Part shown: positions 1 through 64,000 of the stretch, piece by piece
Layout of the letters: each line of letters begins with the position of its first letter
Numbering within the stretch: position 1 is the first letter of the stretch
Origin: Euglena gracilis
Taxonomy: Eukaryota
NCBI GenBank assembly: GCA_039621445.1
Contig: CP154954.1
Span: 30,880,395 to 30,944,394, forward strand
Length of the DNA: 64,000 nucleotides
Direction: 5' to 3'
The notes under the pieces: model-generated
What the model was told of the DNA's origin: nothing
What the model saw: only the letters and a program-made list of their open reading frames with translations
Database searches by the model: none
Translations under genes and position numbers: made by a program

Positions 1-891
1 GGATGAATTCTCGAGACACTCTATCATCATTGGACATCGCCTCGAGAATTGTGTGTTTTCGACATGTCCCAACCACTTTGTCAGATGAAGAAGACATTTT
101 TTGTGGGGAAAGCATTCCTCATGATAATGCATTTTTGAACCCAGAAAAAATTCCTGGGGGGTCAGGATGGCCCAGCAGAGGAGGTGGTCAACTTTGGAGG
201 GGTCAAGTTGGGCCGAACAGCCCGGGGGGTTAATAATCGGGAGGGTCAATAACATGGGGGGGGGGGTAACTATGGTTGAATTCTACAGCGACGAGTCAAA
301 ACGCCACAGCTGCCGCTTATTGTGGCGTTTCTGGTATTTGCAGTTTGAGACACACCAAGAAATGGGCAAAAGCTGCCAAGTGGATCAGCAGCGGAGCATT
401 GTGCCAAGTGTCAGCGGCGGTCAGGCACAAAAGCACACTCGTCCAAAAATACGTCGCCGGCGCCCTGCAGTTCAGTGCGAAGCTTTCCGGGCTGAACATG
501 GGCTGAACCGATGGGGAAACGCTTCTTCCGGACACCGGGAAAATTTTGGCTGTAACTGTTAACCCATTTGAATTTCAGGTGATTTGTTGACATGAAATTC
601 TGGATGGTTACCAGCCCCCATTGTGCTCAAGGACTACTTCAGCATCTCCTCTGGACATTTTCCCAGTTTCTTGTGTACGGGTTCAATTTCATCGATTTCT
701 GTGATTGCGAGGTGGGATCCGTTGCATTGTGATTTTCAAAAGCCCTGTCTCTGAGCCCTTTCTTCCAGAAACTGTGTATTACGCCTCGTGGATCGGGGCT
801 CATTGAGGAGCTTCATGTATGTATTAGGGTATCCATCTCAAAACACGCACTGGTTTCTGAAGGAGAAGCTGTGATTCTTTTCCCTTGAACC

Positions 892-1629
892 CAGGGGGGG
901 GGAAATGCGCTGGGCGGCCCTCGGAAAAAATGCGCAAAAATGCGCAAAAAAATGCGCCGAGTTTGAACATTCCTAAGGGAAAAAGGACTTAGAAAAATTT
1001 CCAACAATGAGCCCAAAATTAAACCAAAATCACCAAAAACAGCTGAAATGAAGGCATTTTTGGTCAAAAAAAAAATGCATGAGCAAGGCGTCACTCTCTG
1101 TTCACCATAACCAACAATGTCAGCCCTCGTGCCCCGTACTTGTGACCAGGGGAGAAGGATTTGATGCGGGGTCTCTGAAAACCCTAGTGTCCTCATCATC
1201 ATTGGATGAGTACCCACACCTCATCACCCAAAGGTTTTTTCTTGAATATGGACAAAATGCCTCCAAAAAGTGTAAAAAAAGGTGGGGAAATGGGAAAAAA
1301 GCACAAAAAAATGCGCAAAAAAATTCTTTCAAAAAGGGGCAGAATAGAGCACAAATCAAACAACATAACTCAGTGTCAATGCAACGTTGGTCAAGGAGCA
1401 ATTTGATAATATACAATCAAAATAAAATAAAAACCAAAATGAAACTGCAACGTATAAAAAAAGTCGTAAATTCTTAAGACGCAAAAAATGCGCGAAAAAA
1501 AATCGAAAAAAATGCGCAAAAAATGCGAAAAAAATGCGCAAACATGCGCATTTCCCCAAAATCCGGAAAATGCGCAAAAAATGTGCAAAAATGCGAAAAA
1601 ATGCGAAACGCATTCCCCCCCCCCCCCTG
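892..1629. mobile_element. MITE, CAG(G)n TIR, 7-bp TSD (P-superfamily-like)
   Basis: CAGGGGGGGGGAAATGCG...CGCATTCCCCCCCCCCCCCTG; TSD TTGAACC; internal sequence shared with 39966-40736. Confidence 0.85.
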
Positions 1630-4600
1630 TTGAACCTGAACACCTCTCAACTGTGTTGACAGTTGGAAAAGAATTTAGGGGTTAGTCATTGTCCCCTTTT
1701 TCTCCATCTCCGGATTGCAGAACCCTAGGGAGACTTGTTTGCCAGAAAATCTGGATGAAATTTCAGCCTTCCAATATTTTTCCCCAGCGAGTTTGTGTCC
1801 GACTTCTTATAATAAATGTCCAAAATCTCTTTCTTTGGTTTACACCGATTCTTGATACAAAGACAAAGAAACTAAAGCAGAAAACCACCGGATGCATCTG
1901 CAAACCAGCGAGAGACAAGGGGGTGGCGATGAGAACCATGGAGGGAAGGGAGGCGATTGGAGAAATCTGACCAACAACAGCAGGCAGCAGGCCAGTCCCA
2001 GACGTGCCAGTCGCAAAGAGCAGCCAGTGGCAAGGCTGGCCAGCGGATCACACCACAGCGAGCACCGAGACTCGGGGTCAAGCCAGACCGCAGGCGCGCA
2101 GGCTGTGGCGCAGGAGGGCCTGAGGCTCTGGCAGAGAGAGGCGGTCAACCCCCAACGGGTCAACCCCAACCCCCCCCCAGCACCCCATGAAACCACTGCC
2201 AGACACGCTCGAAATTGCTCTGACGTGCGGCCAAACGTCGACTGCCATCCCTTCCTGGGCCACCGCACCCTCTGAGGAACCGTGCCACGGGGAGGAGGTC
2301 CCCCCCCCAGGGATTTTTTTAAGACCGGGGGGAGGGGGGTCCCCCCTACCCACCCACCCACCCCCTGGGGAGGCCGCCCCCCGGGGGGGGGGGGAGGCCG
2401 CCCCGGGGGGGGGGGGTCCCGGGGTCCCAACCCACTTTTCCCCGAAAGGGCCAAAAAATGCGAAAAATGCTAAAAATAGCACCTTTTCAAAAATTATCCC
2501 AAAAGTATATCCCACCCCCCAGGGGGCTCGGCCGGACCCACCCACCCCCCCCCCCGGGGTCCAAGACTAAAAAAAAACTCTGGATCCCCCAACAGAGCCC
2601 ATCTGGCGCAGCCAGCCCCTCCCTGCACCGCCAGTGGGCCGGGGCCCCCGGCAGAAGGGGGGGGCATTGGGTCCGGCTAGAAGGTCATTGACCCGCGCCT
2701 GCCCTGCCTGAGCCCAGGGGGGAAAGGATTGGCGGCGCTGGGGAGGGCGTGGGGGGCCAGGCTGCTGTGGCATCCACCCCCCCCCCGGGATCAGGGCGTT
2801 GCTTAGAGACCCCCCCAGCAGGGCAGAACGGGAAAGCCTGGTGGGGGGGGGGGTCGACCCCCCCCCACCCACCACCCTGGCTGTTTGGCCGATTCCCGTT
2901 CTGCCCTGCCCCCCGGGGGTCCATCTCAGTGGCTGGAGAATCGGACAGTAATGGATTTTTGGCTTTCAGAGGTGCGAAATGCGTGCCATTGACGGGCAAA
3001 AGGAAAGCCAAAATTTTGGTCAAAGAAGAAGCCTTCATAGTTGGCAGTTTCTTGGCCAATTAGCGGTTTCGATTTTTTTTTGTGCGACCCCAGCTCGGAT
3101 CAAAAAAAAACAAGTTCCGGCCCTGGGAGCCCCATGGGGGCCAGCCAGCAGCCTTGGCCGCCCAAATAAAATAAATGCATCTCGTCCCCAATGGACCCGG
3201 GGGGGGGGGGCTCGGGGGGACCTGCTTTTGGGGGTCAATTTTGGCGTCCAAAAATTAATTAATTATTAAACTTAGAGGAAACCCCTGCCTCTGGCAGGGT
3301 ACCCACTCAGCCTGACCACAGGCGGGGGGGGGCTGGGGTGGGACCCCAGCCAACCCCCATCTCGCCCCTCGGGGCACGAAAATTTAAAATAAATCTCTGT
3401 TGGGGTCCAAATTCTTTTCGCGCCGAAAATAGAGAAACCCGAGAGGTACGCATCTGGCCCAACCCCCACACACCCTTGGGGGGACCCCACCCACCCACCA
3501 CCCCTCTCTCCCAAGTCACTAGCATAAAAAAAAATCTCTGACCACAATATACTCAAAATCCGAACTAGATCATTATAAATTTCGGTGATTGATAAGAAAA
3601 ACGGCTGGTTTGTTGTTTGGGGGTGTTGCGGTGTACCAGCCTTGATGAATCCGGATGTATGCCGTATGTTCAGGGGCTTTTTTAAGACCGGGGGGGAGGG
3701 GGCACCCACCCACCCACCCACCCCTTGGGGTGCCCCCCCCCCCGGGGGAGGGGTCCCAGGGGACCAACCCACTTTTCCCCGAAAATGGCCAAAATGCTAA
3801 AAATAGCACTTTTTCAAAATTTTCAGCAGTACTCTTTGGTGTGGACCCCCTGTGGCGCCTACTTGGTGATGGGCCAAAAAAAAAATGGCCAAAAACCAAA
3901 AAAAAAAACTGAAACAGCTTTTCTTGGCTTCTGGCGCCTGTGGCACCGGAGTGCCTTCGCCAAATGTTCAGGCAGTTCTGGCATGTCAGAGGTGGGTCTG
4001 CCTCGCCTTCAACGTTCAGCCTGCACACGTCTGAGAACTCAGACCAGCCCACAATCCAGAACTTGATTTTGTGGATTGCACTGGAAATTTCCCATCCCCA
4101 GACAAAGAGGCGCAGGAAGAACTCAGGAACCCAAGCAACCCTGTCTCCTGGATAGGTGCCAAGGGGGCCTGGTGCAATGTGTCTTCCAGTCCCACCGTAC
4201 ATGCGGTTTTGCACGCACATATGCAAAACACATCGAGATTGGTGGGGTTCATTTATCAAATTTCACGGTAAATTGCAGTATCAAATGTTAAGGTTCAGCC
4301 TGAAGGGAACAGGCAACAGGGCAGGCGGCCTGGAGAGGATGTGCTGCACAAACGTAGCCAACGGGCAGGTGGCTACACAGGGGGAGGGGGGCGGGGCACC
4401 TCGACCTCGGGGGCAACGACAGAAACCATGGGGGCATTTGTGGTGACAGGGGGGGGAGGTTGGGGCTTCGCGCCAAAAATGGAGGGAAAAGCCCCCACCC
4501 ACTTGACCCTCCTGAGGGAGGGGGTCCAGCGGACCCCCCCCCTCCAGGCTTCGATATGAGGGCAGGAGGGGGGTGAATCGGACCCCCCTCCGGTCCAGGA

Positions 4601-5600
4601 GGGGGGGACATCCTTACGCCCTCCTTATATTGAACCCTGCCCCCCAGGACCCAGGAAAGGATCCAACATTTAAAGAATCCCTGGGCGCAACCCCACTGCA
4701 AAGCGCTGCCGCAGGTTTCCAGGAGTCCCATTCAAATTTCTGAGGGGTCCTGGATTTGGCAGTTCGGCCCAGGAGGATGCATCAGCCGGGCACGTTTGTG
4801 TCGAAAAGACCCGCTGATCTCATGTCCAGAATGGGACAGTCAGGTCCTCCGCAGTGGCAATGGGGCGGTTGGCACAGCAGAGTTGTCCTGTGCGGAAAAG
4901 GTAGCTAAGAGCAGGAAGTGGTGGAAAAGAGGTAAAGCGGGTGGAGGGGGGTTGACCGGCGACACGCGGGGAGGGGTCCCCTCCCACAGCATGTGCAGCA
5001 CGGAACGGGCCCCGTGGGCTGGGGCTGGGCCGAACCCACAGGGAGGGGCGGGGTGGCTGGTGGGGCCCTGCCGCGGCGGCCATAAAAAAAAAGGCTGACT
5101 TGGCTTCAAGTTTGGTGCCGTGTGGGTGGACGACGTGAGGGTGCGTGTGAGGAAGTGCGGACACGTGTCATGGTGGAGGACAGCGTGCCCCATCGTGAGA
5201 CATGCACGCACTTGCCTTGGTGTGCAATGCACTCGTGACACACGCCTTGCAATTCATTGCGATTGTCAATTGAGTGTTTGTGTTTCTTTGCCTCGTGTTT
5301 GCCAAGGTCCGTGTTGCGTCCCCTCCCCCCTTTTGGTTCACAGGCAGATTAAAAGGCACAAAATTTAAATGAAGAAAAAATATTATGAACGATTGCAAAT
5401 GACTTCTATGACTTTCTCATTTGCTATCTTTGCTTTGCTTTTTGATCGGGAAAAGGTGTGGTTGGGTTTATTACTATATTTTATTGGACACAGGTTTTAT
5501 ACAAACTCCTCAAGAGCACCCCGGGGTGTACAATTTTCTGCTGGTGCTGGGGAGGACTTTGAAAAAATTTCATCTTGTCAAGGGAAACCTTTTCATCATA

Positions 5601-6294
5601 CTGTCATAGGAAAAAATAACATCCGGAAAAAATAACATCTGGAAAAATAACATCTGAATAAATAACATCCAGAGAGGCTTGTCAAAAGGCACTTAAAGGT
5701 TATCTAGTTCCAGCGCTTCAGTCGCCCGGACTGCGCCATTGTTTAGGTGGAGGGAGTGCAAGGCATTGCAAAAAAACTGGAGCGCACACCAGACATTTAC
5801 CTACACCCCCCACGAGTCATTGCCAGTTTCCCCCCCAGGACCCCACAAGACAGGGTCCTGGGGGGGGAGCTGGCCATAAATGCCCCCCACACACCCCACA
5901 CTTGACCAGTGTGGGCTTAAGGCAGGTGGGAGGGTCGGACCCCCCCCGGTCCAGGAGGGGGGGGGGGGTCGGGCATATATTGCAATAACTGGGTGATCCC
6001 AACACAAACAAATAGCATCTGGTATGACAGTATCCAGAGCATAACCCATGAAACGGTACATTCTTTACTTCAAAGAGGCAAGGATTGAATGCAAGCTTGA
6101 TGAACAGCCTCGTCCTTTGGTAATGATTGTCACAGTCGTTCGTGTTCTTCATCCCACATCCTATCCACTTTATACATCTTATCTATTTTCGACTGATTTC
6201 TGGAGCAAATGAAGAAAAAATAACATCTGACTAAATAACATCTAAAAGCGGCTTAGATGTTATTTTTTCCGGATGTTATTTTTTCCTATGACAG
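5601..6294. mobile_element. Tc1/mariner-type MITE
   Basis: Perfect 40-bp TIR CTGTCATAGGAAAAAATAACATCCGGAAAAAATAACATCT flanked by TA. Confidence 0.85.
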
Positions 6295-6471
6295 TATAAC
6301 ACCACACGTGCAAAAAGATGTGGTGCATGGTTTGGAGAATCATTAGATCATTTTCTGACCCAAAAAATTGAAATAAATCAAAACAGAAAAAATGAAAAAT
6401 GATAGAAAAAAAGGCAAATTTCACAAACTTCATTAATTTCAAAAATACTTCTATTACATGTTGAACATGCT

Positions 6472-8889
6472 CTTTGGCGGCGCATCTCGCACTTAAGCTG
6501 CTTTTTCTTTTTTTGATTTGCGCAATTGCGCAAATTGACCTTTTACAAAAACCAAGACGCACACCTTGTGCTAGAAAATAAATATGGCAGGTGTACCTTT
6601 GGATACCCTCCCCCCCGGGGGGTATCGAAGTGGCCACTCGGTATACCTGGGGTTAGTGAGAGCATAGGGTTAGGGTTAGGACCGGTCCGGTCGGATTTCG
6701 CCCGCACGCGATGAGCATCCCACCCAACCCAGGCCGAGCAAATCCCAAAGGCGGCAGAGAGGCAGAGGGAAAGAAAGATAAAGGCCGCCAAACGGTCGGC
6801 CACCAAAGGGATTTAGCCCTCCCGACCTTTGGAGTCACTCCAAAAGGCCGGTGCTGGGACTGCGGTGTGGGCAGTTGGGCCGGCAGTGAGGCCGCCCGCA
6901 CAAGCGGATGCACGTCGCGCGCACGCACGGAATCCGAACGGTCCCACCCTAACCCTACGCCCTCACTAACCCCAGGTATACTGTGGCCAAGCAAGTGTCC
7001 ACGTCGATACCCCCGGGGGGGCAAGGTACACCTGTCATATGTATGTACGTACACGTCAGGAAAAACGAAGGTTTCGAACCAGTTATTCCAACGAGTTGTG
7101 TGACATGTCTGGAGCGACAGATTCATGTTCTTTTCTGTCACACAGGTGGGTTGTCCACCCTGGCTGTTACGGCTCTGGGTTTTGCTGCATCTGTGCTGCC
7201 TGTAATTGCCTGGTGATGCATTCCTGTTCGACGGGGACCGACTTTTCACCATTTGGACAATGTGATGTGCAGTTAAATTAGGCACAAAAGCCTTTCCACA
7301 ACTGTGCCGCTGTCGACAGACCAAAACGTTTGTCCACATGTCGAAAATTCACATGACACAAATTTACGAAGTGAGGGTTGATGTGCGCATTTGTGCACAC
7401 CAACCACGTGTGTATTTTGTGTAAGTGGTTTGTGTGCGCATTGGCGCACATTGAACACTTGTGGATGGTTCATGTGTGCGAAATTGCGCGCACCAACCAT
7501 CCACGTGTGCAGAAGTGGTTGATGTGCGCATTTGCACACATCAACTGCTTACACAAAATACACACATGGTTGGTGTGCGCAAATGTGTGAATGGTTGATG
7601 TGCGCAATTGCGCACATCAACCACCCGAAGTTTGGGAAATACACTCCGCATTTCTCCTATTACCACATGAAACATAAGGGGCAAGGAATTTGGATGGGTA
7701 CCGTTTGCAATGTGCGACAAAGAACAGTGGCTTGTAAATGTACCTTTGTTTTTTACCTCCGTATTATGGAACGCACTTGCGCACACAGATCATTGTGGGC
7801 GCAAAACTTTTGAAACTGTTGTGTAGCGAAGAAACTCCGACTTTAGGTAATGCGAGATGTGCAGTAGAACACGCCTATGACATGAGAAAGTTTGTCTTTG
7901 CTCTGTGTGCAAATTTGTATGTCTTATCTCCAACAAGTTACGTGGGAGGAATTGATGACGTGTAACCCCTGCGTGATTTTTGGAATTTGGATTTTTGGAT
8001 GTTGGATTTTCTTTAAAAAAATAAGGACTTCCAGAATTTCAAAATTACGCATGTGTTATATTCCTGTTTTCTCGGCCGGGAATCGTTTTTACGTTTTTAC
8101 GACGACAAATGTCTCGTTTTTTTCCCTCAGTAAACATGAAACACACCAGTTTTTTCACAATATCCATCCCAGTACTTTCACGCAACCCAAGCATCTGTAA
8201 ACATAAATAATTCTCTCCCACCAAAACAGCAAGCTTTGCTGGTGCTGCCATTTTCCATTGTTTCCATGGACCTGCAAAATGTCGGCACCCCCCAGTATGC
8301 TGTCCCAGTTGTGGGGGATAACATGGCCACCTCGGTGGCTGCTGCTGCATTGGGGGATTGATGACAGCCTTGTGGATGCCGAAACGCCACCACCCGTCGT
8401 CACCTGATGCGACCGTTGCAGCAAAACACAAGCCAGGGGGCAAGGGGCGGGGGTTTTCGAGGTCCACCCCTTTCCCAAGCGGCACCGTTGCACATGAGCT
8501 GCGACGTGCTAACGGTGGGCTGCCGTGACCTGCTAGAGGTCTACGGTCTCCACATGGATTTAGACCTGTCAGTCGGCAAGAATAGGCCCTAAAAATCATG
8601 GTAGAGGAGAGCGCGCAGCAGCTGAAGTTGTGCACCCGAAGGAGCCATTGCAGATGGTGTTTGAGGTTGTGTATTGATGTGATCTGTCTAAAAAATTTTG
8701 CTATTATGGTTGGTGTATGCAAATGTGTACGTCGTCATGGTGTATGCAATGTCATGGTGTTTGTCCAATCGTGCCACTTCTCGCTCTTGTAACCCCTTGT
8801 GACGCCGGTGCCAAAATCAAATGTTTGTCGGAGTGCGAAAATGCACAAATCGACCAAAGAAAGCTTAAGTGCGAGATGCGCTGCCTAAG
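6472..8889. mobile_element. Non-autonomous TIR element, CTT(A/T)GGC termini, 5-bp TSD
   Basis: CTTTGGCGGCGCATCTCGCACTTAAGCT and AGCTTAAGTGCGAGATGCGCTGCCTAAG; TSD ATGCT/GTGCT. Confidence 0.7.
6586..7036. mobile_element. Fold-back element, ~130-bp imperfect arms containing telomere-like TTAGGG motifs
   Basis: ATAT|GGCAGGTGTACCTT...AAGGTACACCTGTC|ATAT. Confidence 0.7.
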
Positions 8890-11794
8890 GTGCTGGTTCT
8901 AAAGGAATGCAATTTGTTATCCAAAAAGATCAGAAAAATGACAAAAAAAATTGGTCTGAAGGGAAAAAAAATTGGGCCCAAACATGGAGTTTTTTTTTAA
9001 AAAAAAGATGAAATTTCCCAGAAATAAAAAATCACAAAAAATCACCGAAAAAAAACACAAAAAAACACACAAAACAAACTCAAGTACAAAATTTTGCCGA
9101 AATCAAAAAATACACAAAAACTGTATTTGTGTAACCCCCTGCCAACAATTCCGACGACAAGCTCTCTCTAAGGCTGAGGAGAACCCTGTTAAAAAAGAAC
9201 GGGTTCTGGCCTATTAAACCCAAACGAGAAACATCACTTGGAAAATGCACCTAATAACCGGCCCTTTGGTAAACTTCCTTGCAGTACATCCCATGTCGTG
9301 CCAGGTGCAAGCAGGGCGGTCCTTAAGCAAATAAAGAAAAAAACTCCGCTGTCCCAGCACACTCAATGAAAATATACAGGAAAATGGGCAAGGAAAGGGT
9401 TTTGGATCGAGGTTAAAAGGAGTCAGGAATCCTTTCCTGACCCAATCCCAAAGGGGTCGGATTTCATTAACTCGCTGTCCTAATCCATTTGCGTGGGACA
9501 CAGACTTCCCACTGCACACAACCCCGTTTCATCAGATGTTGGCGGCTGACAAGAAAAAGTGGGGAAAGGGGTGAATACAGACGGGGGAGTGAAGTGTCGA
9601 GCAGCGCGGCAGGGATCGGGGGGGGGGGCAGCGCAGGAGAGGCCATGAGCGCAGTGAGTCTCGGCTCCGGGGGGGGGGGGGGCCCCACCCTACCGCACCC
9701 CGATGGGGCCGCGGGGGCCCTCCTGTTGGCCCCCCGTGCCCGCGGCGGGAGTCCTCCACCGCTATGTGGCCGACCGGCTCTGAACCGGTCGGGTGTGGCC
9801 CACCGCCCTGTGTAAGGCCCGTCCTGCCTCTCGCAGGCTGCGGACTTCGGCCGACCCTGGACCTGGGGCCAACAGTGGCAACAGCAATTATGGGAAAAGA
9901 ATTCTGGGTGAAAACTCAGGGAGGGATACCCACCCCACAGTGCCGGCACCGTGTGGCGCTGCGTGGGCACTGCGTGGCACCGCGTGGCACCGCGGGCCGT
10001 TAAACCACTTGTTTTTGCATCATTGGCTTTTTCGGGCCATCCACCCCGCAGTGCCGGCACTGCGTGGCACTGCGGGCCATTTAACCCGCATGCAAGCACC
10101 TTCAATGATGTAGCGCCATGCAGGTCTTCCTTGGGCACTGTTTTTCATTTCCAGCCAGAAGTGGTCAAATTGGCCCAAAAGGCAAAAAAAGTTGCACAAA
10201 ACGACCATTGCCCTTGTGGGCATCCCCAGGGAAATCGGGGTGGTTTGTGGCAATCTTTGTTTCCTGTGAGTTTTGCCTGGACGTAATGGCCTGTCAGATG
10301 GCCTGCTCCTGCAGCCACTCCCTGCCCCCCAAATAACAACACCCCTTTTTTGACAACCAAAATCTGGGTCCGAGGGGGTGGGTATCATTTGGGGGTGGTT
10401 GATATTATTTGAGCGAAAATTTAAAAAAACAAAAATTGGCCAAGCAAAGCCTCCAGGCCCCGCGGTCCTTTGTTTTGGAACTTTAAATATTCTTCTGCAC
10501 AATGTCCTTCTTGAAACGTTTTTCTGAAAAAAAATCAATCATTGATTTCGTGGTTTTTGCAATATTTTTTGCAATTCTTTCTCTTTTTTTTCTGAAAAAA
10601 ATCAATCATCGAATTTTGTGGTTTTCGCAATATTTTTTGTAATTATTTCTCTTTTTCAGCTTAACCCTTTCTCAGTGCTGGGGGGGGGGGTATTAGCGGG
10701 GCAGCCCAACCAAAGGGAGGGGGTATTATTTGATGGGTTATAATTTGGGGGGGGGCATTATTGGGGGGGGGGGGCTTAGTCCACGGGAGGATTCCGGCAG
10801 CGTGGAACAAAATCATGCAATGGGCTCGCACTCGGCCTCGAGGGCACGGCCCCGAGGGCAATACAGGGACTTCGGGCCAAGGTCCGCAGGGAAAGAAGCA
10901 AAGAATGCCATACGCCGACCAGCCTCGACGTGATGTGCACAGGTTGGATGCACAGAGGGGTGAGGGAGGGTAGTGTTGGAAGCCATCTGTGGAAGCCACC
11001 CCAGGGGAGGGGAGGGAGGGCACAGCCCTCTGCCATGCCGACCTGCCTCCGCCTCCCCAGGGGACCCACGGACGCGACGTAGGGACCCAGGCTGGAGCGC
11101 AGGCGCCCTCTTTTCAGAGACGAACAGGGCTGGGGCTCCTTCCTGCCGGGCCATGGGCAAAAATGACCCCAAATTGTTCTCGCCATACGGCGCCTTCGGC
11201 ACCGGAGCGCCTTGGCCGAGTGCCGAGCCAATTTTGCCATGTCCCCCGTGCCCCCAGGTCTGAGTGCTTCAAAGTGCCTGTGCGGGGGTGCGGTCGGCCA
11301 CGCCTTAAAGCTCAGACGTTGGCCACCACTGTGGGATGCTGACGGGTGCTTTATGGGTGAACCCCCTGGGTCCACCCACTTAGGCGGCCTGACTCGCACT
11401 TAGCTTTGAAAGTGACTGTAAATTTTCGTCGACGCGCAATCCTGTAAAGATAGTTCTGTTTGCGAACACCGAGGCCTGAGGTTCAGGACAATCCGCATTA
11501 GTGTCTCCCTACACCCCCAGGGCCTGGGGACAAAACCAACGACTTGGAACTCCACAGTCTACATGCACAGCGCTCCCGGGCCCAGTGTGCATGAACACAA
11601 AGCGCCGGGTGTTGAAACGAGGGGACTCCATTGCGCAATTGTGCTTTGGCGCAACGATTTTTTCTTTTTCATTACAAAAAAATAAAGCGCATTGCACTTT
11701 GGCGCAAATTCTTTATTTTTTTTGTAATTCAACATGTGAGTGACCATTGCCGCACTTGCACAATAACAACAACATATGTGTCAACATGTGTTGC

Positions 11795-12200
11795 CATTGT
11801 GCCACAGCGCAATGGGCAGGCTTATGAAGAATAGAAATTTAAGAGTTATATTGCGCCAACGCGCAAGAGAAATACAATTTTTAAAATTGTAAAGCAGCGT
11901 GGGTGTTGCGCTGAAGCGCAATACAACTGCTTGAAACGTATCTCACAACGGAGGGAAAAAAACCTGCCAGAAACGGCCCTGGTAGAGTTTGAACACCAGA
12001 GGGGAAAGAGGACAAAATGTCGGACAGGGGGACGAAAGCCTGCTATCAGTCACGTTGCCTAAAAATTGGTCAACGTTGCGCATCGGCGCCACAGACACGT
12101 TGCTTCTGCCATTTTAAAAATGTATTTCTATTGCGCTTTGGCACAATGTAACTCTTAAATTTCCATTCTTCATAAGTCTGCCCATTGCGCTGTGGCGCAA
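11795..12200. mobile_element. Fold-back element with ~110-bp arms
   Basis: GCCACAGCGCAATGGGCAGGCTTATGAAGAAT... has its reverse complement at ~12100-12200. Confidence 0.7.
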
Positions 12201-13296
12201 CAGCCATTAATTTTTAATTTATTATTTTCATCACTGTGGGTGGAGAGAGCATTCCTGGAAGCATCTCATTATCAGAGCGAACAGGGCTAAGGTGGAGGGA
12301 AGCCTACAGGAAGCCAAACCCCTGGTGTGTGAAAACAACCACCAACTTCTTGATGCCCAGACGTGTCCTGTCCTACGTGTTGTGAGCCCAAATGCCATTG
12401 CCGGACGTTCCTCCCACTTGCCTCGCAGTTAGACATGCCTGAGGGGGCCCTTCTTTTTGGCCGACTTTTGAAAGTCGGAAAATTTCTGTTTGGAAAAGAA
12501 CAGGCATCAGATGAACTCTGGGAATCACAGCCGAGGAAACAGTTTTGGGCACTGAAAAAGTGTTTCAAAGAAGCTCGTCACCACCCTTTCCTCACCCAGG
12601 ATTTGAAGCACACCACTTTGGGGATGAGCGACTGGAATTGAGAAATTGAAATGGTCCATCAACGACGGCGGAGAAGGGCAGACATGTTGCCACACCTTTT
12701 TCGGTAATTTGCAACCCACCAGACAGCCACATGACACATGACCAGCCACATGACACAGGTCTTTCTATCAACATCCCAAAAAACCCACTTTGTACACTGA
12801 GTGCAAGGTCACTGAGGCTCCACAGCCCACGCCCACGATTCGTCTTATTGGAACAGCCACTCCCTCTCCAGTGCCTGAATAGGTGAAAAGCACAAACCTA
12901 GCTTTGGGCACAGCAGCGCTCAAACCCCCCTCATCATTACCCTCTATCCCCCACCTTCTCCCACAGCACCAGCACGAACGCATTCGAATGCATCTACCAT
13001 TTGAAAGGACATTGCGCTTAAGCACAATAGTTGTACATTGCGCTTCAGCGCAATGTATATCTGCCCGGCCCCGCCTGCATCGCCCACATCACGAGCAGCT
13101 CCGGCGTCGCACTGGAGCAACTGTCGTATGCCGCGACCATTTGGGGGGGGGGGTTGTCGGCCGAAGGAGGCGATGCATCGAATCCAGGGAGGGCTGCGGC
13201 GTGTTGGGCGATTCCGTTGAGGGTTTCCGGCTTCCCTTTTTCTGTGAATCCCCCAATTGGGTGGGCGCGCCCACTGCGCTTAAGCGCAATGGTTAA

Positions 13297-13970
13297 CGGA
13301 AGCCCCTGAGCTTATGGGAGTCCCTGTGATGTGTTACAGTGTGTTGGGGGCCCCTCTCTGCACGGTCAGTGTGCGGCATACAATTTTTTACCGCCCCCCC
13401 CCCCGGGGGGGGAGGGGGGGTCACTCCACTTTTTGAAAAACCAGTTAGTCACTTTTTTTGGGAAGCCAGTCAGTCACTACCCCCCAGGGGGGGGGGGGTC
13501 GGCCACTCAGAAAAACGGCCACTTTCCAGTCACTTTAGGCCATTTTAGGCCAAAAAAAAAAATTCCTGGCGCCTTCGGCGCCAGGGTCACTCAAGCCACT
13601 TTTGCCCACCCCTGGCCGACCCCCCCCCCGGGGGAGGGGGTCCGGGCCCAAAAAACCAGCCAGTCACTCTGAAAAAACCAGTCAGTCACCCCCGGGGGGG
13701 GGGGGGAGACAGTGCTTAAAAAATTGTCTGGTGTGCGGGCTTGGTGAGGAAATACATTGGGCCCAAGCGCAATGGACATGCCTACATAATGCAATGCTTG
13801 TTCATTCAGATTACACATCAGCCACGTGTTTGCACTTCTCATTTTTGTATGAGCTATTTCGCTTCGGCGCAATGTATTTCCTCACCAAGCCTGCACACTA
13901 GCCGTAAAGAGAGGGGCCCCCAACACACCGTAACACATCAGAGGGACTCCCATAAACTCAGGGGCTTCTG
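13297..13970. mobile_element. MITE with ~70-bp TIR, flanked by TTAA/TTAT
   Basis: CGGAAGCCCCTGAGCTTATGGGAGTCCCT and AGGGACTCCCATAAACTCAGGGGCTTCTG. Confidence 0.7.
13377..13730. mobile_element. hAT-type MITE
   Basis: CATACAATTTTTT...AAAAAATTGTCTG; perfect 8-bp TSD GTGTGCGG; sister copy at 34025. Confidence 0.9.
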
Positions 13971-15323
13971 TTATACATTGCGCTTATGCGCAATGTATTT
14001 TCATTGCGCTTAAGCGCAATGAAAAAGCAATGTAAAACTGTTGCGTTTAAGCGCAATGTCCATAACCATTGCCTTCTGGGCACAAATTTACAATTTTTGC
14101 GAAAAATCTGGGACCCTATACCCTGACACACGGAGAACAGTTTCTGAACTGTTGCGACCCCCTATTGGAGGGATGTAACTCCCGGTGGTTTGGTGGGCAT
14201 GTTACTTACCGGGTGACACGAATGGTGCGGAGGGTGAGATTGGTGCTCTTGGATGCCAAACAGGTGAGAAGCACACACCCGCTGATACGACATTTGGCGT
14301 TGGCGCTGACACGGTGCCTGAACTGGCTTGGGTACTGCAGCCACCCATAAGGACACATGGAGCCTTATTACACATACAACATGCTGTGTTGGCCCAACTG
14401 ATGTGTGTTTATGCGCGCACTTGCACGCACAAACAAATTTATATTTGTGGGTGCATTTGCGCGCACAAACATAAAACTTTGAAGTTAAAAATACATATTT
14501 GTGTACGCAAATGCACCCACAAACAAATTTTGTTTGTGCGCGCAAATGCGCGCACCAACATCTTGGGGAAACTGATATATGGATGGTTTGTGCATGGGCG
14601 TGAACTGAACAATATGTCCATGTTAAAAGACACTGATGATTACCATGATCCCACGAGGTTTTTGGACGTGATAGACATGTTGGTGCGCGCATTTGCGCGC
14701 ACGAACAAAGTTTGTGGGCGCAAATGCGCACACCAACATTTAATCATACACTTCAAAACAGTGTGCACGCGTACATGCGAGCCTTGATGCACACAAATAA
14801 AGTTATGTTGGTGTGCGCAAATGCGCGCACCAACACACATCAGTTGTGAGACACCATCTCCTCGTTTGTGACGTCTGGCGAACGTAGTTCCGCACGCCAA
14901 CCATTGATATGCAGGCGAATGAATTGATGACGTGTAAACGACCTGTGACTGTTCGACGCTTTTTCTGCAACAGCACTGCATAACAAGAATTCAAAATTTG
15001 GTACTTGAAATACCTGGGATGTGTCGGGCTGGAATCCATTTTCCGGTATTCTCCACCATATTCCTCAATTTTTCCGGGTGTGGTAAAAGCCACCGCTTTC
15101 ATGCAACCAATCGAGGGGTAATGGTTCAACACTTCCTTGCACCCAAAGTGATGGGTGTTTGAGGGCAACCTTTCTCCGGATGCCGGTTGCCATACACCAG
15201 CACCACGTCGTCCCCCCAGTCTGATACCCCGGTTGTGGGGAATAACGTGGCCGCTTCGGTGGGTGCTGTTGCACCGGGGAGGTCGATGCCGGCCTGGTGG
15301 GTGCTGAAGCATCAGTGGCTAAT

Positions 15324-15698
15324 CAGACTTTCATTTAGTGTGCCGCGGCGAAGTTTGCCGCGGCGCAAAAAAAAATTCCACGGCGCACGTGGCGCGCAAT
15401 TGAATTTTAGCCGCGGCACACCCGCAGCGCACCTGAAACGCTGCCACCGCACCAACAACACACCTGCGGCGCGCCAATGATGTTCCACAGCACATGCTAT
15501 TTTTTTTTGGTCGCGGCACGGACAGGCGATAATTGGGATGGCCATGCTGCAGCGCACGCGGCGCTGCTGTGGTGCACGCGGCACTGCCGCGGCGCACAGA
15601 AGGAAATATTCCGCGGCGCACGCAGTCACAAAATTTCCGATGCCGCAGCACACGCGGCGCAGGAAAAAAAATTCCGCGGCGCACTAAATGAAAATCTG
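15324..15698. mobile_element. hAT-type MITE
   Basis: ~25-bp TIR CAGA(C/T)TTTCATTTAGTG(T/C)GCCGCGG; TSD TGGCTAAT/TAGCTAAT; GCGGCGCA repeats. Confidence 0.85.
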
Positions 15699-16018
15699 TA
15701 GCTAATGTGGCTGCAGCAGTGGAGCCCAAGCTGCGGGCCAGCGGCAGGGCCTTTGGGATCCTAAAATCGGTGCTGGCGGACGTGCACCGTAATCGAGTGG
15801 CTGCGTAACCACCTTCAGAAGATCCTCCATCTCAACCTTTCCTCGGACCGTCACTAGACCAGAACTGGCGCCATAATACCAGGTGTTGGAGGAGACGGTG
15901 TGGTCGTTGGGGTTGAACCCCTTCAGAGGCCAGAGCCGGTGGGCGTTGCAGGGCCAAGTGATGTCGCTTCTTTATTCCTCCGTTGGTTTATCCTCCGTTG
16001 GTGGTTCATTTGCTTTAA

Positions 16019-16135
16019 AGCGCGCGTCACGTTGTTTGTGGGCGCAAATGCGCAAATGAACCACTTGTGAATTTGTGCAATTTCTGCAGGTAGTTCATTT
16101 GCGCATTTGCGCCCACCAACAGCATGACGCGTGCT
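16019..16135. mobile_element. Palindromic mini-MITE, TTAA TSD, AG..CT termini (Kolobok-like)
   Basis: TTAA|AGCGCGCGTCAC...TGACGCGTGCT|TTAA; arms of ~50 bp. Confidence 0.75.
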
Positions 16136-16414
16136 TTAACGCACGTGAACCATCAACCATTTACCGGCGTTTGACGGTTGTGCTTTGTCACACCATTTAT
16201 CGACCATTCAGAACCCATGAACAAATTGTGTTGGTGCGCGCATTTGCGCGCACAAACACATTTTTGTTTGTGCACGCTTTAGTGACAATGAACTGGCACC
16301 GTCAACAAACAGTGTGACAAACCCACCGATTTATGTTCCTTGACGGCCTGCTGGTTCGCGCAGACACAGCCCCATTGTCATTGTTTATCAACGGTGTCAG
16401 CTCATGGGTGTTAA

Positions 16415-16541
16415 AGCTCATCCCTTGTAGGACAAATTTGCGTTTATGGGCGCAAATGCGCGCACAAACAAAATTATGTTGGTGCGCGCATTTGCGCCCA
16501 TAAAAAAAATAAACAGAACTTTGTCCTTCAAGGGATGGGCT
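16415..16541. mobile_element. Palindromic mini-MITE, TTAA TSD, AG..CT termini (Kolobok-like)
   Basis: TTAA|AGCTCATCCCTTG...CAAGGGATGGGCT|TTAA. Confidence 0.75.
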
Positions 16542-17803
16542 TTAACTTCCAGGTTCTTTACAACAAAACTGGTTTTGCAGATCCCGGGCATAAGTTGGGT
16601 GGGAGACACTTGTCCTCTTCATTCCCTGTGGACCCTATTTCTTCCCCTCTGTGCATCCCATGCCAAACACCCCGCACTTACCTTCCTTACCTGATGCCCT
16701 TCCCACCCACTAGGTCACACCACATCCACACCCCCCCGCATTTCCTCCCCGCACTTTAACAAACACACCAAAAACTGCACGCTGACGTGCCGCAAAGCAG
16801 TCCAGCAAACAAACACCCAGGATGCACACTGCCGGCAGTTTGAGCACACCCAAGGACACAGCCGAAAGGAGCAAGAAGGGCAGTAAAGGTCCCGTTCCTG
16901 TGCCGCTTTTTTGCGATTTTTTTCACTCCCGGGGGGAAGGTCCCGGGGGTTTCGACGTGTGGAGCCCATTTCCGGAACCCCCCAAAACACCATTTTTGGC
17001 CAAAGCCCGAGGGGTCACACCGCCAAAAACAGAATTTCGCTCATTTTTTTGCACTCTCTTGTCGCCGTGTTTTCAAACCCCCCTGACCTTCACAGCCGGA
17101 ATCAAAAAAAAATCGGAAATTTGCGCAAATGCGCAAATCAACATAAAAAAGCTTAAGTGCAAATCCGGCCGCCTAAGCACCGGACGTTGGGACAAGACCC
17201 TGGGCTTGCCCTCAATCCCCCCTAACCCATCCACCTGGGTGGTTTCCCGCTGTACCACTCCTTGCACTTCAAGCAACCAGGGATCACAACTCTATGACAC
17301 ACACGCCGTTTTTTCGACCTTTTCACAACGTGTGTGTAGAGTCCACCCTCTGGATGCCTCAGCAGGCAACTCTTCGGGCACATGTCGCAGAGCCGGAAAA
17401 AAAAAAGCAACAGAAATGGCCAAATTACACCCAGCCTGTGCAGCACCATCTAGGGAACACAGTTGAGGCTTCAAAAACGAGGGACTCGCAACGGGGGGTT
17501 TTGGCCCTTTTTGGGAAAATTCACGTGCCCCGGCGTTCAAACCCAGGGTTTTGAACCTTTTTTAAAATGGTGCACAGGCCGAGAAACACCAAGATTGGGC
17601 CTGTTCCCAGGGTCCCAACATCGGCAAACGATGCACACGCCAATGTGGAGGGTCTCCGTGGAACCAGAGGGTCAAAAGGGTGGGTTCTACCGCCGGGTTT
17701 CAAAAAGATTGGAAATTTGCGCATAAGTGCAAGCTGAAAATCAAAGCATTAAGTGGGAGTTTGGCCACCTAAGACCCAGGCCAAAGGGCAGAGGTATCCC
17801 AAA

Positions 17804-18343
17804 CAGGCAGTTTTTTAAGGTGGTGCCGACCCCACCCGGGGGGGGGGGGTGCCTGCCTGGGCCAGGCTGTTTTTTACCAACCCCGGGGGGGGGGGGTCCG
17901 GAGTGCCTTGGGGTGCCTGCCCAGGCAGGCACTACCCCCCCCCCCCGAGGGGTCGGATCGGATGGGGTGCCTGCCCAGGCAGGCTCTACCCCCCGCCCCG
18001 AGGGGTCGGATCGGGAGTGCCTTGGAGTGCCTGCCCAGACAGGCACCCCCCCCCGGGGGTGGGGTCGGCACCCGACTAAAATACGGCCTGGCCCTGGGCA
18101 GGCACTCCCGATCCGACCCCCCCCCGGGGGCACACAACCAAAAGTGACCTACCACAGACCCTGGCGCCAAATGCGCCGGGGAGCCAAAAATGGCTTATTT
18201 TGAAAGGAATGTGCCTGGGCGCAGGCAGAAATCCGACCCCCCCCCGGGGGGGTGTGGCTGGAGTGTGTGGAAGGCCGGCCCGGGCCAGGCACCCCGGCCC
18301 CCCCCCGCCCCCCCTCCCCCCCGGGTTGGCAAAAAAAAGCCTG
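17804..18343. mobile_element. hAT-type MITE with internal GC-rich repeats
   Basis: CAGGC...GCCTG; perfect TSD ATCCCAAA; repeated GTGCCTGCCCAGGCAGGC. Confidence 0.85.
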
Positions 18344-21300
18344 ATCCCAAACGGTTTCGCATCTTCTGGATGTCCGAAAAAAAGCGCATTTTAGGTGTAT
18401 CACAGGTACACCACAGGGTGTACGCTTGGCAACTCTCCACCCTCCCTCCTTGCATGCAAATTTAACAACACTGGCCCCGGCGCGCGGTGCATGAGTTCCA
18501 TGTCTTGGTGTCTCCCCTTGATGTAGGGGTGGGGGGAATAGGGCGCCTGGGAATATACTCGATACCTACCAAGCGGGAGTGGGGCAGTGCTCCCATGATG
18601 TTGGACACAGGACCAGCAGCCCCTATCCGCTTCTGCACATCAAAGTGGCGTGGCTCTTTTCATTGGAATTCTGGGATTCCCTGGGTTGAATATGAATAAC
18701 TCGCAACGTTGAAATGCAAGCATTCAAGATTTGGAAGGTGAAGAGGAGGAGGATCCACTTCCCCCTTAGCACCATGACCTTGCCCAGCACGCACAAAATG
18801 GAGAATTGATATCTGACACCTTTTCATGTGCAACAATAAAATGTACAATTTACAGTTCATGGCAACAATACAAAGTCCAACAATAAAACATTTGGCTTTC
18901 GTCAAGTAAGTAAAATTCGCACCAAACCATCAAGCACTTTGAATTCACCACCAGAGCAACACGCTGATGACCCTTCAGGCCAAGAGGCTCCTTTTCAAGA
19001 CCCGGGGGGAGGGGCAGGGATGGATGGGCAGCCTTGGGGGGGGTCCGCCCCCCCCCCCCCCGACACGGGGGGGTTGGACCCCCCCGCCTCGAAACTGAAG
19101 GGGCCCGGGGTAATTTTTGGTTTCATGGAACGGCAAAGGACCAAGAAAAATTTTTGGGCTGGAAACGGGCCAAAACTGGTCAAAAATCCCTGATTTTTCG
19201 TATAAATCCAAAAATGGTAAGTTTTTGAAAATTCTTGAACACTTTTTATGTGGAAAAACCAAAAAAAAAATCGTGGGACATGCTCAAAAAAATGGAAAAG
19301 GCATCTTTTGCTCATTTGGCGGCGCACAGCGCCGGAAGAAAATTTTTCGCTATTTTTGGAACCTGGCAAAGGGGGGCGGGTGGGGGGTCCGGACCTGCCA
19401 CCTGCCTCAAAACCGAAAACCGAAGGGCTTCCCATCCATCCCTGGGGAAGGGAGGCTGCCCTCTAAAGTTCGGGCCATCTGAAGGAATTTTCAAAAATAT
19501 ATTTCTGGCGCTTTGCACGAGAACCCATACCCAATCCCCCAGGCATGCGCGCTCTGGGGGGGGGAATTAAAAAAAAAGGCTGGTCCCATATGGTGCAAAT
19601 GCAGGCATGAACAAAACAGCATATGAGTTTAACTGCCATCCATTGTGCGACGATGTGTGTCAAACAGAAATGCCCTTTTCTCGTTAAGGGCCTGTATCTA
19701 TGTCCATGTCAATGGAGATATATTGTCTTTATGTGTATGTGGTTTAATTTGACGGCAGGTGGGCCCCACGGGGCAGTCCCACTGATTAAAATTTAACCCA
19801 GGTGCTTGTAAATGGGGGGAGGGTCCCGAATGGTTGCAGTGTTGTTGCCGCCCTGGTGGCAAACTGCGTCCGCGTCCCAGTGCCTTCCCCGTCACAATTT
19901 GCAGGGGTGTACAGCAAACACCTATACAGTCAACCGATGCCCAGAAACTCTTTTTGAGGCGTAATACTTAGAACTTTCTGGAGGGTGAAATACAAAACGT
20001 CTGCACCAATAGACCAAAAGAAACCTCGGTGAACAAAAAAAATCAGTATTTTATGCCATGTTTTTTTCTACACTTGTGACCTCTGTCACTTGTAGAAGAA
20101 CAAAAAATGACTTGAAAGAAAGATTGGGTCATATAAAATTTAAATCTCACAGGACGAACTGGACCATTTCCGGGGGAAGGGGTCAAAATTTCCAAAGGAG
20201 GTATACCTCCCTTGGCCAATGCCCATCTTAGATCACACCGCCCAGGGGGTTGCAAATGGTGGAGGGGCAAACCTGAAAGAGTCACGCCCTTCAAACAATG
20301 TCAGGAGAGAATGGACAGGCTGGGTCCATCCCTGCAGCGTAACACACCAGAGGGGGGAGGTAAGATGTAAACAGCAATATAAACACGAAGGGGACAGGAG
20401 CCCTGACATCCCTTGCCCTCCACCTCAGCAGAGCAAACCATCAATCCTCTTACCACAGCAATATGATTAGCCATGATAAGTTCTATGATATGTGCAACTG
20501 CAACACCCCGCAGTGAGGATATTGAACGGGGATGGTGCCTTGAAAGCCAGTGAGAAGCAAAATGTGTGTATGTGTGTGTGGGTGTGTGGGCAGGCGGGCA
20601 TGGGTGTGTGCGTGGGCGTGTGAGTGGGTGCGTGCATGCATATGTATTTGGAAATGTTCAGTGAAAAAAACCTGTAAACAAACAGGGGGTTTCTTAAGAA
20701 CCTGGGGGGGGGGTCCAGCAGGCTGGAAAAAGGTGCTGGCTAGAACCCCTGGGGGGAGGTTGGCGGGGGGGCGGGGGCGGGTCGGACAGCTGGCAGGCCG
20801 AAATTTTTTCGGTCCAGCGGCTTTGCCAGGCTGCCCCTAACTTTATGTAAGGGGACCCTGGGCTCAAGAAAACCTCGGGTAACAAATCTTCAGAAAAGGA
20901 ATGCCCTGAAATGGAAAAGGATTTCTAGCAAATGGTTTGCAATTTGCCAAGGAATAAAGCCCCCCAAAACAAGTTGTTGAGAAAAAGACAGTGACCTCCC
21001 CGAATATAAGAAACCAGGTTTTGTGTAGTGCTGAGCCCTTTGCGTGCCTGATGATGCCATGGCGCAACAGATGTTTGAAGCCTCTGGCTACCAGGGCGGA
21101 TCTTCAGCCCGACCTGGCGGCCGGAGGCCCGGCCCCGGCGCGACCGGTGGCCCAGCCCGGCCCGGCTCAGGCGCACAACTGGCCCTGGCAGTTTATGCGG
21201 GGCGATGGAGGGTCCCAAGGGGCTTTATTTTACGTCCCCGGTGATTTCCTTTGATTCCCGAACATTTTGGAGATATTTTGAATTTCGATTTTTTTGAACC

Positions 21301-24300
21301 TGAAATGGCCCGAAAATGGCCAAAACGGGCAGCATTTGGAGCAGGAGTCCAACTGGCCCTGGCGGCTATACAGGGCGATTGAGGGTCCCAGGGACTTTAT
21401 TTTAGGTTCCCAATCCACTTTGGAGATATTTTGAAAATCTCGATTCATTTTACCTGAAATGGCCCGAAAACAGCCAGCCAAAACAGTACAAAATGGCCAA
21501 AATTGGCGGGAAAATGGCCGCAACTTGGGCTTGGTGGGGAGTTCGTGAAAAAGTAAAGCATTGTTGGATAGGGCATTCCAAGGGCTTTATTTTTGGTCTC
21601 CGGACATTTCCTTTCATTTTGCTTCATTGTCGGAATATTTTAAAAAAAAATCGATTTTTAAAAAACACCGTTCTGCCCAACTTTTCTCCGGCGGTAACCT
21701 TTGCTCTGACTCTGAAGAGATAAGAGCTCAGCGACCCCCTCTATCATCAACACCTAAAATATGAGCAACCCTTTGGCCGATTTTCGGCGGACAGCCAAAT
21801 AAAAACAACCCCTGATTGGACGATGTGAAGGAATTTTCAAAGGCAAAAAACGGCCGAAATAAGTGAATTCAAAAAATAAGCAACCCCTGGAGCCGATTAT
21901 CGGAAACCCAAATATAAGCAACCAGTTTCTTGTATTGGGGGGGGGGGGTAATGGGACAGCTGAATGGGAGAGCATTAAGAACTGCAGCCTTCAGGCGGGG
22001 TGTGGGTCATGCGTGTACTTCTCCAGGCAGAAATCTTGGACCGGTCAGGGAACAGGCAGTGGGCAGGACATAGACCCGCAGGGAGTGCGCCTTTTGCACG
22101 CAGGCCATGCTGCAGCCCTGCGCAGGGTGGGGATTGGGTTGAGGGAGGCGCAGCCCAAGTAGCAAACATGGGGGTCCCAGGGATGGTGCCGGGGACAATC
22201 CCCCCCAAAGAAGCAAGAGAGGGAGGGAGGGGAGGGGACAGGGCGGCAAACAAACACCTCTTTTCATTAGAATCCAGAATCCTTGAGTCCAAATGATGGA
22301 GAATTTGATGTTGGAAACTATCCCTCAACTCGCCTGGAACCGCAAAAAAAAGGGAGGAAAATCCAGCCCATCCGCCGCTGTGCACCTGGCTCCCAATTTC
22401 ACGACCTTCACCCTGTGCAGTGTCCTGCAATCAATCGAGCCACTCACCAGCCTGCGGGAAGGTAAACAGCATGTTTGGCACAGCTCAACCCATTCCGCCC
22501 AAACAATTCCGCACAGCAGAGGGGGGGGGGGCAAAAGGAAGGGACTGCCATTGGGGGGCAGGGACAGCCAGCCAACATCGGCCCGGGCGGCAAACCCTTC
22601 TTTGGGTCCGCGCAAGGCAAGGGTGGGGATCCCTTGGGAGGGATATTGACTCGGCAGAGGGGGAGAGGGAAATCCATCCAGGCAGCCGGCTGGCCCCCGC
22701 CGTTCGGTCGCCCACTGGTGCTACCAGCCCCATAACTGGAGAGGGCTGGCATGTTTTTTTGGGGGGGCTGCTTTGTACCAACCCTGGGCAAGAACCTCCA
22801 GAAACTTGGTACTTTGGTGGTGTTGTCAGGATTTGTCAGGATTTGTCGGGATTTGCCAGAATCCGCCCCTCCAGAGGGCCAAAAAAGTGTTGTCGGGATT
22901 CGTCGGGGTTTGTCGAGATTTGTCGCTGGAGACCCCGGAGTTGGGGATTGTAGGGGTGCCCTGGATATAGACAGCCCCATGCGTTGGCAGGGGGGGGGGG
23001 GAGAACGTTGCCTGAAAAGGGGGGCATTCCTGGGCTTCTGTAGAATTTGTGCCGAAGTGGCTCACTTCGCTGGGGGGTGTCCTCATAGAACCCATAGGGA
23101 GGAAACCTTATGAATTCCTGCGGTTTCTTATCAGTTTTGGGAGGGATTCTGAGACAAAAGTGGGCACTGTCCAGCCTGTATTGCATGGGATACGTTGAAT
23201 AAGGGTTGCAGAGAGGCCGGGTGGAGGCTCGGACCCCCCTATGGTCAAATGGGAGAGATGTCCACCTGAACCGCACCTTAATGTGATGCCCCTGTTTGTC
23301 ACCCCTTTGGTTGGTGACGGGGGGGGCGACAGTTGGGAGGTTACTATTACTACTGCTCCCCCCTTTATGTTGTCACTTTCTGCAGCGCACTTTTGCACGC
23401 AGTTAGCTTGCAGGGGGGGGGCAATTTGAAAGGGGGTGACAAAAGAGGGGGGTCTGGTTGACGGAGGGGACGTTCACGTGAGAGCATCTTTCTCTTTCTC
23501 TTTCCGTCCACTGGCTCCCACCCACCCTCGTGTGTGGCAGGGCCATCGGGAGGGGCAGCACCATGCGGGCGGGCAGGCTCCATCCAGCAACGCTTCTGGT
23601 GGCCCCGGGGGGTGTTTAGCCAACGAGGGGGATAGCCCAGCAGGGGTCCTGGCCCAGCTGAGACCTGCCCCCCCCCTCCCAAAGCATCTGCATGCGAACG
23701 TAAAGTGGGGGGGGGCAGCCCGGTGAAGTGGGGGGGATGGCTTCCGAATACAAAATTGACAAATTTGCTGACCACCTTTCAGGGCAGACAAAAAAATACG
23801 GTAGACAGTTTGGGGGAAATAAAGTAAACCCAAAATCAATTTTCCAGAATCAACGTAATATTCTTTTACTGTAATTCTTGTGCACAATAATTTCTGTCCA
23901 CCTTGTGTCATGAGTCCATATGACGCTGCCCCAACCTTGGCACACCTTAATATCCGAACAAAAAGTGGCAGAGAAACGACGCCAAACATGTTTTCTTTGG
24001 GCTTTTCCCATTACAAGACATTCGGTTTCCTTCTCCGGTTGAGCCAGACACATCCGTGGTCCAACAGACATGACTCTTGTGCATTCTCCTTGTAATTATT
24101 GGACGAGAGAGGAATTTCCTGGTGTAGACTGTCTAAACTACCATCTCCCAATGCCCAGCTTAAACATGAAATTGGCTCATATTGTTTTGGCAAATGTTTT
24201 GCCCAAAAAAATCCGACCAGAGTAATCTTGTCTAGCAAATGACAAAGACATAAGCAATAAAAAACGTCTGGGCAAATAAATGCCCCTATAACCAGCCCAT

Positions 24301-26039
24301 TCACTTGCTGATGGGATAAAGTATGCCTCCATTGTTTTTATAATATAAATCCTTCGACGCTGTGGTAAATGACTGAGACTGGAATTCGACCACAAACGTT
24401 TGATCAGGACTCCAGACCAAATCTTTTTGTTCTGAGGGAACGCCATTCATTCAACACTCCACTGATACGAACACTCAATGGCCCAAAATGAAAACCTCCC
24501 GCTTTTTTCTACCTTGGGAATCAACGTGCACGCTTTGAATTTGGGCGAGGGAGTGAATCTGTGTGTCGCCCAAATGGATTTTTCCACACGTCAGTTGACT
24601 GTGCCTTCTGGGGTGCAAAACAAGCTGGGCCTGGCACTGGAATGTTGGGATTTGGGTCAGAAGAGAGGATGTCTGGGCAGAGAGGAGGAAGGGAGGCTGG
24701 AGGGGGGGGGGGGCGGTGGCGCAGTGCCCGAGATGCATTTTTGAATGGATCCGAAATCAACACACCAATTGGGGAAAATTGGCGAAAAATGGGAAAAAAT
24801 TGTTGGTGCACAATTTTTTCTCCCCTGGGTATCCTGGTGGGGTCCAACCCCACTGGGACTGGGTACCTTCTTCCATCGAACTCAGCCAGTTGTTTGATGT
24901 GTGGAAGAGATCTTCGAAAGATAATTTAGCAACATTGCATGTGTCGTTAAACATTACTCAAACAAAGCACCCAAAAAAATAATATCACCACGGGACCTGA
25001 TTTTGGTAGCCCAATGTGATATCCCCCCCCCCACACTGATGTCAAGAAAAACATGTGCTTTGTGATGGTTGGAATAATAATATTTTTGTAAAAAGATTTT
25101 CATGATTTCAGCCACGTTCTAGTTGGAAAGCAAAAATGCGCCTTTCTGAGACATAAAAATTGCACCAAAGATGGAATTTGACAAAAATATATAAACCCGA
25201 CCCCCCACTTATAACCCCCCCCCATCCTATAACCCCCCTTCCACTTATAACCCCCCCCCTCGGGCCCAACCACTAAACCGTGGCTTATAACCCCCCCCCC
25301 CCCGGGAAGACATGAGAAGGCAAAGAGATCCGCCAAGGCTGTAACCCCCCCACTTATAACCCCCCCCTTGGGGCCAACCACTAAACAGGATCCTATAACC
25401 CCCGGGGGGGTTATAAGTGAGGGGGGGGGGTTACAACCGATTTCAAGGTCAAATTCTGCCACAGAAAAAGACAAAAATTATTTAATAATATCCCCCCAAA
25501 CAATATCCCCCCCTGGGGATGGACTCCACATAATGTTTCAGGGGGAATATCATTTGGGGGGTTATCTCCAAAAAAAGCAAAAAAAGGCGAAAAATCTCTC
25601 CCATTTTTCACATCCCAAAGAAATGCAAACCACAAAAACAAATGAAATATTGCCTTCCTGGCGCAACCAATTCCGACAAGCACCGGTGGGGGAGCGGTGG
25701 CAGAGAGCGGTGGCCAGCAACTGCGGCGCCACCATCGCGGCCTCAATATGCGGCACGGCGCGGCCTCCGCTTGCCCCGCCAAGCCCTGAGGCGGGAGGCA
25801 GGCGGGTAGGTAGGCGGGGGGGGGGGGGGGAGGGCAGCGTGGAAAACTGTCAACTGGCTTTGTAATTGTCAACTTGCCTTGGCACACTGCGCAGTGTTGG
25901 GCACATATACGATCCATTGAAGCCTCTCTGCGCCTGGGCGAAAATGGCTGGGTTCAGGCAAAAACAAGAATAATCCAGCACACAGACACACAAGCCCACG
26001 GACACATGCTTAGGTGTCAAATGAGGTCATGCATGCCAA

Positions 26040-26238
26040 TACATACACACACATGCACACAGATAGACCTTCCCATACATCAATCACCTGCAAACACAAG
26101 CACATACACACATACAGACACAAGCACATCCATGCATGCATGCACGCAAACATGCACACGCACGCACGCACGCACACACGCACGCATGCATGCAGACACA
26201 CACACACACACACACAGGCGTGCGGACACCCACACCCA

Positions 26239-26272
<34 letters not shown>
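26040..26272. repeat. Degenerate (CA)n/(CACG)n microsatellite
   Basis: Directly visible in the sequence. Confidence 0.95.
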
Positions 26273-26274
<2 letters not shown>

Positions 26275-28996
26275 AGTTGTCCGAATTATTGTCCTTGTTG
26301 ATGTCATTGAAAACACCAGAGGGCATAGGGGGACCGCCCCAGTCCTCTGGGTTGCCTTGGGTAGGTGGCTGTGCCTGTTGTGGGTTACCCTTGTACAGTG
26401 CCTGGGGACCCTCGTTGCCAATATCAGCAGGGCCCGGCAGGACACCTGCAGAGGGGGGGAGGGGGATGAGTGTCTTGGCAACCGGGAATTTTGTTGCTGA
26501 TGGGGTGCACATCCGACGACCAATGATTTGACAAACTGCGAGATGTTCCGATATTTATAATTGTACATGAGTGCAATACTGGGCAACAGTCTGTAGGAAC
26601 TGCAACCATCGACAATGGGTTGTGGGTAGGGCGTGGTGATGTTTCTGCACTGCAGCATCAACGTTGTGTGGCACTGTGGGACAAGAATCTTATAAAAACT
26701 AAAATGACTTTTTGAAAGAAGAACCACCCGTGAAAATGATTGCAATATGGGGTGACTTTGGTCATTTTACCTGTCTTTTTTTGGCCAAAATTGAGTGGTG
26801 TTTCCACCACATCTCAACATGTCTATGACAATGGCCACATCATCTGTACAAAAAAAAAAGCTGCTAAATGCAGCAAAAAAGTGGTCCAAAATAGCCACAG
26901 ATGGACAAAAACGCCAGAAGCAGCCAAAACAGTGAAAAATGGGCCAAAAAAAAAGGTGGCTGAAAACGGGCCAAAGGTTGACCTTAATTGCCAAATGCAA
27001 CCCAAAATGGCCGAAGGTGGCCAAAAGTGGCCTAAAATGGCCAAAAAGTGGCTCAGAACAGCCAAAAGTGGCCGATTTGTAAGAAACCAGCAAAAAAAAA
27101 AGAACCAGAAAATAGGGTTCGGTAAAAATTTGTGAAAATTTCACAAATGGGAATGGTTCTTCTCACACAGTGTACGTGATGCGCCACGTGGTGCGCCACA
27201 CGGTGAACGCGGTGTCACACGCGGTGCGCACGGTGTGGGGGCATTCCCTGTGCAGGAGTGCCTGGTGGGGACGGTAGCCCCCCCCCAGGGTTTTTTTAAA
27301 AAGGGGGGGGGGAGGGGTGGTTTTGGAACCCCCCCTGGTCAAATGGGTGGGGTGGGACCACGGCCAAAAAGGCCAAATTTTCACCCCGGCGCTTTTTGTG
27401 CAGGACCTTTGGAACTTTTGGGGTAAAGATTTGTAAAAAAAAAATTCCAAAAAAATTTCAGCGCAAAGAGAGGACTGGCAGCACACCAGAACAGAATCAT
27501 GAGGAGGCATCTTTTTCCCTGAACTAAAATGTGTTGCGTGGTGCCTTGATGGGGGATGTGATTGTGGTGCGATGGGAAACGGTGTGCTGTGGTGGCTGCT
27601 GTACTACAGGGGACGGTGCAGGAAAAAACTGTGCTCCGATGTCGGAAGCTGTTCAGGATGTGTTGTGAATATTTGCTGGTGCCTAGTCATATATAGGGGT
27701 GAGCCAGACCTGATGACAATGGGGAAAATGTTGAAACGAGGGGGAAATTGGAGGTTGTAGCAGATTTTCAAAACCCAGGGTTACACTTCAATATATTGCT
27801 TCTAATTGTAAACTGTGCGGGACTAGCATTGACGCTAGTGGTGAGGGAGGGGGGAACACGAAATTGGCATGTTCAACAATCTGGAAAAAAGTGGATGCGG
27901 CCCAGCCACAATCAAACGACAGAGCCAGAACAGCAACAAGATAAGAGTCCAGGAGGTGTCAGAGCGCAAGAGAACCAAGAGAACCAGATTGACCATAACC
28001 CCCCCCCCCCAGATGGGAGGATCAGGTCAGGGTGCCTTGGGGCACCCTGGTCTGACCTTGGGGCACCCAGGTTATCCACACTTGAAATCCAGCCTGTCTA
28101 AAGACGAAGCCCCTAACGAGGAGAGCCACCACGACCGACAGGGGTTGGGACAGGGCGGGCATTGGGACAGCGTCAAGCAGCGACAGGAGCAGGGCGAGGC
28201 TGAGGGGTACACACCCTGCACTCGGTCCCACAGTGAGCCGCCCCCTTTGCCCGGCTTTCGGCTGGGGAACCCCGGCGGGTTCGAGTAGTCCTCCGCCGCT
28301 GACACCTCCCTGGCAGGCCCGAGGCCGCCTCATTCCCCAATGCCACACCCCAGAGCCAGAAGGGGGGGGGGCAATGACAATTTGAAGGAGTCCGGACCCT
28401 CCCACCTTCCGGGGTTGAACTCTGGTAGAAAAGCACTATGCTATTCAAATTTTGATTTATCCAGCCTGGATTTAATTTTGGAAGCGTTTCTTATCCCCCT
28501 GTGGCCCTGCAGTAATCCTGAGTGCATTTCTTGCAGTTCCCCTATTTTTTCTGCAGTTTCTGTATTGTGAGCCTTTTCAAGGTCAACAGAGAAATTACCT
28601 CCCACCAATATTGACCACAAAAAATGCGATTTTGGGTACTTTTGGGGCAAAAATCTGTCAGATTTCAAAAAAATGGGGTCCCAGTTCCCGGCCCCAGGGG
28701 GGGGCAAAGGCTGCTAGCGACGCCCCAGTTTCGCTCAATTATTTCTGTGATATATTTTATTCATTTGCTTTGAATGCCAAATCCTTATTTACAAAGAAAC
28801 ATGAGAGGAAAATGCATCAGATGAAATCGACAAATCTGAAAAAGGAACGCTTGAAAGCATGCATTTTCATTTCAACGTGCAAAGCAGTTTTCATATTCTT
28901 TAAAACGTTCCCACAAAGTTGCAACTGGTGTGCTGAATGGTGGAGGACACGGTTTAATGTAAGGAGGGGGCCTGGCTGTAGGTGAGGGGTGCCTCC

Positions 28997-31462
28997 CAGG
29001 GGTTATTTTTTTTAAGACCTTTAAAAAAGCCTTAAGTTTTTTGGCCAAAACGCCTTAAAAACGTTCAAGAACCTTAAAAGAAAATCATTTGGCAAATTTT
29101 TTGAAATTCAAGCAGAAAATGAGCTTGCAAAATCTGGGCAAAACAAGCCAACTCCAGGGGAAAAAAGAATTTCTGGCATCGCTGGAACATTCTCTACCCA
29201 CCCAAACTCGAAAAAACGAGGTTTACGAATTTTTCGTTTTTGGATGGATTTTGGACGTTTGATGCCGGGTGGACTTCCCTTGGAAAACAGACGCCTTAAA
29301 ATTTTGAAAAATGCCTTTGGGAACCTTAAAACCCTTAAAACCCGCCTTAAAAAACCTTGAAAATCTGAAAATTTACGCCTTAAAGCCAGGGCGGTCCTTA
29401 AGCAAAAAAAATTCTGTCCCAATACACTTCAACCGAAAAATAAGGATTTTGGTCGGGGAACTTTTTTGAAAATTACTTTGAAAAATGAACCCAAAATACA
29501 TCGTTTTTTGATGGAAAACCACATTTTCACCAAAAAAAAAAAACTCCAAAATTTTAGGGTTGAAAATTGTTAGTTATTAGGAGGGGGATCAAAAAAATGC
29601 AGGTCAAAAAATAGGACCAAATTTTGGAGCATTCGAATTTTACTGAGAGTTTTTCTCTTTGGGAATTTTTTGGATTTTCAATGGCATTTTTTTGCTTCAA
29701 AAACCTCTCAAAGTCAAAATTTTGAGAAATGTTGAAATTTTGGAAGGTGTGAAAAAAAAATGGGGTTTGCGGGGTTTTGGGGGGGGATCCCCATTTCGGG
29801 TCCCAAAATAGGTCAAAAAATTTCGGGGTACAAAAATTGGTGCTCCCGGAAATACGGGAAGAGGTGGGGGGGGGGGGGGCAGGGTTGTATGGGAATCTCC
29901 GAGGGGGGGGGACCCCTTCTGAAACTGGGGGGGGGGACCCCTCCCATCTCCAGTTTTCGGTCGCCGAAAATTTCGGCCGCTTTTTGGGGGGTCAAAAGGT
30001 CAATTTTTCTGAAATTTCTCAAAAATGGTGGAGAATCAAAAGAAATGACTAATACCTAAATTGAAGCCCTTAAAAAGCACTATCTAACAGTATATTGATT
30101 TTCTGACAACTCTCCACCTGTCCCGATTTATGGTCATTTTTGGCCATTTTGCCAAAATTTCATGTTTAGCCTCAAAAAAAGTCCTAAAGTGCACTCCCAG
30201 CGCGATTTTTTTTTTGCCTCCGCAGAGGAGGAGGGGGGGACACCCTTCCGAAACTGGGGGGGGTGGGAGGACCCCCCCCCCTACCACCTTACCCCCCCTT
30301 CCAAAAATCCAAAATCCGCTGGTACTTTCGGCCAATTGGCCTGACTGTTTGTCACTTTTTTGGCCACCATTTTGCCAAGAGTTAACCGAAATGACCCAAA
30401 ATTGCCAAAAATTTGGCCAAAGAAGTTTGACCAAATTTTGGCCAACTTTGACCGTCTTTTGTTGCAACATGTAAAATGTACAACTCACCAACATACAACA
30501 TTGACTGTTTGATGTTTCAGTGAATGCAGTGTAGTTTCCTATTCAGATTGTTCAGTGGTATTCTTCTTCTGTTGTAGTGATCTGTTCAAAAATTATTTTG
30601 TTGGGTTGAGGAAGCAGAAAACCGCTTCTTTGCATTCTTCTGTTTTTTTTTTTCACAGGGTTTCCCCCATCATCTCCAAATGACCCAGTACTTTCGGCCA
30701 GACCTCTTCCAGGAACCTCAAAAAAAAGCCCTTTTTTTGGAAGCGGTTTTCCGCTTCCTCTTCCGTTTACAGAGCGTCAAAATTTTTGGGCAATTTACAC
30801 AATGTGCAAGGGAGGGGGTTGATCAATGACTAAGTGATTGTTTGGGCTCGTTGCCAACTTCCAGGGGAAGAGGGGAGAGGTGTGTATGGTCTTTTTCGGG
30901 GCAGGCCAGGGCAGAACGGGAAGGCCTGGTGGGGGGGGTCGAGCCCCCCCCAACCGGGAGGTTGGGGGGGCGAGCCTGTTTTGGGAAAAATGAGCGCGAA
31001 ATACATGATTTTTTGATGGAAAACCACATTTTTTCACAAAAAATTTTAACAATTTCAGGGTTAAATTTGGTATTTTTTAGGAGGGGGGGTGGAAAATAAC
31101 GAAGGTCAAAAAAAGTGGACCAAATTTTGGCACAGTCAGAATTTTACTGACAATTTTTCTCTTGGAAGTTTTTTTGGATTTTCAATGGCTTTTTTTTGCT
31201 TCTAAAAACTCTCAAAATGAATTGTTGAGAAAATTTTGAATCTTTGGAAGGTGGGGAAAAAATGGGGTTTTGAGGGGTTTTTGGGGGGACCTCCCAAAAT
31301 GGGTCAAAAAAAAAACACCCGGCGCCAAAAGCGCCGGAAAAATTTTTTCGGGTCCAAAAATTGGTGCTGGGGGGGGGGGCGGTCCTCAAGGGGGCGGTCC
31401 TTAACTAAAAAAAAAAAAATCCCGTCCCTTATGGACCGCCCTGCTTAAAGCAATACCCCCTG
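28997..31462. mobile_element. hAT-type MITE (outer element of a nest)
   Basis: CAGGGGTTATT...AATACCCCCTG; perfect TSD GTGCCTCC. Confidence 0.85.
29387..31443. mobile_element. hAT-type element nested in 28997-31462
   Basis: CAGGGCGGTCCTTAAG...CTTATGGACCGCCCTG; perfect TSD CTTAAAGC; related end at ~9312. Confidence 0.88.
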
Positions 31463-31728
31463 GTGCCTCCCTCCCTTCCTTGACTGGGGGTCCAGACCGA
31501 AAGTTTGGGCTTGCTGGGAAAAGGCTGCTGACCCCCCCCTCCCCCAGCTGGAACTGGACCTGAACCAGGGTCGAACTGGGTACAAAAAAATCGAACCTGC
31601 AAAAATGCCCTCCAAAAAAAACCTATTTTGACCCAAAATATGCCCCGGCCAGCCAAATTCTGACTTATTTTGCCCATATTTTCGCCATTTTTTTGCACTC
31701 CGAAATCAGAGATTCCGTTACCTTCCAG

Positions 31729-32263
31729 CAGGGGGGGGGGTATGCAACTTGGCCCTTCGAATTATGCAAGTCAAAAAAATGCAAAAAATGCAAAAAAAAA
31801 TGCAACTTGCATAAAACCCCTGAGAAAAGGCTGGAATATAATAGAGTTTTTCTGCCTAAAATCCGTAAACACCTGTCAATGGTTCACAAAGAAGACCTCC
31901 TGGAAGACAATGGCAAGCACTGAAGCTTTGAAAATCAACATGAATGGCACCTGCACGTTCAGTCTAAGCAAATCGTCCCTCCAGGTCACCATTGAACATC
32001 AATAAAAATGACAAAAACAAACTCGGAAAACATTCACTCCTCTGCAAAGCTGCCTTTTAATAGGGTGAAAGTATCAAAGACGCCAGGCAACTGCAGAGGG
32101 ACCAGAGACAAAACATGACATGGCGACCAACTACAAAAAAAATTTCCAGGCAAAATATTTTACGCAAAAAAAAATGCAAAAAAAATGCAAAAAAAGCAAA
32201 TTTCGGGAAAACCTGATTATGTAAAAAAAAGCAAATCATGCAAGTTGCATATTCCCCCCCCTG
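31729..32263. mobile_element. MITE, CAG(G)n TIR, 7-bp TSD
   Basis: TIR CAG(G)n..TATGCAACTTG; TSD CTTCCAG/CTGCCAG. Confidence 0.8.
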
Positions 32264-33207
32264 CTGCCAGCCGCCCAAAAGGCAGCTTGAAAAAAAAAGC
32301 GTCCAGGGGAGGAGGGGCTGGAAAAAGTTGCTGGCTGGAGATAAAACTGCTGATGGCTGGACCCCGCTCCCAAGGTGCAGGGTGGGGTCCTCTTCCGCTT
32401 AAACAATGGCCTGCCTATGTACATCCCCAAACTGATATTCTTTCCTTTTTCGTTCGCAAAATCCCCTGCAGAGGTTTTGGAATATGTGAAAATTTCTACT
32501 GGACATGTGGGGTACCCCCTACCAGAGCAAAGCACGCCCATCAGGTCCTGGCTGGTGTCATCTGTATGATCAGCGGCTGGGTCCACTTCACCCCTGTGGC
32601 AGAGAAGGCCAAATAACGGAGGCGTTTGTGTTACGCAAAATGTTTGCTGTACCCACTTTGATAGTTTGCTGTTGTGTTCAGGGATTTTTTTCCTCTGGCA
32701 TTAGCCAAAGAAAATCCCAGTGGTTTCAAAACCTGTTGTAAACAGGATGCTGAAAGATTACCTAAGGTTCTCTGCCCATTTTGGCAGTATTTTTGAGGGT
32801 CGATTTTTCTGGCAAAGTATAATTTTGGCCAGACACCCTCGGGCAGGGCCGTAAGCGAGCGTTGGTTTTGCACGGGGGAGGGGAGGGGGCGGTCCGACCA
32901 CCCCGGGCTGGGGGGGGGGGTTCAACCCTCTGGAGCCAGAAAAACTTTCTTCTTTTCTGCTTTCCACCAGAAAAGAATAGCCAAAATTCATATGATTTGA
33001 TAAATAATTTGCAATTCATTTTCACAAGTTTCTCAAAAATGCCATTTTTGACAATTTTTTTAAAAAACTTTTTAAATAATTTCTGGAGCTTTGCACAGAA
33101 AATTTTTGAGGTAAAGCCCATTTCAGCTCCCCCCCCCCCCCCGAGTCCGCAGCCTGGCTGGTAGCTGCTGGAAAAAAGGTTTTGGCTGGCTGGACCTCCA
33201 TCGAGGG

Positions 33208-33285
33208 GGTAAGGTAAGGTAAGGTGAGGAAAGGTAAGGTAAGGTAAGGTAAGGTAAGGTAAAGTAAGGTAAGGTAAGGTAAGGT
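33208..33285. repeat. (AAGGT)n microsatellite
   Basis: About 15 units. Confidence 0.95.
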
Positions 33286-33515
33286 CAAGAAACACCTGCA
33301 AGCGAGGCATCTGCACACCGGAGCTGCAGCCCATTGTTCAGGCACATCAGGCTTTGCTTCGCGTTGCCTGTTGTTGCGTTCAGGTTCATGATGCGGGAAA
33401 ACGCCTGCACCGCCGCCATGTCCTGCGCTGGTACGTTCGGCGGGGTGGCCAGCTGGCCGCTGCTGCCACCACCGCTGCTGCTGCTCTCGGCGGGGGGCGG
33501 CCGCTGGGTGGGCTG
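33285..33515 (-). CDS. Possible downstream exon of RRM gene (AESSSSGGGSSGQLATPPNVPAQDMAAVQAFSRIMNLN...)
   Basis: GC3-rich frame in a GC-rich island on the same strand; splice junction not resolved. Confidence 0.4.
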   Translation of the reverse strand, partial: QPTQRPPPAESSSSGGGSSGQLATPPNVPAQDMAAVQAFSRIMNLNATTGNAKQSLMCLNNGLQLRCADASLAGVS

Positions 33516-33654
33516 GGTTCAAGGCCGTTCGTCCAGGTCCAGGTATCTCAGCCACAATGACGGAAACCAGCAGCAACGACGGGAGCCAGGAAACTGTCCG
33601 CATGACAAGTTGGCGAGTGTGGGGGGTTGAAATGTACGTGTAATGTAGTGCCAT

Positions 33655-33790
33655 GTATTGTAATGTAATGAAATGTGATATGATGTGATATGATGCTATG
33701 TAATGAATGTAATGTAATGCAATGCAATGCAATGCAATGCAATGCAATGCAATGCAATGCAACATAACGTAATGCAATGTAATGCAATGT
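33655..33790. repeat. (AATGC/AATGT)n microsatellite
   Basis: Directly visible in the sequence. Confidence 0.95.
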
Positions 33791-34024
33791 TAGGTTCCGA
33801 GTAGGGGTGGGGAGCGAACTTGGGCATATTTGACACAAGCTACCGCCTTATTCACAGAGGGCATTTCCATTGTAAAAAAAAAAATCAAACACCCTGATTT
33901 CAATGGGGTAAATATCACAGGGGGCTGATGTCAAAGACCCTCCCCAAACCTTCATTAGGGAGGGGTTCAGAATCTTCAATGGGCATCACATTGGACATCG
34001 TATGGGCCTTTCCCACCTTCGGAC

Positions 34025-34342
34025 CATACAATTTTTTTACCGACCCCGGGGGGGGAGGGGGGGTCACTCCACTTTTTGAAAAACCAGTCAGTCACTTTTT
34101 TCAGGAAACCAGTCAGTCACTACCCCCCCGGGGGGGGGGGGGGTCGGCCACTCTGGAATCCAAAGGAAATTTGACCCAAAACATGCAAAAAAGGCCCAAA
34201 AAAATTTTCCGGCGCCTTCGGCGCCGGGTCACTTTAGTAATTTTTTGCCGACCCCCCCTCCCCAGGCGACCCCCCCTCCGAAAAAACCAGTCACCCACCC
34301 CCGGGGGGGGGGGGGGGGGGCCAGTGCTTAAAAAATTGTCTG
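34025..34342. mobile_element. hAT-type MITE, same family as 13377-13730
   Basis: Perfect 8-bp TSD CTTCGGAC. Confidence 0.9.
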
Positions 34343-35187
34343 CTTCGGACCTTTTTGTCTGGGGGACGGACAGCCTTGGAGGCCATTGGTATTCATTCCA
34401 CCGAGGGGGCTCCGGCTGAGGGAGTGGCTGCAAGGAGTGAACATTTGAAAGAGATGGAAGTGGCGCCATCTCACCATAAAATTTTGGTTAAAGCAAAATA
34501 CCAGGGAAGGGAGCAGGGCGTTTTTCATCGACTCCCCCCCCCCGAGGGGGGGGCAAGCTCAAAACGGCCACAGTGCACACAGGGGGGTCAAGCTCAGAGG
34601 CTGGAAAATTATGGCTGGCTGGAAAAAGGCTGCTGGCTGATCCCCCCCTCCGCCGGGTCCCGGGCGGGAACTGGGCCCGACCTGGGGTCGAACCGGGTAC
34701 CAAAAAAATCGGAATCGCAAAAAAATGTCCAAAAAAACTGCCAATTATGCAAGAAAAATGCGATTTTTGACCATATTTGCCATGACCAGCCCTTTTCCGA
34801 CCCATTCTCGCCCATTTTGACCCATTTTTTTTGCCCATTTTTGACCCACTTTTGCCCATTTTGAACCCAAAAGCGAAAAATTGGTTGCCGTCCAGCTGCA
34901 GAGGGCGGCTGGAAACAAATAAACCTCGTTGAGCGGGGGAGGGGGGTCCGGGGCTGGAAACAGGCTGCTGGCTGGGCTACACCCTGGAAGGGAAGGAGGA
35001 ATTAGAAGAGTGGCTAGAGTGGGGGAAAATGCCAAACCTGGTCAGGTCGATTACTGAGCCAGGCAAGTACACAAGAAATGCCTGAGTGGATTCATTCTTT
35101 GGACCTCGTGGTTAAATGAGAGCAATGTGGGCGGGCCGAGACAAGCGCGAGGGAGGCGGGTCTGAAGGGAACCTCCGACTAGGGCAG

Positions 35188-35390
35188 TCACTTGAAGGGA
35201 TCGACCTGATCTTCCTCTTCGTTGTCCATGCGGTTCGCGACGCGGCGGTCCTTCTCCGCCCGGCTCTCGGCGTACTTCACCTCGATGGGGCGGTCCATCC
35301 CGGGCAGCTGCAGCATGTTGAGGCCCTGGATGGCTGCTGTGGCCTCCGCGGTGGAGGAGTAACGCACCATGCCGCTGCCGATGTTGCCCC
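35188..35390 (-). CDS. Exon: second half of RRM2; ends at TGA or splices onward
   Basis: GNIGSGMVRYSSTAEATAAIQGLNMLQLPGMDRPIEVKYAESRAEKDRR; strongly GC3-biased codons. Confidence 0.9.
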
Positions 35391-38300
35391 CTGAACACCG
35401 GGGGGGGGGGGGATGAAACCAGGCAGCTCAAAATAAGCAACGCAAAAATGGGCAAAACAGTGCAAAAAAAACATGCACATACGTTTAATGCAATTGCAAA
35501 AATGCAAAAAAAAATGCAAAATGAGAGGTCAAAATACACAAAATGAATGCAAAACCACGCATTTTCCAATACGAAAATAATAAATGATAATGACAATGAT
35601 AAAATATGCAACTATTGTTAGCTTGAACACCCCTCCTCCAGCTGAGCACGCATGGCATGGACCAGGGAAATGTATCTCCAGCCATTGCAGGTCAGAAATG
35701 ATATTTACAACTCTGTGCAGAGGAAGGAAGGGGAAACAAATTGGAGATTCAAAAAAACTACCAGATGGAAGGAATGGAGAATGCTGCAGCTCTGGTGCAA
35801 GACTGCTCATGGGCTCGGTGGCTCTTGGTTTCACTTTCGCTTAGGTGTTACCGCATCTCCAAAACCCCTGCCCTGCCCCCCCTCCCCACGAAATACTCCC
35901 AGATCTCACCGAATTCAAACAAATCACCCCTACTCTTTAATCCCTGAAACTTGGTTGAGAATCTTCCACCAACCCATTGCAGGAAATGGGAATAATTTAA
36001 ATCAACGCCTCTTTATTCGGCTGAGTGATCAGACACGTGAATCTTCAAGCAAGCAAGGCACCTGTCTCAGAGTCCTTGAACATCGTCAAGGAGTACACCT
36101 TCCCGTAGCGGGCGAACGTGGAGTGCAGCTCCGCGTACGACCAGGAGTCGGGCAGGTTGCAGACGTAGAGGTCGGACGACGGCCGGCTGGTCACCCCTTT
36201 GTCCTTGTCGTGGTCCGCCAGCTTCACCCGAATGAACCGGCCGCCCGCAGGGTGGCGGGGGCCATGCTGAGGGGCAGACAACTGCCCCCCCCCCCCGAGA
36301 AGCGGGTTTGGTATGGTGCGAACCCGGGTGAGGGTGGGGGGGTCGGGCAGGGCAGGGGGGTGGTTAGGAATGGGGACGTTCCTGCTTAATTTATTAGACA
36401 TTCCTAATTGATTTACCTGGCAGTCCGAAGCAAAGTTCACCACTGGTGTATCTATTTCTGATTCCAGGCACAGAATGGGGAGGAGGCACGGGACGGGGTT
36501 CCCCCTAGGCCGTTGATCGAACCTTGACCTGGGTGGATCTGCAGACCGCCATCCCTCGGGTCCTGCCCCCTTCAATCCAGGGACAACAATGTGGGGAAAC
36601 GCAGTGACCTCTGGCCTCCCTGGCTGTCATCGACCATCATTCCGTTCATCGCCACCACCGCAGCCTGGGCCATCCCTGGGAGGGGGCCAAAGGATCACAA
36701 CGCAGGGGGGGGGGGAAATTGATATCGGAGGCCTTCGGAAAAATTGCGGAAAAATTGCGGAAAAATTGCGGAAATTGCGGAAAAATTGCGGAAAAATTGA
36801 TATCGGGTATACACATTTCTGTCTGAGGGGACTTAGAAAATTTTCAATTGTGAGGTTCAGAACACCGCAACACCCACGTCGATGCAGGCGAGCACAAATC
36901 AACACGCTTGATGTTCTTTGCACAGGTGGGACGCACCCAATTCTGTAACCAGTGGTGCACCTGTGAGAAAAATTGGTAAACTGGGGGGGGAAAAACAACA
37001 AAACACAATAGAACACCTGTTGATCCATTTGAAGAATGGCTTGAACTCATTGCATCTTCCATCTTCGGTGGTGGGAAAAAAATTCTGCGGAAAAAAAATG
37101 GGAAAAAATTGCGGAAAAATTGCGGAAATTGCGGAAAAATTGCGGAAAATTGCGGAAAATTGCGGAAATTGCGGAAAATTGCGGAAATTGCGGAAAAATT
37201 GCGGATATCAATTTCCCCCCCCCCTGCACAACGTTGGGAAAAACCGTGATCCCACTGCACCACACGGAGGGGGGAAACACAACGATGTCATCACGTTAGT
37301 CTTTCCATCACTTTCTTTTTCACCAAGGGGTTAATAATGTCCCCGTCGACGGGAGGTACCAGGTTATTTTTTAAGGCGTCTTAAAAAAAATTAACCTTTA
37401 ACAGTCTTGGAAGCCTTAAAAAAGAACATTAAAAAATAAGTGGAGGGGGTGTCAAAATAAGTGGAGGGGGCACACCAGCAAAACAATTTTGTCCGGATAT
37501 CTTCCAACTACATTTCCTGTGTTCTCATTATTACCATGTGAAATTACAATTTGAGGGGAGTTTCCCACAAGAGTGTCTGCTCCAAACCCCCCAGGAACTA
37601 ATTGTCACGGTCCTTGGTGCCCCCTTTCCAGAGTCAAAATTGTAAATGCACTGTGAAATACCCAGAGAAGTGGGTGTAAAGACGCTTGGTTGATGAATTC
37701 ATCTCGCTGGTGCTCTGCTAGCTTTGCCAACGATTTCTGATTGATTGTGCTTGCCATACTCTCAAGAAACAGTGGCATTACACATTCTTGTTGGTCGTTT
37801 TTGTGGCAGTTCTTCCCACCAAGAAAGGGTGGTGCATACTTGGTTGAATCAGTAATCAACACATAAATCACACGTGACGAGAAACGCTGCACCAGGCTTG
37901 ATCCAACTGCCACGGAGGAGGGGGTTTAGAAATGCTCTGCTAGGTATAACCACCACCCCCTGGGGGCAAATGTCGGCACACAGGGTCCACGGGTCCAAAA
38001 AAAAAAAGGGGGTACTCCTTTTCAAGGCCTGGCACCTTCACCTTGCTCAGGGGTCAGGGTCTGAGTCTTGAGTCCCTTCGTCCCTGAGTCGCTTGTCCAG
38101 AGAGGTATCCCCCGGGACTGGGCACTGTCACACACACATTGCACACCCACACACACACCACTCACACACGCACACATGCATTCACACACGCAATGGACCT
38201 GATGTTGTGTATTGCACAAAGCCGATACCATCATGCCATTGTTGACTCAGTTCAGGGTGGAATTCCACTTCAAAAAAAATCAGACGTCTCCGGACCCCCC

Positions 38301-41300
38301 ACCCTCAAATGGGCTGCTATCCACCCATGTAAATAAAAAATGGCGCAAAAGTGGTGCATTTTTCTGGCAAGTTGTTAAAGACATTTCCGGCTTCGTCGGG
38401 TGTACGCTTTGGCCACTTCTGGCCGAGCCCACCTTGGAGTGGGGGGGGGGGGCAGTCACCGTGGTCAGCAATGGGATGGCTAGGGCTCTGGCCCTGCTTC
38501 CGGGCCACTCGGCAGCTCATCACCGTGCCGTGGGCGGAGAAGAGTTCCTTCAGCCCCTCCTTCGTGATGCGGTCGGGCAGGTTGGAGATGTAGAGGTTGG
38601 TCCCAGTGTTGAGCTCCTGGAGGCGGTACCCGGCCGCTGATATCTGGGCCTGAGGGCCCAGAACGGGAAGCCCAACGGGGAAGGGTGCGGTGTATGGCAC
38701 TGCAGGGGCAACTGGCAGTGGAGGCGGGCTGTAAACCGGGCCACTTGCTACGACGGGAGGTGGCGCTGCTGCAGCCAGTAGAGTGTCTCATAAAAAAAAA
38801 AATGGCATCAGGATGGCAAATTCCAAGTTTGCAACGTTGACCACCAGTGCACTTTTTATAACTTCTTAATTATTACACATGTTATCATTCTATTTTTATT
38901 CACAATTACACATAAAGCTAAATTGTTCGATTTAAACATGATTAAACATGTTGATTCTGAAAACCTGCTCCCATGCATTCCCCATGCATTGTAACATGCA
39001 ACCTATCACCCCCCTGGACCGACCATCAAACTTCCCCCCCCCCCAACAGATGTGCACCATTGCACCCCCATCCTCCTCCAATTAATCGATCCGAAAACGT
39101 GCATAAAAAGGAGAACATTGATGCGCAACCCAAAAAGGTAATTCCAATTGAAGCCGGTACCACAAAATCATTCTGGTCGGTTTTGAAGTACTGAATGGGG
39201 CACAATACTTGGCCAAATCACAAGAAATTCACAAGGGGATGTCATGAAAAAATATTTTAAAATAGATTGCGTGGTTTGTGATTTTGACACATTCACAATA
39301 AATGTGCCGAGGAGGTCAAAATTTGGTTCCTAAAAAAAAGTGCACATCCGTGCACTTATTGGGGAGGGGGTTACTGATAACACCAGAGAGGGAAACAACG
39401 CGAACATGAAAAATGTGCGAGACACACATGCAGCACTGGAAAAAAAACAGGTGAGCAACAATGGGCAGGAGGGAATACCACACAAACAACGCAACGACAG
39501 ATTCCAGAAATCAACAAATCCAAAATGCAGAAGACAATGTAAAAAGTTAGCTGGAGGACAGTTTTCCAGAAGCAAATTATCCAAGGTAGGTAAAACAGCA
39601 ACAGGAACAACAACATAGAAATATTTTCTGCCAGAATACAACTGAACCCACCTTGATAAACTCCCTCCGTTCATTGTTTATTTATTATTTTAATAATTCA
39701 ACAGAACTTAAGGATCCTCGGGATAGCTCCGCATTGCGCCACCGCTCTTTACCACATTAATGCCATTTTGGGACCCGTTTCTGAAAGTCTTTCACTACAG
39801 TTTCCGATTATTATTGAAGGAAGCGTACCATGTATTTTCTAACAATCAGTTGTGAATGGTCCTTCTCAAACACCAAGTCAGAAGTCTCTTTTTTTTTCAC
39901 TGTGGACCACCCCATGAGGCGGTTTAATTTCTTTCCACCATCAATAATGGCTAATTAACAATGTTCAGGGGGGGGGGGATGCGCTGGACGGCCCTCGGAA
40001 AAAATGCGCAAAAATGCGCAAAAAAATGCACAAAAATGCACAAAAAAAATGCACAAAAAAATGCGCTGAGTTTGTGACATTCCTGAGGGAAAAAGGACTT
40101 AGAAAAATTTCCAGCAGTAAACCCAAAATTAAACCAAAATCACCAAAAAGAGCTGAAATGAAGGCATTTTGGCCAAAAAATGCATGACCAAGGCGTCACT
40201 CTCCGTTCACCATAACCAACAATGTCAGCCATGGTTGCCCCTTACTTGTGACCAGGGGAGTGGGAGTCCCGCCTTGGTTACGTGTCAATGTGGGGTCTCT
40301 GAAACCCCTAGTGTCCTCATCGTCATTGGATGAGTACCCACACCTCATCACCCAAGGGTTTTTCTCTTGACGTGGGTCCCTTGGGTGGAAAAAAAGTGCG
40401 AAAATGGGTTCGTTGGTTACAGAAATGGGTCAGTTGAACGTGGGCAAAATTCGGTGAGCAATGTGATTTGGGTGGAAAATGTGCAAAAATGGCAAAATGT
40501 GCAAAATTGGGCAAAAAATGCGCAAAAAATGCGCAAAAAATGGAAAATGTGCAAAATTGGGCAAAAAAATGCGCAAAAAAAAATGCGCAAAAAATGGAAA
40601 ATGTGCAAAAACGGGGGGGAATGTGCAAAAAAAAAGTGCAAAAAATGCGCAAAAAATGCGCATTTTGAAAAATTGGCAAAAATGCGCAAAAAATGCGCAA
40701 AAATGCGGAAAAATGCGCAACGCATTTCCCCCCCTGCAATGTTAATAATATTAATAATTTAATTTCTGTCAGCCAGGCAACTCTGAACACCTGGAACAAC
40801 TTTTGGTTTTTTTTAAAAAAAATGCTGTTGCAACCACAGCTTGGGATAAAGCCTGCTGGAGCAAACATGTAGCCAAGAGACTCGTCGTCCCTCTCAGGAG
40901 CAACATGCTCTTCCTGAAGGGCGGTGGGGAGCGCCTGGAAGTTAACTTGCTTGGAAATATGAGTCACTCTGTGGTTGGAAGGACAGGCACTGTCGGAGCT
41001 GGGATGGAGAAAAGATTGGGGCTGGGCATTGATTGACCATCAACCGCACACGGATAATGACTTCATCGGAGGGAAGCGTTTCACAGTCGCGGAGAAAGTC
41101 CAAGTGAACTGATACAAAAATAAAAGAGCAGAAAACGTTGTTTTGGAGTGAATTTTTCCGGAATGGGGAAATGGGTAAATGAACGTCCACTCGGGAACGA
41201 TGGGAGGGGGCTGGGGCTGGGGGGGGACCCCGCTGAACAGGGTTCCCATCGGCCCAGGCGTTGCAGGGATGGGAGGGACCACAGTGGGGGCCACGGGGCC

Positions 41301-42619
41301 GGGCCCAAGAGAGGCGGGCTGGCGGGCAGCAGGCTGGGGGGTGCAAGGTGGAGCGGTCCTGACAAGCCCACTGCCGGAGGTAATGGGGTCAAGGACTGGC
41401 TTGCAACCGTGAAGATGTGGTCCAAAAGTTCTGGAGTGTGAGTATTGAAAGATCAAAAAACCACAACACAGGCCTGATAAACGCTAGAAACTGGCATTTT
41501 TCCACTCATGAACGTCATCCACTGGGTGGGTCAGTTAAAACATTTTTGACCCACCCTCGGGATCCCCCACGCAAGGAACAGGGCTCTTGGGTCAACTGCC
41601 CCCCACATCCAATACGCCAAGGCGGGGTTGGTATGAGCCCCATATGAACCCTACAAACCCCGAGGACAATGAAAAGAAAAGCAGGCAATGATACTCCTTC
41701 GCTGCTGGGTTCAATTCGTCCCATTTACAATTCAACCTTGGCTTGCAGAATTCACAATAATTAAAACATTTTCGGGCTGAAGTTTTTAAGGTGTCCTGAT
41801 TTCAGAAGGCTTCAAACGAATTTTTAAGGAACAAGAGGGACCGGTGGGGTGAGTGTTTGGTTATCTTTTTGGTATCATTCAGCATTGGTATGCTGGGTGA
41901 ACAAAACACCTTGCAATTCGCAGCATGGTTTTGCTGGAGACCAAAGAGCACTTCACCCATTTCGGCTTCTTCCAGGCATCAAAAGCTCAAACCGACTGCC
42001 CGTATTGGCAATCACCACGAGAATCAGGGAATGGCGGGAATGAATGTAGGTACGTGAATTTGGTGATGACAATCCATGTATGGGGGAGTTAAGGTAAACT
42101 GAGCAGGCTGGCCAGCTATTTGTCCACCTGGGGGCATCGGCATAGCAAATCTGACTCAATGAGGAGGGATTTTTGAAGATTAAAAGGCTGTGATTCAAAG
42201 CAAAAGCATTTTGACCCATTTTTTGAAGGAAAAAACCGTTCGGAATTTTAAAAAAAAACTGGTGAGATCCCATACCCGTGCAAACCTGCGAAATAATCCA
42301 TTTTTTACAAACACAAAAAGAAATGCACGGATGGATTACTAGATAAGGTAATGCATGACATCATCGGGAACCTGAAGCTGAGACAAATGCCAAGCGGACT
42401 CAAATGAAAAGTGCCAGGAGAGCCCAAAGGGCCGGCACCTGGATTCCAACCTTCCGCGGCGGCTGCAGGGGCATTTGGAATCCCAATAGACGGCGGAAGC
42501 GGTGGACCACTGGGCGGGAAGCCTCCACCTGCCGGAGGGGTGGGGGAGAGGGTGGAGGGGGCGTACACAGTGATGCTGCGCCCGTTGGAGTACAACGTCA
42601 TGGGTGTGAGAACCTGCAT
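35188..42619 (-). CDS. Multi-exon gene: Pro-rich N-terminus plus two tandem RRM domains (ELAV/Sxl/CELF-like RNA-binding protein)
   Basis: Manual splicing gives RRM1 TNLYISNLPDRITKEGLKELFSAHGTVMSCRVAR/SQQWHDGIGFVQYTTSG/MAQAAVVAMNGMMVDD/GRFIRVKLAD. It gives RRM2 SDLYVCNLPDSWSYAELHSTFARYGKVYSLTMFKDSETG/GNIGSGMVRYSSTAEATAAIQGLNMLQLPGMDRPIEVKYA. RNP2 and RNP1 motifs are present and exon phases are consistent. The N-terminal exon boundaries and true 3' end are unresolved. Confidence 0.9.
35391..36061 (-). other. Conventional GT-AG intron
   Basis: GTGCCT...gtgttcAG; phase 1 join gives ETGGNIGSG. Confidence 0.85.
36062..36242 (-). CDS. Exon: end of RRM1 and first half of RRM2
   Basis: 181 nt, GRFIRVKLADHDKDKGVTSRPSSDLYVCNLP...FKDSET-G; donor acag|GTGCCT. 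Confidence 0.9.
36243..36625 (-). other. Non-canonical intron, 383 nt
   Basis: gac|agcCAGGGaGGC...GCCaCCCTGcgggc|ggc; CAG at +4..+6, CTG at -8..-6, Y|R junctions; gives NGMMVDDGRFIRVKLA. Confidence 0.75.
36626..36675 (-). CDS. 50-nt exon, RRM1 helix 2 (G-MAQAAVVAMNGMMVDD)
   Basis: Matches the RRM AxxAxxxxNG pattern; absent from the ORF track. Confidence 0.85.
36676..38198 (-). other. Conventional GT-AG intron
   Basis: GTCCAT...ccccctcccAG; phase 1 matches on both sides. Confidence 0.8.
36703..37226. mobile_element. MITE, CAG(G)n TIR, 7-bp TSD, intronic
   Basis: TIR CAG(G)nAAATTGATATC; TSD CACAACG; AAATTGCGG repeats. Confidence 0.85.
38199..38247 (-). CDS. 49-nt exon carrying RNP1 of RRM1 (SQQWHDGIGFVQYTTS-G)
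   Basis: GIGFVQY RNP1 motif; ends at cag|GTCCAT donor, phase 1. Confidence 0.85.
38248..38499 (-). other. Non-canonical intron, 252 nt
   Basis: Ends read aagCAGGG...CCCTGaactg and restore the frame into RNP1; the obvious GT-AG alternative is out of frame. Confidence 0.55.
38500..38770 (-). CDS. Exon: Pro-rich linker plus first half of RRM1
   Basis: 271 nt (1 nt + 90 codons): AAPPPVVASGPVYSPPP...TNLYISNLPDRITKEGLKELFSAHGTVMSCRVAR. Confidence 0.85.
38771..40976 (-). other. Non-canonical (non GT-AG) stem-loop intron, 2206 nt
   Basis: 5' end aacCACAGAGTGaCTCATA is complementary to 3' end TATGAGaCACTCTaCTGgctgc. CTG lies at -8..-6 and both junctions are Y|R. Confidence 0.65.
39966..40736. mobile_element. 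MITE, same family as 892-1629, intronic
   Basis: TSD CAATGTT; subterminal AAAATGCGC repeats. Confidence 0.85.
40977..41050 (-). CDS. Exon (...GQSMPSPNLFSIPAPTVPVLP)
   Basis: Joins in frame to exon 38500-38770 across an intron with complementary ends; 5' boundary approximate. Confidence 0.55.
41190..41425 (-). CDS. Probable Pro-rich exon, reading frame ambiguous
   Basis: GC-rich island with two open Pro-rich frames (SLTPLPPAVGLSGPLHLAPPS... or PGPVAPTVVPPIPATPGPMGTLFSGVPPQPQPPP). Confidence 0.45.
42026..42150 (-). CDS. Possible Pro-rich exon (FAMPMPPGGQIAGQPAQFTLTPPY...)
   Basis: Composition matches flanking exons and it follows gagtcAG; boundaries not resolved. Confidence 0.35.
42415..42619 (-). 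CDS. Probable first coding exon of RRM gene (MQVLTPMTLYSNGRSITVYAPSTLSPTPPAGGGFPP...)
   Basis: ATG in ACAACCATG context, 10 nt after a pyrimidine tract plus AG; Pro/Gly-rich open frame; 3' boundary approximate. Confidence 0.6.
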
Positions 42620-42629
42620 GGTTGTGAAC

Positions 42630-42662
42630 CTGAAAAGAGGACGCGGGAGAAAAAGAAAAGGC
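42630..42662 (-). promoter_or_regulatory. Polypyrimidine tract plus AG acceptor upstream of the start codon (candidate spliced-leader trans-splice site or cis acceptor)
   Basis: Sense strand reads ttttcttttctcccgcgtcctcttttcAG|gttcacaaccATG. Confidence 0.5.
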
Positions 42663-43585
42663 AGTGGTGTAGAGGAAGGCCTGCCTAATTTGAAACCATT
42701 GCTTTTGAGGGGGTAGGGGGGTAAGCCTTCGGACCACCCCCTCCCCCCGGGTCCAAAACCTCTGATTGGTTTGTCCCCAAAACATTGTTGAAAGGCATGC
42801 TCTGAAACAATACGCAAAACTTGAAATTTCATGATTATTTTTTAAACTATTTCTGTCCAGTCCCTTGCCATCACCGCCCAAGGCTGGAGAAGGTCTTCTC
42901 AACATCTTGGCACCATCTGAGACCAAGGGAGATCAGGCAGTAGACTTTGGTCATTCTGGACCCTCCCCTCCCCCCTATGGTGAAATTCACGGTTTGAAAC
43001 TTCACTGGGTGTGACACTTCTAAAGCCTTATTTGGTTGCATATGGTTGACTTTTTCATCCCGATGCCTATAAGCTCAACAGTGGACGTGGCTATGGCTTG
43101 CCTCCCACTGTCCAAACGGGCTGCCGGCATGCAGGCCGCGACACCATCGCCTGTATATACCTATGTACACACCGTCAAGCCAATGTCCTGTGGCATCTCA
43201 ACCGTCTTGCAGATTGTTTCCAGGCATTCACCCTCCACGGTTTGTTTTAAAGTGAAGAAGTGGCAGCCAGAGCTTTATTTATTTCCTCGGGAATGAAATG
43301 AATAATGTTGATGAGAAATATATTCACTCCATATCATCATTGCTGCTGCCGGTGGTGGTGGTAGCAACGTCGGCATGTGTGCAGCAGTGTGTGGCCATGT
43401 GTGCCGCGGCAGAACCTCATGCTGGCCTTCATTTGGTGCCCCAAGTCTGACCCGGGGGGGGGGTCCAGCAGCAGTTCGTTTCCAGCCACCAGCCTTTTCT
43501 CCAGCCGGAGGCTGGACCCCCCCCCTCCTCCCGCAGGGGGTCCTTAAGAAATCCCCTGACCCCGCCAGAGGCAGGTTTTTTTTCT

Positions 43586-43616
43586 ATTCAATTCAATTCA
43601 ATTCGATTCAATTCAA
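43586..43616. repeat. (ATTCA)n microsatellite
   Basis: About 6 units. Confidence 0.85.
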
Positions 43617-44026
43617 TTTTTTGACCCCAAAATTGACCCCCCAAAAGAGGGTCCCCCAGAGCTGCCCCCACCCCTGTCCCCCCCAGGGGGTGGGTTGGTG
43701 GGTGATTATGCTCTTGGGGGTCTCGGACCCCCCCCAGTGAAGTTCACCGGATATTCACCGGAGGGGGGAGGGGGGGGGTACCCTTGGCTATTTTTCACCG
43801 GTGAAGTTCACCAGTGAACTTCACCGCTTTGATCATCATCATCAAAGCGGTTAGGGGTGAAATTTTGATGGAAGAAATTTTGCTGTTTCTCCTCTCAAAA
43901 TAGTCATTTTGAGGTTGATGGCTCATGTATTTCCATCTAATTTAATGTAATTTCTGAAAACTAATCCAAAAATGCCATTTTCAGTTATTTTTGACCATTT
44001 TTGGCCAAAAAAAGTGCTCTTGTCCT

Positions 44027-44223
44027 GCCGTTTTGCATGGGTTTTCATGCAAAATTGCCATTTTCCGAGCATATGGGGTGTTTTATGACTCTTTTTGTGG
44101 CACTTTTGGTACATTTTATAGACATAGAGGTGACATAGAGGTGGAGGTAGAGGTAGAGGTGGTTGACATAGAGGTGGAGACCTTTGAACTCTACCTCTAC
44201 CTCTATGCAGCCCTGATGTACCC
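44027..44223 (+). repeat. Dispersed ~200-bp repeat, second copy at ~49315-49507
   Basis: Shared GTTTTGCATGGGTTTT...GAGGTAGAGGTGGTTGACATAGAGG...GCAGCCCTGATGTACC. Confidence 0.85.
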
Positions 44224-45412
44224 CCTTGCAAGCCTGGGCCGAAGCCCTCACCAGCTGTGGCTGGAAGCCGCCCATTCGAAGACCTCATGGGTTGTGGCCG
44301 AAGCCCTCCCGGGACGGTGGAGCTGGGTCCCCTCCCGTGTGCTGTGGCTGAAGCCCTCCCAAGCCGTGGCCGGCAGTCGACGACTCGAAGCCCTCAGGCG
44401 CTGTGGCCGAAGCCCGCCGGGGCGGTGTGGGCTGGGTCCTCCTCCCGGGCCTGTGGCCGAAACCCTCCCACTCGTAACCCCCTGCACCTGCGAGCCCCCT
44501 TCCCAGGACCCTCACCAGCCCCTGGACCCCCATCTCTGGACGGGCAAAAAAGAGAGACGGGAAAAAAAACGGGAGGAAAAAAATTCCAGAGATGACGCCC
44601 AAGGGGTATCTTTGGACTGTTCCGGGGGGGAACCCCTGCCAGAACGGCCCAAGGTGGTGCGGGTGCCTGCTGCTCCCCCGTGCTGCTGTAGGAGACCGAC
44701 CCCCCTAAGGGTCAGCCTTCGAACCCCGCCCCGCCCCCAACGAAGAAAAAAAAACGGACAGACAGAAAGACGGAGTCGAGATTGTGTTTGCCAAAAAAAT
44801 ACCCAGCGCCCTTTTGCCGAAGGCGGGTTTGGCTGCCTTGGGAAGCTTTTTAAGGAGGGAAGTGTGGGCGCTGGGAAGAAAATTAGGATTCCAACAGAAG
44901 AATTAGGATTTACGTAAAATTATGTCTGTGTTTTTGCTTGTAGTGGCACGCAGCATGTTCAGTTTGACTTTGGTGGTTCAGTTCTGGAAAGTGTCTTGAT
45001 TTGTGCCAGCGCTGGGAATTGGGAAGTGGGATTACCATGAAAAGTGCCAAGGAAAGTCCCAGGTGGGTGCCAGGCCCCCTGGGTGAATTGATGGCTCCCA
45101 GCCAGTGGCAGGGCCTGCAGGCGCCAGGGGCCAGCCACCAGGGGGTTGTGGGGGTTGTGAGGCCCACACCCCCAACAGCCCCATGGTTGCTGGGACAGAT
45201 GTCTTGGCCGAAAACTGCTGGGCTGGCTGAAAAACCTGTAAAGTCATCTGGGCTGGCCCCATGATTGGTGGGACAGATGACTCAGCCAAAAACTGCTGGG
45301 CTGGGTGAAAAAACTGCCCAGGCATCTGGGCTGGGACAGCTATCTCAGCCGAAACCGGCTGGGCTGGTTGAAAAACCTGCAGTTGGGCAGCTGGCTGTGT
45401 TGACCACGATTA

Positions 45413-46787
45413 CACCTAACACTCACAATTTTGGGACGTCCCGCCAAAATTGTCGACCACTTTTGCCATAATTTTGGGCTCTTTTGCCAAAACGCCTGGG
45501 ACCTTTTGCCAAAATTTTTGGGACCGTTGCCACATTTTTGGGATTCCGTTGCAGAGACTTTGGGACTCGGCGGTCAAAATTTTTGGGACTTTTTGCAAAA
45601 GCTCTCCAAATCCAACAAACAACTCTCTGAACAAACCAGCAACCCCACGGCTCTTCAGAGCAACACAGCTGATGTAAATCAGATCATACCCAGTAAAAAT
45701 GCCCCCCCCCCCCCCTCAGTGTCCCCCCCTGCCCCGAAGTGACCATCGCGTTTTGCAATTTTGCCCCCTCAAAGAAAGTAGCCATTTGCCTTCGACGCCA
45801 AAGGTGCCAAAAGCAAATTTGACCCCCCCCCCAAAATGTCCACTTCCCTGAACTGGCCTTTTTTTTTCGCCTGAAGGGTGGAGGGGGGGTGAGATATTGG
45901 GGGGGGGGACAATTAGGGGGGCTCAAGGATTTTTTACCTGTGCAAAATTGGTCAATTTTTTGTGCATAGTGGGATTCGTGGGATTTGCCACAACGTTTCT
46001 CATTCGGAAAGTATTGAAAATATCAAAACGGACTTTATTGGAGGCTTTCCAAGCCCTTTTGCAACCTTGCCGAATTTGGTCCGTCTTGTCCTGGAGACCA
46101 ATTGGCCAATTGGGGGGTGAGGGAGGGAGGGAAATGTGTTTTCTGGCTGATTTTGTGCCAAAATGGGCACTTTAGGTAAATGGGTACAAATTTTTTTTCG
46201 ACTGGCCAGCCCTGCCAGCAAACCCTCCGTCCTGAGTCCTGTGTTTAAAAGACAGGACTCAGGACGGAGTATGCGTCTAAGACGCAGTTTTTGCCACAGA
46301 AGACGTCCTCCAGTTCATCCTCGGTCAGATGGCGACAACACCTTCTTGGTCGACGGGCTGCATGTGCAGCATCCAATCTGGCAAAGCTGGAGTTTTTTGT
46401 TTGGAGAAAAAAAATATGCTTTTTGGATTTTTTTGAAAAAAAACATTTTTTTGGCTTCGTTTTGAACGAGCTGCCAGCCATGCCAGCTGCCAGCCATGCC
46501 GGGGTTTGGATGGACAGGCATTCCAAAAACACACACTAGGGGCAAAGGGGAACAAAAAAATGGCAAGTCCCAAAAACTTGCAAAAAAGTCCCAAAACTGT
46601 CAGACCGCGGAGTCCCAAATCTCTGAAAAGAGTACTCTTTTCATTTGCAAAAAAGTTCCAAAAAATTGGCAAAACTGTCCAAAATTATGGCAAAACGTAC
46701 ACAAATATTTTGCAAAAGGTTCCAAAAATTTTGGCGAAAGTGCCAAAAATTATGGCAAAACATCCCAAAAACTGTGAGCGTTAGGTG
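45413..46787. mobile_element. Fold-back element, ~190-bp arms, TA flanks
   Basis: TA|CACCTAACACTCACAATTTTGGGA...TCCCAAAAACTGTGAGCGTTAGGTG|TA. Confidence 0.75.
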
Positions 46788-49700
46788 TAAGAACCCTGCG
46801 TTAACAACAATGGTTCTGCCTGGGCTGTTAACGCAAAACTTTTTGTTCTGGCCCTGGGCTGCTGTCTGACGACACATAAATTTGCTGAAACCTGAAAAAT
46901 TTACTGGCCACATGCTAGCAGCTTTCATTCTTCGCATGACTATTTCCTTAATTATTGTGTTTTCAGCATTTTTTTCTCCCTCTGTTTCGCTTTCGTAAAC
47001 TGAGGGGTCTGGTTCATCATCACTGCTGTGCAGTGGAACCAGCTGTAAATTTTCTGGCCCTGCCACTGTGATGGGCCTTATGCATGTAATTGACCCCCTC
47101 TCTGAATCAGAATCAGATTCTGTTGTTTCTAAAAATTCTGAAGGCGAGAAAGTTTCAGCCTCAAAATTGATTTCTGCCACAGATTCCGTCATGATTCGCA
47201 ATGATGCCACAGGCCTCACCCCCCCCCCTATTCCCCCCCCCCAATTGGCTAGCTGGCCTCCAGGACAAGACCGGCCAATTTTGGCAAGGCCGCAAAAAGG
47301 GCTCAGAAAACCTCCAAAAATGTCCGTTTCCAAAATTTTAAAATTCGCCGGATAAGAAAAAACTATGCTCAAAAAATCAATAAATTTTGCACAGGGGGAA
47401 AAAAATTGGGGGTAGGGGTCCTCGAGCCCCCCCCCTAATTGTCCCCCCCCCTAATTGGCTGATTGGGGGTCTGAGGGAGCCCGGCCATTAGTCAAATAGG
47501 CGGGGGTGAGGGTCCTCGTGATAGGCACTAGCAAACTACGGCCGTGTGAGGCACACCCCAAGCAGGGGCCACGGCCTCGGTGACGCAGCGGGCTGGTGTG
47601 GAGGCTAGGTTGTCCACTTCGGGACCCCGGGACCCCCCTCCCCCCCCCTGTTCAGTTCACTTCGGAAGTGAACAGGGGGTCCCGAAACCCCCCCCCCCGT
47701 ATACCTGGATGTACCTGTTCACTTCAGGGAAAAAACCGAAAACCGGAACGACGGGCGAACACCGAAAAGGGCTCTTTTTCTATATCAGAAAAGAGGGGTC
47801 GGACACCGGTTCTGTCCTGAACCCGGCGTCCCGGACGTGACGCGTCCCGAACCCGGTCCTGAACAGGCGTCCTACCCCCCTTTTCTAAAATCAGCGTTTG
47901 AGAGACACCGCGTCCCCAACCTTCATCAAAGGACACTCCCAGGACCAATCTCCGACCATTAATCTGCAATGTTACGCTACTTTGGATTTCACCATTTTCC
48001 GACGATCGCGAGCTATCTCTGGCTGTGTCAGTCATTCAGGTACAAACTCACCCCTCGATCGAAAGCTCTTTTCATCAGACGACTAGTGATGACACCAAAT
48101 TTTGCCACGTCGCCTGGAGCTCTCATTTCCTGTCACTGGGAAATCCTAATTTCACAATCCTGGTACCCCCTGGATCCCTCAGACCATCAATTTGAAGACA
48201 CAAATCGTTTCTGTATGGTTCAGACTGCCTCTTGATCGAAACTGGATTGAAAATCACCACAAATTTCGACGAAGATTCTGGCCGATCCGACGATCGCGAG
48301 CGTATCTCGGGCTGCGTGCAACGTTAGGGTACCAAATTACCACTCGATCGAAAGCTCTTTTCAACAGACGACCAGCAGTGCCCATCAGATCTTTCCACGC
48401 TGCACAGTACTCTATTTCCAAATCTGGGGCAATTTTCACCAAATTTGGATATCCACCCTAGTGGTCCCCAAATGCCAAAATTCATTGTCCTAGATGGTTG
48501 AAACAGTCATACCAGGGCCTTAGGGCCACTTTTGGGCAGTTTTGGTGACATTTTTAGGAATGAAAACCGGACGCCGGGTTTTAGGACAGAACCGGCGTCC
48601 GGAAAACCCGTGGGGGGATGCCGGTTCTGTGCTGAACCCGACGTCTCAAACGCCGGTTTAAATAAAAAAATCGGCGCCTTCAGCGACGGACTCCCTCTCC
48701 CCCCCCTCTGTGAAGTCAACATGTCCAGTTCAGTTCGGAAGTGAACATGGGGGGTCGAGGACCCCCCCCATGTACCTGGGCTCCTGCGGTAAGGCTCTTG
48801 GGAGGGGAGTGTGTGCCGCGGACGAGCCTACAGCGGTAGGTAGCTGGCGCGTAGTACCAAGCTGAGTATCGCTCGAGTAGCTTGTTCGAGACCCAGGTCC
48901 TGCAATGTGAGTCCTGGTCGATCCCGTACCGGCAGAGGGCATAACGCGGGGATCGACCGGTGCACGCAACTGCTCGCGAGGACGTAGACGTTGATTGGCC
49001 GGATCTTGCGCATAGTTCCCTGCTTGCGGACTGCGGACGTGCCACGGCAAGTAATATGAGCTTCTGACCTGTGGCCGTGCAACAACCTACATCCAGCAGT
49101 ACAAAAGTGTCCAAAGCTCCTCTATCCCTCCATGTCACCTCTATGTCAAAACCAAAGGAAAATGACTCAATAAAGAAGAAAAAGAAAGAAGAAAGAATTT
49201 TTTTTGCAAGCAAAGGGGAAATACATGAAAAGTTTCAGAATTGCTCAATGTGGTCACATAACCGCGCCAACAACTTTCAAAACCACCAACCCACATGTTG
49301 TTTCTCATCCCCTCGCCGTTTTGCATGGGTTTTTATGCAAAATTGCCATTTTCTGAGCATATGGAGTGTTTTATGACCCTTTTTGTGGCACTTTTGGTAC
49401 ATTTTATAGACATAGAGGTCACATAGAGGAGGTAGAGGTAGAGGTGGTTGACATAGAGGTGGAGGCCTTTGAACTCTACCTCTACCTCTATGCAGCCCTG
49501 ATGTACCATCCCTTTCCTCCAGAGGTTCGGCAGCCACCCCCCCCCCTGGTGGTCGGAACCCCTCGACACGGCAAAATGGGGACCCCCCCCTGGTCAGCCA
49601 ATCCCCTCGGCGCGGTATGCCGAACCATGCCAATGTCCCTTTCTTTTCCTCACAGGGCTATGGATGCGGCAAGCAGTTCATCCACCGATGTTCAACCAGC

Positions 49701-50120
49701 ACCTTTGGAAACGTGTGATTTTTTGACCTCTCCCATCCTTCCCTCCCCTTTCATTCGTCACAGGGGCAGTGACAGCAACAGCAACAGTGAAGTGGAAATG
49801 GACATTAAAGGTGTTATCGAGGGAGTGGACGGGGTCCAATTTGTGGATGCAGAAGACGATAGCAACGCTTTGGAAGATGTGGGTGAAGTTGCTGAGTGTA
49901 CGGACGTCATTGACGAGGCAGCAGAGGAGGCTGCAGCCAGTTCAGAAAGACTGATGGGAGGTGACTTTTGCTGCCACCCCCAGGTATTTTTTAAAGATTC
50001 GGGAATCCCCCCCCCCAGTAGTTCTGGATTTCTGGACATTCTGGTCTGCCCACAGCATTGGCAGTGGAACAGGCCCAGCAGCTTGAACTTGGTCAGAGGG
50101 TTTTACGAGGAAGCTCGGTC

Positions 50121-51965
50121 TGTTTGTTTGGCTGGGGTTGCTGAAATTTACACAAATACTATCCCTATCTGATAATTCCCCCCCCCCCATGGAGCCAGAA
50201 ACCAGGTCGGGGAAAATTATCAACAAGTTTGTCATTTCCTCAGGTTTTTTCATGCCTGTCAAGGCTTGCTTGAAAGTTCATGGAAAGTCCCGGGGTCTTC
50301 GCCGCAGGTGAACCGGCAGGGCGGAAAGAGCCATTTTTCATGTCTCCTTTGCTTGACCGAATGTATTTTTTTTGGGGGGGGGATTATCAGACAGTTTGAC
50401 CGAATGTATTTTTGGGGGGGGGATTATCAGACAGTTGACCATTTCCAAAATTTCGGCCCAGAGTGGGGGGGGAATTACCCCCCCCCCCATATTGTCCCAC
50501 CAACCTCTCCCCAGGAGGCCCGACGGGACAATATGGGGGGGGGACAATATGGGGGTACCAAAGGAAATTTCATTGACCGAGCCAAAAAAACCCCTCGTCG
50601 GCCGGGCCGAGGGACAATATGGGGGGGGGACAATATGGGGGGGGGGGGGGGGGTATCCACCAGGGAAAATTCTCAAATAGGTATAGTATCAATCCTCTGC
50701 CTTGGACAATCATACAAATTGTGGCCCCGTCATTAATTTTTCTGCCAATAATCCTGCTCATAAAAATTGTGGCCCTGCCGTTTTTCTCCCCCTGAACACA
50801 ATCCTCTGCCCTGGATGAGGCTTTGGCAATGGCCCTTCAGCGTGGGGCACATATTCTCCCCCTAAGGTGTGGTGTTGACAGGACCAGGGCATCATTTGGG
50901 TTGCGTGCCTCCACCCTGCGGGGGGGGGGGGATGGGAATCCTGAAACCTTCTGGCGTCACATCAGTTTGATACAGAATTTTTTACAGTCCTTCTTCCCGG
51001 GGGGGGGGGCCTGGCCCGACCCCCCCGGGGGGAGGGGGTCGGGCCAGGTGTTTGTTTGGCTGGGGTTGCTGAAATTTACACAAATACTATCCCTATCTGA
51101 TAATTCCCCCCCCCATGGAGCCAGAAACCAGGTCGGGGAAAATTATCAACAAGTTTGTCATTTCCTCAGGTTTTTTCATGCCTGTCAAGGCTTCCTTGAA
51201 AGTTCATGGAAAGTCCCGGGGTCTTCGCCGCAGGTGAACCGGCAGGGCCATTTTTCATGTCTCCTTTGCTTGACCGAATGTATTTTTTTTGGGGGGGGGA
51301 TTATCAGACAGTTTGACCGAATGTATTTTTGAGGGGGGGATTATCAGACAGTTGACCATTTCCAAAATTTCGGCCCAGAGTGGGGGGGGAATTACCACCC
51401 CCCCCCCCATATTGTCCCACCAACCTCTCCCCAGGAGGCCCGACGGGACAATATGGGGGGGGGGACAATATGGGGGTACCAAAGGAAATTTCATTGACCG
51501 AGCCAAAAAAACCCCTCGTCGGCCGGGCCGAGGGACAATATGGGGGGGGGACAATATGGGGGGGGGGGGGTATCCACCAGGGAAAATTCTCAAATAGGTA
51601 TAGTATCAATCCTCTGCCTTGGACAATCATACAAATTGTGGCCCCGTCATTAATTTTTCTGCCAATAATCCTGCTCATAAAAATTGTGGCCCTGCCGTTT
51701 TTCTCCCCCTGAACACAATCCTCTGCCCTGGATGAGGCTTTGGCAATGGCCCTTCAGCGTGGGGCACATATTCTCCCCCTAAGGTGTGGTGTTGACAGGA
51801 CCAGGGCATCATTTGGGTTGCGTGCCTCCACCCTGCGGGGGGGGGGATGGGAATCCTGAAACCTTCTGGCGTCACATCAGTTTGATACAGAATTTTTTAC
51901 AATCCTTCTTCCCGGGGGGGGGGGCCTGGCCCGACCCCCCCGGGGGGAGGGGGTCGGGCCAGGTG
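50121..51965 (+). repeat. Near-identical tandem duplication, unit ~0.92 kb
   Basis: 50121-51050 is repeated at 51049-51965; differences are mostly homopolymer lengths plus one ~9-bp indel. Confidence 0.95.
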
Positions 51966-51999
51966 GCAACACCCCCCCAGGTCCTAAAAAACCTCTCTG
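51888..51999. mobile_element. 112-bp hAT-type MITE
   Basis: CAGA...TCTG; perfect TSD GTTTGATA. Confidence 0.8.
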
Positions 52000-54900
52000 G
52001 TTTGATAAGAAAAAAAAAACCAAAACATTTTTCGAAATTTTGGCCGTTTTCCTCCCCCCTCCCCCGCCAGACGACAGGGTTCCTGCCCTGTGTTTGCAAG
52101 TGACGTCCTGTACAGAACAAAGAAGTTGTTCAAGTAGCTTATCGATGTTACAACGAGTTGATGGTAAGGTTGGATTGGCGAGCCTCCCCTTCTTCGCATC
52201 AATATGCTGAACTGCAGGCTTTTTTTTTTCAGTGGTCTTGGATTGGTTACGTTCGAAAAAAATTTTCTGCTGAAAATTCATGCGTTTTTTAAAGGCCAAA
52301 ACGGGGAATTTTTGTGGTTTGGCGGGGGCCAGCCCCCATTGGTATAGAAACCGGGGGGGGGGGGGACAGGGGGCGGCCCCCGAGATTTTTTTGCCCCCCC
52401 CGATAATTTGTTGACTCAAATTGTTTCGCACCCCCCCCGAAAAAAAGTTACCCTCCAAATTTTTTTGCAGTTTGTGAAAAAATTCTTTCAGATTAAGAAC
52501 CCAACTTTTCTTTGAACTTTTGGGTGTTTTTGCTGTTGGACATCGCTACCGTCTCGTCGCCTTTCGGGCGGCCAAACAAGCCCAAAACTCATGGGTTGGA
52601 GCAAAGCCGGCAGTAAAAAAAAAAGGGTTTTTTGGTTTTTTTGTGGTTTTTTTTAAAAAAGCAAAAAAAAAGGCCAGCGAGGGTTTGGGGGAAAATTTTT
52701 TGAAAATAATTTTGAAGAATTTCTTTAAATGGACACCCAAAAGCTGTAATGTTTGCATGTTTATGGAATCTTTATCCCTTTTAGAGCCCTTTTTCATGCC
52801 TGGCCGATATGAGGATGTTGTTTGGAGGTGCTTCGTGAAGTCGAAGGCCGATGGGAAATCGTACTACGTGGGTACTTGCAAGTGCCCACGGAGATGGTAG
52901 CGCCTATGTCAAATTTCCTTTTTTTTAAAAAAAAATAGTTTTTTGCCGTTTTTTTTTAAAAAAACACGTTTTTTGTTGTTGTTTTTTTTAATTAAAAACA
53001 CGCCAGCTCTGGGTTGGAGGGGAAAAATGTCTTCCTTTTTTTCATTTTGGGGTTGTTGTTTGTGAACATATCCACTGCCATCTCGCTTCCCTTTGGTGGA
53101 AACAGGAAACACATGTATCTTGACTAGGCTTGTGACGTTCAATTTTAAAAGAGCAAACCATTTCTGTTGATAAATTTGGCTCTTTTTGGGGAAGCTTTTT
53201 GGAAAATTGCACTACCGTCCAGCCGCCCTTTAGGCGGTAATCGATTTTTTTGTTCCATTCCGGGGGTGGGTTTTGGGAGGTAACCTCTTTTTCGCATTTT
53301 GCACTCGTTTGATATCCCAAAGCACAAAAGGCAACAGTCTTGCCGCCCGTTGGCAGCTTGAAAGCTTCCAAATTGTGATGGATTTGTGCCATGATGTCAA
53401 ACAATTGCCACATTTTATTTGTTTTGGCGGCAAAAGGAAAACAAAACACATACAACATTGGTGCAGGGGGTTATTTAGTCGTGGACCCCTGGTAGGGTGG
53501 GTGGGTTTGGCAGAGCTCCCCCCCCCGGGTCCCCCCATGAGGGAGTGGGATATACTTTTCGGCGCCGAAGGCACCAAAATTTTTTGAAAAAGTGCTATTT
53601 TTGGAATTTTTATGTTTATGGCCGGCGCTAACTTCGCTTTTGGCGCAGGATCTCCCCCCCCCCCCCCCCGAGAAAAAATTGTTTCAACACCACTGCCAGC
53701 CCCCCCCCCTCCCGAAAAAGAATCCTAGTCTCTCCACCTCCCACTGCACCGCGACTGGTCCTCCTCCTCCCCCCCCACTAAGCCGTTCATTCAGGAAAAT
53801 GCCTGCCACCGCATATCTTCCCAACTGCCTTGTTTTGAACTCGACCAATCGCTTCCCTGGCTTTTTTGACGATTTGCCTATTCCTGGCAGGATTGGATAA
53901 AAAGAACAAACACTGGCCAGAATTGTGTAAGAACGGAAAAACTGCCACCCATTTCTTTCGACCTGTCGGCGGCTTTCGCTGGCAGCCAAAAATTGCCAGA
54001 AAGCTCAAATCACAAAGTCGCGGGTGACAGCCAATCAGTTGGGACCCGCGATAGAGATTAGAAGCGGGTCAAATTATGAAGCTTCTTAAAATTTGTGTCT
54101 TTTTGCAAAACTTGAAGGGTTTTCCCCAATACTTGGCAAAGAAGGGATACTTTGGAATTGGATTTCATTGTTTTATCACCGCCTCTCCCTATACAACCTC
54201 TTTGCCTTCCACTCCTAGCCCCATTCCCAGGTTTGTTTTTTGTTCACATTCACAGTCACTCTCACAGGTTTCCCTCAAGTGTGATTGCTTCCTAAAGTGG
54301 GTTGGTTTGGAATTGTGGGTTGGTTTTGTCTTCAAGGTGTGCAAGAGAGTGTGAGAGATATGGTGAGAGAGAGGACGAGAGAGAAGTGAGAGTTTCATAC
54401 AAAATGGCAGATTTTTCGATTTTCACAAAAATTTCAGAAACCGCTAAAAAAAACGATCCTACGTGCCGGCTGGGGTAGGAGAAAAACCCTGGGTGAAAAA
54501 AAGGGAGTTGGCCTGAGCCAGCCCACCAACCCCCGGAGAAAGCGCAGGCCCCACCCCGGACACACCACCCCCCTTGCTGTCGGTGGTTATCCACGACGGC
54601 GAGCCCCCCCCCCCCCGGGCCCACGGCCCACCGGGACTCGCCGGTCGCGGAGGTGACCGGCGGCTTACAGGGGTGGGACCAGTAAAATGGTTAGCAGAGG
54701 TCGGCTCACTGACTCTGTCCTTCCGGGCGCGGTGGGGTCATGCTCTGATCTCCGGTTTGTGTGGCATTGGACGGGCTCCCTCTGCTACCATGGATGTAGG
54801 TTGTTGCCACCCGCCGTGGACAGCCAGAGGTCAGAAGCTTATACCACTCGTCGTGGCACGTCTGTAGGCGGGGAACGACACGCAAGATCCGGCCAAACAA

Positions 54901-56374
54901 TGTCTACGTCCTCGCGCACAGTTGCGTGCGCCGGTCGATCCCCGCATTACGGGCTAGGGCCATAATAACTAGGACACTTATCTCGCATGGACGTTAAATC
55001 TCGAAGGAATTAAAGCTTAATTCCTCAATTTTTCCAGCCTCCGCGGATTTAATTCCGCAAGGTATTCCATTCCATTCGGAGAATAGCAAAAGTTAACGCG
55101 GTCATCTGGGCCAAACAAATACCACTGCCAAACTGAAAACACGCCTTTGCTGATTTCCTCTCCAGGAGCTCAGGAAGTCCAAAAAGATGAAGCAATTTTT
55201 GGTTTCAAGGAACGAGAAGTCGACCCACTCAGCTGTGGTACTTAGGCGAATATAATGAAGACTTTGAGGTACCTGAGTCACATTACGTGGGTGGGTGTTA
55301 AGGCATAAGGATGGGATGCCTGTACTGGCAAGGGGCAGACCAATGAACTCGTCACAAGAGGAAGCAAAAATTGTGTACGAGGCAGTTGTCTACCTGAGAA
55401 CAAAAGTTAGTACGGTGGACAGGGAGGTGCTGCAGCTGCTGGGGGAATAAGCTATGGTGAAATGCCAAAAACGTACACCTTCTGTCCTACCGGGGGCCGA
55501 CAATTACCGCGGGTGGGTAATTCCCGCTTCGGCTTAAACGCGGCCATCTTAGGCGCGTTGTATTACCGCGCGCTCCAAGGCCGAAGCGCGCTAATACCAT
55601 GCCCCCCCCTTACTGTTCCCGTCCCGTGGCCCCCTTTTGGGTTCATGGGAACAGTAAAGGGGGGGGACGGTAAGGGGGGGGGGACGAGCTCCCCCCCCTC
55701 CCATGGGCCATGAACAAACTCAACCAAGTTTGACCCAAAAGGCCACCTAAAATGCCAAAATGAAGCCTTTTTGGTTTACATGCTTGAAAATTGCACCTGC
55801 ACAACATCCATTTTGGCATTGGGTTGGATTTTGGTGGGATTGAGAGCACCTAAAACCGACCAAAAAATTCCCCTTTTTTGCCTTGTGTTCCAAGAATCCT
55901 TCACAAAAAGTGCTATGATACTGTACTGTTCCCGTCCCCCCAGTGGGAACAGTAAGGGGGGGGAACAGTAAAGGGGGGGCATGGTAAACCCCGCGGTAAT
56001 AAACCCTGCGCTATTACCTAAATCGCGGAAGAATGCGCCATTCCGCTTTGACACCATTTGACAACATTACATGTTCACCTCCCCGGACAACTCAAGCACA
56101 TCCCACACAAGAGCCTTATGGAGGAACCTCCGGAGCCAAAGGCATGGGCAAAAGACTGAAGACAATACTAGAAAGGAAGGCAGCAGGAAGTTGTCAGAAA
56201 ACACGCCGGCTCCCCCAAAAAGTCGAGGACATGGAACAAGGACTCTCTCTCACCCTCTCACCACGCACGAGACAAGTGTTTCTCCCTCAAAATGGGATCA
56301 AGCATTGCTGTGAGAAGTGAACTACATTATCCTTCTCCCCCAAAAGTCGAGGACATGGAACAAGGACTCTCTAC

Positions 56375-57143
56375 CAGACTAGCCTGAAATCCGGTTCGTG
56401 ATTGTTCGTGATTGTTCGTGATTGTTCGTGATTGTTCGTGCTTCCAAAAAACCGCCCGGTTTTCTGTTTTCCTTGGCCAAATTGGTCATTCCTCTTGTAC
56501 TTTGGCCTCTTGTGCCTCCTTTAATTTAAATATTCAGGTCAATGGGGAAAGCAAAAGATCAACGAGGAGGTCACTGCAGCTTGGCGCAAATACACTTCAG
56601 CTCTTTTCAGTTCTCACAAAATCGACAGACGTGATGTATGCTGTAGCTTGGTTCTTTGGGCAACCACCATGAGCTAAAGTTTGGGTTTTCCCATCTTTTG
56701 ATGATTCTTGGCATCGACGAGACTGGTGAGGCTGAACGACCGTTCCACAGCGGCGGAGGGGACAATGCCAATGAACATCTTGCTAACAATATGGGAAGTA
56801 CAAAAACGAAGGACAGATCTCTATGACGATTTCACTTCCATCACTCCACCAAACTGAAAAAGGTGACAAAAACAGGGAAATCAAAACAAGACAGGTATGA
56901 CACCTGGGCAGCACCCTTTTGAGGAGTCATTTTGCCACCTCTCTTTCAAGATCTTTCTTCTTTGGTTGATTGAACGGCACCGTCCTTTTCAGAAGAAGAC
57001 ATTTCTGCAAAGGTGACGAAAAAATCCGGTTCGTGATTGTTCGTGATTGTTCGCGATTGTTCGTGATTTTGCCAAAGTCCCAAGTTCGTGCTGGTTCGTG
57101 ATTGTTCGTGATTGTTCGTGGCACGAACCGGTGAAAAACCCTG
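56375..57143. mobile_element. hAT-type MITE with (GTTCGTGATT)n subterminal arrays
   Basis: CAG...CTG; perfect TSD CTCTCTAC. Confidence 0.8.
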
Positions 57144-57727
57144 CTCTCTACACACCATGGACACCATCTCAAGGACTCCGCACCCTGTTGCCCACGGCTG
57201 AATTCCGCTGCACACTTCGTTGGTCCCTCGGAATGTCTCTCACACCAATGGAATCCGATCCCAACCTCTGTCCCAAATGCTTTGGACCATCAGATTTTCT
57301 CGGACACCACCTCGTTTGGTGCAAATCAAACTTCATTACCCGGCGGCACGGGGCGGTCCAAGATTTTCTGACAACCACGACACAGAAGGCAGGATTTACA
57401 GCCCGTAAAGAACAACGAGCTGATGACCGTTCCCGGCCAGGGGACATCTTCATTCCTCGCTTGGACAGTGATGGACCCGTTGCAGTGGATGTGACAATCC
57501 GCCACACCCTTGCGCAAAGTCATCCGCCGCGGAGTGCAGAGAGCCTTTCACACTGGCAAACACGTCAGGAGGCAGAAAAGCATGCCAAATATGACGCAAC
57601 GTGCCAACGACAGGGCTGGCGGTTGATGCCATTTGTCATGGATTGCTACGGGGGCATGGGACAAGAAGCGCGCTCCTTGATTGCCACCCTCCTCAAGGCC
57701 CTTCTGGGGCAGCGGGAGGGGTGGCAA
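57144..57727 (+). pseudogene. 3' fragment of a second CRE-like element (CCHC plus PD-(D/E)xK restriction-like endonuclease)
   Basis: CPKC..H..C, RRHGAV, RPGDI, VAVDVT, EAEKHAKY and PFVMDCYGG motifs; no RT attached. Confidence 0.88.
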
Positions 57728-58254
57728 ATTTTCTGGCTGAGAAAGCGGAATTGTATTTTTTAAGATTTTTGAATTTGTTGGGAACCCCCGACCCTCACGG
57801 CTGTGTTGCCCGGGGGGGGGGGGAGATTGGTTGGTTATCACGGATATTGTGATTCGGTTTGGCGGCTCGGCTCGGATGTTGTGTGGCTGACTTTGGGTTT
57901 GGAGATTGGAATTCCTGGTTGGATTTGTTGAGGGCTTTTGCAGGCCTTGCTTTTGTGGAGGATTCATTTGTGTTGGAAAAACCTGGGATTTGATTGTTTC
58001 CCAAAAAAGAAAACCGAGTTCGGATTTTGCAGACTTCGGTTTGGATTTTGAGAACTGTGATTTTCATGGAACATTCGAACTCGGGGGGAGCGGTGGACCC
58101 TCCTTAGTTCAGGCCCTGGTGTGTGGGCCATTTTCTGGGAGCCACGTGTTGCGGCTGAGGGCCAAACGGATGCCCTGTGATTTTTTGTTCATTTTTTTGG
58201 TGGGCCAAAGGCAATGGTTATGCCCCCGTGCTGGAGTGCCACATTACCTGCAAG

Positions 58255-58886
58255 CAGGGTTGGGCAATTAACCGTTATTTTTGGGGTCAAGCGATTAACC
58301 ATGGTTAACTGGGGGTCAACAAGCGATTAACCAATTTTCGATTAACTGTGCCTTTCCCTCGATTAATCTCGATTAACCGCCCTACCCTTGAGTAGTGTTG
58401 TGCACCTTGCCAAATTGGTGCCTGAAAACATCATCCCCAAACCAGAGCTTAGACTCTCATTCATTGGATGGATCATGAACCAAACAAACGAAAAAAATAA
58501 AAACCACACGGATCTCTGTTGCCGAGTCTAATGGGTCAGATAGCCAAGTTGGCGTAAATTCATTCGCACAAACATGAGTGCATCAACGGAGCAATCACGA
58601 AGGCGATTGCGCAAATCACTGGGGTCGGAGCTTCTTTCATCTGATGGCAATTACCACCCCTCCTCGAAGGGTTATGTTCGGTGTTGCAGTTGAAAATTGC
58701 CTCTTTTCCAAAAGGGAACTTCGATTAACCCACACAACGAGGTCTATCCCCCACCCGGTGTCTAAGTCCCCAAAGGGTAGAGAAATGTTCCCAAACCCAA
58801 GACATCTTTGATTTCTGCCAAAAAAAGGTCGATTAACTGGGGGGCCACAAGCGATTAACCGTTTTTCGATTAACCATCCAACCCTG
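58255..58886. mobile_element. hAT-type MITE with GATTAAC subterminal repeats
   Basis: CAGGGTTGG...CCAACCCTG; perfect TSD CCTGCAAG. Confidence 0.9.
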
Positions 58887-60170
58887 CCTGCAAGTTCACC
58901 ACCATCCAGACGAAGTTTAGATGAAGTGACTTGGGCCATGCGTGGGGAACAATCAGGACTCAGGATTTGCCAAGCGAATTCCCACAGGTGTTTTTGTTTG
59001 CCCTCCCATGGGGGGTGGTTCGGGTCACGGGGGGGTCACGGGGGGGGGGGGTCGCGGGGGGGGTCACGGGGGGAACACCACGTTTTTGGTAAGAAAATTA
59101 GGAATCACCGAGCCTGAATTTTTGGGAAAAATTTCCACAAATTAGGAATCCCCACACCCAAAATTAGGATTTTGACACCAAATTAGGAATCACCAAGCCA
59201 AAATTTGAAAAATTTACGCCTCAAGAAGGAATCTGCCTGAGAATTTTATCAAATTAACGTGACCCCCCCCTTATATGGCACCCCCCAGGGAGCGTTTTGA
59301 CCCCCCCTGGCGACAATTAGGGGTGGGTGACAATTAGGGGTGGGGGTACTCAATTTACCCTACATGTCCATGGGTCCATGGGCACCCCCACCCCTAATTG
59401 TCGCCCCCCAAGGGGAGGGGCGACAATTAGGGGTGGGTGACATATAGGGGGGGGGGTCACGTTAGGCATCACCGGCCAAAAATTTTCCATAAAAAAATTC
59501 GCCGAAAACGGTCCTTGTTCGGGTCACGGGGGGGTCACACACGGGGGGAACACCCCCCCAGATCGTCCCGTTTCAGCCCCCCCCCCCCGAACCAAGTGCC
59601 GTTTTTGCCCCAGTTCTGCCCTCAAGATCTGACACCACAGCAATGAAGTGGCTTTCCGGGTCCTACCTCAAAACAAAGCACATTGCCGATTTTTCAGGCA
59701 CTTTTTCAGGCATTGAGGCACTCAACTGACATCCCACAATGCCCCAGAACGCTCCCAATGTCCGCAGCCATGCCAACGCCCCCACGATAATGTCGCGTGT
59801 TTCTGCTTCCATGAAGCAGAATTCCGCTTCATCGACGCCAGTACTTAACTTTTTGATGGTATCCTTGTTGGGTAAGTTGTCTATACAGCAGGTCTGCTTG
59901 AGAACTTTCAATAGCAATCTGTCCAATTTATGGACTTAACCATTAATACAACCCAAACGTTTGTGGACCAACCCCGGGGGGATCTCAAAGTGCCAGAAGT
60001 GCCTGGGGAGGCAGTACTTTTTTTTTCTTGGCGGGAAGGTCTTCATTTTTCAAAGTTCAAAGGATCTTGATTTCACACGATGTTTGACTACACCACCTAC
60101 CTCACCTTTCCTCATCTCTGTCTATCGACGATTCGGTATTCATCCTCTCCCCCCTCCCCGGTGGCAAACC

Positions 60171-63100
60171 ATGATCCTCCTCATCCGTCGGCCTCCCACA
60201 GCATCACGAATGTGCTCCTCCCCCTCCTCCTCCCCGTTGCTCCTCTCCTCATTACCACTGCCTCCGATTTTTCCCGAATCCCTGGTGGACTGGCACAAGT
60301 CTTTCAAATGGATAACCCAACACACCTCGTCCCCGGTTTTGGCCTTCCGGGGCCGCCTATTTGTCTTCCATCAGCACACGCTATGGGACACCCGCTTCCC
60401 ACCGCCAGCACCGTGCTCCTCTTGTAAGGAGTGGCATTGGCCTTGGCTTTGCTCATCCGTGCTACCGCGCCGGGCAACAGTTCCGCCACGTCCGGCGTTC
60501 ACTCGCTGCGCCTTCCGCTTTCCCACCTCCGTTCGGGAAAGCTGGCTGCCGCCCTTTTCCTCCCTGTCCGCCCTTCTGCGTTCTGGCAGAGGTTTCGCCT
60601 TGCTCTCCTGCGGCGACATTGAGAGTAATCCTGGGCCCACCTCCAATCGAGACTCCGCCAAAAAGACTCGCCAGAGTCGGGAATCACATGCCCCCACACC
60701 CTCTACACCCCACACTGGTTTGTCTCAGGAAATGGCTTTGGCCTCCCTCTCCCCCACACCATCCTCCCCGGCAGCAACGGCGGAGCAAACCGGCATGCCG
60801 TCTGACCCTGGTCCGGGATTTTCTTTTGCTTCACATGATACCTGCCCATTTGCTGATTGCCCACGGTCACGGACAACCATGACCCGTTCTCAGGTCCCAT
60901 CTCACGTCTCTCAACACGTCGCGGCTGGAAGAATACCCACCCCCGACTTCTTGCGGGCCACTGCCACCACGACTTGCGCCGTCTGTCGGACCTTACTGCG
61001 AGCCAGAGAACGTTGTCAATGCCCCCACCAGGGTGCTCCAGCCGTCCACGCCTCCTCACACCCCTCCTCCCCACTTCCCTCTTCATCGCTCCCACCCGTC
61101 GGGGACGGCACTCCCCTTTCCCACCCGTGCCCAGATCTGCAGCCCGATCTGCAGGTGGTTCTCTCCACCATCTGCCCCACTCTCCGACATATTCCCTTGT
61201 CATGTCGTCATGCGATTTCTGACGCCTTGGCATCTGCCATTCAGACCTTTCTCCGTGCACAAACCTGGGAATCTCTACACCGCCTGTTCATCTTTCCAAA
61301 ACTCGATCTTGGTGCCCCTCCCAAAAACTCGTCTTACCATCAACGCACGTTGCATTGCCTCTTGGAGAAGAGACTCTCTCAATGGCATGCAGGGGAGATT
61401 GCCGCCCTGTTTGAACCCCTTCGCTCTGACGGACGGCGAAAACGTCCCAGCACCCGTGCCAACCCCTCTAACGCTGCTTCTGATTCTGTGGCGCGCGGTC
61501 TTCTGGACCAGGTGCGCGGTCTCGTTGAGGAAGGGGCTCTCGGCAAGGCTGTAGACGCTCTAACCTCTTTGCCCTTGGCATCCTCCGGGGACCCAGCAGT
61601 TCTAGAGAAACTCCTCTCACTCCATCCACCGGGGTCTCCTGTCCGAGCCAACTTGCCGCTGCCTGGGGCAGGCAACATTCCACCAGCTGCTGACTTCAAC
61701 TGGACTTCAATTATGCAAGAAGCCGCAGCCTCTTTCCCTCGCGGCAGCGCCCCCGGCCCATCTGGTCTCCGTCCACAACACCTTCGGGACTTGTTGGATC
61801 GCGAGGCAGGTGCAGGCCCCTTGCACACAGCCCTGGGGTCCCTGGCTCAGAGGGCCTGGGAAGGCTCTTTGCCAGCAAATGCATCGATCATTTTTGGTAC
61901 ATCCAACCTAATCCCACTTACCAAAAAAGATGGTGGGCTCCGGCCGATCGCTGTGGGGGACTGTCTCCGCCGTTTCATTGGGAAAATGCTGTTGCGACAT
62001 CCGCAGTGCAAAACGGAAACTTCTCAGCTGTTCCCGAGGCAATTGGGAGTGGGGATTCGGTACGGTGCGGAGACAGTGGGGCTTGCAGTGCAGGCTGCGA
62101 TAGCCTCTCTGCCGGTTGATGGCGACTGGGTCGTTTTTCAGGCTGACGTTTCCAATGCCTTCAACACCGTTGACCGATCTGCCTTCCTACAAGCATCCCT
62201 GGACCTGTGCCCGTCCCTATACAATTGGCTCCGATTTTCCTACGGGGAAGATGTCCCGCTTCTGTGCCAGGGCGAAGTGGTATGTCACAGCAGGACCGGC
62301 GTCCATCAGGGGGACACCTGTGGGCCCATTGCCTTTGCCTTGGGTCTGCACCAGGCACTGCAACAGGCTTCGGCCGCCTTGCCTAACACGGTGTGGCAGG
62401 CGTGGTACTTGGATGACGGAACTGTCATCGGCCCTGCCATTGATGTTTTGCCTTTCACAGCTTCTCTAGCCACGGCACTCGGCTCAGTTGGGCTCCGCCT
62501 CAACCCCTCTAAATGCGCCCTGTGGGACCAGGTGTACCCTGTGCCACCCCGAAACCCCCAGCCCTTCAGATCCTCCCTCCCGAGCACCTTGCACAAAACT
62601 TCCCAATCACTCCCTGGGGACCGGGAACTGGCATCCTGTGCCTTGGAGTGCCATGTGACTACCCCGGTGACAGCACCTTCTCCGACACTACCTGGGCCAA
62701 GGCATCCGAAAAATTTCAAGCTACCATCTCGTGCCTCCAACAGCTGCCGGACCCCCAACTTCAACATTGTTTACTACGCAATTGTCTGGACGGCTGTCGC
62801 GTGACACACCTGCTACGTCAAACAAACATTTCCTCTGGTACAGAGAGTGTGCAAATGATCTCAGATTCTATCCGGCGTGCGGCCTGTGACATTGTGGGAG
62901 CACCCCTGTCTACCCTGCATTGGAACCAAATCACCTTGCCATGCAACAAGACGGGATGGGGTATCACAGACCCCTCGTTGGAAAGACCAGCTGCCCGTCT
63001 GGCTGCCTGCGTGGGTTTTTCCCAACGGGCGCCTGGCTTCAATATCCCTCCACTCTGGTGCTTGAAGCCGCTACCAGACACCATCCCTGTTGCCCAATTG

Positions 63101-63608
63101 GCTCGTGATATGGGCCCGCACGGCGAACCACTGGCTTCCTGGATCGCCAACCCTTCCTCCTTGGCTCATTCCACCCCAGATCATTCCACTCAATCGTGGT
63201 GGGCCGAACGTTTCCACGTCGTTCGCGTGGCAACCCTGGAGGAAGGTGCACCTCTTCGGGACATCGCCAGACTTCGTTGTCAGTCCTCTGCCTTCCTCCA
63301 GAATTGGATGACCGTCCTACCGTCCAGGTCGGTGAACACTGTCCTAGCACCGGACGAATACAGACTACTATTGCGCTTCTGGACCGGTTTGCCCCTTATC
63401 CCAACAACAGATATGCTTTTGTGCCCCCTGTGTGCTGAGGCGGTCGATCCGTTCGGTGACCACCTCCTGGCTTGCAGGAGGAATGGCATAACAGAAAGAC
63501 ACAACTGCGTTCGCGACGCCATCTTTGATCTCTGCCAACGCTCAGGCATCACCCTGCGCAAAGAACAGGGGTGTGAGGCTGGCACCCGTGACGCAGATCT
63601 CCTCCTCC
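60171..63608 (+). mobile_element. CRE-clade non-LTR retrotransposon: CCHC peptide, 2A, Zn finger, RT, CCHC, RLE; one frameshift; 3' part interrupted
   Basis: RT motifs SAPGPSGLRPQHL, LIPLTKKDGGLRPIAVGD, QLGVG..GAE, DVSNAFN, GVHQGD..GP, WYLDD and GLRLNPSKC. C-terminal CPLC..H..C, RHN and RDAD motifs. Frame changes near 62525. Confidence 0.92.
60561..60638 (+). other. 2A-like ribosomal skipping (StopGo) sequence
   Basis: SLSALLRSGRGFALLSCGDIESNPG-P matches D(V/I)ExNPGP with an upstream hydrophobic stretch, in frame with RT. Confidence 0.85.
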
Positions 63609-64000
63609 CAGGGTTGACGTTTTTTTTGTTTTTTTAAAAAAAAACAAAAAACATGTTTTTTTAAAAAAACACAAAAAACATGTTTTTTTGAAAAAGCAAA
63701 AATTGACCTTTTTCCTTGTGAAATACCCATTTTTGAAGAAAATTTTTCGGGGGTGGTTCGGGTCACGGGGGGGGGGGTCACGAGGGGGGTAACGGGGGGA
63801 AGGGGGTCACGGGGGAACATCACATTTTCGGTGGCCAAATTAGGAATCACCAAAAACGAATTTTTTGGGGAAAATATTTTTTAGGCTCAAATTAGGAATC
63901 CCCAACCTAAAATTAGCATTTTGACACCAAATTCGACATCACCATTCCAAATTTGGCGAAATTTATGCCTTAAAATTAGGAATCAACCTGAATATTTTGT
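63609..64000. mobile_element. MITE inserted in the CRE endonuclease, running off the window; related to the repeat at ~59000-59560
   Basis: Starts CAGGGTTG and shares GGGTCACGGGGG and AAATTAGGAATC motifs with the 59 kb copy. Confidence 0.7.

Follow-up and report, generated by a model that had tools for sequence, protein, structure and literature searches.

A gene in a 64-kb stretch of Euglena gracilis DNA (64,000 nucleotides of contig CP154954.1; hereafter the window) raises the question of whether the 3-nt and 5-nt spacers of nonconventional (NC) introns are the two parts of an 8-bp target-site duplication (TSD), and whether such introns descend from transposable elements. According to PMC12501133, the Euglena NC splicing code reads N3-CDG...CH'G-N5-6|R, with genetically defined spacers of 3 nt and 5 nt; a change of the 5' spacer by 1 nt abolished NC splicing, and fully artificial 50-bp inserts were spliced provided that they had CAG/CTG, arms that pair, 3+5 spacers and a downstream exon beginning with a purine. 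Since these artificial inserts are spliced, a CAG...CTG inverted-repeat element lying in an exon between two 8-bp TSD copies corresponds to a proven substrate. We consider it fairly probable that at least some NC introns began long ago as insertions of CAG...CTG elements with 8-bp TSDs, whose TSDs and interiors have decayed.

A two-RRM gene and its introns

Per-exon Pfam RRM_1 matches and an open spliced frame of 807 nt delineate a minus-strand gene (35188-41029) for a 268-aa two-RRM protein, modelled with six exons and five introns (two GT-AG and three predicted NC introns, all on the minus strand). The region is probably best explained as euglenid-type nuclear DNA in which six exons encode an RNA-binding protein with two RRMs, the intron boundaries having been predicted by means of RRM homology and the reading frame. 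Exon 1 (40977-41029, ATG at 41029) is speculative, with frame continuity as its sole basis, and would encode a P/V/A-rich peptide running into exon 2 (38500-38770), which holds a P-rich linker and RRM1 residues 1-32 (Pfam RRM_1 positions 1-32, E 1.6e-6). Exon 3 (38199-38247), placed by motif scan and frame, carries the RNP1 core of RRM1 (..DGIGFVQY..), and exon 4 (36626-36675) the stretch ..MAQAAVVAMNGMMVDD of the same domain; exon 5 (36062-36242) comprises the end of RRM1, a linker and the first half of RRM2 (RRM_1 positions 1-36, E 1.7e-4), and exon 6 (35188-35390) the second half of RRM2 (RRM_1 positions 39-66, E 0.046), up to a TGA stop at 35190-35188. By hand count, RRM1 has 71 residues in the spliced protein versus 70 in the Pfam HMM. 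A protein search of the database did not find the spliced product. The two conventional GT-AG introns, which went unmentioned in the preliminary description, are I3 (36676-38198, 1523 nt) and I5 (35391-36061, 671 nt), with a C-rich and a poly-C tract, respectively, before CAG; C-rich tracts such as that of I3 have been described for E. gracilis.

The three predicted NC introns are I1 (38771-40976, 2206 nt, AAC-CACAGA...CTACTG-GCTGC|A), I2 (38248-38499, 252 nt, AAG-CAGGGC...ACCCTG-AACTG|A) and I4 (36243-36625, 383 nt, AGC-CAGGGA...ACCCTG-CGGGC|G). They had been proposed earlier with the form NNN-CA(G/C)...CTG-NNNNN, and the RRM-based model returned the same coordinates, each intron being followed by a purine (A, A and G, respectively) and bordered by dinucleotides other than GT/GC-AG (AA..GC, AA..TG and AG..GC). 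Compared with the euglenid NC introns (Milanowski 2014, 2016; Nomura 2025), I2 and I4 follow every sequence rule of the full published code (CDG at +4 to +6, CH'G at -8 to -6, spacers of 3 nt and 5 nt, in frame) and I1 all of them except the G of CDG, having CAC in its place; unlike the published introns, all three are known from sequence prediction alone. Under a loose code, alternative in-frame 5' sites exist for I2 (38505, 38493) and I4 (36616, 36607). The complementary ends noted previously proved uneven in extent, even though both CAGGG/CCCTG pairs (I2, I4) were recovered: I1 has a long imperfect terminal inverted repeat that, given a single gap, pairs at 14 of 17 bases (equalled by 6 of 1155 CTG-ending 20-mers), the ends of I4 pair at 8 of 9 with decay beyond (equalled by 55 of 1155), and pairing in I2 is limited to the 5-bp CAGGG/CCCTG, its ends staying unpaired in a truncated-end fold.

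I1, I2 and I4 may have originated from insertions of the proposed kind. Their TSDs had been described as decayed, and the counts bear this out: the 8-mer before CAG matches the 8-mer after CTG at 4/8 (I1), 3/8 (I2) and 4/8 (I4) positions, identities that other registers equal in 9, 14 and 8 of 60 trials. Summed over the three introns, the TSD remnants (11/24; P = 0.021 at p = 0.25, or 0.096 allowing for the known Y|R bias) are not significant.

Inverted-repeat elements in the window

Ten credible CA...TG inverted-repeat elements with 8-bp TSDs (seven perfect and three at 7/8) were found in the window, where nine had been reported. A relaxed scan (terminal inverted repeats >= 10/12, TSD >= 7/8) gave 11 matches, versus 0-2 (mean ~0.6) in 20 shuffles; three of the 11 were discarded, one lying in a tandem array (45196) and two in repeat arrays (14430 and 40493). 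The length spectrum of the flanking repeats has its mode at 8 bp (five pairs), and none of 6771 shuffled pairs reached 7 bp or more. The inverted repeats span 9-16 bp, and eight elements are 90-632 bp long, the other two 2.1-2.5 kb; Pfam domains were found in none of them. CAGGG starts, previously noted for several elements, occur in five of the ten. CDG...CHG ends are present in both orientations of seven elements and three deviate from this rule; the entire NC code is matched, as the sequences stand, in 9 of the 20 element-orientations.

Both orientations conform to the code in the MITEs at 58255-58886 (CAGGGTTGG...CCAACCCTG, perfect TSD CCTGCAAG) and 17804-18343 (CAGGC...GCCTG, perfect TSD ATCCCAAA), and in a 2.1-kb element (29387-31443; CAGGGCGGTCC...GGACCGCCCTG, perfect TSD CTTAAAGC) that sits inside a 2.5-kb one (28997-31462; CAGGGG...CCCCTG, perfect TSD GTGCCTCC), the latter having no Pfam domain. 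The MITE at 52602-53011 (CAAAGC...GCTCTG, perfect TSD GGTTGGAG) breaks the CDG/CHG rule in both orientations. The only two-copy family with 8-bp TSDs in the window consists of 34025-34342 (CATACAATTTTTT...AAAAAATTGTCTG, perfect TSD CTTCGGAC) and 13377-13730 (CATAC...GTCTG, perfect TSD GTGTGCGG), which share 73% identity. TSDs at 7/8 flank the MITEs at 19015-19444 (CAGGGATGGATGGG...CCCATCCATCCCTG), 15324-15698 (CAGACTTTCATTTAG...CTAAATGAAAATCTG) and 2819-2908, the last a 90-bp MITE with a 16-bp perfect inverted repeat (CAGGGCAGAACGGGAA) and a partial relative at 30907-30955.

By the length of their TSDs and their terminal sequences, these elements are candidates for hAT. Like non-autonomous hAT/P elements they combine 8-bp TSDs with CAG(G/A)G-like termini, which we take to resemble the hAT terminal consensus; unlike the case of hAT/P, no transposase was found alongside them in what is, at 64 kb, a small sample (no transposase domain in the 283 ORFs >= 95 aa of the window, and none among 40 of 46 shorter ORFs, of 35-94 aa, that overlap 28997-31462, the 40 excluding six at its edges). 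Because the P superfamily also makes 8-bp TSDs, the assignment is left between hAT and P: the 8-bp TSDs are GTNCGNAC for hobo and GTCCGGAC for P (PMC3276498, Table 4), with the P superfamily member 1360 producing a 7-bp TSD (PMC3276498).

The idea that the MITEs are pre-formed introns stands as far as their sequence goes, given the element-orientations that already conform to the code, and it lacks an instance within the window, where none of the MITEs falls inside a recognisable exon (RRM_1 and RVT_1 were the only domains found among the 283 ORFs). In silico removal of each element together with one TSD restored no convincing ORF. Similarity between the predicted introns and the MITE families, suggested as a check, was not found in the window: I2 and I4 have no relatives there and resemble the MITEs and each other only in poly-C and terminal 8-mers, and I1 has no matches except those from an element nested in it. 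This nested element (39966-40736, with internal 10-11-bp tandem repeats) belongs to a second CAG...CTG inverted-repeat family, ended by poly-G/poly-C, in which all three window copies are flanked by 7-bp direct repeats: CAATGTT in the nested copy, CACAACG in a copy inside I3 (36703-37226) and TTGAACC in a third (892-1629, 85-95% identical to the nested copy). The presence of this family means that the arithmetic of 3+5 does not fit every local CAG...CTG element. If NC splicing is matched to 8-bp TSDs, elements with 7-bp repeats would cause frameshifts and would be restricted to non-coding DNA, which may be true of the three window copies.

Junction repeats and the origin of the introns

The reading that we favour would work as follows. 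NC introns are recognised by a terminal helix, with CAG/CTG as the outermost pairs, and the cuts fall 3 nt before CAG and 5 nt after CTG, the next base being a purine. An element that entered an exon would give the transcript t1-5|t6-8-CAG...CTG-t1-5|t6-8, from which the 3/5 cuts would take out the element and exactly one TSD copy, without a scar. The original frame would be regained whenever t6 is a purine, and the elements would act as ready-made NC introns. The preliminary description had already reasoned that a cut after TSD base 5 removes the element plus one TSD, and this arithmetic coincides with the published 3+5 spacers. The 3/5 geometry may exist owing to the 8-bp TSD and not just by chance.

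The published junction tables, which the preliminary description did not cite, provide the strongest support for a passage from MITE to intron. Perfect 8-nt repeats abut CA...TG inverted-repeat cores in three lineage-restricted NC introns: gapC-4 of E. agilis (GTCCC|aac-cat...atg-gtccc|AAC, 8/8), tubB-12 of L. spirogyroides (TTCCT|aac-caggcc...ggcctg-ttcct|AAC, 8/8; the published text states that "nine positions are possible") and tubB-13 of M. pyrum (ATCCC|tcc-catacctctg...cagaggtatg-atccc|TCC, 8/8). The gapC-4 intron occurs in one strain only, and its 8-nt direct repeats were reported at the time (PMC4770533). The TSDs of these three introns (nTCC..AC) resemble those of hobo and P. Across the tables, 8-mer identity was counted by hand at 104 of 215 comparable positions in the 2014 tables (27 rows, after dropping seven near-duplicate rows) and 157 of 432 in the 2016 tables (54 rows, gapC-4 excluded), in rows that are not independent since orthologous introns are among them. 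A C-rich composition is common to both flanks in these rows. The published consensus places R-A-C at the start of the exon after an NC intron (A in 43/55, C in 30/55) and Y|R at both junctions, a pattern that would be expected of two copies of one palindromic target, comparable to the hobo and P sequences given above.

The same data bear on the possibility of coincidence, which we regard as improbable: the offsets would reflect an endonuclease measuring from the end of a helix, CAG...CTG termini would simply be frequent both at hAT-like ends and at good helix ends, and MITEs and NC introns would have separate histories. Such separation agrees with 64 kb devoid of intron-MITE similarity and of exonic MITEs, with the non-significant TSD remnants of I1, I2 and I4, and with the occurrence of the same CAG...CTG ends on the 7-bp-repeat family; moreover, the junction similarity of older introns lies largely at t5-t8, where it could be a product of the splice-site consensus (Y|R, A, C). 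However, the excess of identity extends to t1-t4 (44/107 matches by hand count versus ~30.5 expected from column frequencies), and perfect 8-nt repeats directly adjoin the CA...TG cores of the three published introns, one of which is polymorphic within its species. Transposon TSD lengths range from 2 to 11 bp, and a priori about one in six to eight of them would equal 8.

It is quite unlikely that new NC introns instead come from double-strand-break repair, whereby staggered breaks are filled in to leave short direct repeats and the inverted repeats are selected later. This origin was proposed by the authors who described gapC-4; they pointed to intron gains in Daphnia and to the strong activity with which euglenids rejoin breaks (PMC4770533). 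In gapC-4, however, CA...TG ends and a ~10-bp inverted repeat are present although the intron is young, exactly 8 nt are common to three independent cases, and elements of like build outside genes carry 8-bp repeats too, a pattern that is the signature of transposition. Equally hard to credit is the reverse direction, in which mobility belongs primarily to the NC introns (e.g., through circular RNA/DNA copies) and the intergenic elements are their dispersed copies instead of classical MITEs driven by a transposase. For while the release of NC introns yields full-length circles (review PMC11282704) and no transposase is visible in the window, a TSD fixed at 8 bp and a GT..AC-like target, the latter seen also in the three published TSDs, typify integration by DDE transposases, and an autonomous copy is not to be expected in as little as 64 kb.

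Implications for euglenid splicing

The descent of NC introns from MITEs is itself an old hypothesis, as the preliminary description acknowledged: it was put forward in PMC3935182 and reviewed in PMC11282704, with the inverted repeats seen as the terminal repeats of transposons and the repeats at the junctions likened to TSDs, the same idea as ours, in texts that give neither TSD length nor superfamily; in 2014 no transposon was reported as known in euglenids (PMC3935182). New here are actual CAG...CTG elements with 8-bp TSDs and the identity 3+5=8, a link that we did not find stated in the cited literature on NC introns and their MITE origin. The earlier interpretation as a whole is partly supported. 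The nearest parallel is offered by the introners of Micromonas and other algae (PMC11282704), where a short inverted-repeat insert likewise makes an intron and removal of the element with one TSD restores the exon. Introners, however, use the spliceosome, one splice site being contributed by the element and the second by a 3-nt TSD (PMC11282704), whereas the proposed NC cuts would both fall within TSD copies, at a fixed distance from the helix, by non-spliceosomal machinery; nor does the window hold many near-identical intronic copies in unrelated genes.

We see an even chance that euglenid NC splicing is matched to one transposon class (hAT or P-like), such that any insertion into an exon would be erased scarlessly from the mRNA provided that t6 is a purine. 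If the cut geometry mirrors the TSD, it would give Euglena synthetic biology a rule for designing introns that are portable and leave no scar. A palindromic target (GT....AC) would account for the R-A-C exon consensus, the Y|R junctions and the occasional extra spacer pairing. The origin of the hundreds of thousands of non-spliceosomal euglenid introns would become a countable prediction, namely that repeat lengths in young introns have their mode at exactly 8 nt and that introns and intergenic elements have families in common. If true, the reading would also account for the ~70% of Euglena introns that are nonconventional, would name the donor transposon class, and would frame the excision machinery as an RNA-level defence that neutralises one class of transposon.

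The RRM gene and its predicted nonconventional introns

The sole recognisable cellular gene within the window is a two-RRM gene (35188-41029, minus strand), for which we built a six-exon model. Among 283 stop-to-stop ORFs (>=95 aa) scanned with Pfam, the only domains recovered were RRM_1 (two ORFs, both from this gene) and RVT_1 (59940-62801); the second half of RRM2 was found in a smaller ORF (35191-35427), and a motif scan assigned the RNP1 core of RRM1 to exon 3, which is 49 nt long (38199-38247). Joined on the minus strand, the exons (E1, 41029-40977; E2, 38770-38500; E3, 38247-38199; E4, 36675-36626; E5, 36242-36062; E6, 35390-35188) give an uninterrupted frame of 807 nt that encodes a 268-aa, two-RRM protein, in which RRM1 is split over four exons and spans 71 residues (our own count on the model protein) vs the 70 positions of the Pfam model. 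Two of the minus-strand introns, I3 (36676-38198) and I5 (35391-36061), are conventional GT...CAG introns with a C-rich tract, a feature on record for E. gracilis introns. It is the finding of exon 3 that divides the stretch into nonconventional (NC) intron I2 and conventional intron I3; a single intron from 38499 to ~36656/36698 was rejected, as RRM1 would then lack its RNP1 motif. A protein database query with exon 2 (longer proteins only) produced no scoring match; the exon-intron boundaries are predictions. Rfam gave zero matches over the whole window.

The remaining minus-strand introns, I1 (38771-40976), I2 (38248-38499) and I4 (36243-36625), are not GT-AG and are predicted to be nonconventional; the ends of I4 and I1 delimit the segment singled out in the preliminary description (36243-40976). 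Its reading of all three as NNN-CA(G/C)...CTG-NNNNN, two of them with CAGGG/CCCTG ends (I2 and I4), holds, and a purine follows in each. While their 3' sites are unique in the scanned range, alternative 5' sites that keep the frame and agree with a loose form of the rule exist at 38505 and 38493 (I2) and at 36616 and 36607 (I4); we preferred the sites used here because they combine the best CAGGG/CCCTG pairing with the correct RRM length. The least secure of the three is I1, since its upstream exon is placed by frame continuity and an ATG only and its CAC falls outside the published CDG rule; its ends form a 14/17 inverted repeat, equalled by only 6 of 1155 CTG-ending 20-mers. The 8 nt before CAG and the 8 nt after CTG share 4, 3 and 4 identities in the three introns. 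Pooled as remnants of target-site duplications (TSDs), these give P(>=11/24) = 0.021 at p = 0.25 and 0.096 when the known Y^R junction bias (^, splice junction) is allowed for; shifted registers reach the observed 8-mer identities in 9, 14 and 8 of 60 trials.

Inverted-repeat elements of the window

Scanning for CA...TG inverted-repeat elements (terminal inverted repeat >=10/12, TSD >=7/8) returned 11 matches, vs 0-2 per shuffle (20 shuffles). The "nine" elements with 8-bp TSDs counted previously proved approximately right: seven carry a perfect 8-bp TSD (13377-13730, 17804-18343, 28997-31462, 29387-31443, 34025-34342, 52602-53011, 58255-58886) and three a 7/8 TSD (2819-2908, 15324-15698, 19015-19444). 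Of the 11 matches we rejected three: 45196-45328, which lies within a tandem array, as well as 14430-14536 and 40493-40667, both in repeat arrays. The first scan drew many spurious calls from 14400-16500, an array of dense short direct and inverted repeats built from GCGCGCA / GCAAATGC words. Five of the CA...TG pairs with a 10/12 terminal match are flanked by a perfect 8-bp repeat, and flanking repeats of at least 7 bp numbered zero among 6771 shuffled CA...TG pairs. Half of the local elements (5/10) start with CAGGG, 7/10 have CDG...CHG ends in both orientations, and 9/20 element-orientations conform, unaltered, to the whole NC splicing rule. The two elements longer than 2 kb are nested, 29387-31443 inside 28997-31462, both CAGGG...CCCTG and each with its own perfect 8-bp TSD; neither was found to contain a Pfam domain. 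As Pfam scans of the window ORFs detected no transposase domain, the label "hAT" derives from TSD length and termini alone.

The direct link between these MITEs (small inverted-repeat transposons) and the introns of the window was not borne out. No element was located in a recognisable exon among the Pfam-scanned window ORFs; neither I2 nor I4 has a relative elsewhere in the window, their matches being confined to low-complexity and terminal sequence; and the removal of 13 elements, each with one TSD copy, restored no convincing ORF across the join. The likeness between I2 and I4 is limited to poly-C and terminal 8-mers, and the sole window matches of I1 are those of its own nested 7-bp-repeat element. 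A 10-nt motif from the published end of the gapC-4 intron had 3 window matches at <=1 mismatch, vs 4.9 expected.

The nested element of I1 (39966-40736) belongs to a poly-G/poly-C-ended family with further copies at 892-1629 and inside I3 (36703-37226), characterised by inverted-repeat ends CAG(G)n...(C)nCTG and by interior 10-11-bp tandem repeats of the AAAATGCGC / AAATTGCGG types. All three copies (3/3) are flanked by 7-bp, not 8-bp, repeats, and a 7-bp TSD combined with the 3/5 cut rule would leave a frameshift behind. The window also holds a 954-codon open frame with RVT_1 (59940-62804, plus strand, E 2.8e-11); two neighbouring long plus-strand ORFs (62513-63637, 57047-57763) that by eye look like pieces of this retroelement or of one akin to it; a dispersed repeat whose two long plus-strand ORFs (43958-44200, 49357-49600) share a near-same N-terminal peptide (..YGVFYD.FCGTFGTFYRHRG.IE..VEVEVVDIEVE.FELYLYLYAALMY); and near-identical ORFs (50341-50688 / 51258-51605) ~0.9 kb apart, which indicate a direct duplication of ~900 bp.

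Published splicing code and intron junctions

CAG/CTG at +4 to +6 and -8 to -6 were reported in 2014 and 2016 (PMC3935182, PMC4770533), and the rule N3-CDG...CH'G-N5-6^R was established in 2025 by knock-ins (PMC12501133). There, a 5' spacer one base longer or shorter abolished splicing, +1 was tolerated in the 3' spacer, motif-adjacent pairing was required and fully artificial 50-bp inserts obeying the rule were spliced; sliding in the supplement covers -5 to +5 only (PMC12501133). Under this rule, a CAG...CTG inverted-repeat element with any 8-bp TSD carrying a purine at its sixth position (t6) fits a proven substrate. The 3+5 arithmetic put forward in the preliminary description agrees with the published spacers (PMC12501133), and excision takes the element together with one TSD copy. 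That the enzyme's ruler merely happens to equal the TSD length is an explanation we regard as unlikely.

The best support for a MITE origin comes from published junction tables that the preliminary description leaves uncited, in which three introns have 8/8 identity: E. agilis gapC-4 (GTCCC^aac-cat...atg-gtccc^AAC; PMC4770533), L. spirogyroides tubB-12 (TTCCT^aac-caggcc...ggcctg-ttcct^AAC) and M. pyrum tubB-13 (ATCCC^tcc-catacctctg...cagaggtatg-atccc^TCC). Both tubB rows show a perfect 10-bp inverted repeat, and the paper comments on tubB-12 that "nine positions are possible". Only a single strain has the gapC-4 intron, and from its "eight nucleotide direct repeats" the authors infer break repair (PMC4770533), which, as the origin of NC introns, we hold to be improbable. 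The CATAC terminus of one local family (CATAC...GTCTG; 13377-13730 and 34025-34342) is common to two of these three introns (tubB-13 core, CATACC...; 3' arm of gapC-4); a single widespread family could account for this, and so could coincidence.

Counted by eye (small errors possible) over rows that include orthologous introns and are therefore not independent, 104/215 comparable positions were identical in the 2014 tables (27 N or N/I rows; 7 near-duplicates dropped) and 157/432 in the 2016 tables (54 rows, gapC-4 left out), where mean identity per intron position ranged from 1.5 to 4.2 of 8. In three 2016 rows, those of hsp90-9, the 5' string is printed identical to that of the hsp90-8 rows. 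At TSD positions t1-t4, for which the published text describes no splice-site consensus, the 2014 rows match at 44/107 vs ~30.5 expected from column frequencies, and at 36/99 vs ~28 once the two perfect rows are removed. In the published tables, the inverted-repeat cores that occupy a shared tubB intron position (8, 12 or 13) are unrelated between species, a pattern that would suit recurrent insertion at a favoured target as well as it suits homology with turnover.

Target-site signature and intron origin

Reported junctions have a purine at intron +1 (51/55) and exon start (55/55), a pyrimidine at exon end and intron end (49/55 each), A at exon +2 (43/55) and C at exon +3 (30/55). Viewed as a TSD, both junctions are one dinucleotide, t5^t6, and the downstream exon start (t6-t8) is R-A-C. 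All three perfect published TSDs share T at position 2 and C at positions 4 and 8; two of the three also have A at position 7. For comparison, the TSD is 8 bp long both for natural insertions of hobo (motif GTNCGNAC) and for P (GTCCGGAC), and 7 bp long for 1360, a P-superfamily element (PMC3276498). By our own inference, with a palindromic GT....AC target CAG would be preceded by C and CTG followed by G, which would lengthen the helix and agrees with the published remark that spacer bases are sometimes able to pair.

A MITE origin, as the preliminary description recognised, is no new suggestion: it was proposed in 2014, in a paper stating that no transposable element was by then known from euglenids (PMC3935182), and later papers have taken it up again. 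The 2024 review treats CAG/CTG as terminal inverted repeats, describes the repeats at the junctions as "TSD-like" and gives neither TSD length nor superfamily (PMC11282704). The MITE hypothesis, spacers of 3 and 5 nt and a single 8-nt repeat are each already published; in the full-text literature searched (subscription papers and figures may differ), the equation of 3+5 with an 8-bp hAT-type TSD is unstated and euglenid CAG...CTG families with 8-bp TSDs are undescribed.

We reason that CAG...CTG elements with 8-bp TSDs probably amount to NC introns in ready-made form, and that many NC introns, taken generally, are probably decayed insertions of such elements, among which the three predicted here may or may not be counted; that the introns themselves are the primary mobile unit seems to us a remote prospect. 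The idea of transposon-derived NC introns is directly testable on public genomes, and it is this immediate testability that lends it moderate interest.

Follow-up and report, generated by a model that had tools for sequence, protein, structure and literature searches.

The window (the 64-kb stretch of Euglena gracilis DNA analysed here) contains a copy of an RLE-type non-LTR retrotransposon, and sequence comparison suggests that T2A-like StopGo sites probably serve, in its lineage, to detach accessory modules from the RT-RLE enzyme. The copy itself is dead. It is 5′-truncated at about 60115 and 3′-truncated at about 63606, with one frameshift at 62523/4. Because it has no start and both ends are truncated, it is unable to express the 2A arrangement.

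The 2A codons at 60585-60638, read in the frame of the ORF 59961-62804, are GRGFALLSCGDIESNPGP; the span 60561-60638 given in the initial annotation reads SLSALLRSGRGFALLSCGDIESNPGP. The core GDIESNPG/P occupies 60612-60638. The predicted skip site lies between Gly (60633-60635) and Pro (60636-60638), at the junction 60635/60636, and a further 722 codons of the ORF precede the stop at 62802-62804. The perfect D(V/I)ExNPGP claimed in the initial annotation was confirmed, with no substitution at any canonical 2A position. The back-translated pattern had a single match on the two strands of the window, and 0 of 100 dinucleotide-preserving shuffles of the window contained any match. This difference, together with 22 recurrences in 11 family proteins, shows that the motif is not a product of chance. 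As in class A 2A peptides, D(V/I)ExNPG/P is in frame with an ORF continuing from Pro, and about 18–22 residues with a Leu-containing upstream part are co-conserved (GRG-xx-LLSC is kept in the 22 instances), matching the length and upstream part described in the available text of PMC12338488. GDIESNPGP is counted among the "classical" viral 2A motifs, with approximately 99% cleavage for BmCPV-1, in an excerpt of PMC8623073.

The features of the copy are listed in Table 1, where the 2A lies upstream of the zinc finger, RT and RLE, as had been proposed. The RLE motif set (RH, PD, D/E, K..KY, RG.W) was taken from PMC4838377. The ATG at 60171 exists, and the final Pro of the 2A is its codon 156. 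The 155-codon upstream protein proposed from this ATG was not borne out: in BLASTP, 60114-60650 was colinear with residues 106-285 of the related protein P0006 (E 3e-21) and aligned with residues 50-238 of P0008 (E 2e-19). The ATG is not the true start, because the copy is 5′-truncated inside the Dam-like domain, of which only the last ~28 residues, without NPPF, are retained. Other genomic copies extend 5′ of 60115 with different, in-frame sequence (contig loose ends). The RLE domain is cut off at about 63606-63612 after RDAD; among the loose ends listed, at least one contig of run X19 continues beyond 63606 with other sequence. The claim of a single ORF with the 2A before ZnF-RT-RLE stood by comparison with the relatives, but the copy itself changes frame at 62523/4, between RT and RLE. 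Pfam gave no match for the C2H2-like pattern of the copy. Similar patterns were present in P0012, P0013 and P0114, and among 39 family members scanned, one had zf-C2H2.

Table 1. Features of the element copy (positions in the window).
Feature	Position	Strand	Basis or remark
Last ~28 codons of the N-terminal Dam-like (N6-adenine methyltransferase-like) domain	60114-60197	+	BLASTP to P0006 and P0008; contains ATG 60171
Cys/Trp-rich motif LWD..PP..C..C..W.WPW.C.S.LP	60381-60467	+	Common to P0006 and P0008; between Dam-like domain and 2A
2A/StopGo peptide GRGFALLSCGDIESNPG/P	60585-60638	+	In frame with RT; family conservation
C2H2-like pattern C-x4-C-x14-H-x3-H	60843-60917	+	Read from translation; first motif of the predicted downstream product
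Second Cys cluster C-x2-C-x9-C-x-C	60975-61028	+	From translation; aligned with P0012 and P0114
Conserved N-terminal extension and reverse transcriptase	61146-62525	+	RVT_1 core 61920-62525; YLDD 62403-62420
Frameshift	62523-62524	+	One-base length difference from most other family copies; frame map
Post-RT thumb/linker region, second frame	62524-63421	+	
CCHC knuckle	63422-63475	+	
RH motif	63494-63517	+	
First RLE catalytic motif RDAD	63587-63610	+	

The window region around the copy is a mosaic of repeats. A second element fragment was found at 57164-57763, with CCHC, RH, P(A/G)D, D-x-T and K..KY. Pfam analysis of 129 further window ORFs detected RRM_1 in two and nothing else, and nine long ORFs had no match.

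The RLE-type label of the initial annotation held, and the sequence evidence supports an element nearer R2 than L1; the CRE clade (CRE1/2, SLACS, CZAR, Cnl1) named there is a candidate placement. RVT_1 was detected in the copy (Pfam E 2.5e-11). Against solved structures, the E-values of the family profile ranged from 1e-9 to 1.6e-7 for R2 proteins and from 3e-4 to 1.4e-3 for L1 ORF2p; P0006 alone (phmmer, single sequence) had no match in the PDB. The RLE profile matched 83 of 151 family proteins, and the full-length relatives P0004, P0006 and P0013 have CCHC, RH, P(A/G)D, D-x-T and K..KY. No APE (Exo_endo_phos) was detected by Pfam in the window ORFs or in 48 relatives (0/48). The assignment is supported because these relatives lack APE and the best solved matches are R2 proteins. 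The combination of APE and RLE in one protein, the Dualen/RandI criterion, was likewise absent from the window and the 48 relatives. Like R2/R2Bm and other RLE-type elements (PMC4838377; clades in PMC4640811), the family has one ORF in which zinc-finger-like motifs at the N terminus are followed by RT, CCHC and then RH / PD / D / K..KY / G.W. Unlike R2, to which its similarity is remote, it is highly repeated and has N-terminal modules delimited by 2As. SLACS/CZAR insert site-specifically into spliced-leader genes (PMC5814959). Rfam, including spliced-leader RNA, gave 0 matches anywhere in the 64-kb window, and a dinoflagellate spliced-leader motif gave 0 matches in the window. No rDNA or spliced-leader target was seen for the element; the copy lies among other repeats, and its insertion junctions are lost because both ends are truncated.

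Conservation of the 2A was analysed in relatives predicted as proteins from metagenome or transcriptome contigs of 3–8 kb. The family set comprised the best 150 of 9226 relatives, and those whose sequence before the conserved block is 150 residues or longer were regarded as informative (n = 40). Among these, 10 of 40 carried the 2A and 30 did not, some of the latter having big N-terminal domains such as UCH and PHD. In an RT tree (FastTree, 122 rows, SH-like support), the copy fell in a clade of 20 rows with a support of 98, where four of the five informative relatives carried the 2A. P0013 is the informative clade member without it, and P0014 begins within a 2A. The GRG-type 2A occurred 22 times in 11 proteins including the copy, which are otherwise 30–40% identical, with the family consensus P-R-T-G-R-G-x-x-L-L-S-C-G-D-(I/V)-E-S-N-P-G/P. 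PGP was invariant and G, D and E were near-invariant, amid a surrounding region that cannot be aligned; this pattern indicates selection on the peptide. The comparison supported the 2A as a conserved feature of the family. Canonical 2As were found in 0 of 80 and 1 of 57 loci of more distant relatives with short N-termini, which fits a role of the 2A in setting apart extra N-terminal modules.

With 4224 contigs in a single run, the family is highly repeated; the contigs covering the element number in the thousands and come from three organisms, with depth rising at about 60076-60115. Diverged genomic copies stay in frame across the 2A: a contig piece of 464 nt with approximately 80% identity and another of 405 nt each had 0 gaps. 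Of 719 variant rows, the 40 listed contained no position within 60410-60667. In RNA run X24, of which about 6% was read, there were 73 reads, only two of them at ≥99% identity. Depth was 0 over 60220-61083, including the 2A, and did not exceed about 2 in the RT/RLE part. A homology search with the whole element protein gave two matches, at the RT level only, and residues 1-330 (Pro/Ser-rich) had no match among 8000 candidates. The 2A pattern search of viral contigs returned 55 matches, none of which was a relative of the element.

The relatives have real protein modules upstream of the 2A. Eight were Dam-bearing (P0004, P0006, P0008, P0012, P0109 and P0156-P0158), and all of them (8/8) had NPPF, with one or more 2As lying between their Dam module and RT part. 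P0156 and P0157 have three 2As each, P0158 has three with NPGP and one with HPGP, and P0008 has tandem 2As 22 residues apart. In P0157, SLBP_RNA_bind (72 bits) stands directly before the first 2A. PF05869 (Dam) matched 6 of 7 cut-out modules of the relatives (best E 4.5e-9), and the Dam profile had no match in the PDB by sequence. Cap-specific adenosine N6-methyltransferases gave the best fold match (E 7.5e-4, TMq 0.62) to the AF2 model of the Dam module (pLDDT 75.6), ahead of other adenine methyltransferases. Two Atlas searches returned generic RT clusters and one Dam lead with a score of 0.85. The colinear order of Dam tail, Cys/Trp motif, 2A, conserved block and RT is the same in the copy and in independent relatives.

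Intact relatives consist of a single long ORF that one to three T2A-like StopGo peptides subdivide. We propose that during its translation the nascent 2A would stall the ribosome, the upstream chain would be freed after Gly, and translation would resume from Pro. The N-terminal accessory modules, a Dam-like N6-adenine methyltransferase fold with NPPF, to which one relative adds an SLBP-type RNA-binding domain, would then be separated from the zinc-finger-RT-CCHC-RLE enzyme. One ORF could in this way act as an ORF1/ORF2 or ORF1/ORF1b/ORF2 system. We infer peptide-bond skipping, the product ratio and the roles of the released modules from the sequences. The output of two or more proteins by recoding, as suggested in the initial annotation, is the best reading.

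The conserved peptide might instead act mainly as a translational brake, giving less RT-RLE through stalling, drop-off or quality control and no two useful proteins. According to the available text of a preprint (bioRxiv 10.64898/2026.06.17.732966), protein abundance fell with 59% of the tested 2A-like peptides that were associated with ORF2p and with 70% of those associated with ORF1p, and this reduction is proposed as the main 2A function in retrotransposons. Termination at the 2A is among the possible outcomes given by Luke et al. (PMC3894237), and tandem 2As such as those of P0008 would strengthen a brake too. However, the placement of the 2As is not random, since they consistently bracket folded modules (Dam-like, SLBP), and the peptide is near T2A, which a reporter-virus construct employs for translational skipping (PMC13431600, available part). 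We consider a mainly braking role unlikely, and braking and separation are not mutually exclusive.

Still less probable is a relic or hitch-hiker without activity, such as a viral fragment that was captured or a linker resembling 2A by chance, which would have no recoding role. The sections available of Odon et al. 2013 (PMC3708506) report many inactive non-LTR 2A-like sequences with substitutions, and those of 10.64898/2026.09.24.754024 a highly active 2A in only 7.4% (43/580) of RT-element contigs with a putative 2A; some family instances also have HPGP or other variants. Against this stand the unsubstituted canonical positions of the copy and the invariant PGP and near-invariant G, D and E of the 22 instances amid unalignable flanks. 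An artefactual ORF, in which chimeric assembly or nested insertion joined an unrelated 2A-bearing sequence to RT-RLE, could be suspected from the repeat mosaic of the region and the short contigs of the relatives. The shared module order and the coverage by thousands of contigs from three organisms make this explanation highly improbable.

Release of accessory modules by StopGo sites, the reading that we prefer, has several known counterparts. According to excerpts of the literature (Heras 2006 as cited; Odon 2013, PMC3708506), N-terminal 2A-like sequences occur in L1Tc/ingi and in metazoan Rex1, L2, L2A, Crack and CR1. As in these elements, the canonical GD(V/I)ExNPGP is N-terminal in a long RT ORF, where control of protein biogenesis from one ORF has been proposed. 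Those clades are APE-type, whereas the present family ends in a CCHC-RLE, and no APE was detected in 48 relatives. Unlike the L1Tc/CR1 group with its short leader, it often has two or three 2As, and the upstream products would be a Dam-like methyltransferase and an SLBP-like module. In Haematococcus lacustris ORF2p elements, including Dualen/RandI, 2A-like peptides follow N-terminal deubiquitinase/PPR domains (available text of bioRxiv 10.64898/2026.06.17.732966). The placement between an accessory N-terminal domain and the endonuclease-RT is alike, and Dualen/RandI has an RLE. Dualen/RandI has both APE and RLE, whereas no APE was detected in the 48 relatives of the present family, and its accessory domains are others.

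The family consensus GRG-x(1-2)-LL(S/T)CGD(V/I)ExNPG/P matches T2A of Thosea asigna virus (PMC13431600, in the part available). The second 2A of P0008 equals T2A at 15/18 positions, and its 10-mer GRGSLLTCGD is present in 128 papers and lies within the T2A sequence excerpted from PMC13431600. Unlike T2A, which is carried by an RNA virus, the peptide here is carried by a retrotransposon, and in the copy GRG and LL are one residue further apart. DAMs have been described in DIRS and LTR elements (DAM-LTR) in the available text of bioRxiv 10.64898/2026.05.21.726589, where 2A peptides, skipping or endonuclease were not found mentioned. Like those DAMs, the relatives' module matches PF05869, keeps the Asn-Pro-Pro-aromatic motif and is short. 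Unlike DIRS/DAM-LTR, the relatives' carrier is a non-LTR RT-RLE element, with the module set off by 2As.

More tentatively, and with somewhat less than even confidence, we speculate that this is a polyprotein-like RLE (R2-group-like) lineage. Up to three T2A-like sites would divide, in a picornavirus-like manner, an SLBP-type RNA-binding protein (ORF1p analogue), a further module, an NPPF N6-adenine methyltransferase and ZnF-RT-RLE, an architecture that would be undescribed. The methyltransferase might modify RNA or cDNA of the element itself, since its nearest solved folds are cap-adjacent m6Am RNA methyltransferases.

The novelty presumed in the initial annotation stood in part. 2A-like peptides are known in many non-LTR-like elements, including Dualen/RandI with RLE and APE, a range widened by 2026 preprints (10.64898/2026.06.17.732966, 10.64898/2026.09.24.754024, available portions). 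In the portions available of the 2A literature, including these preprints, no 2A was linked to elements with an RLE alone or to a module of the methyltransferase type. In that literature, recoding by 2A in retrotransposons is associated with APE-type LINEs and discussed as a stand-in for a separate ORF1. The present family indicates that the device reaches beyond the APE branch and also occurs in "ancient" single-ORF RLE-type elements. Its sites are repeated here and lie around methyltransferase-like and RNA-binding modules. This gives a concrete model of how single-ORF elements may supply accessory proteins apart from RT and in larger amounts than it. Dam-like domains, so far described in DIRS and LTR elements in the available text, now have non-LTR elements among their carriers as well. 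If true, the polyprotein-like architecture would connect peptides of the T2A type with retroelements.

The open plus-strand frame of the element extended over 59961-62804, and GRGFALLSCGDIESNPGP occupied codons 60585-60638 within it. The back-translated D(V/I)ExNPGP pattern had a single match on both strands of the 64-kb window and none in 100 shuffles, which bears out the perfect in-frame 2A motif described in the initial annotation. Classical viral 2A motifs include the nonamer GDIESNPGP, and a cypovirus example is given approximately 99% 'cleavage' in Table 1 of the same source (PMC8623073). ATG 60171, approximately 155 codons ahead of the motif, is the first good ATG of the initial annotation. 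Window 60114-60650 aligned colinearly with residues 106-285 of P0006 (1294 residues, E = 3e-21) and residues 50-238 of P0008 (E = 2e-19), two proteins of the family. ATG 60171 falls inside these alignments, within the conserved '...PPP.W...I..P' end of an N-terminal domain, and is not the element's start. The '155-codon' upstream protein was therefore rejected as a truncation artefact.

The full set of 1.84 billion representatives was scanned with phmmer; of the 9226 matches, the best 150 were taken further. The strict D[VI]E.NPGP motif was found in 10 of these best 150 relatives; in 40 of the 150, the part ahead of the conserved pre-RT block was 150 residues or longer, and a 2A-type motif was present in 10 of these 40. 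The FastTree tree of the RT region, a fast method without bootstraps in which some long branches were flagged, held 122 of 151 rows; 29 rows with a cut RT, including P0008, P0010 and P0109, were left out. The window element fell in a clade of 20 rows (SH-like support 98) with P0004, P0006, P0012, P0014 and P0018. Five clade relatives reached far enough upstream, and all except P0013 (4/5) had a 2A. With three further relatives included, the 2A-like instances numbered 28. An upstream GRG was present in 22 of them, in 11 family proteins including that of the window. The consensus of the 22 was P-R-T-G-R-G-x-x-L-L-S-C-G-D-[I/V]-E-S-N-P-G-P, with PGP invariant and G(-5), D and E retained in 21, 20 and 21 instances. 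In the ten-member alignment, the stretch from the N-terminal domain to the pre-RT block was conserved at the 2A block only. The second 2A of P0008 was identical to T2A, as printed in PMC13431600, at 15 of 18 positions, and a 10-mer taken from P0008 recurs in 128 papers. P0018 showed two 2As (residues 176-196 and 525-545) of the form W-x-R-D-L-T-x-D-G-D-V-E-x-N-P-G-P, which fits the 'hybrid class A/B' motif of viruses in the preprint 10.64898/2026.09.24.754024.

P0004, P0006, P0012 and P0109 had an N-terminal partial Pfam match to Dam (PF05869, N6-adenine-methyltransferase-like). When the modules of approximately 140 residues were cut out, 6 of 7 matched PF05869 (best E = 4.5e-9). All eight Dam-bearing proteins contained an NPPF motif; according to a preprint on DAM retrotransposons (10.64898/2026.05.21.726589), the catalytic core of DAMs borne by transposable elements is Asn-Pro-Pro-aromatic. 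The AlphaFold2 model of the P0006 module (residues 1-136, 7-sequence alignment) had a pLDDT of 75.6 and a pTM of 0.71. Its best structural matches were cap-specific adenosine N6-methyltransferases (E = 7.5e-4, TMq 0.62), followed by other adenine and rRNA methyltransferases; DNA methyltransferases were not the best match. On this model, RNA is a conceivable substrate of the module. At least one 2A lay between the Dam module and RT in all eight proteins. P0156 and P0157 each had three 2As, two ahead of the Dam module and one behind; P0158 had one ahead and two NPGP behind, plus one HPGP variant. A full SLBP-type (histone-mRNA stem-loop) RNA-binding domain lay directly ahead of the first 2A of P0157 (residues 290-359, 72 bits), and a weak SLBP-type match was similarly placed in P0156 (residues 153-189, 20 bits). 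This domain is a candidate ORF1p analogue. The 2A positions around the Dam module and the SLBP-type domain indicate that the 2As bracket folded modules.

Neither the window nor any of 48 relatives yielded an APE domain. In a search of the PDB with the family profile, R2 proteins were best (E = 1e-9, 1.7e-9 and 1.6e-7), ahead of LINE-1 ORF2p (3e-4 to 1.4e-3). The RLE-type part of the earlier assignment is thus supported, with the CRE clade as a proposed placement. Other relatives carried UCH, Ulp1, PHD, Prim-Pol or MLLE domains. DNA loci of distant relatives (24-41% identity) mostly had approximately 120-200 open codons before the conserved block, without a 2A. Among 80 metagenome loci, the canonical motif was found in none and a W..RGVRVGEA.[N/H]PGP variant in three, where it occupies a position equivalent to that of the 2A in the window; this variant may be a divergent 2A class. 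A further 57 RT-RLE loci of this eukaryote-type family (L081-L137) were on contigs filed under prokaryote or bacterial MAGs (among them Entotheonella, Poribacteria, Dehalococcoidia and Nitrospirales), which is likely host-DNA contamination of the bins. One of the 57, L105, had the canonical motif (L105:123, GDGDVEANPGP) with an upstream GRG.

Features of the window and positions of the variant motif in distant relatives
Feature	Position	Strand	Remarks
Tandem arrays of 10-nt units (GTTCGTGATT)	56377-56453 and 57012-57133		Just upstream of second RLE fragment
Second RLE fragment, 5'-truncated	57164-57763	+	CCHC, RH, PGD, D-V-T, K..KY, then stop
Repeat of ~250 nt	59013-59260 and 63745-64000		Flanks element on both sides, ~4.74 kb apart
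RVT_1	61920-62525	+	Pfam; ORF residues 584-785
Second frame, thumb/linker onward	Open from 62513	+	Homology continues after RT motif ending ...NPSKC
CCHC knuckle	63422-63475	+	Second frame
RH motif	63494-63517	+	Second frame
RDADLLLP	63587-63610	+	Second frame
W-G-[LY]-R-G-V-R-V-G-E-A-x-[N/H]-P-G-P	L034:5561, L035:546, L052:1804		~440 nt upstream of conserved pre-RT block

The CCHC, RH and RDADLLLP motifs are the first motifs of an R2-type restriction-like endonuclease, whose hallmark set is CCHC, RH, PD, D/E, K..KY and RG.W (PMC4838377). RDADLLLP gives way to low-complexity A/T runs. Contigs from three DNA runs (4224, 748 and 345; organisms coded A, B and C) were compared with the stretch, and the element family is highly repeated. 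Six contigs of run X1 shared a replacement sequence upstream of 60115, in frame with the ORF, and at least one contig of run X19, among the matches listed, carried other sequence beyond 63606. At 62523/4, a one-base length difference set the window copy apart from most other copies. Apart from this single frameshift, both frames were free of stops over 60114-63606. The copy is therefore 5'-truncated, once frameshifted and 3'-truncated, dead but not very old.

The window is gene-poor and repeat-rich; positions 1-59000 contained 129 stop-to-stop ORFs with 120 codons or more, and only 2 of them had a Pfam match, RRM_1 in both. The second RLE fragment showed 39% identity to the 2A-bearing element and 57% to the RLE of P0156, a multi-2A, Dam-bearing relative; the genome therefore carries two or more such families. 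The flanking repeat comprised G-rich GGTCACGGGGGG units, then AATTAGGAATCACC-type units. Three low-support contigs of one run joined ~59538-59549 directly to ~63749-63761 (shorter side 22-26 nt) and may represent an arrangement without the intervening 4.2 kb. The distinct segment 59550-59931 was very highly repeated (word depth up to ~1.2e5 in run X1), with a sharp end at ~59929-59931; RNA reads, whose first mate lay on the minus strand, covered it to a depth of ~11.

The motif is real and conserved, a putative recoding signal that here lies in a dead copy. By classical StopGo, the upstream module would be let go carrying ...NPG as its tail, and Pro would become the first residue of the ZnF-RT-RLE protein. 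A single-ORF element would thereby make its accessory proteins separately, probably in excess. In the main rival reading, the chief effect of the peptide would be a lower abundance of the downstream protein, as the preprint 10.64898/2026.06.17.732966 reports for many retrotransposon 2A-like peptides. The two readings are mutually compatible, and from the sequences we infer that StopGo separation is the best supported.

The initial annotation assigned retrotransposon 2As to APE-type elements. This agrees with Odon 2013 (PMC3708506) and Luke 2013 (PMC3894237), whose accessible parts place them in APE-type clades and treat REL-endo elements as background only; these were the only papers found to join '2A-like' with RLE terms. 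A review of T. cruzi elements gives a 2A to L1Tc only. The assignment is narrower than the picture in three recent surveys, including PMC12338488. The accessible text of 10.64898/2026.06.17.732966 describes ORF2p-like proteins 'from algae to fish', Dualen/RandI among them and the majority with an APE, and that of 10.64898/2026.09.24.754024 reports 580 RT-element contigs, ~79% non-LTR-like; the main text of the latter mentions no endonuclease, methyltransferase, RLE or SLBP. The supplements or figures of the three surveys may already list these family proteins. A search for NPGP, retrotransposon and methyltransferase together found no relevant literature. The interest of the finding lies in the family as a whole, a lineage of RLE type that combines several T2A-like sites of predicted activity with methyltransferase-like and RNA-binding cargo.
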